64,000 bases of DNA from Vicinamibacteria bacterium (GCA_963555995.3 OY821641.1:704001-768000), one strand, 5' to 3'. Shown: positions 1 through 64,000, numbered from the stretch's first letter. Notes: generated by a model from the sequence alone, not told the origin. A program made the numbers and translations.

Positions 1-244
1 CGCGGTCGCCCAGGCCGGCGGCCTGCTGATCGAGGCGTCGCATCGAATGCAGTTGATCGTGACGACGCACTCGGAGTCCCTGGTCTCGGCCCTGACCGAC
101 TGCCCCGACGCGGTCATCGCCTGTGAGCGGCCCGGCCCGGCCACCACCCTGCACCGCCTGGACCCCGCCCACCTCAAGCCCTGGCTCGAAGAGGGCCGTC
201 TTGGGGACCTCTGGGGGACAGGAGTGCTCGGCGCGAACCCCTGA
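1..244 (+). CDS. C-terminal part of AAA_21/ABC-type ATPase (5' end outside window)
   Basis: QLIVTTHS switch motif and LGDLW..G.LG.NP C-terminus typical of AAA_21 ATPases; followed 1 nt later by a DUF4276-like gene. Confidence 0.75.
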   Translation, partial: AVAQAGGLLIEASHRMQLIVTTHSESLVSALTDCPDAVIACERPGPATTLHRLDPAHLKPWLEEGRLGDLWGTGVLGANP

Positions 245-245
245 C

Positions 246-857
246 ATGGCCGGCATCGCCATCTACCTGGAGGGCGGCGGCGACGGGGCCAGGACCAAGC
301 GGAGTCTTCGTCGCGGGATGGACCGTTTCCTCTCGCCTCTCAAGGAAGCGGCCCGGACCCGGCGAATGCACTGGCGCCTCGGCGCGTGCGGCAGCCGCGA
401 GAACGCGTTCTCGCGATGGAGCCAGGACCCCGAAGACACCCGCTATCCCGTTCGCATTCTCCTGGTGGATGCCGAGGATCCGGTTCAGGGGTCGGCGGCG
501 GACCATCTCCGGCGGCGAGAGGGTTGGAAGTTCGGCGTTCACCAGGATCACAAGGTGCATCTCATGGCCCAGACCATGGAAACCTGGCTCGTCGCCGATC
601 CGGCTGGCCTTGAGGCGTACTACGGAGCACGGTTCCACCGGGCGGCCCTCCCGGTCACGCCGGACCTGGAATCCGTCCCCAGGAAACAAATGGAGGATGC
701 GCTCGAGAGAGCTACCGCCCGAACGCAGAAGGGCGGCTACCACAAGACCCGGCACGCTCCACATCTTCTTGAGCGGATCGCGTCCGAACGGGTTCGTCAC
801 CGCTGCGGGATGTGCGACCGTCTCTTCGCGGAGGTCGGCAAGCTCATCCGGGGGTGA
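246..857 (+). CDS. DUF4276-like (TOPRIM-like) partner of the AAA ATPase
   Basis: ATG at 246; IYLEGGG, LLVDAE, METWLVAD and YHKTRHA motifs. Confidence 0.75.
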   Translation: MAGIAIYLEGGGDGARTKRSLRRGMDRFLSPLKEAARTRRMHWRLGACGSRENAFSRWSQDPEDTRYPVRILLVDAEDPVQGSAADHLRRREGWKFGVHQDHKVHLMAQTMETWLVADPAGLEAYYGARFHRAALPVTPDLESVPRKQMEDALERATARTQKGGYHKTRHAPHLLERIASERVRHRCGMCDRLFAEVGKLIRG

Positions 858-1119
858 AGCCCCGCCGCGGGGATTGGCTGGGGCTCCGGCGCGGGGGTTC
901 GGGGGGCCGATTTCGGGGCCGTGATCCGGCGGCGGGTGTGTATACAATGGGAGGTCCTGCGGGAGACGGGGGCGCCGGTCGCGCCCCGCGGACCTCCCCC
1001 GAGCTTGCCGCCGTTGCGGTAGAAGTCCGCGCGTGATGTGTGGTAGGCTGTCGAAAGTGTTATGTCCGACAGTTCAAGCATTCCTTGAACTTCCAACACC
1101 GCACCGGGAGGTAGGTGAC

Positions 1120-3369
1120 ATGAAGTCGTTCACTGGCAAGTTCTCGTCCGCTCGCGGATGGGCTCTCTTGCTTGCGTTGTTCCTCGGCGCCGGCATGTTC
1201 GTCGCGGCCTGCGGGGACGAAGAGGCGCCAACCCCGACAACCCCGACGCCTGCTCCGGCGCCAGCCCCGGCCCCGGCCCCGCCGCCGGAGCCGGAGCCGA
1301 CCGGCCCTGCCGTCCCGGCGAACCTCCGGGTGTCGGATTCGACTTCCAACTCCATCACCTGGAGCTGGGACGCGGTGGAAGATGTGATCGGCTACCAAGG
1401 CCAGTTCAGCCCCGACGCCACCTTCACGGACACCGACCAGACGTTCCTCGTCGTCGCCCCGATGACCTCCCACACGATCTCGAATCTGCCGAGCAACACG
1501 ACGGGCCACTTCCGGGTCCGGTCGGGTGCGGGAACGTCGCTCACCGACCTGACCTATAGCGACTGGGCCGAGGCGGTTTCCGGCAGCACCGGCGACCCGC
1601 CGCCGGCCGTCGCGATCTCCGCGCCGACCGGCATCAGCACCGGCGACGCGCAGAAGGACTCCATCACGGTCACCTGGGATGAGGTGGACGACGCCGACAC
1701 CTACGAGGTCCAGCAGCGCGCGGCCGACGGCGAATGGACCGCCGCTTCCTGCGGGGACAGCGGCAGCAACGTGGTGAGCACGGAACGGTGCGTCGCCACC
1801 GGACTGACCGCCGGCACCGGCTACAACTTCCGCGTCCGCGCGGTCCCCGCCACCGACGCCACCGACAAGACGACGAGCGCCTGGGCCTCGACCGCCAGTT
1901 CCCTCTCCACGACCGGCAGCGCGCCCAGCGATCCGTCCTCGGGGGGGATGGGCGATCTGAACGTCCGCTGGCAGACCTCCGGAACGAACAACACCCACAT
2001 CCTGTTCATCTGGGACCAGGGAGAGGACTCGACCACTTACGAGACGGCTCTGCTGGAAACGTACAGCCACGCCGACGATCCCTGCCCGACCACTGGTTAC
2101 GGGGACAAGTTCTCGGCGACATCTCAGGAGGTTGAGCTCACGGCTCCCGGGTCTGTGCGTGGGTTGTGCGTGCGGAAGAAGGGCAGTTCGGATGCGTCCT
2201 TTGCCTGGGGCATAAATCCGCCGGAGGAGCCCAATGTCGTCGTCAGCTACCAGACGCCGGTCACGCCGGTCGTGGATTCGAAGAACAAGACCACGGAACT
2301 CGTCTGGGATGGTCTGTATTTCAAGACGGACTTCGACTACGAGATTCGCCTGGCTTCCGATCCGCTCCTGCCGGCGCGCGACAACAAATTCGGTAGCGGC
2401 ACGAAGCCAACCGACAGTGCTGTCCAGAGCGCCTGCGACGCCGGTATGGTCGTCAACGACTACACCCCGGACGCAAATCGGGGTCCCCTCTCCGAGACCG
2501 TGGACCGCGGACTGACGCCCAACACGGGATACCTGCTCTGCGTACGCGCATCGAACTCCGCCGGCACAACGACTTGGGCCGTATCAGCCGTGGACGACGA
2601 CAGTGACACAGCCTACAGCTCAGGGGATGTGCGAGAGACATTCACCCGACCTGCGGCGCCGCCGAACCCGAAAATGACCGGCGCCACGAGCACCCCAGCC
2701 ACCAGCGCCGCCAACGAAAAGCTGGCGCCCGCATGGGAAATCAGGACTCGCGACGCGCATGAAGTCCCGCGAAATGTCGTTGACTACAATCTCTCGGTCT
2801 TGTACGCCAGTGCAGCCAGCGCCAAGTCACTGACCGCCGCGGCCTGTAGCACCGACACGCCTCCGGCGGACTACGGAATCATCACAAGGTCCAATCTGGA
2901 CCCCAAGGACCTGGTTGATGTCTTCACCGCTACCGTTAGCGCCGACGATGCTGTCGAGCGCGACAACTACGCCCGGAGGGTGTATCTCTGCGCGCAGGCC
3001 AAGAACGGCACTACCAACGGCCAAGGGGTGGGATCGTGGACCATCAGTTCCGCGTACACGGTTTCGAAGCCGGCTGGGCTTTCCGCGTCCGTCAGCTTCA
3101 CGAAAACCAAGAATACCGGAGACCCGGTTACCTATGACGTGGATGCCGAGATCACCATCAAGAATTGGAACAAGCCTTGGAGCTATATCCTGGACGACCA
3201 CGACGGCAATGCAGATTCGTGCACCCCAGACCAAACCGGAGCAACTCAAACGCTTGACTGGGACGGTCTCGCGCTGAGTGCAAAACGCACCTTGCAGATC
3301 TTTGCCAGCCGTGACTGCGCCGAAGGTACGCGTCTGACAACGCAGGCCTACACGAATCCGAGTAGCTGA
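1120..3369 (+). CDS. Surface lipoprotein with Pro-rich linker, two fibronectin type III domains and a Cys/Thr-rich C-terminal region
   Basis: GGAGGT/AGGTG RBS before ATG 1120; lipobox VAAC; PAPAPAP linker; FN3 signatures (SITWSW...Y...FRVR; SITVTW...YEV...YNFRVRA). Confidence 0.85.
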   Translation: MKSFTGKFSSARGWALLLALFLGAGMFVAACGDEEAPTPTTPTPAPAPAPAPAPPPEPEPTGPAVPANLRVSDSTSNSITWSWDAVEDVIGYQGQFSPDATFTDTDQTFLVVAPMTSHTISNLPSNTTGHFRVRSGAGTSLTDLTYSDWAEAVSGSTGDPPPAVAISAPTGISTGDAQKDSITVTWDEVDDADTYEVQQRAADGEWTAASCGDSGSNVVSTERCVATGLTAGTGYNFRVRAVPATDATDKTTSAWASTASSLSTTGSAPSDPSSGGMGDLNVRWQTSGTNNTHILFIWDQGEDSTTYETALLETYSHADDPCPTTGYGDKFSATSQEVELTAPGSVRGLCVRKKGSSDASFAWGINPPEEPNVVVSYQTPVTPVVDSKNKTTELVWDGLYFKTDFDYEIRLASDPLLPARDNKFGSGTKPTDSAVQSACDAGMVVNDYTPDANRGPLSETVDRGLTPNTGYLLCVRASNSAGTTTWAVSAVDDDSDTAYSSGDVRETFTRPAAPPNPKMTGATSTPATSAANEKLAPAWEIRTRDAHEVPRNVVDYNLSVLYASAASAKSLTAAACSTDTPPADYGIITRSNLDPKDLVDVFTATVSADDAVERDNYARRVYLCAQAKNGTTNGQGVGSWTISSAYTVSKPAGLSASVSFTKTKNTGDPVTYDVDAEITIKNWNKPWSYILDDHDGNADSCTPDQTGATQTLDWDGLALSAKRTLQIFASRDCAEGTRLTTQAYTNPSS

Positions 3370-3385
3370 CCAACATCGCATCCTC

Positions 3386-3418
3386 GGCGGGGGCGGCTCA
3401 AGCCGCCCCCGCCTTTTT
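3386..3418 (+). terminator. Intrinsic terminator of the FN3 lipoprotein gene
   Basis: GGCGGGGGCGGC-TCAA-GCCGCCCCCGCC followed by TTTTT. Confidence 0.85.
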
Positions 3419-3484
3419 CGTATCCCCCATCCGCCGCAACTCCACCCCAGCTCCCATCCCTACCACCCCACCGCAACCCCACCC

Positions 3485-3520
3485 GCTTGGAACGCCGGTC
3501 TCCAGACCGGCGTTCCAAGC
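3485..3520. repeat. Palindromic REP unit
   Basis: GCTTGGAACGCCGGTC-TCCA-GACCGGCGTTCCAAGC; same core as the dispersed REP family. Confidence 0.8.
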
Positions 3521-3900
3521 CGTACGCGCCGCCTCGCGGGCCGCCGGTCAGGGGCCGCCGGTCATCCGCGTCCGAGCCATGGTCAAGAGCTCCGGTCCAT
3601 CCGCCCCGAGCTCCGGTCCATCCCTCCCGGACTCCGCGGTCGCCACCGCCCCGGCTCCCGTCGTGACCACCCCGGCCTTTTTCGTATCCCCGATCGGCAA
3701 GCGCCGCAAAACGTTGCACCGACCGGTCAGGCGCTTTCGATTCCGAACCTGACGTTGCGGTCCCCGCGCCAGCCGCGTCGGCGTCCGCGGGCGGACGCCG
3801 AGAGCTTGGCTTTGCGACCCAACGCGGCCCGGACCGATTCCCCCTCCCCACGTCACCCGTTCCGGCCATCGCTCCCGGCCGGTTCGGGTAAGGTGTCCGC

Positions 3901-4023
3901 ATGACGCGGCACCGGCTGCCCATCGGCATCGAGACGTTCCGGGAGATCCGGGAGACGGACTCCTGCTCCGTGGACAAGACCCCCTGGATCGGGCGGCCGA
4001 CGAACCGTAGAGGCAGGTGTTGA
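3901..4023 (+). pseudogene. N-terminal remnant of an AAA-ATPase-like (PF09820-type) gene
   Basis: Manual translation MTRHRLPIGIETFREIRETDSCSVDKTPWI...; matches the LPIGI.TF..IR....VDKT start of this family but stops after 40 codons. Confidence 0.65.
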
Positions 4024-4024
4024 C

Positions 4025-5044
4025 GTGCCGCAGGGGGAAGTCATCGGATGGATGGCGGTATGCGCCATCGGGATTACGTTCGTCGTCACGCTGTTGGCGC
4101 TGATCGGCGTCCTGAAGATCGGAGCCGGGTATCTCAAGGCGTTGTATGGCCTGGTGGTGGTCGAACTCGTGGGCGCGGGGTTCTTCCTCTTCCGGATGAC
4201 GTTCGAGCCGCCGGTTCCCGGCTTCGAACCGGACCTGCCCCCGGTCGTCTATCTGTTCGACGCCGCGGGGGAACCGCTCCCGGGCGCCGTGCTGCGGTCG
4301 GGAGAGGAGGTCCACCGCCAGTTTCCGAGAATGGAAGACGCCGCGCTGGCCACGGTGACGAGGCGGTTGCAGCCCGTCGGCGACCGCGGGGTGGCGGTCA
4401 CCTCGGAAACCGGGGCCGTCCTCGGGAGGGTTTCCACCGCGCCTCCCGAGGTGCGGGAACGGTTGCGCCCCTTCCGGGAAGAGTTCGCGCTCGGCATGTA
4501 CTACGCGGAATGCAGCGCCCTCGAGCCCGACGGCCAGTGTGCGGGCCGGCGCGACGGCGCGGGATCGGTCCGCCACCTGCTGGACGCGCTCGGCAAGCTG
4601 GAGGGTGGCGGAGAGGAGCGGGAGCGGGCCGTGCGGCAGTTGTTCTTCGTGCTGGACTACTTCTCCCGGTGCGAGCACTTTCAGCAGTACGTCGGCGAAG
4701 TGGAGGCCGTCCGGCCGCCGCCGGCGCAGTATCACGAACTTGCCGAAGCCTACGGAGAGTTCGCGCGCCGGACGGCGCGTCGGGGGAGCGAGGTCGCGAA
4801 CGCCCGCACGGCGGCCCTGAAGTACTACCTGGCCTACCTGGTGGAGACCGGGGACGGCAGCGAAAACCCCCTGGTCGAGCCGTCGCGAAGCGCCGCTCTC
4901 TCCCTCGTCACGATCCTGGCGTACGGAGACACTTCCCTCCAGTCCCGCCGGGACGAGATCGAGGAGTCCCTCGCCGCCCTTGACCGGGAGACGCTGGGAA
5001 TCCACGCCGCCGCACTCCGGGCCGAGCCCATTACCTGCCGCTGA
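4025..5044 (+). CDS. Hypothetical protein with two N-terminal transmembrane helices and a helical C-terminal region
   Basis: 339-aa ORF; hydrophobic segments at aa ~8-35 and ~38-57; codon usage fits coding. Confidence 0.65.
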   Translation: MPQGEVIGWMAVCAIGITFVVTLLALIGVLKIGAGYLKALYGLVVVELVGAGFFLFRMTFEPPVPGFEPDLPPVVYLFDAAGEPLPGAVLRSGEEVHRQFPRMEDAALATVTRRLQPVGDRGVAVTSETGAVLGRVSTAPPEVRERLRPFREEFALGMYYAECSALEPDGQCAGRRDGAGSVRHLLDALGKLEGGGEERERAVRQLFFVLDYFSRCEHFQQYVGEVEAVRPPPAQYHELAEAYGEFARRTARRGSEVANARTAALKYYLAYLVETGDGSENPLVEPSRSAALSLVTILAYGDTSLQSRRDEIEESLAALDRETLGIHAAALRAEPITCR

Positions 5045-5115
5045 ACGGTCCCGTCGCCCCGCCCTGGCGTGCGCGACACCCGCCCCGGCGAGCCGGCAAC
5101 CGGTGCCCATCGCCC

Positions 5116-5333
5116 TGGAGCGCCGGCTTCCGCCGGCACCCGCTGCGCGGAGCGCATTGGACGCACGACTCTGCCCCGCGCGATGGCGTTCGACTCGAGG
5201 TCCATCACCGCGAACAGCGGCACGACATCCGCGGGCCTTCGGCCCACGGTGCCGGCTGAAGCCGGCGCTCCGGGCCGGCGGCGCCAACGGCGCTGGTTGA
5301 CGTTCGCCCAGACGGCATTCTCACGGCAACTGG
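5116..5333 (-). mobile_element. Composite REPIN-like element (GCCGGC-TTCA-GCCGGC variant)
   Basis: Inverted REP pair around a ~115-bp spacer; CCAGTTGCCGTGAGAATGC flank on the minus strand. Confidence 0.7.
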
Positions 5334-5354
5334 CCGGCGCCCCGGCGCCGCGGG

Positions 5355-5540
5355 TCAGAGGCTCGGCAGGGGACCGTGGTGGATCTGGAGGAACGTCTCG
5401 ATGCGGGTCACCCGCTCGGTCAGCTTCCCGATCTCCTCACGCAGTTCGGTGATCTCCCCGCGCACCGCGGCGATTTCCCCGCGCATCTCCGTCCGCAGCC
5501 CGGCGATCTCGTCGTGCATCTGCTGCTGCATGTCCAGCAA
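5355..5540 (-). CDS. Small coiled-coil protein, possibly 5'-truncated
   Basis: Heptad repeats EIAGLRTEMRGEIAAVRGEITELREEIGKL. Confidence 0.5.
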   Translation of the reverse strand: MLDMQQQMHDEIAGLRTEMRGEIAAVRGEITELREEIGKLTERVTRIETFLQIHHGPLPSL

Positions 5541-5771
5541 CTGACCGCTGATCGCCGCGAACGCGACCGCCCCCGCCGTTTCATGACCGGCGGCGTGCGC
5601 GGGAGGACAGGCACCTGAGGGGCCTCCCGGTGGGGGCCGCGCGGGAGCGCTCGCGCGGCGTCGAGCCGAGACTCCATCGGGCGAGACTCGTCCCGCCCCG
5701 GCGGTCGCCGTCGCCCCGATAGTCCCAGTCCGCCGTTACACGGTCTCAGTCACGCAATCGGAAGGAACCGC

Positions 5772-6641
5772 ATGAGTTCAGCACAGACCGACGGCCCCGT
5801 GTGCGTCGCCGTCATCAACCTCAAGGGCGGCGTCGGCAAAACGACCCTGACGGCGCTCCTGGGAGGTTATGCCGCCGCACGGCTTGGGCTCGAGGTCCTC
5901 GCCGTTGACCTGGATCCGCAGGCGAACCTGTCCCAGGCGTACATGCGGGACACGTATCGGCAGTTCCTCCAATCGCAGGATCCGTCGGTTGTTGAGGTGT
6001 TTTCCGACATGCGCCCTCCAGGGGCGGGCAGACCTCCGAGCCGGCTTCGGATCGAGGACGCGGTGGTCGGCATCGGCAGGTACAGAAGGGGAGGGCGCCT
6101 CGATCTCATCCCCTCCCGGTTTGATTTTTCGAACCACCTGACGAAATCACTGAAGCCCGACGAAACGAGGCTGGCCCGCTGCATCGCGGAGCACTTCCAG
6201 CACAAGGACCTGATTCTCATTGACTGTGCGCCTACGGAGTCGGTGTTCACGATGGCGGCGTACCATGCCTCCCGCCACGTGCTTGTCCCCGTGAAGCCCG
6301 AGTTCTTTGCGACGATCGGATTTCCCCTGCTGAAGCAGTCCCTGGACGCCTTCCGCAACGCAAACCGGGGCCACGCCATTGACGTCGTCGGAGTCGCAAT
6401 CAACAATTCGTTCTACGATGGCGGCAACCGCGGAGGATCGGAAAAGAAGAGGGCAATGCCCGAGATCAGAGAGGAGGCCGCGAAAAACGGTTGGGAACTG
6501 TTCCGCCACGAGATCGAGCACTCCCGGGGTTACCCGAAACTCATGCGGGGCGACTACAAATGGCGCGGCAACGCAGCGTACTTCTACGAGTTCGCGGACG
6601 AGTTCTCTGGACGGCTCGGCATGAAGCGAAGGGAGCGATGA
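5772..6641 (+). CDS. ParA/Soj-family ATPase
   Basis: Deviant Walker A KGGVGKTT, DLDPQAN, IDCAP. Confidence 0.9.
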   Translation: MSSAQTDGPVCVAVINLKGGVGKTTLTALLGGYAAARLGLEVLAVDLDPQANLSQAYMRDTYRQFLQSQDPSVVEVFSDMRPPGAGRPPSRLRIEDAVVGIGRYRRGGRLDLIPSRFDFSNHLTKSLKPDETRLARCIAEHFQHKDLILIDCAPTESVFTMAAYHASRHVLVPVKPEFFATIGFPLLKQSLDAFRNANRGHAIDVVGVAINNSFYDGGNRGGSEKKRAMPEIREEAAKNGWELFRHEIEHSRGYPKLMRGDYKWRGNAAYFYEFADEFSGRLGMKRRER

Positions 6642-6648
6642 GGAGCCG

Positions 6649-7194
6649 ATGAAGGCGACCGAACTTCGCGCCGCGCTCGGTTCCCTCGTCGAGGAGCACG
6701 GCTTTCGCAAGGTGTCCCGGCTCCTCCGGGAGTTGGAAGCGGAGGACGGCCGCCCCCAGGCGACGCGGAGGCGAACGGCCGGGGAACGCATCGCTCTGGC
6801 GGCCGGCGCGTCGCGCCGCACCCGCCGCCCGGACTCCGCCGGGCCTCGCCGCCCGCCGTCTGCGGCGGACGCCGTGGGCCGCCTGGAACTGACGCCCGTG
6901 CGGGCGCGGCTGCTGGCGCGCGTGGCGCGGGCCTTCGACGAGCGCGCCTTCCTCCCCACGCTCGGCGAGGTGCGGCGCTTCGCGGAGACCTACGGGATGG
7001 AGGCGCCGCGCGCCCATTCCCGCGCCGCCGCCATCCCCGGAGTTTTCCGGTTCCTCGCGACCATGGACCCGCCGGAATTGGAAAGGATTCTCGACGACGG
7101 GCTTTTCGCCGGCCCCACCCGTCTCGGCCCCATCGCGGACGCGATCCGCCGCCGGGCGCGGCAGCTCCGGGAAACCGGCCCGCCCCGTCCCTGA
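6649..7194 (+). CDS. Hypothetical basic protein co-transcribed with ParA; no ParB motifs recognised
   Basis: AGGAG RBS; 7 nt after the ParA stop; 181 aa. Confidence 0.7.
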   Translation: MKATELRAALGSLVEEHGFRKVSRLLRELEAEDGRPQATRRRTAGERIALAAGASRRTRRPDSAGPRRPPSAADAVGRLELTPVRARLLARVARAFDERAFLPTLGEVRRFAETYGMEAPRAHSRAAAIPGVFRFLATMDPPELERILDDGLFAGPTRLGPIADAIRRRARQLRETGPPRP

Positions 7195-7288
7195 ATGAGA
7201 ATCGCCGTCGCTCCGCTGCGGTGGTTCCTCTTGACAGCCTGTGGTGAAACCGCCGTGAGCACCGAGACGGGCGAGGCGCCCGGCTGAC

Positions 7289-7597
7289 CCAGTTGCTGTG
7301 AAAATGCAGCCCCGGTGCGATGTCAACCAGCGCAAGTGGCGACGCCGGCCGGGAGCGCCGGTCTTCAGACCGGCACGCGCTGCGCGACCGCGCAGCGCAC
7401 GGCAGGACGCCGCCCCGCGTGATGGCGTTCGACTCCTGGTACATCATCGCAAAGAGCGGTACGACGTCCGCGGGCCTTCGGCCCGCTGTGCCGGTCTGAA
7501 GACCGGCGCTCCCAGCGGCGGTCCCAGCGGCGCTCCCAGCCGTCTCCGCCATTTTCATGCCCGGCGGGGTGTGCAGGAGGACCGCACATGACGGTTT
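7289..7597 (+). mobile_element. Composite REPIN-like element, full-length copy
   Basis: CCAGTTGCTGTGAAAATGCAG left flank; GGGAGCGCCGGTCTTCAGACCGGC and its inverse; CATTTTCATGCCC...GACCGCACATGACGGTTT right flank. Confidence 0.8.
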
Positions 7598-7629
7598 GTC
7601 CCGGTGGGGGCGGCGCGTGAGGGAGGGCA

Positions 7630-7805
7630 AATAGCGGCACGAGGTCCGCGGTGCCCGCGAGCACCAGCAGGAACGGATGTCTTCCCCGGGCGAGTTGGCC
7701 GGCGTTGAGCAGCGCCCGCCCGACCTCGAGATCCAGCGTGTGGGCTTCGTCCACGATCACGAGCAGCGGCGCCTTCCGGGCGCGCGCGAGCACCAGGTCT
7801 CCCAG
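7630..7805 (-). pseudogene. Internal fragment of an AAA-type ATPase gene
   Basis: PLLVIVDEAHTLD (Walker B) ... PFLLVLAGT; no Walker A or proper start. Confidence 0.55.
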
Positions 7806-7854
7806 CGGTGGTGGGCGGCCCGCTGCGCCAAGCCGAATGTGTAGAATAACGGGG

Positions 7855-8019
7855 ATGCCCCGCCCACGCCTGCGCAGCGACGCGGAGATCATCGCGGCGC
7901 TCCAGGAGCACCAGATGGTGACGCGGGCCGCGCGCGTCCTGGGGATCACTCGTGACGCGATCTACCGGCGCGCGCGGGTCTCGGCGGCTGTCGCGAGGGC
8001 AATCTACCGAAGCCGCTGA
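7855..8019 (+). CDS. Small Fis-like helix-turn-helix protein
   Basis: VTRAARVLGITRDAIYRR HTH; TAGAAT 7 nt upstream of ATG. Confidence 0.6.
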   Translation: MPRPRLRSDAEIIAALQEHQMVTRAARVLGITRDAIYRRARVSAAVARAIYRSR

Positions 8020-8042
8020 CCCTACCCAAAGGACCGCCAGTC

Positions 8043-8297
8043 ATGGCCTACACACTCGATACCGCAGCCGCCGCCGAGCGGATCGCCGCCGCCGGAATCG
8101 CACCGGAGGCCGCCCGGGCCATCGTTGCGGAAGTCGCGCGGTCCGATGCGGATCTCGCTACTCGCGCGGACCTCGCCGCTCTTCGCGCCGACCTCGAGGC
8201 CTCGATCCTGCGCCTGGAGCGCCGGCTGATCCTCTCGGGCCTCGCCGGTCTCGGGATTCTGTTCGCCGCCCTCCGCCTCACGGGAGGCGGCGCGTGA
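8043..8297 (+). CDS. DUF1640/CCDC90-like coiled-coil protein with C-terminal TM helix
   Basis: DT..AAERIAAAG...EAARAI, LATRADL, hydrophobic C-terminus. Confidence 0.7.
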   Translation: MAYTLDTAAAAERIAAAGIAPEAARAIVAEVARSDADLATRADLAALRADLEASILRLERRLILSGLAGLGILFAALRLTGGGA

Positions 8298-8472
8298 GCG
8301 CCGATTCGGAGATCCCCCACATGAATCCGTGTCGCAAGGAAGGAGTCCTCGATTCCGACATCGGCTGGTAGAGCCCCCTGCCGTGGCCGCTCTCTGATCG
8401 CCGGCCCCACGCCGGCGTTCTCCGGCTCGGGCTCGATGCGGGACCGCGGCGAAGGCGGGTGATGCGCCGCGC

Positions 8473-8718
8473 TCAGGGGAAGAACACGAGTTTGAGCAGG
8501 AGCGCCATCACGATGGGGCCGTACACGAACTTCAGCACCTTGATGTCCGCCTTGACCTCGGCGATTCCGGCTTTCAGTTCGGCCTTCACTTCGGCGAGGT
8601 CGCGCTTCGTGACGAGGTCCCCCCCGAACGGGATGGCGGCGGCGGCCGCCCGCGCGCGCTCGTCGTCCACACCGGCAGCGCGGAAGGCGTCATGGACCTC
8701 AGCGACGATGTGGCTCAT
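8473..8718 (-). CDS. DUF1640/CCDC90-like coiled-coil protein with C-terminal TM helix
   Basis: AFRAAGVDDERARAAA, LVTKRDL, ELKAGIAEVKADIKVLK, TM tail. Confidence 0.7.
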   Translation of the reverse strand: MSHIVAEVHDAFRAAGVDDERARAAAAAIPFGGDLVTKRDLAEVKAELKAGIAEVKADIKVLKFVYGPIVMALLLKLVFFP

Positions 8719-8792
8719 GCACGAAATCTAGCTCTAGCAGGGCCGGCAAACGAACACGCCGGAACGCGCTCGAAGGGAGCGGCGGTCGGGGG

Positions 8793-9545
8793 CTATTCCA
8801 GGATGGCGATGCGACTGGCCACGGTCCCTCGTTCGCCGAGGCGAACCACGCGCGTGATCCAACCGCCGAAAGAGCCCGGATAGCGGACGAGGCGACCGAT
8901 GGCGGTCACCTGGTCGTCGAGTCGGGCAATCTCCCGTTCCTGCGCCTCCCGGTCGAGCGGCGCCAGTTGGCGGGCCACGCCCCAGGCCGCGTCACGGGCC
9001 TTCTCCAGACTGAAGTTGATCAGCGTGTCTCCGGCGCTGCCCGACCCCTTCGTCAGGATCCGCAGCACGGGCCATACCTGGGTCAGTTCTGCCTGCACTT
9101 CCCCGACCAGGCCGGCGAGGACTGCGTTGATGCGGTCGAAGTCGCCCTTCAGGGCGACGATCTGCTCACCGGGTGCGGCACGGGCGGCGGCGATGCCGAG
9201 GTCGAGGTTGATATGGGCGTTCATGCCCAGCAGCAGGTGCTGCATGACGATGGGCCACCATTGCCGCGCCGCAGCGAAGGAAAGCGCCCAGGCCTCGGTC
9301 GGCCGGTCTCCGGCTCGGAAGGTTTCGTAAGCGGCCAGGTAGCGGTTGGCGAAGATCACGTCCAGACGCTCCATGCGATCGTTGTCTTCGAAGCGACCGT
9401 CGTTGATATCGGCCTTTACCTGCACCGTGACCTTGCGGTAAAGGGCGGCGAAGTAACCGAGAGGCGAGTTCTCCGCCTTCGTCTCGACGACGATCTGGCC
9501 CAGACGTTCGATAACGCCCTCGATACTTCGATCCTGTTCGCGCAT
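8793..9545 (-). CDS. DUF5995-family protein
   Basis: YFAALYRKVT, FANRYL, LLLGMNAHINLDL, DFDRIN motifs; GGAGG RBS. Confidence 0.8.
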   Translation of the reverse strand: MREQDRSIEGVIERLGQIVVETKAENSPLGYFAALYRKVTVQVKADINDGRFEDNDRMERLDVIFANRYLAAYETFRAGDRPTEAWALSFAAARQWWPIVMQHLLLGMNAHINLDLGIAAARAAPGEQIVALKGDFDRINAVLAGLVGEVQAELTQVWPVLRILTKGSGSAGDTLINFSLEKARDAAWGVARQLAPLDREAQEREIARLDDQVTAIGRLVRYPGSFGGWITRVVRLGERGTVASRIAILE

Positions 9546-10095
9546 CGGCGGACCTCCCTCGTGCGCCGCCCAAGGCCCCGTGATCAAGGGACCCGAGCGT
9601 GAGTCCCGCGGTGGGCCACGGGCGCCTCGTCGCCACGGACGCATTGCATGGAACGCGACACGGTATCAAGGCCATTCCTTCGCGCGGCGGCGGATGCCGG
9701 TGCCGGGAGCCGAACGTGACGTACCGTCAATCCGGTGCGGCAGGCGAAGCGCTACCGCATTCCCTCTCGGGAGCGGCTGGACCCCGGTGACGGGGCGCCG
9801 TTTGTTGGCGGGCTTTGAAGAAGTCCGACTTTTGGGCGGCGAAAATGTCCCACTCGGCTTTGTGTGCACGGGCGGTGCGGAGATCGTCCCGGGAGTCGTC
9901 CTGGGCTGATCGGCGCGCCGGGTCCAAACCGAAGCGCCGCTCCCGAACCAGGGGAGCGACGATGAAGGAGATCAGGAAGCGGGTGCGGTTCCGCTGCTGG
10001 GGGCAAGCCCATTGACACCCGCCAGCGCCCCCCGGCGGGGCGCTGCCGACGCGCCACCGGCCGCCGAGCCGCGCGGTGCTATGGTGAGTGCGCCC

Positions 10096-10785
10096 ATGTC
10101 TCCGAGACGGCGTCGCCGACGCTCCACCCCCACCCCCGCACAGATCTGGCGCATCCTGCACGCCACCGCCCGCGAGGCCCGGGTCGCCCGGCGGGAACTC
10201 GAGGAAGAGAAACGCCGGATGGCGCGCCGGGCGGAAGCGGACGAAAGGAGGCGGAAGGACGAGGCCGCCGCGCTGGCGAAGCGGCTTCAGGAGGCGGAGG
10301 CGGAGCGGGACCGGCAGGAAGCGGAGCGGGACCGGAAGCTGGAGCGGGAGCTGTACCGGATCCTGGGCGACGGCGACAATCGTTGGGGGCAGTTGATCGA
10401 GGCGCTCGTGCAGGGGAACCTCAAGAAGATCTTCCGGGACGCCGGCATCGAAGTGGAGGACGCCCTCGCCCGGCGGCGCTCCCGAATCCGCGGCATCTGG
10501 CGGGAATACGATCTGGTGGCGGTGGGGGAGTCCGACGCGGTGGTGGTCGAGGTGAAGGCGACCCTGCGGGAAGCGGACGTGGTGAGGTTCGGGGAGCGCA
10601 TCGCGGACTTCCGGGAGTGGCGTCCGGACGACGCCCGGTCGCGGATCTGGGGAGCGCTGGCCTACCTCACCCAGGACGCGCGCGCCGCGCCGGCGGCGGA
10701 GGAGGCGGGGTTCTACCTGGTCGAGGCGGTGAGCGGCAGCGCCAGGCTGGCGAACTCCAGGGGCTTCAAGCCGCGATCCTTCTGA
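10096..10785 (+). CDS. Coiled-coil + PD-(D/E)XK nuclease-like protein (DUF3782-like)
   Basis: Charged coiled coil, NRWGQLIEAL, EYDLV...VVEVK nuclease-like motif; start approximate. Confidence 0.7.
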   Translation: MSPRRRRRRSTPTPAQIWRILHATAREARVARRELEEEKRRMARRAEADERRRKDEAAALAKRLQEAEAERDRQEAERDRKLERELYRILGDGDNRWGQLIEALVQGNLKKIFRDAGIEVEDALARRRSRIRGIWREYDLVAVGESDAVVVEVKATLREADVVRFGERIADFREWRPDDARSRIWGALAYLTQDARAAPAAEEAGFYLVEAVSGSARLANSRGFKPRSF

Positions 10786-11036
10786 GGTTCGATCCTCACC
10801 GGGGAACCCTCCGGACTGCTCGATCCACGAGGAATGGAAGTTGGTTGGCTCCAACTCCCGGACCCGCAAGGTGGAACGCTTCGAGGTCCGCGACGCCGCC
10901 TGAGCGCCCGCAGGCATCAGCCTGCCCATGAAGGGACCGCGAACGGGAGCGATTCCCTTCTCCAGGCGGTCGGGATAGGGGACGCAGGAAGCCTTCGTCG
11001 CGAGTCCCCCCACCGGAGGAACCGCCTGACCCGATC

Positions 11037-11336
11037 GGCAAGGGCGAGGACGGTTGGTGGTATGCCCAAGGGCTGGAGATTGACCACTTCGCGGCCGGCC
11101 AGTCAATCGAGGAAGTGAAAAAGAACTTCGAGGACAGCTTCGAATCACTGGTTCGGGCTCATCTTCACAACCACCGTTCGACCGAGGGGATGTTGGTTCC
11201 GGCGCCACCGGAGAAGTGGTCCGAGGCCTACCGGGCCGGTGGCCCGTTGCCGGCGAAGTTCACCCATTTCCAGGTGGTCCGTCGGCCGGCCGGGCACCGA
11301 GAACGCCGAGGCGTCCGGCTGACCCAGTTGCTGTGA
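11037..11336 (+). pseudogene. HicB-like antitoxin remnant
   Basis: Frame reads GEDGWWYAQGLEIDHFAAGQSIEEVKKNF; no in-frame start upstream of this motif; 3' end runs into the repeat element. Confidence 0.45.
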
Positions 11337-11678
11337 AAATGCAGCTCCGGTGCGATGCTGATGGTTGCGAGGACTGCGCGAGCCTGGAGCGCCGCCAGTT
11401 GCTGTGAAAATGCAGTCTGGGCGAAAGGTAGAGGAGCGAAGTCGCGCCGCCGGCTGGGAGCGCCGGTCTTCAGACCGGCACGCGCTGCGCGACAGCGCAG
11501 CGCACGGCACGACGCTGCCCCACACGATGGCGTTCGACTCTTGCTCCATCACGGCAAAGAGCGCTACGACGTCCGCGGGCCTTCGGCCCGCTGTGCCGGT
11601 CTGAAGACCGGCGCTCCCAGCCGTGTCCGTCATTTTCGTGCCCGGTGGGGTGTGCGGGAGGACCGCACATGACGGTTT
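11324..11678 (+). mobile_element. Composite REPIN-like element with duplicated left flank
   Basis: CCAGTTGCTGTGAAAATGCAG at 11324 and 11395; REP pair; same right flank as the 7289 copy. Confidence 0.8.
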
Positions 11679-11833
11679 CTCCCGGTGGGGGCCAGCCGGG
11701 ATGCATCGGCGTTTGCGTCGCTAGCGGGGCGCGAGCCCCGCGCAGACCCCGGAGCGAGAGGGACAGGGGATGGGTTCGCCCGGCCCCTATCCCCCTTGGC
11801 TCGGGAATGCCGCGTGACTTTGTCCACAGGCTG

Positions 11834-11888
11834 TGTCAAGCGACAGATAAAACTGGGCCGCTTGGCGACATCTAAAACTGGGCCACCC
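11834..11888 (+). mobile_element. Orphan IS21-family-like terminal repeat
   Basis: TGTCAAGCGACAGATAAAACTGGGCC ... GCGACATCTAAAACTGGGCCACC: 5' TGT plus tandem subterminal repeats; no istA follows. Confidence 0.55.
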
Positions 11889-11970
11889 CCGAGGGTTGGG
11901 CCGTCCCGTGCGACGTTCCGCCCTCCGGCAAAACGAAGCCCGGCAGTTCCGCCCCCCTCCGGGGGACGAT

Positions 11971-12081
11971 GCCGGTCTGGAGACCGGCGTTCCAAGGCGG
12001 GGGCGCCGTGAGAGCGGGTGGGGTCGCGACGGGCGCGGAGCGCTGCGCTGCGCGTGCCGGTCTGGAGACCGGCGTTCCAAG
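11971..12081 (-). repeat. Two direct REP copies (TCCA-loop variant)
   Basis: GCCGGTCTGGAGACCGGCGTTCCAAGG twice. Confidence 0.75.
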
Positions 12082-12186
12082 GTGGGGGGGGGCGTGGGGA
12101 GCGGCGTGGGGAGGCCGCTCCCCGGAGGGGGGTTCCGGCCGGGGGGTGGGTGGGGGCCGGCCGGAGAGGGGGGGGTCAGGGAGTCG

Positions 12187-12513
12187 CTATTCGGATGCCT
12201 TGATGGAGGTGACCTTGATGGTGTTGGAGGCCTCGTCGAGGGTGCCCATGACCGTGACCTCGGCGCCGAGGTGCTCGAGGGCCTTCTCGTTGGTGATGTC
12301 GAGGAGGTGGAAGCCGGCCTCGCTTGCGAGGGCGACGCCGCCGCCCCGGCTGAGACAACCGGTGGCGCAGCCCTTGTGGTCGGCGTTGCCGGCCTTGGCG
12401 AAGTCCTTCGCGCAGGCCTCGTCGGCGACCCAGCCCTTGAAGGTGGTGTCTTCGGCGGCGGCGAACGCGACGGAGGCGAACAGCACGAGGGCGAGGATGA
12501 GAAGCTTCTTCAT
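12187..12513 (-). CDS. Small secreted protein (DUF5818-like)
   Basis: AGGAG RBS; signal peptide MKKLLILALVLFASVAFA; C..C...C motif; VTVMGTLD. Confidence 0.75.
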   Translation of the reverse strand: MKKLLILALVLFASVAFAAAEDTTFKGWVADEACAKDFAKAGNADHKGCATGCLSRGGGVALASEAGFHLLDITNEKALEHLGAEVTVMGTLDEASNTIKVTSIKASE

Positions 12514-12680
12514 CGGGGTTCTCCTTGGTGGTGGGGGCGCGACGTTGCCGCACCCGGAAAAGGAAAATGGGAGCGAGGATTCTACCCGGACGGGCCGCCG
12601 AACGCACGCGCGGATCGGGCCGACACGCTCTGTGGCCCTGCGGGCCGCGTGCCGGCCTGAAGACCGGCGGTTCCGGCGGA

Positions 12681-13859
12681 CTACCAGGTCTGCGTCTCGT
12701 CGGAATGCAGCTTGGGTGGCAGCCGGTACGAGATCAGCGGATCGCGCAACTGCGAGTTGTCGACCAGGGCCGTGAACCGGTCCACCTTCACCCGCGCCTC
12801 CCAGCGCGGGAACAGGCTGCGCACCCGCTTCCCCAGGCGGCGCTTCGTCCGCAGGTAGAACAGCAGACCCCAGGTGGACTGGCGCGGGTAGTTGAGCTGG
12901 TCCGCGAGTTCGTCGCCGATCAGCGCCCGCGAAACGCGATAGACGTAGTTGGCGAGGTCCTGCCGTTCCCCGGGCTTCCGGACGCCGATCACCACCGGCG
13001 CGGAGTTCACGAGCGCGTTCCCCATCACCAGGCTCTCGATCTCCGGCCGCGGCTCGCAGGCGAAGCCGACCCGGCTGAGATCGAGCGCCTCCGCCTCGCT
13101 CCGGAACAGGATCGTCTCCGGCACGCCCATCAGGTGGGCGGAGTAGCGCCAGATCTGGACGAACGCCTCCCGCTCCTCCGCCGTCGGTTCGGCGCCGAGC
13201 CGCATCGCGGCCTCGAGCACCCGCGCGGAGAAGTTGGCCGCGGCGAGCGCGACGTGCGCGATGTGGATCGGCACGCCGAACTCCGCCTCGTCCCACTCGT
13301 CGGACCTCCCGAGGAAATGGCGCACCTGGGCGTGGATGAGGCGGATGCGGACGCTCAGCTTCCACCCCTCGCCGTACCGCTCGAGGCCTCCCGGCATCAT
13401 GATCTCGATGAGCTGCCGGATGTTCTGCCGCAGCCGGCGGACCCCGTGGTCGGTCAGCCGGCCCGTGGCGAAGAACGACTTGCTGATGAGCGTGGTGAAG
13501 CCGCGCACGATGCTCGAACCCACCAACGCCTGGACGTACAGGTCCGAGTCGGTGTGGAAGGCCCGGCACCCGGGGTACACCGCCCGCGAATCGAACCAGT
13601 CCGGCGCCTCCCCACTGACCTCGATGAGGCGCCGGAGCTCGGCGGGAGCGTCGCGGAAGCCCGCCGCGTCCTCGTCCATTCCGGCGGTGATGAGCTGGTG
13701 GATCCGTTCCTGCGGCATGCCCGCCATGGCCGCGACGGCGGCGTCCGCGTCGGGGTCCCCCCGCATGGTGTGCTCGCCGTAGCGATCCGCCAGCTCCGGG
13801 TCCGACCGGCGCGCCTGCGCATGGCCGGGCCGGTAGGCGGTGGGGACTTCGGGAGCCAT
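12681..13859 (-). CDS. Oxygenase of MpaB/DUF2236 (Lcp-like) family
   Basis: GDPDAD, VRIRLIHAQVRHFL, WD...FGVPI, WRY.AHLMGV motifs. Confidence 0.8.
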   Translation of the reverse strand: MAPEVPTAYRPGHAQARRSDPELADRYGEHTMRGDPDADAAVAAMAGMPQERIHQLITAGMDEDAAGFRDAPAELRRLIEVSGEAPDWFDSRAVYPGCRAFHTDSDLYVQALVGSSIVRGFTTLISKSFFATGRLTDHGVRRLRQNIRQLIEIMMPGGLERYGEGWKLSVRIRLIHAQVRHFLGRSDEWDEAEFGVPIHIAHVALAAANFSARVLEAAMRLGAEPTAEEREAFVQIWRYSAHLMGVPETILFRSEAEALDLSRVGFACEPRPEIESLVMGNALVNSAPVVIGVRKPGERQDLANYVYRVSRALIGDELADQLNYPRQSTWGLLFYLRTKRRLGKRVRSLFPRWEARVKVDRFTALVDNSQLRDPLISYRLPPKLHSDETQTW

Positions 13860-14166
13860 CGGCGCGGAGTTCAAGCGCCCGCCACGGTCATCAGGTGACT
13901 CCACTCTGTCGCTCGAATGTTACTTGAAATCCTCCGGGTCCGGGCAGAAGGAATCCGCCCGGGAGCACCCGGAGCGCCGGCCGCCGCCATCTCCGGGCCG
14001 CCTCCGGGACGACCGGGTGTCCGAGAGCGCCGCCGCCGCCACTTCGTGACATTTTGGTTCCATCGTGGATCGTGAACATGATAATCTGGCGATTCTCGGC
14101 CGTTCGTCCGGATCGCCCGGCTCGCACGGGGGCCGGTCACCCGCCCGGCCCGACGGAGGTGGACCC

Positions 14167-16023
14167 GTGAACGAACATCCCGACGCGCTGCGCCGGCGGA
14201 TCGGGACGCTCGAGGAACGCGTCGAAGCGCTGGTCGAGACCTCGCCGGTGGGCGTCGTGGTCTTCGACGGCGGAACCGGCAGGCTCGCGGCGGTCAACCG
14301 GGAGGCGCTGCGGATCACGGAGCGGCTGCGGACGCCGGACGCTCCCGTCGAGGCGTTGCCGGAGGGCCTGGTCTGCCGGCGGGCGGACGGCCGGGAGGTC
14401 GCGCTGGCGGAGGACTCGCTCGTCGAGCAACTGGACCGCGGCGAAACGGTGCGCGCCGAGGAGGTCACGCTCTCGGTTCCCGACGGCCGGAGCGTCACCA
14501 CGCTGATCAACGCCACCCCCGTCCGGGCGGCGGACGGCGCCCTCGAATCGTACGTGGTCACGATGCAGGACCTCGCGCCCCTCGAGGAAGCCGAGCGGCA
14601 GCGGACCGGGTTCCTGAGCCTGGTGAGCAATGAGATGCGAGCGCCGCTGATCGCCATCAAGGGCTCGACCGCCACCGTGCTCGGCGCCGCTCCGGCGCCG
14701 AGCCTCGCCGAGATGCTCCAGTTCTTCCGGATCATTGACGAGCAGGCCGATCGCCTGCGCGGCCTGATCGCGGACCTCCGCGACCAGGGGCGCATCGAGA
14801 CCGGCACGCTGTCGGTGTCGCCGGAACCGGTGGAGGTGGCCGTTCTGGTGGACCAGGCCCGGAACACCTTCCTGAGCGGCGGGGGCCGGCACCCCCTGCG
14901 CGTTGACCTGCCGGAGAACCTGCCGTGGGTGCTGGTGGATCGGGACCGCATCGCCCAGGTCCTGAACAACCTGCTCGCGAACGCGGCGCGGCACGCTCCC
15001 GAGTCGTCCACGATCCGGGTCGCGGCGGCGCCGAGCGGCGTGCACGTCGCGCTGTCGGTCACCGACGAGGGCCGGGGCGTGCCGCCCGACCGGCTGCCGC
15101 ACCTGTTCCGCAAGCAGGCCGGAGCCGGGGACCCCGGAATCGGCGGCGACGGCCTGGGCCTCGTGATCTGCAAGGGTCTGGTGGAAGCCCACGGAGGGCG
15201 CATCTGGGCGGAGAGCGACGGGCTGGGGCGCGGCGCCCGGTTCACCTTCACGGCGCCGGTGGCGGAAGGGTTCGGCCGCGCCGCCGCGGCGAGCCCGGGC
15301 GGGTCCGGCCCGGCTCCGGACGGGAACCGGCGGACGCGGGTCGTGGTGGTGGACGACGATCCCTATGTCCTCCGCTACGTTCGGGAGGCGCTCGGCGAGG
15401 CCGGCTACCTCGTGTTCGGGACGGATGACCCGGAAGAGCTGTGCGATCTCGTCCGGACCCACCGGCCCGGACTGGTGCTGCTCGACGTCCTGCTCCCCGG
15501 GACCGACGGCATCGAGCTCATGGAGTCGGTGCCCGAGCTGGCCGATGTCCCGGTCATCTTCATCTCCGCCTACGGCCGCGACGAGGCGATCGTCAGGGCG
15601 CTGGACGCGGGCGCCGCCGACTACATCGTCAAGCCCTTCTCGCCCTCGGAGCTGACCGCGCGGGTGCGGGCCTCGCTGCGCGCGCGGGCCGAGCCCGAGC
15701 CCTTCGTGCTCGGCGAGCTGTCCGTGGACTACGGCGCGCGCCGGGTCGAGGTCGCGGGGCGCCCGGTGGAGCTGACGGCGACCGAGTACCAGTTGCTGCG
15801 GGTGCTCTCGATGAATGCGGGACGGGTCCTGACGTTCGATTCGCTGCTCCGCCAGGCGTGGCGCGGACGGCAGAACGCCGGCGATCCGAAGCTGGTGCGC
15901 GCCGTCGTGAAACGGCTGCGCCGCAAGCTGGGCGACGACGCCGTGGACCCGGTCTATGTCCGCAACGAGCGCGGCGTCGGCTACCGCATGCCGGAACCCG
16001 ACCGCGGCTCCGCCAGGGGATAG
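14167..16023 (+). CDS. Hybrid PAS-HisKA-HATPase-receiver-OmpR winged-helix protein with H-box His replaced by Asn
   Basis: GGAGG RBS; SNEMRAPL H-box, NLLANA N-box, DEGRG, GLGL; LLDVLLPG receiver; ELTATEY...RLRRKL...GVGY wHTH. Confidence 0.85.
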   Translation: MNEHPDALRRRIGTLEERVEALVETSPVGVVVFDGGTGRLAAVNREALRITERLRTPDAPVEALPEGLVCRRADGREVALAEDSLVEQLDRGETVRAEEVTLSVPDGRSVTTLINATPVRAADGALESYVVTMQDLAPLEEAERQRTGFLSLVSNEMRAPLIAIKGSTATVLGAAPAPSLAEMLQFFRIIDEQADRLRGLIADLRDQGRIETGTLSVSPEPVEVAVLVDQARNTFLSGGGRHPLRVDLPENLPWVLVDRDRIAQVLNNLLANAARHAPESSTIRVAAAPSGVHVALSVTDEGRGVPPDRLPHLFRKQAGAGDPGIGGDGLGLVICKGLVEAHGGRIWAESDGLGRGARFTFTAPVAEGFGRAAAASPGGSGPAPDGNRRTRVVVVDDDPYVLRYVREALGEAGYLVFGTDDPEELCDLVRTHRPGLVLLDVLLPGTDGIELMESVPELADVPVIFISAYGRDEAIVRALDAGAADYIVKPFSPSELTARVRASLRARAEPEPFVLGELSVDYGARRVEVAGRPVELTATEYQLLRVLSMNAGRVLTFDSLLRQAWRGRQNAGDPKLVRAVVKRLRRKLGDDAVDPVYVRNERGVGYRMPEPDRGSARG

Positions 16024-16116
16024 ACGGCCATTACGGCGGGAGCGCCGGTCTTCGGGCCGGCGCTCCCGGCCGGCGTCGGAGCTTGAGCCGCGTTCGGTGA
16101 TTTTCTCCTTTTTGCT

Positions 16117-17991
16117 ATGTTCCTGGGTGCCGGTCTCGTGCTCTCGGGTTGTGGCGACGACGACACGGCCACCACGCCCGCACCGGCGCCGCCACCGCCA
16201 CCGGCTCCTGAGCCGGAGCCGGAACCCGAGCCTGAGCCTGAGCCGGAGCCCGAGCCGACTCCCCTCCATGCCCACTTCGAGATTCCGGAGGATGCCGATT
16301 CCCCGTACCCGATGATTCCGGACGACGGCACCGACGAGGAGACCGCCATGGCGTCCGTCAACCCGCAGATGGTGGTCGAGATGAACATGGCGGGCATCGT
16401 GACGCCGCTCTTCATCGAGGGCGCCGCCCCGATCGGCCTGGTCCCGGGTGACAACATGCCTTTCGCCTACGTCGACTGGAAAGCCATGCAGAGCGCCGTG
16501 GTCAGCGCCACTGGCGCGCAGTTCTCGGTCATCCCGGTAGAGATCGGCGCCAACCAGGTCCCCATTCCGATCGGCGCCGGAGTCATCGTGTCCTGCGGCC
16601 CGTTCGCGTGCTCGGAGAGTCCGATGGCGCCGGAGATCACGATCGGAGACTCCCCCGCCTGTCAGGCATGGCAACCGGATGTCAGACTCCAGGTTGGTCT
16701 CGTGGACAACGACAAGGCTGACGACGACACCGGAGCCGAGGGTACTCAGGTGCTGTACAACGGCGTGGATGTTGGCTGGATCATCAGTTCCAACGTCAAC
16801 ATGTCCGTGAAGCATCACTTCAGCGGTGTGGCGAACGGCCATAACCGGGTCCTGTCCGGCTTGGATGCTTCCAAGGGCACCGACAAGCCGTACGCCATGA
16901 CGAATGCGCATAACACTCCCGCACCGCGGGGTAGCGCACTCATCGACAACGCCGACTTCGACTTGCCTACGACGTTGCGAGTCGAGACGGAAGGTGACGG
17001 CCGGGGTTGCATCGCCACGGACACGTACAGCGAAGCCATCAGCGGCGTTCACGAGCCGGATGAGTGCTTCCGGGTCATTGCCAACGGCACCGCCAAGACC
17101 GGCGCGAACTACCTCTCCGGCTACAGCATCGAGCTCACTCCGAAGGGTGCAGAAGTCTCTTGGGGCAGCGTGGAACGGACTGAGGATCCCTTTGAGGATC
17201 TGACCTGCGACAGCAAGGAGGTCATGGCCATGGATGCCGCGGAAGCGGACGTCTGCGAACTGTTCGAGGACGAGGTTGACCGTGCTATCGCCAACGGATG
17301 GGGCGGTGCCAAGGGAACGTCAGTGACAGTCGTGCCCGCGCAGCAGAACGACTCCAACACGGGCCGTCTTGCCCAGCTTCAGATTGCTGCTCCCGCCGCT
17401 TCGAGCCATCAGTTCAGCGCGCTCTGGTTCAGCAACAACGATGGCGGCAAGAATCCTGCCGATACCGATATGTACGCGGACGCCGACACCGACACGACCG
17501 GCGTTCAGAGGGCACCTCTCTTGCTCAAACTTACGGACGGCGACGGCGATCCGAAGTACGGTGACTTCGGGAAGGTGGACCTGGTCAAGATCGGTGCCGA
17601 CGGGACGGATGACGGAACTGCCGATACGAACTACGACGCCAATGCCATCAAGCCGGACGGCAAGGCCGACAACTACCAGAGTCTCGACGGCACCACGGTG
17701 ACTTCCGACGATGCGGCAGCCTGTAGCGACGACGACGGTGCTGGCTGCGACGCGGAGTTCTCCGAGACGATTGACGTCACCTTCGATTCGGGAACTGCGC
17801 TCGGCTGCAGCGTGGCGCGGCAGGTCACCGTGACGTGTGAGTGGGATGCTCAGGGCCTCATCAAGAGCAACCCGATCGATCGCACCGCCCCCACCAGAGC
17901 CGAACCGCAGACGAGTTCGTTCAGCACCTTCAACGCGACCGAGACCGATTGGAGCAACATTGCACAGTTCGCCAAGTGCACGGTGAGCTAG
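16117..17991 (+). CDS. Cys-rich surface lipoprotein paralog A (short or damaged signal peptide)
   Basis: LSGC lipobox, (EP)n linker, ~175-aa region near-identical to 21807-23615; n-region lost by an apparent 1-nt deletion upstream of ATG. Confidence 0.85.
   Translation: MFLGAGLVLSGCGDDDTATTPAPAPPPPPAPEPEPEPEPEPEPEPEPTPLHAHFEIPEDADSPYPMIPDDGTDEETAMASVNPQMVVEMNMAGIVTPLFIEGAAPIGLVPGDNMPFAYVDWKAMQSAVVSATGAQFSVIPVEIGANQVPIPIGAGVIVSCGPFACSESPMAPEITIGDSPACQAWQPDVRLQVGLVDNDKADDDTGAEGTQVLYNGVDVGWIISSNVNMSVKHHFSGVANGHNRVLSGLDASKGTDKPYAMTNAHNTPAPRGSALIDNADFDLPTTLRVETEGDGRGCIATDTYSEAISGVHEPDECFRVIANGTAKTGANYLSGYSIELTPKGAEVSWGSVERTEDPFEDLTCDSKEVMAMDAAEADVCELFEDEVDRAIANGWGGAKGTSVTVVPAQQNDSNTGRLAQLQIAAPAASSHQFSALWFSNNDGGKNPADTDMYADADTDTTGVQRAPLLLKLTDGDGDPKYGDFGKVDLVKIGADGTDDGTADTNYDANAIKPDGKADNYQSLDGTTVTSDDAAACSDDDGAGCDAEFSETIDVTFDSGTALGCSVARQVTVTCEWDAQGLIKSNPIDRTAPTRAEPQTSSFSTFNATETDWSNIAQFAKCTVS
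16513..16638 (+). repeat. Perfect 126-bp inverted repeat, arm 1 (partner 23043-23168), within a ~510-bp imperfect inverted repeat
   Basis: Base-by-base manual comparison with the reverse complement of 23043-23168. Confidence 0.9.
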
Positions 17992-18036
17992 CCTGACGGA
18001 ATCCGTGACGGCGGTCTGACCCGCCCAGCGGATTCA

Positions 18037-18070
18037 GAGCCCCGGGGCCAGCCGGCCCCGGGGTTCTTTC
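18037..18070 (+). terminator. Intrinsic terminator of paralog A
   Basis: GAGCCCCGGGGCC-AGCC-GGCCCCGGGGTTC-TTTC; near-identical to the paralog B terminator. Confidence 0.8.
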
Positions 18071-18110
18071 GTGTACGCAGGTTGCGCCCCGGCCAGGATG
18101 GCGCGTACGG

Positions 18111-18274
18111 CTTGGAACGCCGGCTTCAGCCGGCACCCGCTACGCGAAGCGCAGCGCGCGGCACGACGCCGACCTGCCCGATGACGCTCGGTTCGCGGTC
18201 CGTCACCGCGAACAGCGGCACGTCGTCCGAGCGGGCCTTCGGCCCGCGGTGCCGGCTGAAGCCGGCGTTCCAAG
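18111..18274. mobile_element. REPIN core without outer flanks
   Basis: CTTGGAACGCCGGCTTCAGCCGGC ... GCCGGCTGAAGCCGGCGTTCCAAG around the family spacer. Confidence 0.75.
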
Positions 18275-18373
18275 CCGTTCCACCACTTTCCTGACCGGCC
18301 GGGGCGCGTCCCCCACGGGTCCCGGAGAGGGTTCCGTCAGCCGGTTATGCGTAGTCCCGGTCGAGGCGCTGGA

Positions 18374-19111
18374 TCAGGGCCGCAACTGTCGTGGGTCGCC
18401 TTCCACTTCTCGGCGAGCAACCGAACCACCCCGCCGTCCGGCCGCGCCCGCTGACGCGAGGGCCTCCTGTCCGTTGGACTCGATTGACTCAAGGAGCAGG
18501 TACATGCCCGACGATGGATTGTCGTCCGGAAACCCGGTTCCGTCTCCGGCGTGCTTGGCCGTCAAGACGCGCGCGCGTTCTGCCGCGGCGCCGCGACGGG
18601 GCATGTACACCGAACCGTCCAATCCCTTACCCGCGCTCTCGTCGAGGTCGCGGCGCAGCCTCTCGGCAGCGGCGGTGTCGAGCCACGCGGTCTGGTCTTC
18701 GAAATGGAGCGTCAGCCATAGCTCGAAGCAGGGATTCGAAATGGCAAGACGGACGCCGCTCGCTTCCGCCCTGGCTCGGGCCTCGGGAAGCTTGGGGTGG
18801 TTCTGGGGCCATTCGACGTCGAACAGGCACCACACCTCGTCTATCTCACCGTCCTCTCGCGAATTGCGAGCTCGGGCTTCGGCCGCGGCCTGTACCAGGG
18901 TCAGCGGCACGCCGGTCACATTCCGCTCAACGCGGATGTCTACTGAGGCGGCGTCGCGGACGGTCGGTTCCTGTTTCAGGGCCTCGAGGTAGTCGGGCTC
19001 GGTCCTTGTGCCTTCACAGAACACCAGGAATGTCCGCCGTGGCGTGCGATCCCCGACCCGGCGACGGAGCGAGGGGACTCTGCGCGCCCGGCGTCCGGAC
19101 CGCTTAGCCAT
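18374..19111 (-). CDS. RloB-family protein (AbiLii-like)
   Basis: VFCEG..TEPDY, VWCLFDVE, SNPCFELWL.LHF, NPSS motifs. Confidence 0.9.
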   Translation of the reverse strand: MAKRSGRRARRVPSLRRRVGDRTPRRTFLVFCEGTRTEPDYLEALKQEPTVRDAASVDIRVERNVTGVPLTLVQAAAEARARNSREDGEIDEVWCLFDVEWPQNHPKLPEARARAEASGVRLAISNPCFELWLTLHFEDQTAWLDTAAAERLRRDLDESAGKGLDGSVYMPRRGAAAERARVLTAKHAGDGTGFPDDNPSSGMYLLLESIESNGQEALASAGAAGRRGGSVARREVEGDPRQLRP

Positions 19112-20381
19112 CAACAGGCTGAGCGACGAGCCCGAGGGCTCGGCGCACTGCGACCTGTTCCACTTCCGGAACCGCCCCGAACCGTCCTTGCAGATAAGCA
19201 CGCTCCAGGTTCAGCGACTTCCTCACGCGTTCACCCCCGAACTCGGCGAGGGCAACGAGGCGCGTGGTCGCGTTGGGCGCTTTCTCGGTGAGCCACACTT
19301 CGTCGCGGTTCAAGCCGTTCAGCAGGGACGTGTCGTGGGAAGTGAAGACGAGTTGAGCCCCGCGGGGATTGGTCTCGGGATCCTGGAAGATCTCGATCAA
19401 TCGCGCCGAAAGGCGGGGATGAAGGCTGGCGTCAATCTCGTCGAGCAGCAGGACAGAGCCGGATCGGAGCACCGCGAGCGCCGGAGCGATCAGATCGAAC
19501 CAGGTCCGGGTCCCGGCGGACTCATCCCGCAGATCGAAGGTGACCGGTTCCCCTTCTCCCTGATGAACGAAACCGATGCGGCGACGAGGTCCGAAGCGCC
19601 CCGACTCCTCTTCGATCATCACAAAATCGTCAATTCCCGGATCCGCGAAACGAAGCAGGTCCATGGCAACGTCAGTGTTCGTGACCTCCGGTTCGTTTTC
19701 CGGGGTGGCAAGGAGTGGTCGCGGATTGGAGCTTCCCTCGAACAGCAGGTGCCTCGTGGAGTCGAACGGGCCGAAGCGGCCGAGCCGGGGAAACTGTCTG
19801 TTCTGGAGCCCGAGGACGCGCATCCGCGCGAGTGTTCGTCCGACGCGTCCTATTTCGGTATCCGATACCCGCCGGCCAGCGGAAAGCGCCAGCGTCGTGG
19901 GGGTCAGCAAGTCCCGTATTCCCCGGGTTCCGTCGAGGCCCCGGCGGAACTTGATTTCGCTCTCCCGGCGCGTGAAGAGGTTTCGCCGCCATCCTTCCGG
20001 ATAGCTGTCCAGGCTCTCGAACAGGACCGCCGAGTCGTTTACCTCGAGCCGATACGTGTATCGGACCCCACGGGCCATCAGGTCCAGATCGAACTCCGTG
20101 GGAGAGACGGGTCCCCTGCCGAACCGATGAGCGTCGCGCGGGATGTAGTCCTCCCAGCTTCGAAGCGACGCGGAAACGGCCAGCGACAGCCACGCCATGG
20201 CCTCAAGGACGTTGGTCTTGCCCGACGCATTGGCCCCGTAGATTCCGGCGACCGTCAGCACGCGCTCCGACAGCCCCTCGAAGCCTCGCGTCGCCGCCCG
20301 ATCCCGGTCCACGGCGATCATGGACAGTTCCACCGGCTCCAGGATCGAGCGGTGGTTCGACACCCGGAATCGAAGCAGCAT
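19104..20381 (-). CDS. AAA_21 ATPase (RloA/AbiLi-like)
   Basis: IYGANASGKTN, ESAGT, LLDEIDASLHP, QLVFTSH, YLQGRFGAVP; overlaps the rloB-like start. Confidence 0.9.
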   Translation of the reverse strand: MLLRFRVSNHRSILEPVELSMIAVDRDRAATRGFEGLSERVLTVAGIYGANASGKTNVLEAMAWLSLAVSASLRSWEDYIPRDAHRFGRGPVSPTEFDLDLMARGVRYTYRLEVNDSAVLFESLDSYPEGWRRNLFTRRESEIKFRRGLDGTRGIRDLLTPTTLALSAGRRVSDTEIGRVGRTLARMRVLGLQNRQFPRLGRFGPFDSTRHLLFEGSSNPRPLLATPENEPEVTNTDVAMDLLRFADPGIDDFVMIEEESGRFGPRRRIGFVHQGEGEPVTFDLRDESAGTRTWFDLIAPALAVLRSGSVLLLDEIDASLHPRLSARLIEIFQDPETNPRGAQLVFTSHDTSLLNGLNRDEVWLTEKAPNATTRLVALAEFGGERVRKSLNLERAYLQGRFGAVPEVEQVAVRRALGLVAQPVDG

Positions 20382-20851
20382 GAACCCAGTTTAGCGCCGA
20401 ATCGGCATTTTCAATGCCTTTATCGAACAGATCCTGCAAATTCCGCCACAAGATCGCAACAATACTGCCGTCACATGCTTGTCTGAAGACCGGCGCTCCC
20501 AGTAGCAGACGGCCGGGCACCCTCGCCAGAGGGTGGTTCGTCCACCAGGTCCGCGTCGTCCCGGAGCGCGCGGACCTCGCGTACCACCGCCAGCGCCCCG
20601 GTCGAGACCTGTTTTCGTACGATCGTCGCCCACGCACCGAACGGCCGGTCGGCATGGTCACGCCGTGCCCCCGGGCGGGTTTCACCCGCTCCCCCCACGG
20701 CGCATTCCCGCGACTTGCTCGTGTTCCGAGCCGACCGGCCCTGGCCGAACGCACGGCTCAGGACCGGCGCGATCGTCGGCCATGCCACCGGGCGCTACGG
20801 CGACGCGCACGGACGACGGCGCCGGGTCTCGGGGACGGCGCGCGCGGCCGA

Positions 20852-21322
20852 TCAGTCGGCGAGCAGGGCCTCGACGTCCGCGTGGTTCTTGCCGAGGAAG
20901 GGGTTGATGAACCGGACGCCGAGAAGTACCTGGCCATCCTGAAAGTCCTCGGTGAGGATCGCTGAACAGCCGGCCCTCCGAGCCGTGGCCCAGAGCATCG
21001 CGTCCCAGAAGGAAATCCGGAAACGCTCCAGGACCCGCATCGCGTCCACGAGGTCGCCCACCGCGTTCGGAGTGACCCGGAACACCTCGAGCCAATCGCC
21101 GACGAAAGCACTCGCCTCCTCCGGCCGCAACAGACGCTTGCGCGTGGTTGCGAAAAAGAACTCGGTAAGCGACTGCAGGGCCAGCACACAGTCCGACGTG
21201 GCCGCCCGCGCCACCAGCGCGAGCGAGGTTTCATGCCGGTTCGCGTCCGCGTCCCGATCCGCGGCATAGACGAGGATGTTGGAATCGAGCGAAAAGCGGC
21301 CCTCGACACTCGCGGGGCTCAT
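20852..21322 (-). CDS. PIN-domain (VapC-like) toxin
   Basis: LDSNILVYA, SLTEF, SFWDAML, LTEDFQ, INPF. Confidence 0.9.
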   Translation of the reverse strand: MSPASVEGRFSLDSNILVYAADRDADANRHETSLALVARAATSDCVLALQSLTEFFFATTRKRLLRPEEASAFVGDWLEVFRVTPNAVGDLVDAMRVLERFRISFWDAMLWATARRAGCSAILTEDFQDGQVLLGVRFINPFLGKNHADVEALLAD

Positions 21323-21609
21323 TCCGCCGCCGAAAACTCGTCGTGCCGGTCGTGGAGTGCGTCGCGATCCTCGATTCTCAGGCCCCCCAGCGGCGCCCCC
21401 TCGCGGAGCCGCGCCTTCATCCGCTCATAGGCCGCGATCCACTGCGGGTCCCGTGTCCGGGCCTCGTCGTTGGGCAGGATCCGGGCGACCGGACGACCGC
21501 GGCGGGTGATCACGAACCCCTCGCCGTTCTCCACCTCCCGAATGAGCCGGGAGAACTGCTGGTTCGCTTCCTTGAGGGAGATAGGGCGGAGCGCCACGGG
21601 AACAGCCAT
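21319..21609 (-). CDS. Phd/YefM-family antitoxin
   Basis: ISLKEANQQFSRLIREVENGE.FVITRRGRPVA; ATGA overlap with the toxin. Confidence 0.9.
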   Translation of the reverse strand: MAVPVALRPISLKEANQQFSRLIREVENGEGFVITRRGRPVARILPNDEARTRDPQWIAAYERMKARLREGAPLGGLRIEDRDALHDRHDEFSAAE

Positions 21610-21733
21610 AGTCACTACTTTACTACTTCAGCGGTCGTGCAGTGATCCGGATCCCGCGCCGCGCCGTGGCGGTGCGTGTTTCGCTCCCCTGCGGGGAGCG
21701 ATGCCGGCCGGAGGCCGGCGCTCCGAGCCGTAC

Positions 21734-21770
21734 AAAGGAAGAACCCCGGGGCCGGTTGGCCCCGGGGTTC
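21734..21770 (-). terminator. Intrinsic terminator of paralog B
   Basis: Minus strand GAACCCCGGGGCC-AACC-GGCCCCGGGGTTC-TTCCTTT. Confidence 0.8.
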
Positions 21771-21806
21771 CTGTTCCGCGAAGGAGCGTCTAAGGAGAGG
21801 GACTCC

Positions 21807-23615
21807 TCAACTTACCTTGCAGGAGAGGTAGTCGCCCACGTTGTCGGTGTCGAAGGTCGGCGAAGTGGTCCTGTCATCCGCTTTCTTGCCCGCGCCCACG
21901 GCGGCGCCGCCGTCGGCGTCCCACTGGCAGGTCAGCGTGTAGTCCACCGTCTCGGAGCAGCCCATGCCGATGCCGTCCACGAAGGTGACCGAAGTCTCGA
22001 TCATCACGTCCTCGGCGTCACAGAGCGTGCTGTCGCTGTTGTTCGCACCGGCAGAGTCCTTGGTCCGCCCCGTGCCACCGTCGTCGGCGGTGCACTTGAT
22101 GTCAGCCCAGGCGGTTTGCGAGTTGTTGATCCCATTGTCGCCATCCGTGTCCGTGAGACCGAGATCGCCGTACAGCGGGTCGCCATCGTCGTCGAGGTAA
22201 GGGACCCAGTACATCGCGACGTTGTTATCCGTGTCGGTTGCCTTGGAAACCTGACTCACGGCAATTCCTCCGGTTGCGGCCGCGGTCGTGGTCCTTGCCG
22301 TGTAGAGGTCCACGGTGTTGGCGTGGGTCGCATCCTTGGAGGAGGTCGCCTTGGTCGCCTGCATGTACCAGAGGTGGGTGAAGTTCCGCGGGCCGACTTC
22401 GTTCGCCTTGAAGTTGAGGTTCCATCCGGCGATCACGTTGCTGGTTACCGTCGCCACTGCGGTCACCTTGCCCAGGTTCGCCACGTCGGCGGCGAACATG
22501 GCGCAGACATCCACCGCGGAGGTGTCGTAGGTCGTCGAGGAACAGTCCAGACCGTCGAACGCGTCCCAGTCGATCTCGCCCCACATCACCGAGGTGCCCT
22601 TGGGCGTCACCGTCAGGGTGTAGTTGCTGAGGTAGTCGTTGTTCTTGTCGTGCTTGACGCGGAAGCACTGAGCGCCACCGGGCTCCTGGACGGTGCCGGT
22701 CACGTCCGTATAGGTGTCGCAGGCATCGGCGACATCGTTGGTGTCGTCGGCGGTGTCGTCGTACTCCGATCCCAGGATTCCGTCGCCCACGTCCTGAACC
22801 CGCAGATCCGTCGCCGAGGAAGCCTTCTTGCCCTTGGTGTCCTTCCACATCGTGGTGGCGATGTCGTGGGTCGCGTTGAAGTCCTGGCTCGAGGTGTAGC
22901 TCCAGCCGAGGTCAATCCCACTCATCTCGTCCCGCTGAACGCCGCTCTCGTCGTCGAGATTAATGCTGTTGTTGTGCACCCGACCGACCTCGAGGTCGAA
23001 CATCGGGTCCCAGCCCTGGCACGCCGCCGAGTCGGCAATCGAGATCTCCGGCGCCATCGGACTCTCCGAGCACGCGAACGGGCCGCAGGACACGATGACT
23101 CCGGCGCCGATCGGAATGGGGACCTGGTTGGCGCCGATCTCTACCGGGATGACCGAGAACTGCGCGCCCGTGGCGCTGACCACGGCGCTCTGCATGGCCT
23201 TCCAGTCAACGTAGGCGAAAGGCATGTTGTCGCCCGGGACCAGGCCGATCGGGGCGGCACCATCGACGAAGAGCGGCGTCACGATGCCCGCCATGTTCAT
23301 CTCGACCACCATCTGCGGGTTGACGGACGCCATGGCGGTGTCCTCGTCGGTGCCGTCGTCCGGGATCATCGGAAACGGGGAGTCGGCATCCTCTGGAATC
23401 TCGAAATGAGCGTGGAGAGGGGTCGGCTCCGGCTCCGGCTCAGGCTCGGGTTCCGGCTCCGGCTCGGGCTCCGGCTCCGGAGCTGGCGGCGGTGGCGGCG
23501 GCGCCGGTGCGGGCGTGGTCGCCGTGTCGTCGTCGCCGCATCCCGAGAGCACGAGACCAGCGCCCAGGGTCACGGTAAGAAGGAGAAAATTTCCGCGCTC
23601 GAAATGACGTAGCAT
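21807..23615 (-). CDS. Cys-rich surface lipoprotein paralog B (complete signal peptide)
   Basis: MLRHFERGNFLLLTVTLGAGLVLSGC signal/lipobox, (EP)n linker, shared constant domain, divergent C-terminal region ending CKVS. Confidence 0.88.
   Translation of the reverse strand: MLRHFERGNFLLLTVTLGAGLVLSGCGDDDTATTPAPAPPPPPPAPEPEPEPEPEPEPEPEPEPTPLHAHFEIPEDADSPFPMIPDDGTDEDTAMASVNPQMVVEMNMAGIVTPLFVDGAAPIGLVPGDNMPFAYVDWKAMQSAVVSATGAQFSVIPVEIGANQVPIPIGAGVIVSCGPFACSESPMAPEISIADSAACQGWDPMFDLEVGRVHNNSINLDDESGVQRDEMSGIDLGWSYTSSQDFNATHDIATTMWKDTKGKKASSATDLRVQDVGDGILGSEYDDTADDTNDVADACDTYTDVTGTVQEPGGAQCFRVKHDKNNDYLSNYTLTVTPKGTSVMWGEIDWDAFDGLDCSSTTYDTSAVDVCAMFAADVANLGKVTAVATVTSNVIAGWNLNFKANEVGPRNFTHLWYMQATKATSSKDATHANTVDLYTARTTTAAATGGIAVSQVSKATDTDNNVAMYWVPYLDDDGDPLYGDLGLTDTDGDNGINNSQTAWADIKCTADDGGTGRTKDSAGANNSDSTLCDAEDVMIETSVTFVDGIGMGCSETVDYTLTCQWDADGGAAVGAGKKADDRTTSPTFDTDNVGDYLSCKVS
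23043..23168 (-). repeat. Perfect 126-bp inverted repeat, arm 2 (partner 16513-16638)
   Basis: Manual comparison. Confidence 0.9.
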
Positions 23616-23883
23616 GACAGGCCGGAGGGACGGAGTTTTCCGTCCGTAAGTTGTATGTTTGTCATTGATTTATCTCCTGGTCCCAAGAAGAGATCGCGTT
23701 CATTTCCTGTACTGTCGCCCAAGCTTGTTTTCGTGCGACAAATGATGTTTCTGTGCGGCGGTTTGACCGCGGCTCGGAGATATTGCCGTGAGATCGCGGC
23801 GAAGGCGGGTCTGGTTCCGGCGGTGTTGACTCTGTTGACCCGGACGCCGGCCGCCGCCGTCACCCACCCCGGTTCCCCGGAAC
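23616..23883. promoter_or_regulatory. AT-rich divergent intergenic region between lipoprotein B and the integrase
   Basis: Marked AT enrichment at ~23635-23750 in a very GC-rich background; exact promoters not assigned. Confidence 0.5.
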
Positions 23884-25185
23884 ATGCCCGCCGCCCGGCG
23901 TAAGCGCATCGCCCGGGTCAAGGTGACCCTGACCCGGCGGACGATTGACGGCCTGATGCCGCAGGCGCGGCCCTGGATCGCGTGGGATACCGAGGTCACC
24001 GGGTTCGGCGTCAAGGTCCAGCCCACCGGGACCCGGTCCTTCATCCTCAACTACCGCGCCCGGGGCGGGGGCCGCACCGCCCGCAACCGGCGGGTCGTCC
24101 TCGGCGGGGCCGAATGGATGGAGCCCGACCAGGCGCGGCGCCGGGCGCGGGAGCTGCTGGACCGGGTCGCGCGGGGCGAGGACCCGGCCGAGACGCGGGC
24201 GGCGGCGCCCCGGTTCCCGACGCTCACCGAGGCCTTCGCGGAGTACCTGGCGGCCAACCCGGACCGCAAGGAGAGCACCGCGCGGTTCTACCGCGGCCTG
24301 ATGCGCAACTGCTTCGCCGACTGGACGGAGCGGCCGCTCGGCGCCATCGCGCGCCGGGACGTCGAGGCGCGCTTCCTCCAGGTCTCGAAGCGGCGCGGCC
24401 GGACCGTCGCCAACCAGGCGATCTCGATGCTGCGCTCGGTGTACCGCCGACCCTGCGTGGACTTCGACGGCCTGCGCAACCCCGTCGAGCTGTGGCTGGC
24501 GGGGGGCGGGCGCTACCACCCGACCGTGCGGCGGCGCATCTCCGCGCCGTCCGAGGTGCTGCCGCGGTGGCGCCGGGGGATCGAAGCCGAGGTCATCGTG
24601 CCGGCGACGCGCGACATCTTCTGGTGCGGGCTCTACACCGGGCTGCGGCTCGGCGAGGTGTTCGGCCTGCGCTGGAACCGGGTGAGCCTGTCGCGGCGCC
24701 TGCTGCGGATTGACGAGACCAAGACCGGGAAGCCGCTGGTCCTGCCGGTCACCCGGCAGCTCGCCGACGTCTTCGAGCGGCGCCGGGCCGACGGCCCGGG
24801 GGAGGCCGCCGGGGACCCCGGCGGCGCCCGGCCGAACGGCTGGGTCTTTCCCTCGACGACCAGCGCCTCCGGCCACGCGGAGGAGCTGCAGCACCTGTAC
24901 CGGCGGATCTCCCGCGCGGCGGGGACCCGGTTCTGGTTCCACGGGCTCCGCAACGCCTTCATCACGGTGGCCGAGCGGGAACTCATGCTCCCGCGCTCGC
25001 TCACCAAGCGGCTGGTGAACCACACCCGCCACGCCGACGTGACCGAGGACTACGCCGCGGACTGGACCATCCGGCAGCTTCGCGAACCGGCGCAGCGCAT
25101 CGCGGACCGGATTGACGAGCTGATGTACGCCGAGGCCCCGGAGGACGCGGAGGAGATCCCCGAGGGGTGGTGGGAGGATCCGTGA
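23884..25185 (+). CDS. Tyrosine recombinase/integrase with N-terminal arm-binding (DUF4102-like) domain
   Basis: WD.EV.GFGVKV..TG.RSFI N-domain; catalytic TGLRLGE (R), TKTG (K), HGLR (HxxR), VNH, DYA (Y) all present. Confidence 0.92.
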   Translation: MPAARRKRIARVKVTLTRRTIDGLMPQARPWIAWDTEVTGFGVKVQPTGTRSFILNYRARGGGRTARNRRVVLGGAEWMEPDQARRRARELLDRVARGEDPAETRAAAPRFPTLTEAFAEYLAANPDRKESTARFYRGLMRNCFADWTERPLGAIARRDVEARFLQVSKRRGRTVANQAISMLRSVYRRPCVDFDGLRNPVELWLAGGGRYHPTVRRRISAPSEVLPRWRRGIEAEVIVPATRDIFWCGLYTGLRLGEVFGLRWNRVSLSRRLLRIDETKTGKPLVLPVTRQLADVFERRRADGPGEAAGDPGGARPNGWVFPSTTSASGHAEELQHLYRRISRAAGTRFWFHGLRNAFITVAERELMLPRSLTKRLVNHTRHADVTEDYAADWTIRQLREPAQRIADRIDELMYAEAPEDAEEIPEGWWEDP

Positions 25186-25345
25186 CGGAGGGGTGGCGGG
25201 TAGTGCGCCATGCAGCCCAGTAGCCCTCCAGCGTCGCGAGGGTCTCGATCCGGCTCTGGATGCTCGTCGCCAACCGGACGCTCACGCTCCGGAATCCCCC
25301 TTCCCGTGCCACAACTCCCCGATACCTCATGGGCCGTAGGCGCTC

Positions 25346-25374
25346 TTGACCGACACGGGAGCTTTGACTATATT
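25346..25374 (+). promoter_or_regulatory. Sigma70-type promoter of the NYN gene
   Basis: TTGACC-N17-TATATT. Confidence 0.7.
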
Positions 25375-25475
25375 GCTGACACCGTCCCAGAAAAAACTGA
25401 ACGGGACGGGAAAACTCCGGGGCCCCCGAAAGGGGGCCCCAAAACAATTCAACAAACCAACTGGAGGTATGTGTT

Positions 25476-26324
25476 ATGGATCGAGTGGCTGTTTTCGTGG
25501 ATGCGGGGTATTTCTTTGCACAGGGCTCCGTAGCCAAATTCGGACGCGCCGTGCCGCGCGCAGAGCTTCGACTCAGAGCGCCGGAGACGATTGAGGCCTT
25601 GAAGCAGTTCTCAGAACAATGTTCTGGGCTTCCGCTGCTTCGAATCTATTGGTACGACGGGGCTCGACGCGGGCAGCCGACTACCGAACAGGCCGCTCTC
25701 GGGATTCAGGACAACGTAAAGCTGCGTCTGGGAGTCGTGGGATTCGACGGTAGGCAGAAGGGCGTCGATTCCTTGATCGTGACGGACATGATTACCCTCG
25801 CACGCAACGGAGCCATGATGCACTGTGTGCTTCTGTCCGGCGATGAGGATCTCCGTGTGGGTGTACAGCAGGCTCAGGAATTTGGTGTCCGGGTAGATCT
25901 GCTTGGCATCGCTGACCGACAGACTGCGTCCGCCGCTCAGTCGGACCTGCTGCGCCGGGAGGCCGATTCGACGAACGCCTGGAGTGCACAGGACATCGAC
26001 GCACTTCTCGAACGCCCGGAGAGCCCCACTGACGACGGGGACCAGGATGGCGACGCCCTCGTGTCCATCGCGCAGCGTGTAGCGCAAGAGGTCCCTGGTA
26101 CAGAGGTCGAGAGGATCGTCCACCAGTACGCTGGAAGCCAGGCAAGTGGGCGGTCCGGATATCTCGATTCGCAATGGAACGCGGAACTCCTTCGCACGGC
26201 CGCCAGAGCACTGCAGCGGGCGCTAGACGATCCCGAGGAAACCAACAGGATCAGAGCGGCCTTTGTTGACGCACTGCGGAACCGCCTTACGGCCACTGCC
26301 AGCGCTGGAGACGATGCTTCCTGA
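25476..26324 (+). CDS. NYN (LabA/DUF88 PIN-like) ribonuclease domain protein
   Basis: VFVDAGY, RIYWYDG, QKGVDSLI..D, LLSGDEDL; GGAGG RBS; lower GC than flanks. Confidence 0.9.
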   Translation: MDRVAVFVDAGYFFAQGSVAKFGRAVPRAELRLRAPETIEALKQFSEQCSGLPLLRIYWYDGARRGQPTTEQAALGIQDNVKLRLGVVGFDGRQKGVDSLIVTDMITLARNGAMMHCVLLSGDEDLRVGVQQAQEFGVRVDLLGIADRQTASAAQSDLLRREADSTNAWSAQDIDALLERPESPTDDGDQDGDALVSIAQRVAQEVPGTEVERIVHQYAGSQASGRSGYLDSQWNAELLRTAARALQRALDDPEETNRIRAAFVDALRNRLTATASAGDDAS

Positions 26325-26659
26325 ACACAGCGCTCCGACTGACGGGAGCCGACCGACGAACCGGATACCTCGCAGCGAAGACCTGCCGTGCCGCATGGGC
26401 TGCGCCTGCTCGATGAGCCTTCTGATTCGGGCGAACTGGCTGCTTCCCTCCGGTGCGCCTGGGGGCGGCTCGGAGCTGGCCTTCGACTAGGCGACGCTTG
26501 CGGGGGTCAAGATCTCCGCCAGGCGGAAATCTTTACCCGCTTCCGGGATGAGGTGGGGAAGCGCACGGCCTCGACGAGACGGTCGTTCTCGAAATTGCCG
26601 AGTATGCGTCATCTTGCGTTCAGCAAGGCGCCGGGTTGGATGCGATAGGGTGCGTCGCG

Positions 26660-29020
26660 ATGCGTTTCTGGCTGTTGCTTTCCTGTCTCGCTGTCCTGAC
26701 CGCGCTCGCCGGGTGCAGCGCCCGGTCGGGCGCGTCCACCGCCGCGCGGTCCGCGGCGGCGCCCCCGGCGCCGCCCCCGGAGCCGCTGCCCCCGCCCGAG
26801 CCGCCACAACCCCCGCGGCCCCTGCCGGAAGCCCCGGAAGACACCTGCGTGACCATCCATACCGGGGAGTGCGTGCCCACGCCGCAGTTCAACGCGATGG
26901 CGACGGAGCTGTCCGCGGAATACGCGGCGGACCGGAACTTCGAGGCGCAGTGGGGCCTCCACGCCATCAACGCCCACCTCGCCTACGGCCACGTGAACCT
27001 GCTGGAGGGGCCCGACGCTCAGCCGGGCGCCGGAGTGACCATCGGCGTCATAGACACCGGCATTGACGACGAGCACCCGATCTTCGCGGGCAAGACGATC
27101 CACAAGGAGTTCCTGTTCGGCGCCGAAGAGGAGCTCGGGGACGAGTTCTCCCACGGCACTGCGGTGGCGGGCATCGCCGCCGGGGTGCAGACCGTCAATC
27201 CCAACGCCCCGCACGGCGTGGCCTGGGGCGCCGACATCGCGCTGTGGGCGATCCCGCTCGGGGACCCCGACAACATCTACGACCCGATCAGCCTCGCAGA
27301 GCTCGCCGAGGACGATGCGGGGTGGGTGCAGATATTCCAGCCCGTGTTCGACTGGCGCGATGGGGGGAACCGGATCGACATCCTGAACCTGAGTTTCGGC
27401 TACGAGGGGCTCATCACCGAGTACGCCGCCGAGGGCCTCCGGGAGAGCCTTCCGGAGACCATCGCGGTCCTGGCCCAGGCGGATGCCGCCGAGAAGACGA
27501 TCCTCGTCTGGGCGGCGGGGAACATGAACGGCGACCGCTGCGGCTTCGGCGTCCCGAACTGCGTGGACGGCCGCATCGAAGCTGTCTCGATCGGCGTCCT
27601 GCCGGGGCTCCTCACCTACATGGAGGAACTTCAGGGGCATTCCATCGCGGTCGTCGCCCTCCAATCGGACGGCGGGGCGATCGCGGACTTCTCGAACCGG
27701 TGCGGCACCGCCGCCGAGTGGTGCATCGCGGCGCCGGGAGATGACGTGATCTTTGCCTACTTCGGGCCCGACCAGGGCGAGGACGGTGTCCGGGGCTACG
27801 CCGAAGGCGGAGGGACCTCGTTCGCCGCGCCCATGGTGTCCGGCGGGCTCGCGATCATGAAGCAGCTCTTCCGCGACCAGGTCTCGAACGAGGAGCTGGT
27901 GAGCCGGCTCTTCCGCACCGCCGACAACACCGGCATCTACGCCGACCGCGACCTCTACGGCCGCGGGCGGATGGACCTCGGGGCCGCCACCTCGCCGGTG
28001 GGGGTGCTGGACGTGCCCATCACCACCGGGACGGCCGCCCTGGCGTCCGCCGCGCTCGGTTCCACCGGGCTGCGCCTCGGGGCGGCGTTTGGGGACGGGG
28101 TGGCGGCGGCGTTCGACGGCGACGAGATCATGGCGCTCGACGGCTACGGGTCGCCGTTCTGGTACGAGCTGGAGAGCTTCACCGCGACCACCGACGGGCC
28201 GTCCATGGCGGCGCGGCTGTGGACGTTCATGGGTTCGGGGTCGGGACTGGCGGCGGTCGGCGGCGGTGGCCCGGGGCTCACGGCCTTCGGGGTCTCGGGA
28301 CCGGTGCTGCGGATGCCCAGCGCGGCGGGGAACGGGCACCTCGCGCTCGCCGAGGGGGCGGTGGCGGCGGTGGCCGGCGAGGGGCGCGGCTTCTCGGCGA
28401 TGGCGTTCACCACCGGGCCGCTCCGTCCCGCCATGCCGGCGGCCGGGGCGGCGGTGGGATGGCGGCCGGGCGAGTTCCCGGTGGGCTTCCGCGCCGGGTG
28501 GATCTCGGAGCGCGAGACGATGCTCGGGAGCCTGGGGCAGGGGGCCTTCGGGAGTCTGTCGGCGGGCACGGCGTTCGTCGGCTTCGACGGGAGCGTGGGC
28601 CTCGGCGGCTGGCGGTTCGGGGCGGGCGGCGAGTTCGGGATGGCGAACCCGGTGGCGCACGGCGGGATGATCCGGGAGATCTCGGCGCTCCGGACCAGCA
28701 CCTTCGCGGTCCACGCGACGCGGGGGTTCGAGCGCGCCGGGTCGCTGAGCTTCTCGCTGTCGCAGCCGCTCCGGGTGGAGAACGGCTGGGCGGCGCTGGC
28801 GGTGCCGGCGGCGCGAACGAAGGCGCGCGAGGTGCTCCACCGCCCGCTCCGGGCCGACCTCGCGCCCGGCGAACGGCAGCTCGACCTCGCGGCGCAGTGG
28901 AACCGGGCGCTCCCCCTCGGCGAACTGCGCCTCGGCGCGATCTGGAGCCACTGGCCCGGCCACCGGGACGCGCTCGGCCCGCAGGTCGCCCTCCTCTCCG
29001 GCTGGCGCTGGACCTTCTAG
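26660..29020 (+). CDS. S8 subtilase lipoprotein with predicted C-terminal beta-barrel-like region, paralog 1
   Basis: LAGC lipobox; IDTG, HGTAVA, AAGN, GTSFAAP; ends WRWTF. Confidence 0.9.
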   Translation: MRFWLLLSCLAVLTALAGCSARSGASTAARSAAAPPAPPPEPLPPPEPPQPPRPLPEAPEDTCVTIHTGECVPTPQFNAMATELSAEYAADRNFEAQWGLHAINAHLAYGHVNLLEGPDAQPGAGVTIGVIDTGIDDEHPIFAGKTIHKEFLFGAEEELGDEFSHGTAVAGIAAGVQTVNPNAPHGVAWGADIALWAIPLGDPDNIYDPISLAELAEDDAGWVQIFQPVFDWRDGGNRIDILNLSFGYEGLITEYAAEGLRESLPETIAVLAQADAAEKTILVWAAGNMNGDRCGFGVPNCVDGRIEAVSIGVLPGLLTYMEELQGHSIAVVALQSDGGAIADFSNRCGTAAEWCIAAPGDDVIFAYFGPDQGEDGVRGYAEGGGTSFAAPMVSGGLAIMKQLFRDQVSNEELVSRLFRTADNTGIYADRDLYGRGRMDLGAATSPVGVLDVPITTGTAALASAALGSTGLRLGAAFGDGVAAAFDGDEIMALDGYGSPFWYELESFTATTDGPSMAARLWTFMGSGSGLAAVGGGGPGLTAFGVSGPVLRMPSAAGNGHLALAEGAVAAVAGEGRGFSAMAFTTGPLRPAMPAAGAAVGWRPGEFPVGFRAGWISERETMLGSLGQGAFGSLSAGTAFVGFDGSVGLGGWRFGAGGEFGMANPVAHGGMIREISALRTSTFAVHATRGFERAGSLSFSLSQPLRVENGWAALAVPAARTKAREVLHRPLRADLAPGERQLDLAAQWNRALPLGELRLGAIWSHWPGHRDALGPQVALLSGWRWTF

Positions 29021-29028
29021 CCCGGCGT

Positions 29029-29461
29029 CGGAGCGCCAGCCTCCGGCTGGCATCGCGCGGGAGCGCGAAACCCTCATGATCGGTCCTCCTGCACACCCCG
29101 TTGGGCATGAAAACAGCGAAGACGGCTGGGAGCGCCGCTCTTCAGAGCGGCACAGCGGGCCGCAGGTCCGCGGATGTCGTGTCGCTGGTTGCGGCGATGA
29201 ACCGAGAGCAGAGCGCCACCGCGCCGGACCGCGTCGCGCCGGGCGCTGCGCTGTCGCGCAGCGCGTGCCGGTCTGAAGACCGGCGCTCCCAGGCGGCGGC
29301 GCCGCCCACGCTGGCTGACCCTTCGCCCAGACTGCACTTTCGCAGCAAACCCGGGCCGACGGCGCTCCTCCCCGTGAACGGCGGGCCACCTTCGGCTCTC
29401 TGGGGCGGCGCGCGATTCGCTCCCCTGGGGGGAGCGATGCCGGCCGGAGGCCGGCGCTCCG
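29029..29461. mobile_element. Nested repeat: composite REPIN (29068-29350, minus strand) inside an inverted pair of a second REP type
   Basis: CGGAGCGCCAGCCTCCGGCTGGCATCGC at 29029 and its inverse GCGATGCCGGCCGGAGGCCGGCGCTCCG at ~29435. Confidence 0.7.
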
Positions 29462-29480
29462 ACCCTTTACAGTGACACGC

Positions 29481-31775
29481 ATGACATCGCTCCGTCCTCT
29501 GCTTCCGCTGTTGCTCGCCGCCGCCGCAATCGGCGGTTGTTCTCAGCGTTCCGGGACGACCCGGACGGTCCCGCCCGCGCCTCCGCCGCCGCCGCCGTGC
29601 GTGCCCACCCACGCGGGCGACTGCGTTGCGGCCGCGGAGTTCACCGCCATGGCGGAGGAGCTCGCGCCGGAGTACGCGGGGGATCCGCAGTTCCGGAACC
29701 AGTGGGGTCTCGACAGCATCAACGCGCAGGTCGCCTACGCGAACCTGAACCTGCTGCTCGGGCCCGACGCCGAGCCGGGCGCGGGGGTGACCGTGGGGTT
29801 CGTGGACAGCGGGATTGATGTGGAACACCCGGCGTTCGCGGACAAGACGGTGTACTTCGAGACGCTGTTCGGGGCCGAACCCGAGACCGGCGAGGAGGGC
29901 GCCTCCCACGGGACGGCGGTGGCGAGCGTCGCGGCGGGCGGCCGGTTCGATCACCGGTTCGCGATGCACGGGGTGGCCTGGGGGGCCGACGTGGCGATGT
30001 GGTCCATCCCGCTCGGGAGCGCGGGCGGCCCCTACGAGCCGATCACGCTGGAGCAACTGGCGGAGTCGGACGAGGGGTTCGCAACCATCTTCGAGCGGGC
30101 GTTCGCGTGGCGCGACGCGGGGAACCGGCTCGACATCCTGAACCTGAGCATCGGCTACGAGGGCCTCACCGAGCACTACGGCGGGGAGGACCTGCGGGCG
30201 AACCTGCCGGAGATGGTCCGGACGCTGGCCCAGGCGGGCGCCGACGAGAAGACGATCCTCGTCTGGGCGGCGGGGAACCAGCACGGCGACCGCTGCGCCG
30301 CCGGCGTCGCCGGCTGCGTGAACGGTCGCGTGAACGCCACCTCGGTCGCGATCAACGCCGGGCTGCCCGCCTATTTCGAGGAACTCCGCGGACACTCGGT
30401 CGCGGTGGTGGCGCTGAACCCCCACGACCAGGCCCTCAGCTTCTTCTCGAACCGCTGCGGGATCGCCGCCGACTTCTGCATCGCCGCCCCCGGCTACGAC
30501 GTGGCGCTCGCCTACTTCGGACCCTACGAGGGAGAGGTCATCCGGGGGTACGCGGTCGGCGGCGGGACCTCCTTCGCCGCCCCCATGGTCTCCGGCGGGC
30601 TGGCGGTCATGAAGCAGCTCTTCCGGGACCAGCTCTCGAACGAGGAGCTGGTGCGCCGGCTGTTCGCCACCGCCGACAAGTCCGGCATCTACGCCGACCG
30701 GGAGATCTACGGCCAGGGCCGGATGGACCTCGGGGCCGCCACCTCGCCGGTGGGGGTGCTGGAGGTGCCGGTCGCCGCCGGGCTCGCGGCCCGGGCGCAC
30801 GCGTCGCTCGGGTCCACCGGGCTGCGCCTCGGGGCCGCGTTCGGCGACGGGCTGGCGGCGGCCTTCGACGGGGACGAGATCATGGCGCTCGACGACCACG
30901 GAGCGCCCTTCTGGTACCCGATGGGGGACTTCGCGGCGACCACGGACGGTCCCTCGATGTCCGCGCGGCTCCGGACGTTCCTGGGGCCGGGTCCGGGCGG
31001 CCTCGCGGCGGGCGGCGGTTCGGGCGGGATGCCCGGCGCGCTCGGGACGACGGCGGGCGTCGTCCGGATGCCGACGGCGGCCGGGAACGGGCACCTCGCG
31101 CTCGCCGAGGGCGCGGTGCGGGTGGGCGCCACCGAGGCGGGCGGGCTGTCGGCGACCGCCTTCACGACCGGCCCGCTGCGCCCCGCCATGCCGGCGACGG
31201 GGGCGGCGCTGGCGTGGCGTCCGGGATCGCTGCCGGTGGGGTTCCGCGCGGGGTGGATCTCGGAGCGGGAGACGATGCTCGGGAGCCTGGGGACGGGCGC
31301 GTTCGGCGGCCTGTCGGCGGGGACGGCGTTCCTCGGCTTCGACGGGGGCCTGGACCTCGGGGGGTGGCGGTTCGGGGCGGGCGGCGAGTTCGGGGTGGTG
31401 AACCCGGGCGTCACGGGCGGGCTGATCCGGGAGATCACGCCGCTCGCCACCAGCACCTTCGCGGTCCACGCGAGCCGGGCGTTCGCGCGGGCGGGGTCGG
31501 TCGCCTTCTCGCTGTCGCAGCCGCTCCGGGTGGAGAGCGGCTGGGCGGCGCTGACGGCGCCGGCGGCGCGGACGAAGCGGGGGGAGGTGCTCTACCGCTC
31601 GTTCCGGACGGACCTCGCGCCGGGGGAGAGGCAGCTCGACCTCGCGGCGCAGTGGAACCGGGCGCTCCCGCTCGGGGAGCTGCGGCTGGGGGCGGTCTGG
31701 AGCCGTTGGCCGGGGCACCGGGGGGCGCTGGGCGCGCAGGCGGTGGCCCTGGCGGGGTGGCGCTGGACGTTCTAG
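29481..31775 (+). CDS. S8 subtilase lipoprotein, paralog 2
   Basis: IGGC lipobox; VDSG, HGTAVA, AAGN, GTSFAAP; ends WRWTF; collinear with paralog 1. Confidence 0.9.
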   Translation: MTSLRPLLPLLLAAAAIGGCSQRSGTTRTVPPAPPPPPPCVPTHAGDCVAAAEFTAMAEELAPEYAGDPQFRNQWGLDSINAQVAYANLNLLLGPDAEPGAGVTVGFVDSGIDVEHPAFADKTVYFETLFGAEPETGEEGASHGTAVASVAAGGRFDHRFAMHGVAWGADVAMWSIPLGSAGGPYEPITLEQLAESDEGFATIFERAFAWRDAGNRLDILNLSIGYEGLTEHYGGEDLRANLPEMVRTLAQAGADEKTILVWAAGNQHGDRCAAGVAGCVNGRVNATSVAINAGLPAYFEELRGHSVAVVALNPHDQALSFFSNRCGIAADFCIAAPGYDVALAYFGPYEGEVIRGYAVGGGTSFAAPMVSGGLAVMKQLFRDQLSNEELVRRLFATADKSGIYADREIYGQGRMDLGAATSPVGVLEVPVAAGLAARAHASLGSTGLRLGAAFGDGLAAAFDGDEIMALDDHGAPFWYPMGDFAATTDGPSMSARLRTFLGPGPGGLAAGGGSGGMPGALGTTAGVVRMPTAAGNGHLALAEGAVRVGATEAGGLSATAFTTGPLRPAMPATGAALAWRPGSLPVGFRAGWISERETMLGSLGTGAFGGLSAGTAFLGFDGGLDLGGWRFGAGGEFGVVNPGVTGGLIREITPLATSTFAVHASRAFARAGSVAFSLSQPLRVESGWAALTAPAARTKRGEVLYRSFRTDLAPGERQLDLAAQWNRALPLGELRLGAVWSRWPGHRGALGAQAVALAGWRWTF

Positions 31776-31896
31776 GCGGAGTTGGGGCCGGCGGGGGGCT
31801 GTGAGGGGGGGTGGAAGTTGGGACGTGCGCGGCGCGGAGCGCCGCGGCGCCGGTCTGGAGACCGGCGTTCCAAGGGCGTGCGAGACTGACGGCGTC

Positions 31897-33135
31897 GTGT
31901 TCCGCCGTGCCGCGCTGCTGGTCCTGGTTGGCGGGTTGCTGGTTGCCCGCGCCGCGGCGGGAGCGCAGCCGGGGGCCGGCGATGCCGCGGCCGCGATTGC
32001 CGCCGCCGAGGCGGTGGGGGCGCAGTTCCTCTTCGACTACGACTTCGAGGACGCGCTCGGGACCTACCGGGAGCTGGGCGAGCGGTTCCCGGAGCATCCG
32101 AGCGGGCCCTACAACGCGGCCGTCACCGTCTGGACGCGGCTCGCCCAGCGGAGCAACGCGGTCCGGGGTCCCAGCCTGCGGAACGACCGGTTCTTCTCGC
32201 AGGACGGCCGCCCGGAGCCCGCGCCCGGCGAGGAGGCGGCCTTCCGCGAGCACCTGGAGGAGGCCTACCGGCGGGCGGAAGCCCTGCTCGCACGCGACCC
32301 GGACCACCCGGAGGGGCTTTACCACCTCGGCGCCGCCGAGGGGCTCGAGGCCGGGTGGGCGGTGGTCGTGGACCGCGCCTGGTTCCGCGCCACCCGGCTG
32401 ATCCGGCGCGCGGTGGGCCGCCACCGGCGGCTCCGGGAACGCGACCCCGGGTTCCGGGACGCCTACGTGATTCCGGGGACCTACGTGTACTCGATCGCCC
32501 GGCTGCCGCGCGCGCTGCGGATGATCGCCTTCCTGTTCGGGATGCGCGGCGACCTCGAGGGCGGGCTGGCGGAGATCCGGATCACCGGGGACGAGGGGCG
32601 GCGGGCGCGCTGGGGGAGCCTGTGGACCTACGAGCTGCTGATGCAGCGCGAGGGGCGGGAGGAGGAGGCGCTGGAGGCGGTCCGGCGGCTGCGGGGCCGG
32701 TTCCCGAAGAACCCGGACTTCGCGCTCGACGAGATCACCGTCCTCACGGCGCTGGGGCGGTTCGAGGCGGCCGTGGGACGCGGGGAAGCGGTCCTCGCCC
32801 GCCGCGAGGCCGGGTTCGGGAACTACCACCTGCTGCTGCCGGGGCTCGCCGAGGCCGGGCTCGGGGAGGCCCTCCTGTTCGGGGAGCGCTGGGCCGAGGC
32901 CGAGGCCGTCCTGGACCGGGGGCTCGCGGCCGGGCCGAGCCCCGAGGTCCGGGCGAACCTGCTCCTCCGCCGCGCGAACGCCCGCGACGGCGCCGGCCGG
33001 CGGCCCGAGGCGCTCTACGACTACGGCGAGGTCATCCGGCTCGACGCGGACGACATCCTCAAGGACTGGGCGACCGCCCTCCGCCAGGCCCCCTGGCCCC
33101 ACGCGGCCCCCCCAGGCTCCCACCCAACCCGCTAA
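31897..33135 (+). CDS. Secreted TPR-like helical-repeat protein, paralog 1
   Basis: Signal peptide; helical repeats; RFPKNPDF; start approximate. Confidence 0.75.
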   Translation: MFRRAALLVLVGGLLVARAAAGAQPGAGDAAAAIAAAEAVGAQFLFDYDFEDALGTYRELGERFPEHPSGPYNAAVTVWTRLAQRSNAVRGPSLRNDRFFSQDGRPEPAPGEEAAFREHLEEAYRRAEALLARDPDHPEGLYHLGAAEGLEAGWAVVVDRAWFRATRLIRRAVGRHRRLRERDPGFRDAYVIPGTYVYSIARLPRALRMIAFLFGMRGDLEGGLAEIRITGDEGRRARWGSLWTYELLMQREGREEEALEAVRRLRGRFPKNPDFALDEITVLTALGRFEAAVGRGEAVLARREAGFGNYHLLLPGLAEAGLGEALLFGERWAEAEAVLDRGLAAGPSPEVRANLLLRRANARDGAGRRPEALYDYGEVIRLDADDILKDWATALRQAPWPHAAPPGSHPTR

Positions 33136-33239
33136 CCCGCCCCAACTCCACCACGCACCGCCACTCCCACAAGCCGGCGGCGCCGGTGCACCCGTGGGGC
33201 GACCCGCGCGACACCACCCGTGCGACACTCCCGGCGCCC

Positions 33240-34481
33240 GTGCTCCGCCACGCCCTCCGCCTCGTCACCGCCGGCGTGCTCCTCCCGGCCGCGCTCGCGG
33301 CCGCCGCGGCCCAGCCCGCACCCGCGGAGCCGTCAGAGGAACTCGCCGCCCTCGAGACCGCCGGCTCGCAACTGCTCTTCGACTACGACTTCGACGCGGC
33401 GTTCGAGCACTACGCCGCCGTCAGCGAGCGCTTCCCCGAACACCCCACCGGCCCCTACAACCTCGCCACCACGGTCTGGAGCCGGCTGGCCCAGCGCAGC
33501 AACGGGATGCGCGGGTCGAGCCTCCGCAACGACCGCTTCTTCTCCCAGCAGGGCCGTCCGGACGCCACGCCGGCGGAGGAGGCCGCCTTCCGCGAGCACC
33601 TGGAGGAGGCGTACCGGCGGGGCCGGGCGCTCCTCGAACGCGATCCCGACCATCTGGAAGCGCTCTACTACCTCGGCGCCGCCGAGGCGCTCGAGTCCGG
33701 CTGGTCGGTGATCGTGGACCGCGCCTGGTTCCGGGCGGCGCGCGAGATCCGGCGCGGCGTGGGCCGCCACCGGCGGGTGCAGGAACTCGACCCCGGCTTC
33801 CGGGACGCCTACGCGGTCCCGGGGGCCTACGACTACGGGATCGCCACCCTGCCGCGGGCGCTCCGCTGGCTCGCGTTCCTGTTCGGGATGCGCGGCGACC
33901 GGGAGGAGGGGCTGCGCGGGGTGGAGATCACCGCGAACGAGGGCCGGCGGGCGCGCTGGGGCGGGCTGTGGACCTGGGCGCTGCTGATGCAGCGCGAGGA
34001 GCGGGAGGACGAGGCGCTCGCCGCGATCCGGCGGCTGAACGCGCGGTTCCCGAAGAACCCGGACTTCGTGCTCGACGAGGTCAGCATCCTGACCGCCCGC
34101 GGCGATTTCGAGGCCGCGCGCGAGCTCGCCGAACGCGTCCTCGAACGCCGGGAGGCGGGCTTCGGGAACTACCGGCTGGTCCTCCCCGGGCTCGTCGAGG
34201 CCCGGCTCGGCGAGGCGCTCCTGTTCGCCGAGCGCTGGCAGGAAGCCGAGGCGGTGCTCAGCCGCGGCCTCGCCGCCGAACCGAACCCCGAGGTCCGCGC
34301 GATCCTGCACTTCCGCCGGGGGAACGCCCGCGACGGCGCCGGCGCGCGCGGAACGGCCCTCACCGACTACGGCCGCGTCCTCCGCGACGACGCCGACCCG
34401 GTCCTCGGCGACTGGGCGGAGGCGCTGCGGCGCGCCCCCTGGCCGGACGCCGCCCCGGAGGGATCGCACCCGGGACGGTAG
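33240..34481 (+). CDS. Secreted TPR-like helical-repeat protein, paralog 2
   Basis: C-terminal part of ORF 32355-34481, collinear with paralog 1; GTG start inferred. Confidence 0.75.
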   Translation: MLRHALRLVTAGVLLPAALAAAAAQPAPAEPSEELAALETAGSQLLFDYDFDAAFEHYAAVSERFPEHPTGPYNLATTVWSRLAQRSNGMRGSSLRNDRFFSQQGRPDATPAEEAAFREHLEEAYRRGRALLERDPDHLEALYYLGAAEALESGWSVIVDRAWFRAAREIRRGVGRHRRVQELDPGFRDAYAVPGAYDYGIATLPRALRWLAFLFGMRGDREEGLRGVEITANEGRRARWGGLWTWALLMQREEREDEALAAIRRLNARFPKNPDFVLDEVSILTARGDFEAARELAERVLERREAGFGNYRLVLPGLVEARLGEALLFAERWQEAEAVLSRGLAAEPNPEVRAILHFRRGNARDGAGARGTALTDYGRVLRDDADPVLGDWAEALRRAPWPDAAPEGSHPGR

Positions 34482-34495
34482 GGCTGGACGCGGAC

Positions 34496-34747
34496 CTACA
34501 ACTGCGGGATTCTGGCCCTGGCTTCTGAGAGCTTCCCGAAGAACCGGAACAGTTTCTTCACATGGAACAGCGCGATCTCCGGGTTTGTGCGGCCGTGCGC
34601 CCCTTTGGGCAGCGCCACGAACGCTCTCGGCTTGAGCGCGGGACAGTAGATGTGGATGCCGTGCTCCTTGCGCTTCATCTCCCAACCGGGGAGAAGCTCA
34701 TCCATCCACTTCGTCAGGTGGTTCCAGCGGATCTGGCCGGAACTCAC
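34496..34747 (-). CDS. HicA-like small basic toxin
   Basis: 83 aa, helix-3 strands-helix pattern, KGAHG...EIALFHVKKLFR; atypical codon usage. Confidence 0.5.
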   Translation of the reverse strand: MSSGQIRWNHLTKWMDELLPGWEMKRKEHGIHIYCPALKPRAFVALPKGAHGRTNPEIALFHVKKLFRFFGKLSEARARIPQL

Positions 34748-34765
34748 CGCCGGATCCCGCGGCGG

Positions 34766-35251
34766 TCAAGCCGCCATTTCGAGCGCTGGGGCTACCGCGA
34801 CTCTTGGCTCCGGATTCAACGCCGGCGATGACTTTGACGGCTGGAGGCGCTCGACGCTGATTTCGGCCGGAAGCGCCTCGGTTTCGCGTCTCAGGCCGGC
34901 GCCCTCGGCGGGGGTTGTTCCCGCCCGGATTGCGCCGCGGGCCTTCTCCCACTCCGCGACGCTCTCATCGTCGGTGGCCGCGATGAAGTCCGTGGCTGCC
35001 TCCTGGAACGCGTGGAACGTGTCAGCGTCCCTGGCGAGATCGAACAGGGTCGCGGCCAAACCCAGCTTGAAATCAACATAGGCGGAGTTCATGTCTTCCC
35101 CGCCTGCCGCCAATCCTCCCGGGTTGACACCGTAGATGCAGGTCGCTCCGTACTCCTCGACACAGGTGATCCGGCCCCGGATGCGGACGTCAGCCACGAA
35201 ACGACGCCCGTACACGGGAATCCGGAACTGGAAATAGAGAGGGATGCTCAT
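34766..35251 (-). CDS. HicB-like antitoxin candidate
   Basis: C-terminal 161 aa of the long ORF; IYGVNPGGLAAGGEDMNSAYVDF resembles the HicB N-domain; upstream of the HicA-like gene. Confidence 0.5.
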   Translation of the reverse strand: MSIPLYFQFRIPVYGRRFVADVRIRGRITCVEEYGATCIYGVNPGGLAAGGEDMNSAYVDFKLGLAATLFDLARDADTFHAFQEAATDFIAATDDESVAEWEKARGAIRAGTTPAEGAGLRRETEALPAEISVERLQPSKSSPALNPEPRVAVAPALEMAA

Positions 35252-35362
35252 CGGGTCGTGGTGGCGAAGTCGCTGTTTACCGGATTCTATTCCGCGAGTC
35301 AAAGCCAAGCCTCGCAATTCCGGGCGGTCCGCATCGGCCTGACCGTTCCTATAATCGCCGGG

Positions 35363-36499
35363 ATGTCGCTCCGCCGCACCCCGCTCCACGCGCTCCACCA
35401 GGAACTCGGCGGCCGCCTCGTGCCGTTCGCCGGCTGGGAGATGCCGGTGCAGTTCGGCGGGGTGGTCTCGGAGCACCTCGCGGTGCGGCGGCAGGCGGGG
35501 CTCTTCGACGTGAGCCACATGGGCGAGCTGCGGGTCACGGGGCCGGACGCGCTGCCGCTGCTGCAGCGGCTGACCCCGAACGACGTGTCGCGGCTCGCGC
35601 CGGGCCGGGCGCAGTACTCGGCGCTCACCACCGACGCGGGCGGCTTCGTGGACGACATCATCGTCTACCGGCGCGGGGAGGAGTCCTTCCTGGTGGTCAC
35701 GAACGCCGCGAACACCGCCCGCGACCTCGCCTGGATCCGGGAGCGGGGCGGGGTCGCCGCGGAGTGCGTGGAGGACCTGAGCGACGAGACGGCGCTGCTC
35801 GCGCTCCAGGGGCCGCGCGCGCAGGCGATCCTGCAGATGCTGACCGACCTGGACCTCGCCGCGGTGCGCTACTACCGGTTCGCCGAGGGGGAGGTCGCGG
35901 GAGTCCCGGGGACCGTCGCCCGGATGGGATACACCGGGGAGGACGGCTTCGAGATCATGGTTCCGGCGGACCGGGCCGAGGGGCTCGCGCGGCGCCTCTT
36001 CGAGGCCGGGGCGCCGGAGGGGCTGGTCCCCACCGGGCTCGGGGCGCGGGACACGCTGCGGCTGGAGGCCAAGATGGCGCTCCACGGGAACGACATTGAC
36101 GAGGACCACTCCGTCGAGGAGGCGGACCTCGGGTGGATCGTGAAGCCCGACAAGGGCGACTTCATCGGCCGCGACGCGCTGGTGGCCCAGCGCGAGAACG
36201 GCGTCACCCGGAAGCTCGTCGGTTTCGAGCTGCGGGACCGGGGGGTGCCGCGCCACGGCTATCCCATCGTGGTGAACGGCGAGCCCTTCGGTGAGGTGAC
36301 GAGCGGCGGCCACGCCCCCTTCCTGAAGAAGAGCCTCGGGCTCGCCTACCTGCCGGCGGACGCCTGCGAGCCGGGCCAGGCCTTCGAGGTCGTGATCCGG
36401 GGGCGTCCCGTCCCCGCCGAAGTGGTGCCCACGCCGTTCTACGTGCGGCCCGGCAAGAAAAAGAAGAAGAAGAAACGCGCCGCGGCGTCCACCGCCTGA
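35363..36499 (+). CDS. gcvT: Glycine cleavage aminomethyltransferase
   Basis: FAGWEMPVQF, GLFDVSHMG, GYTGEDGFE, GLGARDTLRLEA. Confidence 0.96.
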   Translation: MSLRRTPLHALHQELGGRLVPFAGWEMPVQFGGVVSEHLAVRRQAGLFDVSHMGELRVTGPDALPLLQRLTPNDVSRLAPGRAQYSALTTDAGGFVDDIIVYRRGEESFLVVTNAANTARDLAWIRERGGVAAECVEDLSDETALLALQGPRAQAILQMLTDLDLAAVRYYRFAEGEVAGVPGTVARMGYTGEDGFEIMVPADRAEGLARRLFEAGAPEGLVPTGLGARDTLRLEAKMALHGNDIDEDHSVEEADLGWIVKPDKGDFIGRDALVAQRENGVTRKLVGFELRDRGVPRHGYPIVVNGEPFGEVTSGGHAPFLKKSLGLAYLPADACEPGQAFEVVIRGRPVPAEVVPTPFYVRPGKKKKKKKRAAASTA

Positions 36500-36541
36500 C
36501 CGAACCCAACCTGCCGAACCCAACCTGACCCCGGAGAACCG

Positions 36542-36931
36542 ATGATCCCCGACGATCTCTACTACAGCAAAGAGCACGAATGGCTGCGCCTCGAAGGGGA
36601 CGGCTCCGCGACGGTCGGCATCACCGACCACGCCCAGCAGGAACTCGGGGACATCGTGTACGTCGAGCTTCCCGACCCGGACACCGCGCTCGAGGCGGAC
36701 GAGGTCATGGGCAGCGTGGAGTCCGTGAAGGCGGTCTCGGAGATCTTCTGCCCGGTGGCGGGCACGGTGAGCGGGGTCAACGGCTCCCTCGAGGACGCTC
36801 CCGAGGCGGTCAACGCGGACCCCTACGGGGACGGCTGGCTGATCCGGCTGACGCTGGACGACCCGGGCTCGGTGGCGGCCACGATGCTCTCGGCGGGGGA
36901 GTACGAGAAGCACGTCGCGAGCGAGGAGTAG
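36542..36931 (+). CDS. gcvH: Glycine cleavage H protein
   Basis: YSKEHEW, VESVKAVSE (lipoyl Lys), DPYGDGW. Confidence 0.97.
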   Translation: MIPDDLYYSKEHEWLRLEGDGSATVGITDHAQQELGDIVYVELPDPDTALEADEVMGSVESVKAVSEIFCPVAGTVSGVNGSLEDAPEAVNADPYGDGWLIRLTLDDPGSVAATMLSAGEYEKHVASEE

Positions 36932-36947
36932 GGGCTCGGAGCGCCGG

Positions 36948-37173
36948 CCAGTTGCTGTGAGAATGCAGTCTCGCCGAGACGCCAGTGAGCGCACGTTGCG
37001 CCGCCGGCTGGGAGCGCCGGTCTTCAGACCGGCACGCGCTGCGCCAGAGCGCAGCGCACCGCACGACGCTGACCTGCGCGGTGGCGTGTTTTCGATTCAT
37101 CAAGGCGAACGGTGACACGACATCGGCGGGCCTTCGGCCCGCGGCGCCGGTCTGAAGACCGGCGCTCCCAGCC
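36948..37173 (+). mobile_element. Composite REPIN-like element inside the gcv operon
   Basis: CCAGTTGCTGTGAGAATGCAG flank + REP pair. Confidence 0.8.
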
Positions 37174-37339
37174 GGCGGTCCCGGCCTGTTTTCCGGTCGG
37201 TTCCGACCCCGGCGACGGTTAGAATCTCCGGTCCGACCGGGGGGAGACGTGGCGGGACGACAGCCGGCGGCCAGCCCGGCCGGTCGGAATTCCCGGCGCC
37301 GTTCCGGCACGCTGCTGACCCCGCATCTCCCGAGTTCCC

Positions 37340-40309
<2,970 letters not shown>

Positions 40310-40313
40310 CGAA

Positions 40314-41681
40314 TTGACGAAGAAACGAAGCCTGCGCGCCTGCGCCGCCCAGATCAGCCCCGTCTTCATGGACAAGAAGGCGAGCGTCGAGAAGTACGCG
40401 GAGACGATCCGCGAGGCCGGCCGGCAGGGGGTGGACCTGATCGTGACGCCGGAGACCGGGATCCCGGTCTATCCCTACTGGCGGAACAACTTCGGCTACA
40501 CCGACCCCGAGTCGGCGCGCCGCTGGAAGGAGACGGTGGTCCGCTTCTACGACGAGGCGGTGCGCATCCCGGGGCCGGAGACCGAGGAACTCGGCCGCGC
40601 CGTCCGGGCCGCCGGGCTCACCGCGGTCATCGGCCTGAACGAGCAGGACGACCGGCCGGGCTCGCGCACCCTCTACAACACGATGCTGTTCCTCGGCCCC
40701 GACGGGGAGATCATGGGCCGGCACCGGAAGCTGATGCCCACCCACCAGGAGCGGATCTTCTGGGGGCGCGGCGACGCGAGCGACCTCCGGGTCTTCGAGA
40801 CGCGGTTCGGGCGGCTCGGCGGGCTGATCTGCTTCGAGAACCACATGACGCTGCTGAAGGCGGCGATGGCGGTGAAGGGCGAGGAGGTGCACGCCGCCTG
40901 CTGGCCGGGCTACTGGGCCTACGGGGGGCCGGGGAACACGGTCCGCGACATGACGGGGACGCACTACCCGCTCCACCACTCCGACCAGGACGCCGCGGTG
41001 CGCGAGTACGCCTTCGAGACGCAGACGTTCGTGGTCTCGGCGTCGCTCTTCCTGGCCGAGGACGACGTGCCCGACGACTTCCCCTACAAGAAGACGACGA
41101 ACTGGAAGTGGGCGATGGGCGGCAGCGCCATCGCGACGCCGTTCGGGACCTACGCGGCGGAACCGTTCTTCGGCAAGGAGGGGCTGGTGATCGCCGACCT
41201 CGACCTCGCCGACCGGATCGTGGCGAAGAACGTCTTCGACTGCATGGGCCACTACACCCGCTGGGACGTGGCGCAACTGCGCCTGAGGCGCGAGGCGGTC
41301 GGTCCGGAGCCGGCGGCGGCGGAGCTGCCGGTTCCGCGGGCGGCGCGCGTCGCGGAGGTCTCGGCCGGGCCGGCCGGCCCGCGGCCCGGCGAGGCGGGGG
41401 AGCGGGAGGAAGGGCCCGTCCTGCCGAAGGCGATCATGGGCGCGGTCCCCGAGGGCCTCGCGAAGCCGCTGCTCGCCGCGCTCACCGAGAAGTTCGGCCC
41501 CGGGTCGGTCGCCGCCGCGCGCGCCGAGCTCGACAGCGACGACCTCGAGGAACTGGCCCGCTCGCACGGCCTCTCGCACGACGAGGTGGTGTCGTTCATC
41601 CACGACTTCATTGACCTGATCCGGCGGCGGAGCGAGTTCGTGGTGCCGGACCTGGTCGTCGAAGAGCCGGCAGATGCTTAG
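40314..41681 (+). CDS. Nitrilase (carbon-nitrogen hydrolase) with C-terminal extension
   Basis: Catalytic E (TPET), K (RHRKLMPT), C (ICFEN); FDCMGHY. Confidence 0.88.
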   Translation: MTKKRSLRACAAQISPVFMDKKASVEKYAETIREAGRQGVDLIVTPETGIPVYPYWRNNFGYTDPESARRWKETVVRFYDEAVRIPGPETEELGRAVRAAGLTAVIGLNEQDDRPGSRTLYNTMLFLGPDGEIMGRHRKLMPTHQERIFWGRGDASDLRVFETRFGRLGGLICFENHMTLLKAAMAVKGEEVHAACWPGYWAYGGPGNTVRDMTGTHYPLHHSDQDAAVREYAFETQTFVVSASLFLAEDDVPDDFPYKKTTNWKWAMGGSAIATPFGTYAAEPFFGKEGLVIADLDLADRIVAKNVFDCMGHYTRWDVAQLRLRREAVGPEPAAAELPVPRAARVAEVSAGPAGPRPGEAGEREEGPVLPKAIMGAVPEGLAKPLLAALTEKFGPGSVAAARAELDSDDLEELARSHGLSHDEVVSFIHDFIDLIRRRSEFVVPDLVVEEPADA

Positions 41682-41832
41682 CAGCCCCGGGGATGGCGCG
41701 TAGCCCGGGAGCGCCGGTCTTCAGACCGGCACCCGCTGCGCGGAGCGCAGCGGAACCGCGCGCTGCCACCGCCCCGCACAGCCCAACGGCTCGACGCGCC
41801 GGCGTCCGGCGCTTTGTGGCATCCATTTCGTC

Positions 41833-42330
41833 ATGGCGCTCGGTCTGCTGACCGTCCACCTGGCGGGGCTCGCCTTCTTCGCCTACACCTGCTTCGGGGT
41901 GGGCGACGGGACGCTCGCGTACCACATCGGGGCCGGACTCGTCGCGGTGATGCTGGTGGTGTTCGCCCACACCATGAGCTACTTCTATCTGGTCGCCATG
42001 ACCAGCATGATGCGGAAGGCGCTGGCCGGCGAGAGCGGCCCGCCGGTGCTGGTGGATGACCCGCGCGGGCCGGAGCTGCTGGCGCGGAGCCGGCGGCTCA
42101 AGGCGAGCGCCATGCCCTGGGCGATGGGCGGCATGATCCTGCCGATGGCCGCGTTCATCCTCGGGGGCGGCGCCCACACCCGGGCCTTCCCGGCGGTCAT
42201 CCACACCGCCGCCGGCTACCTGGTGTTCGTCTTCCTGGTCCTCGCAGCGGTCACGGTCGCCCTCGCCCTCCTCCGCCAGAACCGCATCGTCGAGTCCTTT
42301 CAAGCGGCGGGGGGCACGGCGCCCGAGTAG
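41833..42330 (+). CDS. Hypothetical 4-TM membrane protein
   Basis: Four hydrophobic segments with several His residues. Confidence 0.65.
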   Translation: MALGLLTVHLAGLAFFAYTCFGVGDGTLAYHIGAGLVAVMLVVFAHTMSYFYLVAMTSMMRKALAGESGPPVLVDDPRGPELLARSRRLKASAMPWAMGGMILPMAAFILGGGAHTRAFPAVIHTAAGYLVFVFLVLAAVTVALALLRQNRIVESFQAAGGTAPE

Positions 42331-42352
42331 GCGCGCCGGCCGGGAACGCCGG

Positions 42353-42598
42353 CCAGTTGCTGTGAGAATGCAGTCTCGCCGAGACGTAAGTGAGCGCACG
42401 TTGCGCCGCCGGCCGGGAGCGCCGGTCTTCAGACCGGCACAGCGGGCCGAAGGCCCGCGGATGTCGTGCCGGTGTTCAAGGCGATGATCCGAGAGCGGGG
42501 CGCCATCACGCGCGGAAGCGTTGTGCCGTGCGCTGCGCTGTCGCGCAGCGCGTGCCGGTCTGAAGACCGGCGCTCCCGGCCGCCTCCGCCGTTTTCAT
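42353..42598 (+). mobile_element. Composite REPIN-like element with inverted internal spacer
   Basis: Left flank and REP as in other copies, but the spacer begins ACAGCGGGCCGAAGGCCCGC (reverse orientation). Confidence 0.8.
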
Positions 42599-42700
42599 TC
42601 GGTATCACTCTGGTTATCACATTCGCGATCCGCAATTCGCGGCCTCCGGCCGGTCCGCCCACCACGCTTGCAGGACGTGTACGATCCTTTCCGAGCGCCT

Positions 42701-43537
42701 ATGTCCCGAATCCTGATCGCCCTCGTCCTCCTCCTCGCCCCCGCGGCGGCCGCCCAGGAGATCATCCCGGCGCCCGCCGACGCCACCACCGGTCCCGACA
42801 CCGTGTTCGTCCAGGAGCTCACCTGGACGGAGGTCGCGGCGCGGGTGCGCGCCGGCACCCGCTCGGTGATCGTGCCGACCGGCGGCACCGAGCAGAACGG
42901 GCCGCACATGGTGCTCGGGAAGCACAACTTCATCATCCGGGAGGCCTCCGAGCGGATCGCGCGCGAACTCGGGAACACGCTGGTGGCCCCGGTGGTCGCC
43001 TACGTGCCCGAGGGCGGCATTGACCCCCCGACCGGCCACATGCGCTACGCGGGCGCGATCACCCTCCCCCAGGAGCACTTCGAGGCGCTCCTCGAATACA
43101 CGGCGCGCGGCTTCGCGCTCCACGGGTTCGAGAACGTGATCTTCATCGGCGACAGCGGCGGCAACCAGCGGGGCATGGCGGCGGTCGCCGAGAGGCTGAA
43201 CGGGGAGTGGGAGGCTGCGGGGAGCGCTTCGCGGGTGCTCTACGTCCCCGAGTACTACCGCGGGAACGGCTTCCGCGACTGGCTGCTGGAACAGGGGATC
43301 CCCGAGGACGCCATCGGACGCCACGCCGGGGTGACGGACACCTCGCAGCTCTGGTACGTCGCCCCCGAACAGATCCGGCCGGACAAGCGGGTCCGGGACG
43401 GCGGCTTCGAGGGCAGCGGCGTGAGCGGCGACCCCACGCTCGCCTCCCGCGAACTCGGCGCGAAGGGAATCGAACTCAAGGTCGAGACGACCGTCAGGCG
43501 GGTGCGCGAGATGCTCGCCGCGCGTTCCGGCGGATAG
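42701..43537 (+). CDS. Creatininase-family amidohydrolase with signal peptide
   Basis: LTWTEV, PTGGTEQNGPHM, GDSGGN, HAG..DTS. Confidence 0.82.
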   Translation: MSRILIALVLLLAPAAAAQEIIPAPADATTGPDTVFVQELTWTEVAARVRAGTRSVIVPTGGTEQNGPHMVLGKHNFIIREASERIARELGNTLVAPVVAYVPEGGIDPPTGHMRYAGAITLPQEHFEALLEYTARGFALHGFENVIFIGDSGGNQRGMAAVAERLNGEWEAAGSASRVLYVPEYYRGNGFRDWLLEQGIPEDAIGRHAGVTDTSQLWYVAPEQIRPDKRVRDGGFEGSGVSGDPTLASRELGAKGIELKVETTVRRVREMLAARSGG

Positions 43538-43553
43538 CCCGCCCGGCGCTCCC

Positions 43554-44699
43554 GTGATCCCGTCCCAGCGCGACCTCTTCGACATCCCCCGCGACATCGC
43601 CTACCTGAACTGCGCCTACATGTCGCCGCTCCTCCACGCGGTGGTGGAGGCGGGGACGGCGGGGCTCCGGCGGAAGGCGCGGCCCTGGGAGATCGAGGTC
43701 AGCGACTTCTTCGACGACTCGGAGGCGCTCCGTGCGGCGTGGGCGGAGCTCCTGGGAGCCGGGCCCGACGCGGTCGCCATCACGCCGTCCGCCGGCTACG
43801 GGATCTCGCTCGCCGCGAACCACGTCGCGGTGGGACCGGGAGCGCGCATCCTGCTCGCCGAGGAGCAGTTCCCCTCGAACGTCTATCCCTGGACCGACAA
43901 GGCGCGGCGGACGGGCGGCGAGGTCCGCTTCGTCCCGCGTCCGGAGGACGGCGACTGGACCCGGGCGGTGCTTGCCGAACTCGACGAGCGGGTGGCGGTG
44001 GTCGCGCTTCCGAACGTCCACTGGACCGACGGGGGGATCTTCGACCTGGCGCGCATCGGGGCGCGGGCCCGGGAGGCGGGGGCGGCGCTGGTGGTGGACG
44101 CCACCCAGTCGCTCGGGGTGGCGCCGTTCGACGCGGCGACGATCCGGCCCGACTTCGTGGCGGGCGCCGGTTACAAGTGGCTCATGGGGCCGTACTCGCT
44201 CGGATACCTCTACGTCGCCCCGCATCTCGAGGACGTCGCGCCCGTCGAGCACAACTGGATCCAGAAGGCCAACGCCCGCGAGTTCGCCCGCCTCGTGGAC
44301 TACACCGAGGACTGGCAGCCGGGCGCCCGCCGGCTCGACTGCGGGGAGCGCTCCAACTTCGCGCTCGTGCCCGCGGCGCTCGCGGCCGCCCGGCAGGTGC
44401 TGGAATGGGGGCCGGAGAACATCCTGGCGACCATCGCGCCGATGACGCGCCGTCTCGCGGCCGCGGCGGCGGGACTCGGGTGCGCCGCGGGTCACGACCA
44501 GCACCGCTCGCCGCACTACCTCGCGCTCGGCCTGCCCGCCGGGAGCGGCCCCGAGGATCTCTCGCGGGTGCGGACGGCGCTCTCGGGCCGCCGGGTGTTC
44601 GTGAGCATCCGCGGGGACACCATCCGGGTCACCCCGCACCTCTACAACGACGAGCAGGATCTCGACGCGTTCATCGCCGCGCTCGGTTCCGTGCTGTGA
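43554..44699 (+). CDS. Class V PLP aminotransferase / cysteine-desulfurase-like enzyme
   Basis: YLNCAYMSP, QFPSN, VDATQSLG, YKWLMGP, PHLYN. Confidence 0.88.
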   Translation: MIPSQRDLFDIPRDIAYLNCAYMSPLLHAVVEAGTAGLRRKARPWEIEVSDFFDDSEALRAAWAELLGAGPDAVAITPSAGYGISLAANHVAVGPGARILLAEEQFPSNVYPWTDKARRTGGEVRFVPRPEDGDWTRAVLAELDERVAVVALPNVHWTDGGIFDLARIGARAREAGAALVVDATQSLGVAPFDAATIRPDFVAGAGYKWLMGPYSLGYLYVAPHLEDVAPVEHNWIQKANAREFARLVDYTEDWQPGARRLDCGERSNFALVPAALAAARQVLEWGPENILATIAPMTRRLAAAAAGLGCAAGHDQHRSPHYLALGLPAGSGPEDLSRVRTALSGRRVFVSIRGDTIRVTPHLYNDEQDLDAFIAALGSVL

Positions 44700-45562
44700 A
44701 GGTCTATCTGGACACCGTCCGCCGGGTGCTCGAGGCCGGGACCCGCCGGCCGAACCGCACCGGGGTGGACACCATCGCCACCTTCAACGTGAACTCGGTG
44801 ATCCCGATGGACGAGGGGTTCCCGCTGCTCACCACCAAGAAGATCAGTTGGAAGAACATCGTGGTCGAGAACCTCTGGTTCCTGTCGGGCGAACCGACGA
44901 TCGCGCTGCTCCAGAAGCACCGGTGCCGTTTCTGGGACCCGTGGGCGGACGAGCAGGGCGCGGTGCCGAGCCCTTACGGCCACCTGTGGCGGGCGCATCC
45001 GGGGTCCGGGGGTCCGGCGGACCAGGTCCGCTGGGTGCTCGACGAGTTGCAGCGGGACCCCACGTCGCGGCGGCTGGTGATCAGCGCCTGGTCCCCGGAG
45101 AACGCGCACACGAGTTCGCTCCCGCCCTGCCACTTCGCCTTCGTGTTCAACGTGCAGTACGACGCGGCGGGCGAGCCGCGGCTCAACCTGCACCTGACCC
45201 AGCGGAGCTGCGACGTGGCGCTCGGGCTCCCCTACAACATCGCGGGCTACGCGCTGCTGCTGCACCTGTTCTCGCGGTGGTCGGGGCTGAAGCCCGGGGT
45301 CATGGGCCACACGCTGGTGGACGCCCACGTTTACACGAGGAAGGCGGACGGTTCGCTGGCCGAGTACGACCACGTGCCCGGGCTCCGCGAGCAGCTCGCG
45401 CGGGAGCCGCGCCCGCTGCCGGCGCTCACCCTCTCGGAGACGGTGTCCACGCTGGACGGGACGCTGTCCCTCCTCGGCAAGGACACCGCCGAGATCATGT
45501 CCCACTTCCAGCTCGACGGGTACGACCCCCACCCGGCCATCCGGTTCGCGGTCGCGGTATGA
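44696..45562 (+). CDS. thyA: Thymidylate synthase
   Basis: NRTG, FPLLTTKK, SRRL, LPPCH, QRSCD..LG.PYN, DAHVY; GTGA overlap. Confidence 0.95.
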   Translation: MKVYLDTVRRVLEAGTRRPNRTGVDTIATFNVNSVIPMDEGFPLLTTKKISWKNIVVENLWFLSGEPTIALLQKHRCRFWDPWADEQGAVPSPYGHLWRAHPGSGGPADQVRWVLDELQRDPTSRRLVISAWSPENAHTSSLPPCHFAFVFNVQYDAAGEPRLNLHLTQRSCDVALGLPYNIAGYALLLHLFSRWSGLKPGVMGHTLVDAHVYTRKADGSLAEYDHVPGLREQLAREPRPLPALTLSETVSTLDGTLSLLGKDTAEIMSHFQLDGYDPHPAIRFAVAV

Positions 45563-46083
45563 GCGGCGGCTGGCGCGAGGACCCCGAGGCGCTTCCCCCG
45601 GCCCCCTTCCGGGCGAGCATGGCGGCGGTGTCCCCGGAGGGGATCATCGGGGTGGACGGCGGGATCCCCTGGGACTACCCGGGCGACCGGAAGCGGCTCT
45701 GGCGGCTGACCAGGGACACCACGATCATCCTCGGCCGGCTGACCTGGGACTCGCTGCCCCGGCGGCCGATGCGGCGGCGCCGGAACATCGTGATCAGCGC
45801 GCGCCCGGTGGAGGGCGCGGAGTCGTTCCGCTCGGTGGCGGACGCGGTGGCGGCCTGCGCGGGGGAGACGGTGTGGTTCCTGGGCGGCGCCCGCATCTAC
45901 GAGGAGGCGATGGACCACGCCGACTTCCTCGACCTGACCTACGTACCGGACCGCGTCCGGCTCCGGCCGGGGCAACGCGCGGTCCATTTCCCGAAGATTG
46001 ACGAGACCCGCTGGCTGGCGGGTCCCGCGCACCCCGACCCCGGCGAACCCGGGGTCGTCCGGCGCCGCTTCACGCGGCGCTGA
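45559..46083 (+). CDS. folA: Dihydrofolate reductase
   Basis: IIG.DG.IPW..PGD, ILGRLTWDSL, RRNIVIS, LGGARIY; coupled to thyA. Confidence 0.88.
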   Translation: MSGGWREDPEALPPAPFRASMAAVSPEGIIGVDGGIPWDYPGDRKRLWRLTRDTTIILGRLTWDSLPRRPMRRRRNIVISARPVEGAESFRSVADAVAACAGETVWFLGGARIYEEAMDHADFLDLTYVPDRVRLRPGQRAVHFPKIDETRWLAGPAHPDPGEPGVVRRRFTRR

Positions 46084-46096
46084 ATGGAGACCTGAA

Positions 46097-46486
46097 ATGA
46101 GCGACGAGATCACCCTGATCGCCGGCGAGGGCCTGCCGCGGCCGGCCGGTCCCTACAGCCCCGCCGCCAAGGTGGGCAACCTGGTGTTCGTTTCCGGCCA
46201 GGTGGGGGTGGACCCCGCCACCGGTTTCGCGCCGCACGGGGTGGCGGCCCAGACCGAGCAGGTGTTCCGGAACATCGCCTCCATCCTGGAGGCGGCGGGT
46301 TCGAGCCTCGACCGGGTGGTCCGTTGCGGGGTCTTCGTCGCCGACATGGACGAGTTCGGGGCGATGAACGAGGTCTACGAGCGCATGTTCAACGGCCACC
46401 AGCCCGCCCGCTCCACCATCCAACCCCAACGCCTCCCCGGCAAGGGCTTCCTCGTGGAGATAGACGCCATCGCCACCTGCGACTGA
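46097..46486 (+). CDS. ridA: RidA/YjgF-family enamine deaminase
   Basis: PAGPYS, VFVSGQ, MNEVY, PARS, VEIDAIA. Confidence 0.88.
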   Translation: MSDEITLIAGEGLPRPAGPYSPAAKVGNLVFVSGQVGVDPATGFAPHGVAAQTEQVFRNIASILEAAGSSLDRVVRCGVFVADMDEFGAMNEVYERMFNGHQPARSTIQPQRLPGKGFLVEIDAIATCD

Positions 46487-46493
46487 GGGTAGA

Positions 46494-46542
46494 GAGCGGG
46501 GAGCGGGGAGCGGGGAGCGGGGAGCGGGGAGCGGGGAGCGGG
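46494..46542 (+). repeat. (GAGCGGG)7 microsatellite merging into the first REP
   Basis: Direct reading. Confidence 0.9.
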
Positions 46543-47012
46543 GAGCGCCGGTGTTCACACCGGCACCACCCGCCTCCGGCGGGTGAAGCACTGCGAACCG
46601 TGGAGCGGCACCAGGAACGGAGGAAGGGAGCGCCGGTCTTCAGACCGGCACCCCCCGCCTCCGGCGGGTGAAGCACTACGAACCGTGGAGCGGCACCAGG
46701 AATGGAGGAAGGGAGCGCCGGTCTTCAGACCGGCACCCCCCGCCTCCGGCGGGTGAAGCACTACGAACCGTGGAGCGGCACCAGGAACGGAGGAAGGGAG
46801 CGCCGGTGTTCACACCGGCACCACCCGCCTCCGGCGGGTGAAGCACTGCGAACCGTGGAGCGGCACCAGGACATGGAGGAAGGGAGCGCCGGTCTTCAGA
46901 CCGGCACCACCCGCCTCCGGCGGGTGAAGCGCTACGAACCGTGGAGCGGCACCAGGAACGGAGGAAGGGAGCGCCGGTCTTCAGACCGGCACCACCCGCC
47001 GGAGGCGGGTGA
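46541..47012 (+). repeat. Tandem REP array upstream of RAYT; 85-86-bp period, 6 REPs
   Basis: GGGAGCGCCGG starts at 46541, 46626, 46711, 46796, 46882, 46967. Confidence 0.92.
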
Positions 47013-47113
47013 GGGGCTCTCGGCTACGCCTCCGGTTAGCGCGCCGACGCCGACGTGACCCATCCACCAATCCCGCGCTACCCTGCCGCGTTCGCTCGGG
47101 CCTGGAGGTCGCC

Positions 47114-47821
47114 ATGCGTCGCGTCGGGACTGCCGCTACGAGGAGGCCGCGGGTCCCCGCCCGCGTGAAACGCCGCTGGCGCGCCTCCCCTCCGTCGGCC
47201 CGGTCCGAGGGCCATACCGGCGGTGCGCGGCACCGGAAGGTCTATTCCCGCAGCTACCTGCCGCACACCGACGCGCCGGGCATCGCGCAGGGCGTCACGC
47301 TGCGCCTCGCGGACAGCGTGCCTGGGGAGGTGATTCAGCGCTGGAGAGATGAGATCCGCACCAGCCGGCGGTGGCGGACCGAACCGGTCCGCCACCGAGA
47401 GCTCCAGCGTCGGATCGCCCACTACGAGGATGCGGGCCGGGGCGAATGCCACTTGCGGCGGCCGGAGATTGCCCGGCTGGTGCGCGATGCGTTCCTGCGA
47501 TTCGACGGCGAGCGCTATCGGCTTCTGGCGTGGTGCGTCATGCCGAACCACGTCCACGTCCTTCTGGAGCAGCGCAAGGGATATCCGCTTGCCGAGATTG
47601 TCAAGAGTTGGAAGGCGTACACCGGGCGATGGGCCAACGAGATCCTGGGGCGCAGGGGTCCATTCTGGATGCGTGACTACCACGACCGGCGGATCCGGGA
47701 TGAGAAACACATGAACCAGGCCCTCGCCTACGTCCGGAACAATCCCGTGAAGGCGGGACTGTGCGAGCGGGCGGAGGACTGGCCGTGGTCTTCGGCGGCG
47801 AAGGCGCGCGTTTTGGGCTGA
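47114..47821 (+). CDS. REP-associated tyrosine (Y1 HUH) transposase, RAYT/TnpA-REP
   Basis: YLPH, VTLRLADS, WCVMPNHVH (HUH), FW.RDYHDR.IRD, YVRNNPVKAGL, WPWSS; flanked by REP arrays. Confidence 0.92.
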   Translation: MRRVGTAATRRPRVPARVKRRWRASPPSARSEGHTGGARHRKVYSRSYLPHTDAPGIAQGVTLRLADSVPGEVIQRWRDEIRTSRRWRTEPVRHRELQRRIAHYEDAGRGECHLRRPEIARLVRDAFLRFDGERYRLLAWCVMPNHVHVLLEQRKGYPLAEIVKSWKAYTGRWANEILGRRGPFWMRDYHDRRIRDEKHMNQALAYVRNNPVKAGLCERAEDWPWSSAAKARVLG

Positions 47822-47831
47822 TCGGGATTGT

Positions 47832-48684
47832 GTGGTTCCGCCGGGCTTCGCCCGGCGGGTGCCGGTGTGAACACCGGCGCTCCCGGTGTGGGTGGCGTGC
47901 TGGGGTCGGGGTGGGTTCCGCCGGGCTTCGCCCGGCGGGTGCCGGTGTGAACACCGGCGCTCCCGGTGTGGGTGGTGTGCTGGGGTTGGGGTTGGTTCCG
48001 CCGGGCTTCGCCCGGCGGGTGCCGGTGTGAACACCGGCGCTCCCGGTGTGGGTGGTGTGCTGGGGTTGGGGTTGGTTCCGCCGGGCTTCGCCCGGCGGGT
48101 GCCGGTGTGAACACCGGCGCTCCCGGTGTGGGTGGCGTGCTGGGGTCGGGGTGGGTTCCGCCGGGCTTCGCCCGGCGGGTGCCGGTGTGAACACCGGCGC
48201 TCCCGGTGTGGGTGGCGTGCTGGGGTCGGGGTGGGTTCCGCCGGGCTTCGCCCGGCGGGTGCCGGTGTGAACACCGGCGCTCCCGGTGTGGGTGGCGTGC
48301 TGGGGTCGGGGTGGGTTCCGCCGGGCTTCGCCCGGCGGGTGGCGGTGTGAACACCGGCGCTCCCGGGGTGGGTGGTGTGCCGGGGTTGGGGTGGGTTCCG
48401 CCGGGCTTCGCCCGGCGGGTGCCGGTGTGAACACCGGCGCTCCCGGTGTGGGTGGCGTGCTGGGGTGGGGGTTGGTTCCGCCGGGCTTCGTTCGGCGGGT
48501 GCCGGTGTGAACACCGGCGCTCCCGGTGTGGGTGGTGTGTTGGGGCTGGGGTGGGTTCCGCCGGGCTTTGCCCGGCGGGTGCCGGTGTGAACACCGGCGC
48601 TCCCGGGGTGGGTGGTGTGCCGGGGTTGGGGTTGGTTCCGCCGGGTTTTGCCCGGCGGGTGCCGGTGTGAACCCCGGCGCTCCC
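47832..48684 (-). repeat. Tandem REP array downstream of RAYT; 80-bp period, 11 REPs
   Basis: GCCGGTGTGAACACCGGCGCTCCC every 80 bp from 47861 to 48661. Confidence 0.95.
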
Positions 48685-48703
48685 CTTCCCGGGTTCTCGC
48701 TTC

Positions 48704-50206
48704 TTACTGGCCCGGGGGGATGACTTCCAGGGTGAGGGGGTCGCGGTCGGGGAGGTGGGTGATGGCGCCGTTCAGGAGGTCGGCCATGGTGGCGCGGCCC
48801 TCGGGGTCGCCGGGGGCGATGTCGTCCCAGATGCCGACCACGAGCATGACCATCTGGTCGGGCTGCAGGTACTTCCGGGCCGCCGCGAGCACGTCGTCGG
48901 TGGTCACCGCCTGGATCTGTTCGCGCCAGCGGGTCCAGTAGCCGTGGTCGCGGCCGAGGAACGCGTCGTTCGCGAAGATGCCGGCCCGGGCGCCGGCGCT
49001 CTCGAAGCGGCGCGGGAAGCTGTCCACGAGCGAACGCTTCGCGAGCGCCAGCTCCTCGGCCGAGACCGCCTCGTCGCGCATCCGGCGGACCTCCTCCAGC
49101 GCGATCGCCGCGGCCAGCGCCACCGTCTCGCTCTTCGACTGGTAGCCCAGCGAATACGCGCTCGGCCCCAGCGGGTTGAAGCCGAAGCGGCCGCCGGCGC
49201 CGTAGGCGAGCCCCTCGTCGGAGCGGATGCGCTGCATCAGCCGGGAGGTGAAGCCGCTCGCGCCCAGGATGTGGTCCATGACCTGGATGGCGGCGCGCTC
49301 GGGGTTTGACCAGTCGTCCCAGCGGGGCGCGAGGTTGCCGATCCGCACCTTGCCCTGCGGGATGTCCTTCTCGACGTGGTAGATGCCCGGCGCCGGAGCC
49401 TCGTTCTCGTGCGGCGGCGGCCAGGGGACGTCCGCCGCGTCGTCCGCCGCGGGCCAGGCCGCGAGCCGCTCCTCCAGCTCCGCCAGGATCTCCGCGGTGT
49501 CCACGTCCCCGGAGACCGACCAGACCATGTGCTCCGGCCGCCAGTGGCGGCGGTGGAAGTCCCGCAGGTCCTCCGGGGTGATCGCGTCGAGGTGGGCCAC
49601 CGTCATCTGCCGGCCGAGGTAGGTGTCCGGCCCGTAGAGCAGCCGGGACCACTCCCGCGACAGCAGGCGGTCGCCGTCGTCGTTCCGCTGTTTCAGGTCC
49701 TCCCGGACGTTCTCCTGCCGCACCGCGAACCGGGCCTCGTCGAACCGCGGCCGCGTGAGCACGTCGAAGAAGAGGTCGAGGCTCTCCCCGAACGCCGGGG
49801 TGATGGTGCGGAGCGCGGCGCGCGCCTCGGTGTCGCGCGAGGAGGTCGAGATCTGCGCGGCGAGGAACTCGATCCGCTCGTCCAGTTCTTCCGGGCTGCG
49901 GTCGCCGGCCCCGCCCTCGCGCATCATCCGCGCGGTCAGCGACGAGAGTCCCACGCGCTCCGCGGGGTCGAGGAAGCTCCCGATCCGCAGGGTCACCCCC
50001 ATGCGGATCAGCGGCAGGGTGTGGTCCTCGACGACGACCACCGGGACGCCGCTGCTCAGCGTGTGGTGGTAGTCGCTCCCGTCGGGGACCTCGAAGACGA
50101 AGTCGGGGAAGACCAGTTCCTCGGGCCGGTCGGGGATGTCCTGCGCGGCGGCGGGAAGCCCTGCCATCAGGAGGGCAAGCAGAATCGAGGCTGTTCGGCG
50201 CTTCAT
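48704..50206 (-). CDS. M16 peptidase family, non-catalytic-type subunit
   Basis: Signal peptide; EDHTLP, SRLMQRIRSDEGLAY; no HXXEH. Confidence 0.85.
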   Translation of the reverse strand: MKRRTASILLALLMAGLPAAAQDIPDRPEELVFPDFVFEVPDGSDYHHTLSSGVPVVVVEDHTLPLIRMGVTLRIGSFLDPAERVGLSSLTARMMREGGAGDRSPEELDERIEFLAAQISTSSRDTEARAALRTITPAFGESLDLFFDVLTRPRFDEARFAVRQENVREDLKQRNDDGDRLLSREWSRLLYGPDTYLGRQMTVAHLDAITPEDLRDFHRRHWRPEHMVWSVSGDVDTAEILAELEERLAAWPAADDAADVPWPPPHENEAPAPGIYHVEKDIPQGKVRIGNLAPRWDDWSNPERAAIQVMDHILGASGFTSRLMQRIRSDEGLAYGAGGRFGFNPLGPSAYSLGYQSKSETVALAAAIALEEVRRMRDEAVSAEELALAKRSLVDSFPRRFESAGARAGIFANDAFLGRDHGYWTRWREQIQAVTTDDVLAAARKYLQPDQMVMLVVGIWDDIAPGDPEGRATMADLLNGAITHLPDRDPLTLEVIPPGQ

Positions 50207-51960
50207 CGTGCCTCTCCTTCCTCCGGAAGCTCGGCGATCCGCTCCCGGATCACCTGCTCCACGTACTGGAGCGCCCCCTGCATCTGCGGCGGCGCCTGTC
50301 CCATCAGCTGGCCGAACTGGGCGAGCATGCCCTCCAGCGCGGCCCGGTCGGTGGACCCCCGGATCTGCCGGATCTGGGCCATGACCTGCTGCCGGACCGG
50401 CCCGGGCAGGTCCGCGAGCTCGGCCGGGACCTCCTCGGCGGCGGCGCCCGCCTTCCGGGTGTAGTGGGCGACCGCCCGGTTGGTGGGCACGAGGTACTTC
50501 GCGGCCACCCGCTGGACGTCCTCCCCGGTCACCGCGAGGGTCCGGTCCGCCCAGGTGTTGATGTACTCCCAGTCGCCGAGCGAGTCGTAAACGAGGAGCT
50601 GGACCAGCAGGAAGAAGCCGCCGTCGAGCCGCTCCCAGGCCGCCGCCGAGACCTGGTTCTTGACCTTCTGGATCTCCTCGGCGGGGATCGGCTCCTCGAC
50701 GATCCGCCGGAGCTCGCGCTCGATGGCGGCTTCGAGCTGGTCCGGCGTCGCGTCGCCCTTCGCCTCGGCGGTGATCTCGATCAGCCCCGCCCACTTGCGG
50801 TTCTGCTGGAACGCCGCCGCCGAACTCGCGATCTCGTCCCCGAGCACCATGGTCTTGTAGAGCCGCCCGGTGCGCCCGTTCAGCAACCCGGCGAGCACGT
50901 CGAGCGCGTACTGGTCGCGGTGCCGGAAGGGCACCGTGTGGTAGCGGACCGCGACCTGCGGCTGGCAGTCGCAGGCGGCGTCGAGGCGCTTCCCGGCGTT
51001 CGCCTCCATCTCCAGGGTGACGACGTCGGGGGCCTCGGGTCCCGTTGCGAGGCGGCCGAAGTACTTCTCGGCGAGCGCCTTCGCCTCGTCGAGGTCGAAG
51101 TTGCCGACGAGGGCGCCGGTGAGGTTCCCGGGGGCGTAGTAGGTGTCGTAGAACTCCTCGGCCTGGGCGAGGGTGAAGACCCGGAGGTCCGACGGCCAGC
51201 CGATAACCGGCCACGAATAGGGGTGCGACTGCCAGAACATGGCCTCGAACGCCTCGTCGAACTCGCCGGTGGGGGTGGACTCGGTGCGGAGTCGGCGCTC
51301 CTCGTGGACCACGTCGCGCTCGGCGTAGAACTCGCGGAAGACGGGGCGCAGGAGCCGCTCGGACTCCATCCAGAACCAGAGCTCCAGCCGGTTCTGGGGG
51401 ACGGTGATGAAGTAGACCGTCTGGTCGTGGGAGGTGAAGGCGTTCATGCCGGTGGCGCCCGCCTCGGTGTAGATGCGGTCGAACTCGTCCTTGACCATGA
51501 GCGTCCGCTGTTCCTCGACGAGCGCGTCGAACTGCTCGCGGAGCGTCACCATTTCTTCGGGCAGGTCCTCCTGGCCGAAGGGGTCCTCGATCTCGCCGAG
51601 CCGGGCGGCGGCGCGCCGGTCCCGGTAGATCGCCCGGATCTGCTCCTGGATCGCCTCCTGTTCCTCGATGATGGCCTGGTCCCGCTCGGCGTCGGAGGTG
51701 CCGACGGTGGGGGTGCCCTTGAACATCATGTGCTCGAAGAAGTGGCTCATCCCGGTGATCCCGGGACGTTCGTTGGCGGAGCCGACGTGGGCCGCCCAGC
51801 CGGCGGACACGGTGGTCATTTCGGGGCGGACGACCGCGAGGAAGCGCATCCCGTTCGCGAGGGTGAACTCCTCCACGGGGACCGCCGCCTGGGCGAACAG
51901 CGGGGCGGGCGTCGCCAGCGCCAGGGCGAGCGCGGCCAACCGAAAAATCGGATGTTGCAT
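50203..51960 (-). CDS. M16 (pitrilysin-family) zinc peptidase, catalytic subunit
   Basis: HFFEHMMFKG (HXXEH), NAFT..DQTVY, ERDVVHEERR. Confidence 0.9.
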   Translation of the reverse strand: MQHPIFRLAALALALATPAPLFAQAAVPVEEFTLANGMRFLAVVRPEMTTVSAGWAAHVGSANERPGITGMSHFFEHMMFKGTPTVGTSDAERDQAIIEEQEAIQEQIRAIYRDRRAAARLGEIEDPFGQEDLPEEMVTLREQFDALVEEQRTLMVKDEFDRIYTEAGATGMNAFTSHDQTVYFITVPQNRLELWFWMESERLLRPVFREFYAERDVVHEERRLRTESTPTGEFDEAFEAMFWQSHPYSWPVIGWPSDLRVFTLAQAEEFYDTYYAPGNLTGALVGNFDLDEAKALAEKYFGRLATGPEAPDVVTLEMEANAGKRLDAACDCQPQVAVRYHTVPFRHRDQYALDVLAGLLNGRTGRLYKTMVLGDEIASSAAAFQQNRKWAGLIEITAEAKGDATPDQLEAAIERELRRIVEEPIPAEEIQKVKNQVSAAAWERLDGGFFLLVQLLVYDSLGDWEYINTWADRTLAVTGEDVQRVAAKYLVPTNRAVAHYTRKAGAAAEEVPAELADLPGPVRQQVMAQIRQIRGSTDRAALEGMLAQFGQLMGQAPPQMQGALQYVEQVIRERIAELPEEGEAR

Positions 51961-52054
51961 AAGGCGAGGATGGTAGCGAAGGCCCGGGGTTGACCGGGTC
52001 TTCCACTGCTACGATATTCGGCTCGCCCGGGTTCGCCGGGCGCGGGGGAATCGA

Positions 52055-53818
52055 ATGAATCTGAGGCTTGGGAACCGCGAGCGCGCGCGCCATTCTCGAA
52101 AGGGCATGCTGGCGGCGCTCCTTCCGGCGCTGCTGCTGGCCCTGCCGCTCACCGCCAGCTTCGCGGGAGCGGAGAGCGCCGCGGTCCGCGCCCGCCAGGG
52201 CATGGTGGTCTCGCAGAGCGCGATCTCCTCCGAGGTGGGCGCCCAGGTGCTGCGCGACGGCGGGAACGCGGTGGACGCCGCGGTGGCGACCGCCTTCGCG
52301 CTCGCGGTGACCCATCCCACCGCCGGGAACATCGGGGGCGGCGGGTTCCTCGTCTGGCGGCCCGCGAGCGGGGCGCCGCTCGCCTACGACTTCCGGGAGA
52401 AGGCTCCCGCCGCGGCGCATCCCGAGATGTGGCTCGACGAGGACGGCGAGTACAGCTTCCGGATCCACCACCTGAGCCACCGGGCGGTGGGGGTCCCGGG
52501 GACGGTGGCGGGTCTCCGCCTCGCGTGGGAAGAGCAGGGGACGATGCCGTGGGCGCGCCTCGTGCGGCCGGCGGTGGAGCTGGCCCGCGACGGGTTCCGG
52601 ATCTCGCACGGCCTCGCCGGATCGCTGGCGCGGGTGCTCGAGCGGATGGCGCCCTATCCGGCCTCGGTGGCGCAGTTCTCGAAGGAGGGGACTCCCTACG
52701 AACCCGGCGAGGTCCTCCGCCAGCCCGACCTGGCCGCCAGCCTCGACCGGATCCTCGAGAGCGGGGCGGTGGGGTTCTACGAGGGGGAGACCGCCGAACT
52801 CCTGGCCGCCGAGATGGCCGCGAACGACGGCCTCATCACCCTCGAGGACCTGAAGAACTACCGCGCGGTGGTCCGGGAGCCCATCCGGGGCGAGTACCGG
52901 GGCTACGAGATCCTCTCGATGCCCCCGCCGAGCTCGGGGGGCACGGCGCTGGTCCAGATGCTGAACATCCTCGAGGGCTACGACCTCGCCGGGAACGGGT
53001 TCGGCTCGGCGGCGAACCTGCACGTGATGGCGGAGGCGATGCGGCGGGCCTACTCGGACCGGGCGCTGCACCTCGGCGACCCGGACTTCAACCCCGGGAT
53101 CCCCATCGCCCGGCTGACCTCGAAGGACTACGCCGAGGATCTCCGCGCCACGATCCATGAGGAGCGGGCGTCGGTCTCCTCGCCCTCGAGCTTCGAGTGG
53201 ACGACGGAGAGCAGCGAGACCACCCACTTCTCGGTGGTGGACAGGGACCGGAACGCGGTCTCCCTGACCTACACGCTGGAGTTCGGCTACGGGTCGGGCA
53301 TCGTGGTGCCGGGGGCGGGCTTCCTGCTCAACAACGAGATGGGCGACTTCAACGGGGCGCCGGGGCTCACCAACGAGCGGGGGCTGATCGGCACCGACCC
53401 GAACCTCGCGGAGCCGAACAAGCGGATGCTCTCCAGCATGAGCCCGACCATCGTGGCGAAGGACGGGGAGCTGTTCATGGTCACCGGAACGCCGGGCGGA
53501 CGGACCATCATCAACACGGTGATGCAGACCATCCTGAACGTGGTGGACCACGGCATGAACGCCCAGGAAGCGGTGGACGCCGGCCGGATGCACCACCAGT
53601 GGCTCCCGGACCAGATCCGCTACGAGAAGCAGATGTTCTCGCCGGACACGCTCTCGATCCTGGAGTCCTACGGCCACCGGCTGAGCGAGACCGAGGCGCA
53701 GGGCGCCGCCGAGGTGATCGTGGTCCTTCGTGACGAGGGCGTCCTCGAGGGCGGGGTGGACCAGCGCCGCGCCGACGGCGGGGCCGCGGTCCACGACGAG
53801 GACCCGTCGGAGAACTGA
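52055..53818 (+). CDS. ggt: Gamma-glutamyltransferase
   Basis: GGNAVDAAVA, DFREKAP, ETTHFSV, LNNEMGDF, LSSMSPT, GTPGG; true start may be at ~52106. Confidence 0.93.
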   Translation: MNLRLGNRERARHSRKGMLAALLPALLLALPLTASFAGAESAAVRARQGMVVSQSAISSEVGAQVLRDGGNAVDAAVATAFALAVTHPTAGNIGGGGFLVWRPASGAPLAYDFREKAPAAAHPEMWLDEDGEYSFRIHHLSHRAVGVPGTVAGLRLAWEEQGTMPWARLVRPAVELARDGFRISHGLAGSLARVLERMAPYPASVAQFSKEGTPYEPGEVLRQPDLAASLDRILESGAVGFYEGETAELLAAEMAANDGLITLEDLKNYRAVVREPIRGEYRGYEILSMPPPSSGGTALVQMLNILEGYDLAGNGFGSAANLHVMAEAMRRAYSDRALHLGDPDFNPGIPIARLTSKDYAEDLRATIHEERASVSSPSSFEWTTESSETTHFSVVDRDRNAVSLTYTLEFGYGSGIVVPGAGFLLNNEMGDFNGAPGLTNERGLIGTDPNLAEPNKRMLSSMSPTIVAKDGELFMVTGTPGGRTIINTVMQTILNVVDHGMNAQEAVDAGRMHHQWLPDQIRYEKQMFSPDTLSILESYGHRLSETEAQGAAEVIVVLRDEGVLEGGVDQRRADGGAAVHDEDPSEN

Positions 53819-53847
53819 CTCCCGCAACTGGGAAGGGGGGATTCGTG

Positions 53848-54390
53848 ATGTCCTCAAGCAAGCGTTTCGCGGCGGTGTCGCTCGCCGCCACCCTCGCCGT
53901 GCCGGCCGCCGGCGCGGCCCAGGACCCCGATTTCTCCGGGGTCTACAACTTCGTCGAGATCTCCGACCGGCTCTCGACCTCCGGCCAGATCTCCCTCGAC
54001 GACATCGAGGCGGTGGACGCCGCCGGCTTCGACGTGGTGGTGAACCTCGCGCCCGCCCGCTGGGAGCGGAACTTCGAGGAGGGCTTCCGGGTGACGCAGG
54101 CGGGGATGACCTACATCCAGATCCCGGTGGACTGGCAGGACCCCTCGCTGCGGGACCTCGAGCTGTTCTTCGACGTGATGGAGGCGAACGAGGACCGGAA
54201 CGTCTACGTCCACTGCTTCGCCAACATGCGGGTCTCGGTCTTCGTCTACCTCTACCGGACGCTCCGCCAGGGGATGTCCGAGGACGCGGCCTGGCAGGAC
54301 GTCCTCAAGGTCTGGGACCCGCACACCAATCCGTCCACCCCCCAGTGGCCCCGCTTCATCACCGCCGCACAGGAGAAATTCGGCGGCTGA
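53848..54390 (+). CDS. Secreted tyrosine-phosphatase-like (DUF442/BLH-type) protein
   Basis: Signal peptide; TSGQ, VVNL, VHCFANMR CX5R-like motif. Confidence 0.75.
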   Translation: MSSSKRFAAVSLAATLAVPAAGAAQDPDFSGVYNFVEISDRLSTSGQISLDDIEAVDAAGFDVVVNLAPARWERNFEEGFRVTQAGMTYIQIPVDWQDPSLRDLELFFDVMEANEDRNVYVHCFANMRVSVFVYLYRTLRQGMSEDAAWQDVLKVWDPHTNPSTPQWPRFITAAQEKFGG

Positions 54391-54413
54391 CCCCCCCGGC
54401 CTGGACCGCCGGT

Positions 54414-54672
54414 CAGTTGCTGCGAAAATGCAGTCTCGCCGAGACGTCCGTTAGCGCAAGTCGCACCGCTGGCTGGGAGCGCCGGTCTTCAGACCGGCAC
54501 GCGCTGCGCCAGAGCGCAGCGCACCGCACGACGCTGACCTGCGCGGTGGCGTTCTGCTTTCGATTCATCAACGCGAACGGTGACACGACATCCGCGGGCC
54601 TTCGGCCCGCGGTGCCGGTCTGAAGACCGGCGCTCCCAGCCGTCTCCACCGTTTTCACGCCCGGTGGGGTGT
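54414..54672 (+). mobile_element. Composite REPIN-like element, right flank truncated
   Basis: CAGTTGCTGCGAAAATGCAG + REP pair + GTTTTCACGCCCGGTGGGGTGT. Confidence 0.8.
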
Positions 54673-55067
54673 CCGCCGACCCGTCGAGCGCACGCTGCCT
54701 AATGCAGGAGTACGCATCGCTCTCTGGACGCCCGCGCATGAGCTTGGAGGAAGCCGTGCAACTGGAAGGTGTGAGGTCCGCAGAGCCCCTGCACCGGGCG
54801 AAGAGTGACGCCCTGACGGCATTGGCAGTGATGCGGGCCGTCGTCGAGCACGGCGACCAACTGCCTGTAGGTTGGCAACCAGGGGTCGGCGGACCCTCGC
54901 GGGCGACTTGGCGCGCCGATCCCTCGACGGAAAAGCAGATTTCGTACGCGCTGTCCCTTCTCGAAAGAACCGGCAGAGAGGACGAATACGAATTCGAGGA
55001 TCTCGAAGCGATGAGCAAAGGCGAGATCTCGGAGTTGATCGACGAACTGAAGGCTGAAACCCGCTGA
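54673..55067 (+). pseudogene. 3' remnant of a DEDDh 3'-5' exonuclease with a small C-terminal domain
   Basis: HRAKSDA ExoIII motif; STEKQISY...SKGEISELID tail; N-terminal half replaced by the repeat. Confidence 0.55.
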
Positions 55068-55260
55068 TTGCAACTTCCCACTGGGGACAGGCGCTATCGG
55101 GCCATCCAGCCCGACGCGCTTTGCGGGCCCGTGGCCCGCGTGCCGACCGGAGGTCGGCGTTCCAGGCCGTTGCGCCAGCGCGGCGGAGTGAGGTCCGCGC
55201 TGCCGCCCGCCTGCGGCGGGCTGTGCCGGCTGAAGCCGGCGCTCCAAGCCGTCGGCGCCG

Positions 55261-56250
55261 CTACGACGCGCTGCGGAGGGTGCGCTCGGCTTCGGAGAGG
55301 CCGTCGAGGTCCGGCACGACCAGCGTGCCGCAGCCCTCGGGAGTGAAGACCTCGAGGAGCACGCTGTCGGGGGTTCCCGCCGGGAGGACGTGGGCGCGGG
55401 TCACCCCGGCTTCGAGGGCCTTGCGGATGCAGAGGGCCTTGGGGAGCATGCCGGTGCGGATGGCGCCCGCGGCGCGCAGCTCCTCCAGTCCGGCGAGGTC
55501 CACGAAGGAGACCACGCTGTCCGGGTCCTCGGGGTCGGCCAGCAGGCCGGGCGCCTCGCCCAGCAGGATCAGCTTCTCGGCGCCGAGCGCCACCGCGAGC
55601 GCCGAGGCGACGGTGTCGGCGTTGATGTTCAGGAGGGTTCCGGCCTCGTCGGCTGAAATGGGGCTCACTACCGGGAGCGCGCCGATGCCGAGCAGCCGCT
55701 CGAGGAGGCCGCCGTCCACCCCGTCAATGTCGCCGACGTAGCCGTAGTCCACCGTCTCCTCGGCGGTCCCCTCCTTCACCTTCACCGGCGGCCGGCGGTG
55801 CGCCCGGATGAGTCCGGCGTCCACCCCCGACAGCCCGATCGCGGGCAGGTCGAAGTCCCGGCAGGCGGCGAGGATGCGGGTGTTGATCTCGCCGTTCAGG
55901 ACCATGGTGGTGACCCGGAGGGCCTCCGAGTCGGTGACCCGGCGCCCCCCGACGAAGCGCGTGCGGACCCCGAGCTTTTGGGACAGCTCGGTGGACTGCG
56001 GGCCGCCCCCGTGGACGAGCACCACCCGGATGCCGAACTCGAAGAGGAGCGCCACCTGCTCCACGAGGTCGCGGATGCTCGCCTCCGCGGCGACCGCCGC
56101 GCCGCCGGTCTTGATGACGAAGGTCTTGCCGCCGAAGCGCTTCAGGTACGGCGCCGCGTGGCGGAGCGCCCGGACCCGGGTTTGATTGTCCTTTCGCAGC
56201 CATGCCGGGCGGCGCTGGCGGTCTGGAGACCGGCGCTCCAGGCCGCTCAT
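55261..56250 (-). CDS. argB: Acetylglutamate kinase
   Basis: VIKTGG, VHGGGP, GRRVTD, NINAD, GMLPK; ATGA overlap with the argF' stop. Confidence 0.93.
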   Translation of the reverse strand: MSGLERRSPDRQRRPAWLRKDNQTRVRALRHAAPYLKRFGGKTFVIKTGGAAVAAEASIRDLVEQVALLFEFGIRVVLVHGGGPQSTELSQKLGVRTRFVGGRRVTDSEALRVTTMVLNGEINTRILAACRDFDLPAIGLSGVDAGLIRAHRRPPVKVKEGTAEETVDYGYVGDIDGVDGGLLERLLGIGALPVVSPISADEAGTLLNINADTVASALAVALGAEKLILLGEAPGLLADPEDPDSVVSFVDLAGLEELRAAGAIRTGMLPKALCIRKALEAGVTRAHVLPAGTPDSVLLEVFTPEGCGTLVVPDLDGLSEAERTLRSAS

Positions 56251-57245
56251 GACAGCATCCGGTGGAGCGCCGCCATCTGCGTCCACATGCGGTTCTCGGC
56301 CTGCCCGACCACGGCGCTCCGCGGCCCGTCGAGCACCGCTCCGGCCACCACCACGCCCCGGCGCACCGGGAGGCAGTGGAGGAAACGGCAATCGTCCCGG
56401 GCGCCGGCGAACCAGCCCTCGTCCACCGTCCAGCCGGAGAGCCCGGCGCGCAGCGCGAGGTCCGCCTCCGGGTCGCCGTAGTGCCGGGTCGAGGCCCACG
56501 ACTTGGCGTAGAGCGCGTGGGCGCCCTCCATCGCCCCGGCGGGGTCGTCGCTCTCCCGGACCGACCCGCCCGACGCGGCGGCGAGCCGGCCCGCCTGCGC
56601 CATGACGCTCTCGGGCAGCTCGTAGCCCTCGGGCCGCAGCACGGTCACCTCCATGCCGCGCATCGCCGCCATCCGCAGGGTGTCGGAGGCCACCGCGAGG
56701 GGCAGGGGATGCGGGTGCTGGGTCCAGGAGAGCACGAGGCGGCCGCCCGCCGCCGGGATCCCGAGATCGTCGAGTGTCCGCCAGTCGGCGAGCGACTGGC
56801 AGGGGTGGCGCGCGGCGGACTCCATGTTGAGGAACGGCTTGCCGCAGAGCCCCCGGATCAACTCGAAGCGCGCGTCGGCGAGGTCCTCGGCGAGGTCGCG
56901 CTGGGCGGCGAAGGCCCGCACCCCAAGCGCGTCCCCGTAGGACGCGAGCACCGGCGCCGCCTCGGCGATGTTCTCGGCGGTCTCCCCGTCCATCACCGCG
57001 TCCGGGTCGAACTCCAGCTTGTGGATGAACCGGTCCGGGGCGATCACGAACGAGCCCCCGCCGAGCCGCGCCATCCCGGCCTGGAAGGACGCCTGGGTCC
57101 GCAGCGAGGGGTTCAGGAACAGGAGCGCCAGCACCTTCCCCTCGAGCGCCCGCGGTTCGGGCCGCTCGCGGAGGCGGCCGGCGAGCGCGACCAGCTCGCG
57201 GATCCCGTCCGCTCCCAGGTCCTCGAGCCGGTGGACTTCGCGCAT
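56247..57245 (-). CDS. argF: N-acetylornithine carbamoyltransferase (ArgF'-type)
   Basis: NPSLRT, NMESA..HPCQ, YAKSW, HCLPVRR (AOTCase-type signature). Confidence 0.88.
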   Translation of the reverse strand: MREVHRLEDLGADGIRELVALAGRLRERPEPRALEGKVLALLFLNPSLRTQASFQAGMARLGGGSFVIAPDRFIHKLEFDPDAVMDGETAENIAEAAPVLASYGDALGVRAFAAQRDLAEDLADARFELIRGLCGKPFLNMESAARHPCQSLADWRTLDDLGIPAAGGRLVLSWTQHPHPLPLAVASDTLRMAAMRGMEVTVLRPEGYELPESVMAQAGRLAAASGGSVRESDDPAGAMEGAHALYAKSWASTRHYGDPEADLALRAGLSGWTVDEGWFAGARDDCRFLHCLPVRRGVVVAGAVLDGPRSAVVGQAENRMWTQMAALHRMLS

Positions 57246-57256
57246 CGCCGCGGCCC

Positions 57257-58402
57257 TCAGGCGGGGACCTCCGCGAGCGCCGCGACCAGCGCGTCCACGT
57301 GCGCGTCCTCGAGCACCAGGGGCGGCATCAGCCGGAGCGCCGCCGGGTCGGTCGAGGTCCCCGAGAAGATGCCCCGCTCGAGGAGCGCGTTCCGCACCTC
57401 CTTCGCCGGCCGGGAACAGACGAGGCCGAGCAGGAAGCCGCGGCCCTGGATCCGCCGGACCGGGCCGACGACGGCTTCGTTCCGGATCCGGTCCGAGAGC
57501 CGCCGCACCCGCGCGAGCAGGTCCTCCTCGCGGATCACCCGGATGACGGTGGCGATCAGCGCGCTGGCGACCGGGCCGCCCCCGAAGGTGGTCCCGAAGG
57601 ACCCCATCGGCAGGCCGCCCGCGAGCTCCTCGCTCGCGAGCACCGCCCCCGCCGGGAAGCCGCCGGCGAGCGCCTTCGCCGTCGTCAGCAGGTCGGGACG
57701 CACCCCGGACCACTCGCAGGCGAAGGGCCGGCCGCTGCGGCCCATGCCGCACTGCACCTCGTCGAAGACGAGGAGCGCGCCGGCGGCGTCGCACGCCTCC
57801 CGCGCGGCCTCGAGGAAGCCGCCCGAGAGGTCCACCGCGCCCGCCATCCCGAGGACGGGCTCCATGATGACCGCCGCGACCCGGGAATCCACCGCGGCGG
57901 CGAGCGCTGCCGGGTCCTCCCGGGGGACCGTCCGCACCCGGAACGGGGTCTCGGGGAAGGCGTACCACTTCGCGGAGCCGTCGGTGACGGCCGAGGCCGC
58001 CGCGGTGCGGCCGTGGAAGCCGCCGGTGAGCGCCACCACCGTGTCCCGTCCCGGACGGGCGCGGAAGGCCAGCCGCAGGGCGTTCTCGTTCGCCTCGGCG
58101 CCGCTGCTCACGAAGAACGCGCGGTCGAGCCCGTCCGGGGCGAAGTCCACCAGCGCGTCGCCGGCGGCGGCGCGTTCGGGACTCGGGATCGCGGTGGTCT
58201 GGAAGAAGAGGCGGGTGGCCGTCTCCTCGAGGCAGCGGAGGATCGCCGGGTGGCGGTAGCCGAGCCCGGCGACCGCGTGGCCGCCGTAGAAATCAATGAG
58301 CTCCCGGCCGTCGGCCGTCTTCAACAGGACGCCTTCCCCCGAGACCACCTCCAGGGGGAGCTGGGGATAGACGGGGAACAGCGTCGGGGATTCGGCGGAC
58401 AT
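57257..58402 (-). CDS. argD: Acetylornithine aminotransferase
   Basis: SGAEANE, FHGRT, FDEVQCG, AKALAGG, TTFGG. Confidence 0.9.
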   Translation of the reverse strand: MSAESPTLFPVYPQLPLEVVSGEGVLLKTADGRELIDFYGGHAVAGLGYRHPAILRCLEETATRLFFQTTAIPSPERAAAGDALVDFAPDGLDRAFFVSSGAEANENALRLAFRARPGRDTVVALTGGFHGRTAAASAVTDGSAKWYAFPETPFRVRTVPREDPAALAAAVDSRVAAVIMEPVLGMAGAVDLSGGFLEAAREACDAAGALLVFDEVQCGMGRSGRPFACEWSGVRPDLLTTAKALAGGFPAGAVLASEELAGGLPMGSFGTTFGGGPVASALIATVIRVIREEDLLARVRRLSDRIRNEAVVGPVRRIQGRGFLLGLVCSRPAKEVRNALLERGIFSGTSTDPAALRLMPPLVLEDAHVDALVAALAEVPA

Positions 58403-58441
58403 CGGGTTACGGGGGGGTTACCGGGGGTTACCGGGGGGGCG

Positions 58442-59536
58442 CTACAGCCAGGCGGGCGTCGGGACGGTGAGGCCCGCGGTTTCGGGGAAGCCGAGGAGGA
58501 GGTTCATCCACTGGACGCCGCCGCTCGCGGCGCCCTTCCCGAGGTTGTCGAGCGCCGCGAAGGCGACGACGGTCTCGCCGTCGGTGCTGGCGCCCACGAC
58601 GGTGACCGCCGAGCCGACGGCTTCCTTGAGCCGCGGCGCGGAGGCGATCCGGACCAGCGGGGCCCCGGCGTAGAAGTCGCGGAACGCCGCGTCGAGGTCC
58701 CCGGCGGTCAGCGGCGACCGGCTCCTCGCGAAGACGGTGGCGTGGATGCCCCGCGCGAACGGCCCGGAGTGGGGAACGAAGCGGACGCGCGCCGGGGGCT
58801 CCCCCGGGACCGCCAGCAGGTCCTCCATTTCGGGAGCGTGCCGGTGCTGGAGCGGCTTGTAGGCGAACAGGTTCGCGTGGCGGAGCGGATGGTGCGTGGT
58901 CTCCTTCGGCATGCCGCCCGATCCGGTGCTGCCGGTGACCGCGGAGACGTGGAGTTCGGGCTCCACGAGCCCGGCGCGCCGGAGCGGGGCGGCCGCGAGG
59001 GCGACCGCGGTGGCGAAACACCCGGGATGCGCGACCCGCCCGGGTCCTCCGCCGGTGTCGTCCCCGGCGAGCTCGGGGAGGCCGCAGGTGAACGCGGCGA
59101 GGAGGTCCGGCTCCGGATGGGGGGTTCCGTAGATCTCCTGGTAGCGGGCCGGATCGGAGTGGCGGAAGTCGGCCGACAGGTCCACCACCGGCAGATCGCA
59201 GCCGGCCGCCTCGGCGGCGGCGAGGAGCGCGGCCACCTGCGGCGCCGACGCCTTGTGGGGCGCGGCGGAGAACGCGGCGAGGCCGGAGTGCTCCCCGGCG
59301 GCGCGCTCGAGGGTGCGGGGCAGGTCGCCCGGCGCGACGAAGGTCGCGTCCGGAAAGCTGGCCGCCAGGTTGGGGAAGGAGTCCGCGATCGGGAGTCCCG
59401 CGTGGCTCGCCGAGACGGCGCCGGCCAACCGCATGCCGGGATGCCCGGCGATCCAGCGGAGCAGCTCGCCGGCCACGTAGCCGGAGGCGCCGAGCACCAG
59501 CGCTCCGACGGGGCGCTGTCCGTTGTCGTGCATCAT
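58442..59536 (-). CDS. argC: N-acetyl-gamma-glutamyl-phosphate reductase
   Basis: GASGY, DLSADFR, PGCFAT, HRHAPE, DNLGKGAA. Confidence 0.93.
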   Translation of the reverse strand: MMHDNGQRPVGALVLGASGYVAGELLRWIAGHPGMRLAGAVSASHAGLPIADSFPNLAASFPDATFVAPGDLPRTLERAAGEHSGLAAFSAAPHKASAPQVAALLAAAEAAGCDLPVVDLSADFRHSDPARYQEIYGTPHPEPDLLAAFTCGLPELAGDDTGGGPGRVAHPGCFATAVALAAAPLRRAGLVEPELHVSAVTGSTGSGGMPKETTHHPLRHANLFAYKPLQHRHAPEMEDLLAVPGEPPARVRFVPHSGPFARGIHATVFARSRSPLTAGDLDAAFRDFYAGAPLVRIASAPRLKEAVGSAVTVVGASTDGETVVAFAALDNLGKGAASGGVQWMNLLLGFPETAGLTVPTPAWL

Positions 59537-60006
59537 GAGGTTCCTCCGGGCGGCTCCGGGCGGACCGCCGCCCGCAGCCGCTCCAGGATGCCCTGCTGCG
59601 CCGCCTGGCTGTGACTCGCGACGAAGATGGTGTCGTCGCCCCCCACCGAGCCGGCCGCCTCCGGCCACGCTTCGCTGTCAATGGCGTGGGCGACCCGCTG
59701 GGCGCCGCCGGGGAGGGTGCGGACCACCACGAGGTGCGGCCCGGCGGGGGAGAAGCCCTCGATGAGCGCCGCGAGTCCGGGAAGCTGGGAGCGCCGCTCG
59801 GGAGCGATCCGGTAGCGGCCGCCGACCTTCCGGGCGCCGATGTCGCGGAGGTCGCGGCTCACGCAGGACTGGGTCACCGGGTGTCCCTGCGCCCCGAGAA
59901 CCGCGACGAGTTCCGCCTGGGTGCGGGCCCGGGCTTCGAGGAGCGCGGCGCGCAGCAGCGCCCGGCGTTCGGCCGCCTCGTCGGGGTGCGTGGCGCTCGG
60001 TTTCAT
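59533..60006 (-). CDS. argR: Arginine repressor
   Basis: TQAEL, VTQSCVSRDL, RTLPGGAQ, GDDTIF. Confidence 0.92.
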   Translation of the reverse strand: MKPSATHPDEAAERRALLRAALLEARARTQAELVAVLGAQGHPVTQSCVSRDLRDIGARKVGGRYRIAPERRSQLPGLAALIEGFSPAGPHLVVVRTLPGGAQRVAHAIDSEAWPEAAGSVGGDDTIFVASHSQAAQQGILERLRAAVRPEPPGGTS

Positions 60007-60210
60007 ATTATGCGCAAAATATACCACAACTGCGCCGGATGGAAACGCCGGTCCCCGTCCGGTGGCGTCCACGGCCGGGAGCGCCGGTCTTCAGACCGGC
60101 ACCGCCGCACCGAGCGCGGCGGAACCGTGTACCGCTACTCCCCCGTATGGCGTCCGCGTCCCGGAACCCTGTTCCGCGGTGCGGTGTCCTCCTCTATCCT
60201 CCCTCCGCCC

Positions 60211-60741
60211 GTGCCCGACGCCGACCGCGCTTCCGTCCGCCGCCTCGTCCGCACCGCGTTCGCGGCCGGCGGGGCGGTCTTCGCGTTCATCATCTGGCAG
60301 CTCTATCTCCGGCCGCCGGCGCCCTCGGTCCCCGAGTGGACGGCGGCGCTCCCCGCGGTGAACGCCGCCTTCAACGCCACCACCACCTCGCTCATCGCCC
60401 TGGGGGTGGTCTCGATCCGCGCCGGCCGGCGCCGGCTGCACATCGCCTTCCAGATCGCGGCCCTTGTCTCCGCGGCCCTCTTCCTCGCCGGCTACCTCAC
60501 CTACCACCACTTCCAGGGGGACACCCCGTACCCGGGGACCGGGATGCTGCGTCCCGTCTACTTCTTCTTCCTGATCACCCACATCCTGTCGTCCGCGGTC
60601 TCCGTGCCGCTCATCCTCACGACGGTGGCGTTCGCGGCGACCCGGCGGTTCGCCTTCCACCGCCGCTGGGCGCGGGTCACGGTCCCGGTCTGGCTCTACG
60701 CCTCCCTCACCGGCCTGATCGTCTACGCCATGCTCCACTGA
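60211..60741 (+). CDS. DUF420-family membrane protein
   Basis: LPAVNA.FN, FL.GY..YH, Y..FLITHI, HRRWAR...PVWLY.S.TG. Confidence 0.85.
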   Translation: MPDADRASVRRLVRTAFAAGGAVFAFIIWQLYLRPPAPSVPEWTAALPAVNAAFNATTTSLIALGVVSIRAGRRRLHIAFQIAALVSAALFLAGYLTYHHFQGDTPYPGTGMLRPVYFFFLITHILSSAVSVPLILTTVAFAATRRFAFHRRWARVTVPVWLYASLTGLIVYAMLH

Positions 60742-60955
60742 CCGTCGAGCGGTTCCCGGACGGGGCCACATTCTTCGACAAGTTCGTGTCGTGAGGCCGG
60801 GTCAGTTGGAGGCCCCGTCCGAGAACCGCCCGGCGCTTCGCGCTGCGCACGTCGCAACCTCACCCCCCTCACGGCGCGCACACCGACTCCACCAGGGCTC
60901 CGAGCCGGAGAAGTACGGGCTAGGGTTCCGGTCCCTCTCGAAAAGGAGTTGTCCG

Positions 60956-61528
60956 ATGACCCGAATCCCCTTTCCCGCCGTGCTGCTCGCGCTTGCCCTC
61001 GCCCTTCCCGCCGCCGCCCAGGACGCGCTCCCCCGCGGCGCGGTGAGCGCCGACGTCGGCGGCGCGTCCGTCACGATTGACTACGGCCGTCCCGACCTCG
61101 GCGACCGCATGCTCCCCGACCTGCTCAACATGCTGCCGGAGGACCGCGTCTGGCGCGCCGGCGAGAACCAGGTGACGACCCTGGAGACCTCGGCGGCGGT
61201 GAAGATCGGCGGCGAGACGGTGCCCGCGGGCCGCTACAGCCTCTATCTCCACGTCCCGGAGTCGGGCGGCTGGTCCCTGCTGGTGAACCGGCACCAGGGC
61301 ATCGCGCTCGGCGAACTCTGGGACCAGGCGCCGGAGCCGATGCGCGCCGAGCCCTGGCCGATGCTCAGCGGCTACGGCCAGATCGAGGACCAGGAGCAGG
61401 CGCGGATCGCCCTCGACGAGGCCGAGGCCTCCGGCGCCGGCGACGTCTTCGAGATCACCGCCGGCGACGGGACGCTCCGCTTCGCCTGGGGCGGCGTCGC
61501 CTACCAGACCACCCTCGCCTCTCCCTGA
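60956..61528 (+). CDS. DUF2911-family secreted protein
   Basis: AGGAG RBS; IDYGRP, VWRAGEN..T, PAGRYSLY. Confidence 0.82.
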   Translation: MTRIPFPAVLLALALALPAAAQDALPRGAVSADVGGASVTIDYGRPDLGDRMLPDLLNMLPEDRVWRAGENQVTTLETSAAVKIGGETVPAGRYSLYLHVPESGGWSLLVNRHQGIALGELWDQAPEPMRAEPWPMLSGYGQIEDQEQARIALDEAEASGAGDVFEITAGDGTLRFAWGGVAYQTTLASP

Positions 61529-61548
61529 CCGGATAGCCGCGCCGGCCC

Positions 61549-61688
61549 GGAACGCCGGTCTCCAGACCGGCACCGCGGCCCTCCGCACCGCACCCGCCCC
61601 CACCTCACCCATCCCGGCTTGGAACGCCGGTCTCCAGACCGGCACCGCGGTGCTCCGCACCGCGCCCACCCCCACCTCACCCATCCCG
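61549..61688 (+). repeat. Two 72-bp direct REP-containing units
   Basis: GGAACGCCGGTCTCCAGACCGGCACCGCGG...CCCCACCTCACCCATCCCG twice. Confidence 0.8.
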
Positions 61689-61741
61689 ACGGCGGGTACC
61701 GCCAGGACTCCCTTCCCCCCCGCCGGACAAGCCCCGCTCCG

Positions 61742-61766
61742 GGAACGGATCGTGCTCCCGCGCGTT
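61742..61766 (+). promoter_or_regulatory. ECF-type autoregulatory promoter
   Basis: GGAAC-N16-CGTT upstream of the ECF sigma ATG. Confidence 0.65.
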
Positions 61767-61783
61767 TTGTCCTCTCGAAGCGC

Positions 61784-62443
61784 ATGGCTGACGCTGCTCT
61801 GACCCCCGCCAATCCGGCAATCCCCTTCGCCGCCTCCGGCCCCGGGGCGGCGGCGCTCGATTCCGACGCCGCACTGATGGCGCGGGTCCAGGCGGGCGAC
61901 CTCGATGCGTTCGAGCCGCTGGTCCGGCGCTACGAGCGGCGGCTCTTCGGGTACTTCCTGAATCTCGTCGAGGATCCGGCGGCCGCCGCCGACCTCGCGC
62001 AGGAGACCTTCGTCCGGGTCTACCGCGCCGCCGCGCGCTACCGGGAGTCCGGCCGGTTCGAGTCCTGGCTGTTCCGGATCGCCGCCAACCTGGTGCGGAG
62101 CCGGCAGCGCCGGCCCGACCAGCGGCTGCCGCACCTGTCGCTCGAGGAAGCGCCGACGGGGGCGAGAGAACTCGCGATGCGCGGCCGGGAGGCCCGCCCC
62201 GACGAGGCCACCTGGCGGGCCGAGGTGCGGGACGCGCTCACCCGGGCGCTCCCGCGGCTTCCGCTCGTGTTCCGCGAAGCGGTGCTGCTCCGGGACGTGG
62301 AGGGCCGGTCCTACCGCGAGATCGCGGAGATGCTGGGCGTCGAGGAGGGGACGGTGAAGTCCCGCGCCCACCGGGGCCGGCAGCGCCTGCGGGAGCTGCT
62401 CGCCCCCATGTTCGAAGAAGGATGTACCGAGGGAGTTTCCTGA
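61784..62443 (+). CDS. ECF RNA polymerase sigma factor
   Basis: DLAQETF, WLFRIAAN, SYREIAEMLG...GTVKSR..RGR. Confidence 0.92.
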   Translation: MADAALTPANPAIPFAASGPGAAALDSDAALMARVQAGDLDAFEPLVRRYERRLFGYFLNLVEDPAAAADLAQETFVRVYRAAARYRESGRFESWLFRIAANLVRSRQRRPDQRLPHLSLEEAPTGARELAMRGREARPDEATWRAEVRDALTRALPRLPLVFREAVLLRDVEGRSYREIAEMLGVEEGTVKSRAHRGRQRLRELLAPMFEEGCTEGVS

Positions 62444-62949
62444 TGGCTGGCAGACCCACCGACGACGAGCTGCGCGAGATGCTGCGCGCGCTCCCCCGTC
62501 CCGAACCTCCCTCCGGCTTCGCCGCGGGGGTCATGACCCGGGTGCGGGCGGAAGAGCGGCGCCGCCGCTTCCGCCCCTGGCTGCTCGCCGCGGCAGCGGC
62601 GGCGCTGGTCGCTTCGGGGCTGCTGGTCCGGTCCGGGTGGGACGGGACCGGGACCGAAGAGCCGCGGGTCGCGGAGACGCCGGCCCCGGCGGAGCCGGCC
62701 GTTGCGGAAGCCCGCGCGGATCCGGACGTCCAGGAGTTCGAGGAGATCGTCCGGCAATACCGGCTGCTGGCCGAAGAACTCGAGGCGATGCGCCGCCTGG
62801 GCGGCGATTCCGCCGAAGGCCCCATCCTCCGGATCGGCGGCGACGAGGACGTGGACCTGTTCCTGGACCTCGAGTCCTACCTGGCCCCTCCCGCCCGGCC
62901 GCCGGGCGCCTCGCTCGTGGTCCCCGCCTCCACCCGCCCGCGCCGGTGA
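62443..62949 (+). CDS. Putative membrane-anchored anti-sigma factor
   Basis: Coupled to the sigma gene; PP.GFA..VM motif then a TM helix. Confidence 0.7.
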   Translation: MAGRPTDDELREMLRALPRPEPPSGFAAGVMTRVRAEERRRRFRPWLLAAAAAALVASGLLVRSGWDGTGTEEPRVAETPAPAEPAVAEARADPDVQEFEEIVRQYRLLAEELEAMRRLGGDSAEGPILRIGGDEDVDLFLDLESYLAPPARPPGASLVVPASTRPRR

Positions 62950-62972
62950 TCCCAAGTTTCCAGGAGAAGAAG

Positions 62973-63734
62973 ATGATGACCTTGAACCCGAGATCCTCCC
63001 GCGCCGCCGCGCTCGCGCTTGCCGCCGCCCTCGCGGTCCCGGCGCTCGCCGCCGCGACCCCGCAGGAACCGGCCCGGGCCTTCCCGGTCCTGGCGTTCGC
63101 CGCCGCCGAAGGGGAGTCCCCCGCTCCCCAGATCCTGATCCGCGGCCCGATGCGGCCGCGCGTGGTGGTGGGCCGTTCGGGGAACGGCTATCTCGGAATC
63201 CAGTTGATCGACCTCACCGAAGAACTGCGCCAGTTCTACGGCGCCCCGAAGGACGCCGGGACGCTGGTCTCGCGGGTGGCCGAAGACAGTCCCGCCGCCA
63301 CCGCCGGTTTCGAGGTGGGTGACGTCATCACCCGCATCGCGGGCGACCCGACGGAGAACTCCTGGGACGTGGTGCGCTCGGTGACCCACTTCGACCCGGA
63401 GGAGGAGGTCGCGATCGAGGTCGTCCGCGACGGGGCCCCCGTAACGCTGACGGCCACCCTCGGCGAGCGGAAGGGAGGCGTCTGGGTCAGCAGCGGAGAC
63501 GGCCCGAACCTCGAGGAGTTCCACTTCGAGATGCCCGACCTGGAGGGCCTTGAGGTGCTGCGGGAGCTTCGGGGCGCCGTCAGTGACGAAACCCGGGAAG
63601 CCGTGCGGGAGGCCATCGAGAAGGCCCGCGAAAAGATGAGCGAGTTCGACCACGAAAGCCTTGCCGAGCGCCTCGCCGAGGCCGAGGCCCGCCTCCGCGA
63701 ACTCGAGCAAAAGCTCGCCGAACGCGAGCGCTGA
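62973..63734 (+). CDS. Secreted PDZ-domain protein with C-terminal coiled coil
   Basis: Signal peptide; YLGIQL, SPAATAG..VGDVI, VRDG. Confidence 0.82.
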   Translation: MMTLNPRSSRAAALALAAALAVPALAAATPQEPARAFPVLAFAAAEGESPAPQILIRGPMRPRVVVGRSGNGYLGIQLIDLTEELRQFYGAPKDAGTLVSRVAEDSPAATAGFEVGDVITRIAGDPTENSWDVVRSVTHFDPEEEVAIEVVRDGAPVTLTATLGERKGGVWVSSGDGPNLEEFHFEMPDLEGLEVLRELRGAVSDETREAVREAIEKAREKMSEFDHESLAERLAEAEARLRELEQKLAERER

Positions 63735-63749
63735 CGGAAACACCGGCCT

Positions 63750-63912
63750 GGAACGCCGGTCTCCAGACCGGCACCGGTACTCCGCACCGCGCCCGTCGCA
63801 ACCCCACCCACCCGCACGGCGGACCGGTCCCGAACGCTCACCCCCGGAGGTGATGCGTACGGCTTGGAACGCCGGTCTCCAGACCGGCACCGCGGTGCTC
63901 CGCACCGCGCAC
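63750..63912 (+). repeat. Two direct REP units
   Basis: GGAACGCCGGTCTCCAGACCGGCACC twice. Confidence 0.8.
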
Positions 63913-63953
63913 GGCACAAAGCTGACCTGCCTGATGGGGCTCTTCTCGCGGTG

Positions 63954-64000
63954 TGTCAAGCGACACCTAGTTTGGCCCAGATAAACGACACCTACTTTGT
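63954..64000 (+). mobile_element. Probable IS21-family-like terminus (element may continue beyond window)
   Basis: TGTCAAGCGACACCTAGTTTG...CGACACCTACTTTG tandem subterminal repeats; first 12 nt identical to 11834. Confidence 0.5.

Follow-up and report, generated by a model that had tools for sequence, protein, structure and literature searches.

A candidate cassette-shuffling locus for Cys-rich lipoproteins beside a conserved tyrosine recombinase in a sponge-associated acidobacterium

In a stretch of 64,000 nucleotides from Vicinamibacteria bacterium (GCA_963555995.3 OY821641.1:704001-768000), called the window below and counted from its first letter, two convergent lipoprotein genes, cassettes A and B, lie beside the gene of a tyrosine integrase. 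We hold with moderate confidence that the locus shuffles cassettes by recombination: protein bodies would be re-assorted among fixed genomic contexts when inverted cassettes exchange, probably with the aid of the neighbouring conserved tyrosine recombinase. The original prediction was of a two-gene switch; this had to be given up, since A and B are members of a family of four cassettes. The two genes, the inverted repeat that they share and the integrase gene are located as follows.

16117-17991, plus strand: cassette A, lipoprotein gene (ORF call, 624 aa)
21807-23615, minus strand: cassette B, lipoprotein gene (ORF call, 602 aa)
16164-16714, no strand assigned: left arm of the inverted repeat, containing perfect tracts of 72 bp (16342-16413) and 126 bp (16513-16638)
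22967-23517, no strand assigned: right arm of the inverted repeat, with the corresponding perfect tracts 23268-23339 and 23043-23168
23884-25185, plus strand: tyrosine integrase (433 aa; Arm-DNA-bind_3 and Phage_integrase domains)

With both ORFs and an inverted repeat of 551 nt (88% identity) present, the predicted convergent lipoprotein paralogues with a common 5' constant region are real, and the two perfect tracts lie where they had been placed. The 126-bp tract has mismatches at both edges, and the chance of a perfect run of this length in 625 nt of 89% identity is approximately 3e-5. An additional inverted-repeat arm was found at 16095-16203 / 23487-23595. In cassette A only 11 residues precede the lipobox Cys. 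Next come the EP linker and a constant N-domain, whose last residues are PMAPEI; the C-terminal half is divergent and rich in Cys. Alignment of A with B bore out that homology falls off past PMAPEI and that the C-terminal halves keep their motifs and Cys, all seven motifs being found in both proteins and 13 Cys in each. As to the function of the lipoproteins, Pfam matched only the low-complexity EP sequence, NCBIfam matched nothing, a PDB profile search returned only myosin light chain, which matched the PA/EP linker, and an Atlas search gave no usable match.

A check of the 3.8-Mb genome for further copies of the constant region, as the original prediction had advised, revealed two more paralogues: C, which lies 45 kb upstream, and D, at a distance of 1.56 Mb. 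The variable half of B is 67% identical to that of C, and a search of 24 genomes from the bacterial family found the lipoprotein family in every one. Each cassette is bounded by a nucleotide-invariant leader block at one end and by a conserved terminator hairpin at the other, which for A and B are the following.

16103-16160, plus strand: leader block of A, encoding the signal-peptide h-region and lipobox; homology between the paralogues starts at about 16095-16103
23530-23587, minus strand: leader block of B, a second allele (ACCGTGACC...GGCGCT)
18020-18075, plus strand: terminator-like hairpin of A, one of four copies in the genome
21739-21779, minus strand: terminator-like hairpin of B, homologous to that after A

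The leader block, of ~45-60 nt, is conserved even at synonymous sites, and its four copies in the genome are confined to the cassettes. In 40 sequences its codons CTC CTT CTT ... CTG GGT GCC GGT CTC GTG CTC are 93-100% fixed, compared to 40-70% codon fixation for the invariant G/A/V residues downstream of it; elsewhere in the genome, lipoproteins whose signal peptides resemble these employ different codons. No inverted-repeat core was recognised in the block. The ORF of every cassette is intact and has an ATG or GTG two codons ahead of the CTG of the block, and the four hairpins, the only ones of their kind in the genome, lie ~30-45 nt past the stop codons of A, B, C and D.

Cassettes A, B and C have exchanged sequence in the recent past. 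For the N-domain, dS is 0.18 between A and B, 0.14 between A and C and 0.18 between B and C. As judged from these values, all three constant N-domains were homogenised recently, and the A-B constant domain shows recent exchange, because its dS of 0.18 stands against >1 in the variable halves. Identity between A and B is highest in the part of the constant region most distant from the block, which points to homologous exchange rather than site-specific exchange at the block; the two blocks themselves differ at ~10 of 63 positions (manual count on the alignment). Among neighbouring cassette pairs, 11 are convergent, 10 tandem and 2 divergent by a reading of coordinates, and perfect tracts between convergent partners reach 1223 bp in G014 and 266 bp in G019.

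Bodies were compared with contexts by building a quick tree from 38 variable regions. In this tree the context linked to tRNA-Pro carried a body from a different place in 8 of 8 cases, and near-identical bodies occupied different contexts in different species; orthologous contexts of different species in turn contain unrelated bodies. In one pair with near-identical bodies the homology extends from 20 nt before the CTG of the block to at least 4.4 kb beyond the gene. In the same tree, paired cassettes of five genomes group as sisters.

The sequence upstream of the cassettes bears on which context is expressed; ahead of A it holds the following element.

16034-16072, plus strand: GC-rich hairpin, 3' of the upstream histidine-kinase/response-regulator gene (14065-16023)

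This hairpin and an in-frame TGA (16084-16086) sit directly upstream of cassette A, which therefore has no start codon before the ATG at 16117. A Shine-Dalgarno sequence was not recognisable ahead of A or B, and a scan of 15800-25400 for promoter and terminator consensus sequences yielded nothing useful. Outside the window and next to tRNA-Pro, cassette C is preceded by a promoter-like motif, a structured leader (~170 nt) that is long and conserved, and AGGAGG. The combination of a TTGCCC-N17-TATACT motif with leader and AGGAGG is found in exactly one context per integrase-bearing genome, and most cassettes have neither Shine-Dalgarno sequence nor leader. The expressed N-terminus, which the original prediction had sought within its reported interval, is therefore probably outside it, the sole equipped context being that of cassette C. 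The locus starts at tRNA-Pro(CGG) in 10 of 10 loci scanned; tRNA genes were found neither in the window nor near cassette D. The leader block is predicted to pair as RNA with the leader of cassette C, which could be an alternative reason for the conservation of the block; RNAduplex, run between upstream regions and the block, did not separate the contexts.

The integrase is intact and carries TGLRLGE, HGLR, VNH and EDY, in line with the intact R-K-HxxR-H-Y residues noticed at the outset, and both domains were found (Arm-DNA-bind_3, 3e-13; Phage_integrase, 3.4e-13). It is of the P4 type with an arm-binding domain; a search of PDB sequences gave no match, and there was only a weak match to XerA. 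Orthologues are intact in seven species with dN/dS of 0.22-0.56. The integrase and B diverge from an intergenic region, context I.

23616-23883, no strand assigned: context I, integrase-lipoprotein intergenic region with motifs conserved in 9 genomes

Its motifs are GTCAAC-N-RTCAACA near the start of the integrase gene, the AT-rich AAGTCAATGAAAAAYAAGTCACTTACAG, and GTCATGCTACGTCA; in G000 context I has an insertion of 49 nt. Linkage of the integrase to homologous loci, the lack of which the original prediction had named in advance as a reason to abandon it, holds in 12 of 16 genomes of the genus, where a divergent homologue adjoins 18 of 53 blocks, and in three genomes of other genera with the same placement (G018, G019, G020). 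The distance from integrase to block is ~170-320 bp in these genomes. All nine full- or near-full-length orthologues (78-83% identity) lie divergently beside a block, and by coordinates all matches to the clade in G000, G001, G008, G009, G013 and G014 are within a few kb of a family gene.

In the reading that we prefer, cassette shuffling, a crossover between A and B would flip ~6.4-7.4 kb; between C and B, the inverted segment would measure 53 kb and the cassette-C context next to tRNA-Pro would receive a new body. The leader block would be the site of the recombinase, and non-reciprocal gene conversion from silent cassettes may also operate. Against shuffling speak the differences between blocks A and B, the position of the identity peak, the sisterhood of paired cassettes in five genomes and the predicted RNA pairing as another reason for block conservation. 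Further points against it are these: P4-like integrases with an arm-binding domain are usually used for integration and excision, and the invertases of the analogous systems cited in the original prediction are not known to have such a domain; the distance between the cassette-C context and the integrase-side cassette is up to 150 kb in G020 and 1.87 Mb in G018; and G004 retains a tRNA-linked gene with the integrase absent.

Rearranged forms were looked for in four runs (three samples, one study), taken as Logan contigs. They show 0 differences from the window in the integrase flank and the two variable halves, and on 15000-26000 they end at the edges of the repeat (16609, 23027, 23522), from which it follows that the repeat is real and not an assembly collapse, as had been feared. 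Because the contigs break at the repeats, the orientation of the segment cannot be read from them. The inverted form was not seen in these contigs, in which rare forms, and crossovers within the perfect tract, would not be visible. In all four runs the integrase-side context is joined only to the B-type block and ~280 nt of B-type sequence, and on 23250-23900 the contigs had no loose ends, strand-switch joints or alternative junctions. Contig joints driven by REP elements, with sides of 20-37 nt, occur on 15000-26000; a joint of 'opposite strands' between 18425 and 21666 in two runs was distrusted, as both its ends are in or near repeat elements. A search for strains of the same species turned up none: the best protein match had 54% identity, and a metagenome scan with a 22-mer of the leader gave four contigs only, 74-89% identical to the loci analysed here. 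Of the predicted flip of ~6.4 kb the geometry stood, as the repeats have inverted orientation and a flip would leave either ORF in frame, and so did the exchange footprint; its occurrence drew no support from the contigs, in which context I is joined to B as in the reference.

The DNA that an A/B crossover would flip carries these features.

18100-18285, no strand assigned: REP-like double-hairpin element, 244 near-full copies in the genome
18374-20381, minus strand: AbiL-like two-gene defence module between A and B
18374-19201, minus strand: AbiLii/RloB of the AbiL-like module
19104-20381, minus strand: AbiLi/AAA_21 ATPase of the AbiL-like module
20852-21615, minus strand: VapBC-type toxin-antitoxin pair (PIN toxin 20852-21322, Phd/YefM antitoxin 21319-21615)

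The REP-like element is not part of the switch; read depth over it is very high. The DNA between cassettes varies from genome to genome, and the orientation of neighbouring genes varies with the species, as for p12681/HK-RR in G003 and G007 versus G000 and for VapBC in G012, where a pair 80-82% identical to the one here lies across the integrase from its position in the window. On paper, no single inversion between blocks turned the gene order of G003 and G007 into that of G000.

A more specific version of the proposal, which we put forward only tentatively, is that a domesticated clade of P4-type arm-domain integrases swaps whole cassettes at a block of ~45 nt that pairs with the mRNA leader of the expression site. 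The clade would have been kept vertically in several genera of sponge-associated Acidobacteriota, and the block would pair with the structured leader at the single expression site linked to tRNA-Pro.

An ordinary multigene family in concerted evolution, which we regard as rather unlikely, would need no switch: A-D would be expressed independently, occasional gene conversion together with selection for export and translation would keep their 5' ends alike, and the integrase would be an inherited relic without a role. The single junction form in the contigs of the four runs agrees with it, as do the intact ORFs with their ATG or GTG; the sisterhood of paired cassettes in five genomes fits duplication or conversion, and the predicted RNA pairing offers a non-recombinational cause of block conservation. 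Relatives without integrase keep large families, and G004 has its gene without the enzyme. What a multigene family leaves unexplained is the presence of one intact integrase clade so close to a block in 12 genomes of the genus and three further genera, the body re-assortment among orthologous contexts, the restriction of Shine-Dalgarno sequence and leader to exactly one copy per integrase-bearing genome, and the way in which block invariance and convergent pairing track the integrase: in G017, G022 and G024, which have none, blocks are degenerate and the family genes mostly in tandem.

Mobile integrase-cassette modules, that is, small integrative elements with the leader block as attachment site that accreted beside tRNA-Pro and do not switch reversibly, would suit the type of the integrase, the tRNA-Pro(CGG) at the start of the loci and the defence and toxin-antitoxin cargo between the cassettes. 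They would also suit a second integrase subfamily (~67% identity), often encoded on the strand of a cassette and ~0.7-2.5 kb downstream of it, whose order with the cassette appears permuted between two inverted copies in G011, as well as the tandem integrase-cassette-integrase-cassette of G014 and the truncated integrase with which cassette D stands alone 1.56 Mb away. We consider such modules improbable, because the ~80% integrase is single-copy in nine species and syntenic (S8 peptidase on its far side in G000 and G008, p12681/HK-RR towards the cassette in G003 and G007), in GC3 (0.97) it resembles neighbouring genes, for instance the S8 peptidases (0.94-0.96), the tRNA 3' end is not directly repeated within 70 kb, no tRNA lies near D, and A and B are inverted rather than direct, which simple integration does not yield.

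Programmed surface variation is documented chiefly in pathogens and gut commensals. If the locus switches, sponge-associated Acidobacteriota run conserved recombinase-linked cassettes of a large uncharacterised family of Cys-rich lipoproteins, a P4-type integrase has been recruited to a chromosomal housekeeping role, and there is a testable handle on how uncultured symbionts meet host recognition or phage pressure. Should catalysis by the integrase hold true, programmed surface variation would rest on a kind of integrase for which no such role is known, and variation of the symbiont surface could govern recognition by host or phage. The integrase-bearing genomes, with invariant block, one leader and convergent pairs, and the integrase-less ones, with degenerate blocks and genes mostly in tandem, constitute a natural experiment, for which computation alone suffices.

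Among known systems, islands with a tRNA-targeting P4 integrase have the same arm-binding N-domain and catalytic domain but are flanked by direct repeats of the tRNA 3' end; here a search of C1:670000-745000 with the tRNA-Pro 3' end and flank gave no match >15 nt save one of 23 nt, 3 kb upstream of the tRNA and probably a neighbouring tRNA-Pro gene. Borrelia vlsE and Neisseria pilE/pilS are silent-cassette gene conversion systems. The candidate here resembles them in apparently having one expression site, with the other cassettes promoterless. The leader block and terminator hairpin at the cassette ends are conserved and could serve as anchors for non-reciprocal copying, and conversion would be independent of distance, e.g. 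the 1.87 Mb in G018; it differs in that the cassettes are full-length intact genes with a conserved linked recombinase.

Milman et al. (2023) surveyed gene-altering programmed inversions and shufflons and found site-specific integrases enriched beside programmed-inversion loci; the word 'Acidobacter' is absent from the survey text (PMC9881135). These systems, including the SusC/SusD-type lipoprotein shufflons of Bacteroides, join, as ours does, one constant N-terminus to alternative C-terminal parts and have an inverted repeat within the coding sequence and an adjacent integrase, but consist of a full gene plus C-terminal fragments, whereas A and B are both complete ORFs, whose inversion is a prediction.

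In the sap locus of Campylobacter fetus, a RecA-dependent inversion occurs between conserved 5' regions of ~600 bp, and the sap homologues face outward, flanking a promoter-bearing invertible segment. The present locus likewise has long conserved 5' regions (551 nt) in opposed homologues with a ~6-kb segment between them and a homologous-exchange footprint within the conserved region; in contrast to sap the genes are convergent and encode lipoproteins rather than S-layer proteins, a recombinase is linked, and defence and toxin-antitoxin genes lie between.

In the surface-lipoprotein switching loci of Mycoplasma, lipoprotein genes with a conserved 5' end and variable bodies are combined with a tyrosine recombinase gene and one expression context. 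The same holds here for the lipoprotein family, in which the 5' end with signal peptide and lipobox is highly conserved and the bodies vary, for the tyrosine recombinase gene, and apparently for the one fully equipped expression context beside copies without, some of them inverted. Such loci are vsa/HvsR of M. pulmonis, vpma/Xer1 of M. agalactiae and vsp of M. bovis (see PMC2268961 and PMC5634654). Unlike them, the locus of the sponge-associated acidobacterium has a P4-type integrase of 433 aa with arm-binding domain and in two subfamilies, ~600-aa Cys-rich cassettes of a family without a name, a putative expression context tied to tRNA-Pro and a structured ~170-nt leader, and an inversion that is predicted. 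Probably a known strategy, of the Mycoplasma and Campylobacter types, is met here in a new host group and a new protein family.

The two convergent lipoprotein genes in the window, cassettes A and B, had been proposed in the original prediction to form an invertible switch with an adjoining tyrosine recombinase; the best reading takes A/B as one exchangeable pair in a wider cassette locus (C-A-B, with D in addition). The source genome (3.8 Mb, two contigs) contains four paralogues of the family, two of them outside the window (C1:704001-768000) on the same contig (C1, OY821641.1):

16117-17991, + strand: cassette A, open reading frame of 624 aa
21807-23615, - strand: cassette B, open reading frame of 602 aa, convergent with A
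23884-25185, + strand: tyrosine integrase with an arm-binding and a catalytic domain, its expected catalytic motifs present
C1:674515-676359, + strand: cassette C, 45 kb upstream of A
C1:2281597-2283411, - strand: cassette D, 1.56 Mb away

The convergent reading frames and their perfect inverted tracts of 126 bp (16513-16638/23043-23168) and 72 bp (16342-16413/23268-23339) are present as claimed. The tracts belong to an inverted repeat of 551 nt with 88% identity, which a second arm lengthens to 16095/23595; at the A/B divergence a 126-bp run has a chance of about 3e-5. Identity is lost immediately 3' of PMAPEI, both proteins have 13 Cys, and every C-terminal motif listed in the prediction was found in A and in B. 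The repeat is genuine and not, as had been considered, an assembly collapse, because contigs from four public runs match the unique parts with 0 differences and end at the repeat edges.

Within the first ~500 nt, identity is 85-100% among A, B and C; for D it is 58-100%. In the variable halves B and C share 67% protein identity and A is distant from every other copy. Comparisons among A, B and C gave a dS of 0.14-0.18 for the N-domain, versus >1 for the A and B variable halves; the constant part has therefore been homogenised through recombination and is not just under constraint. The cassettes are also mosaic: the first ~100 nt of A, reaching from the leader block into the linker, match D exactly, not B. 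Searches of Pfam, NCBIfam, PDB profiles and the Atlas gave no function for the proteins. Large lipoproteins of other families (window 1033-3369 and C1:696796) likewise have a signal peptide, a Cys and a PA/EP-rich linker, a layout that seems to serve this genome as a general surface-tether design.

In all copies homology starts at one point, ~20 nt 5' of the CTG in LGAGLVLSGCG, and from there runs a block of ~45-60 nt, encoding the signal-peptide h-region and lipobox, that is almost invariant in nucleotides. The source genome has 4 such blocks, confined to the four cassettes, and the genus has 53, distributed over 16/16 genomes. At four- and six-fold degenerate codons the block is 93-100% fixed (40 sequences), including CTT and GGT, which are unusual here (core-gene GC3 ~0.95); for invariant residues downstream of the block the majority codon is kept in just 40-70% of sequences. 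Eleven other reading frames of the genome, whose N-termini match in having a signal peptide and a PA/EP linker, have ordinary GC-rich codons. The 3' end is marked by a GC-rich terminator-like hairpin, found in only 4 genome copies, ~30-45 nt past the stop codon of each of the four cassettes.

Linkage of the integrase to homologous loci, whose absence the prediction had named as a refutation, is borne out. Comparison of coordinates placed integrase homologues divergently, ~170-320 bp from the block, at 18/53 blocks in 12/16 genus genomes, and the same pairing occurs outside the genus in three genomes (G018, G019, G020). In the remaining four genus genomes no integrase was found (G004), the integrase is decayed and lies downstream of the gene (G009), the block is located at a contig start (G010), or block and integrase are on separate contigs (G015). 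Full- or near-full-length orthologues (78-83% identity, one per genome) stand divergently beside a block in 9/9 cases; 7/7 checked are intact, with dN/dS of 0.22-0.56. The only other integrase homologue of the source genome, N-terminally truncated, adjoins D. In the integrase-less relatives G017, G022 and G024 the blocks are degenerate at synonymous sites and the family genes, with up to 41 matches (G024), are mainly tandem.

The integrase-lipoprotein intergenic region has motifs conserved in nine species; at 23700-23760 the source genome carries a 49-nt insertion between the TTTGTCGCAC and ATAAATCAATGA motifs. A second integrase subfamily (~67% identity) often has inverted copies on both cassette sides or lies same-strand downstream (L054, G011:C77:1-20000; L058, G012:C79; L048, G006:C45), and in G011 two inverted copies appear to differ in the order of integrase and cassette, a hint of small modules made up of an integrase and a cassette. 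Downstream of the integrase are tandem S8 subtilase paralogues (26636-29020 and 29472-31775; 78% DNA identity over 2.2 kb), the first of which keeps synteny with the G008 integrase and with the lone lipoprotein gene of G004. For the NYN-domain gene between integrase and peptidase (25476-26324), neither genome showed a counterpart at the equivalent position.

The A-B segment also holds a VapBC pair and the following elements:

18374-20381: AbiL-like two-gene abortive-infection module (AbiLi 7e-87, AbiLii 4.7e-27)
18100-18285 and 21640-21730: REP-like hairpin elements

The AbiL-like module, with a GC3 of 0.76-0.77, below its surroundings, was probably acquired. The REP-like element at 18100-18285, which includes a 31-nt perfect inverted repeat (18107-18137/18248-18278), has 244 near-full genome copies and a read depth 20-300x that of its neighbours; the depth spikes in the segment are due to these elements.

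Sequences 5' of the block fall into few classes that recur across species. One, a conserved ~330 nt, occurs once per integrase-bearing genome examined and lies 3' of tRNA-Pro(CGG) in 10/10 loci scanned. It has a TTGCCC-N17-TATACT motif, a ~170-nt leader, AGGAGG 8 nt 5' of ATG and a proper signal-peptide n-region; a CACGAGAC motif ~133 nt 5' of the block is restricted to this class. In the source genome it belongs to cassette C:

G000:C1:673960-674580 (L002:889-1510), outside the window: tRNA-Pro(CGG), promoter-like motif and ~170-nt leader of cassette C

At least 13 sequences conserve this whole region. Two CCTAC-NGGAG-GTAGG hairpins lie in the leader, which matched no Rfam family and is predicted to pair over 14 bp with the coding leader block; RNAalifold on 13 leaders predicted, with slight covariation, pairing of leader segment CACGAGACGGCGC with block segment GGYGCCGGTCTCGTG and of the Shine-Dalgarno sequence with the block CCTG. 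Upstream of A there is a strong hairpin and, 33 nt 5', an in-frame TGA, and the A protein has just 11 residues ahead of its Cys; the MLRH... frame upstream of B is without a Shine-Dalgarno sequence and is broken in 3/9 orthologous contexts. Judged from these features, the putative expression site of the locus likely lies outside the interval originally reported.

The contigs of the four runs showed neither an inverted nor a chimeric form, but in them a crossover within the 126-bp tract is undetectable since it makes no new 31-mers. The two cassettes differ in the block, and there the four runs (three samples, one study) gave the reference junction only. A protein search and a metagenome scan found no strain of the same species.

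Several comparisons point to shuffling, in which exchange may take place site-specifically at the block, by homologous recombination over the long repeats, or through non-reciprocal conversion. Perfect tracts between convergent partners measure 1223 bp in G014, 266 bp in G019 and 92 bp in G013, next to the 126 bp of the source genome; neighbouring pairs are convergent (11), tandem (10) or divergent (2), and flanking genes vary in side or orientation among species. A quick maximum-likelihood tree built on 38 variable regions placed the eight tRNA-Pro-context bodies at eight separate positions, and the integrase-context bodies require 6 changes of label over 9 rows. Near-identical bodies are found in contexts that differ from species to species; for one such pair (G008/G001) homology begins at -20 from the block CTG and extends at least 4.4 kb past the gene, as would be expected from one breakpoint at the block.
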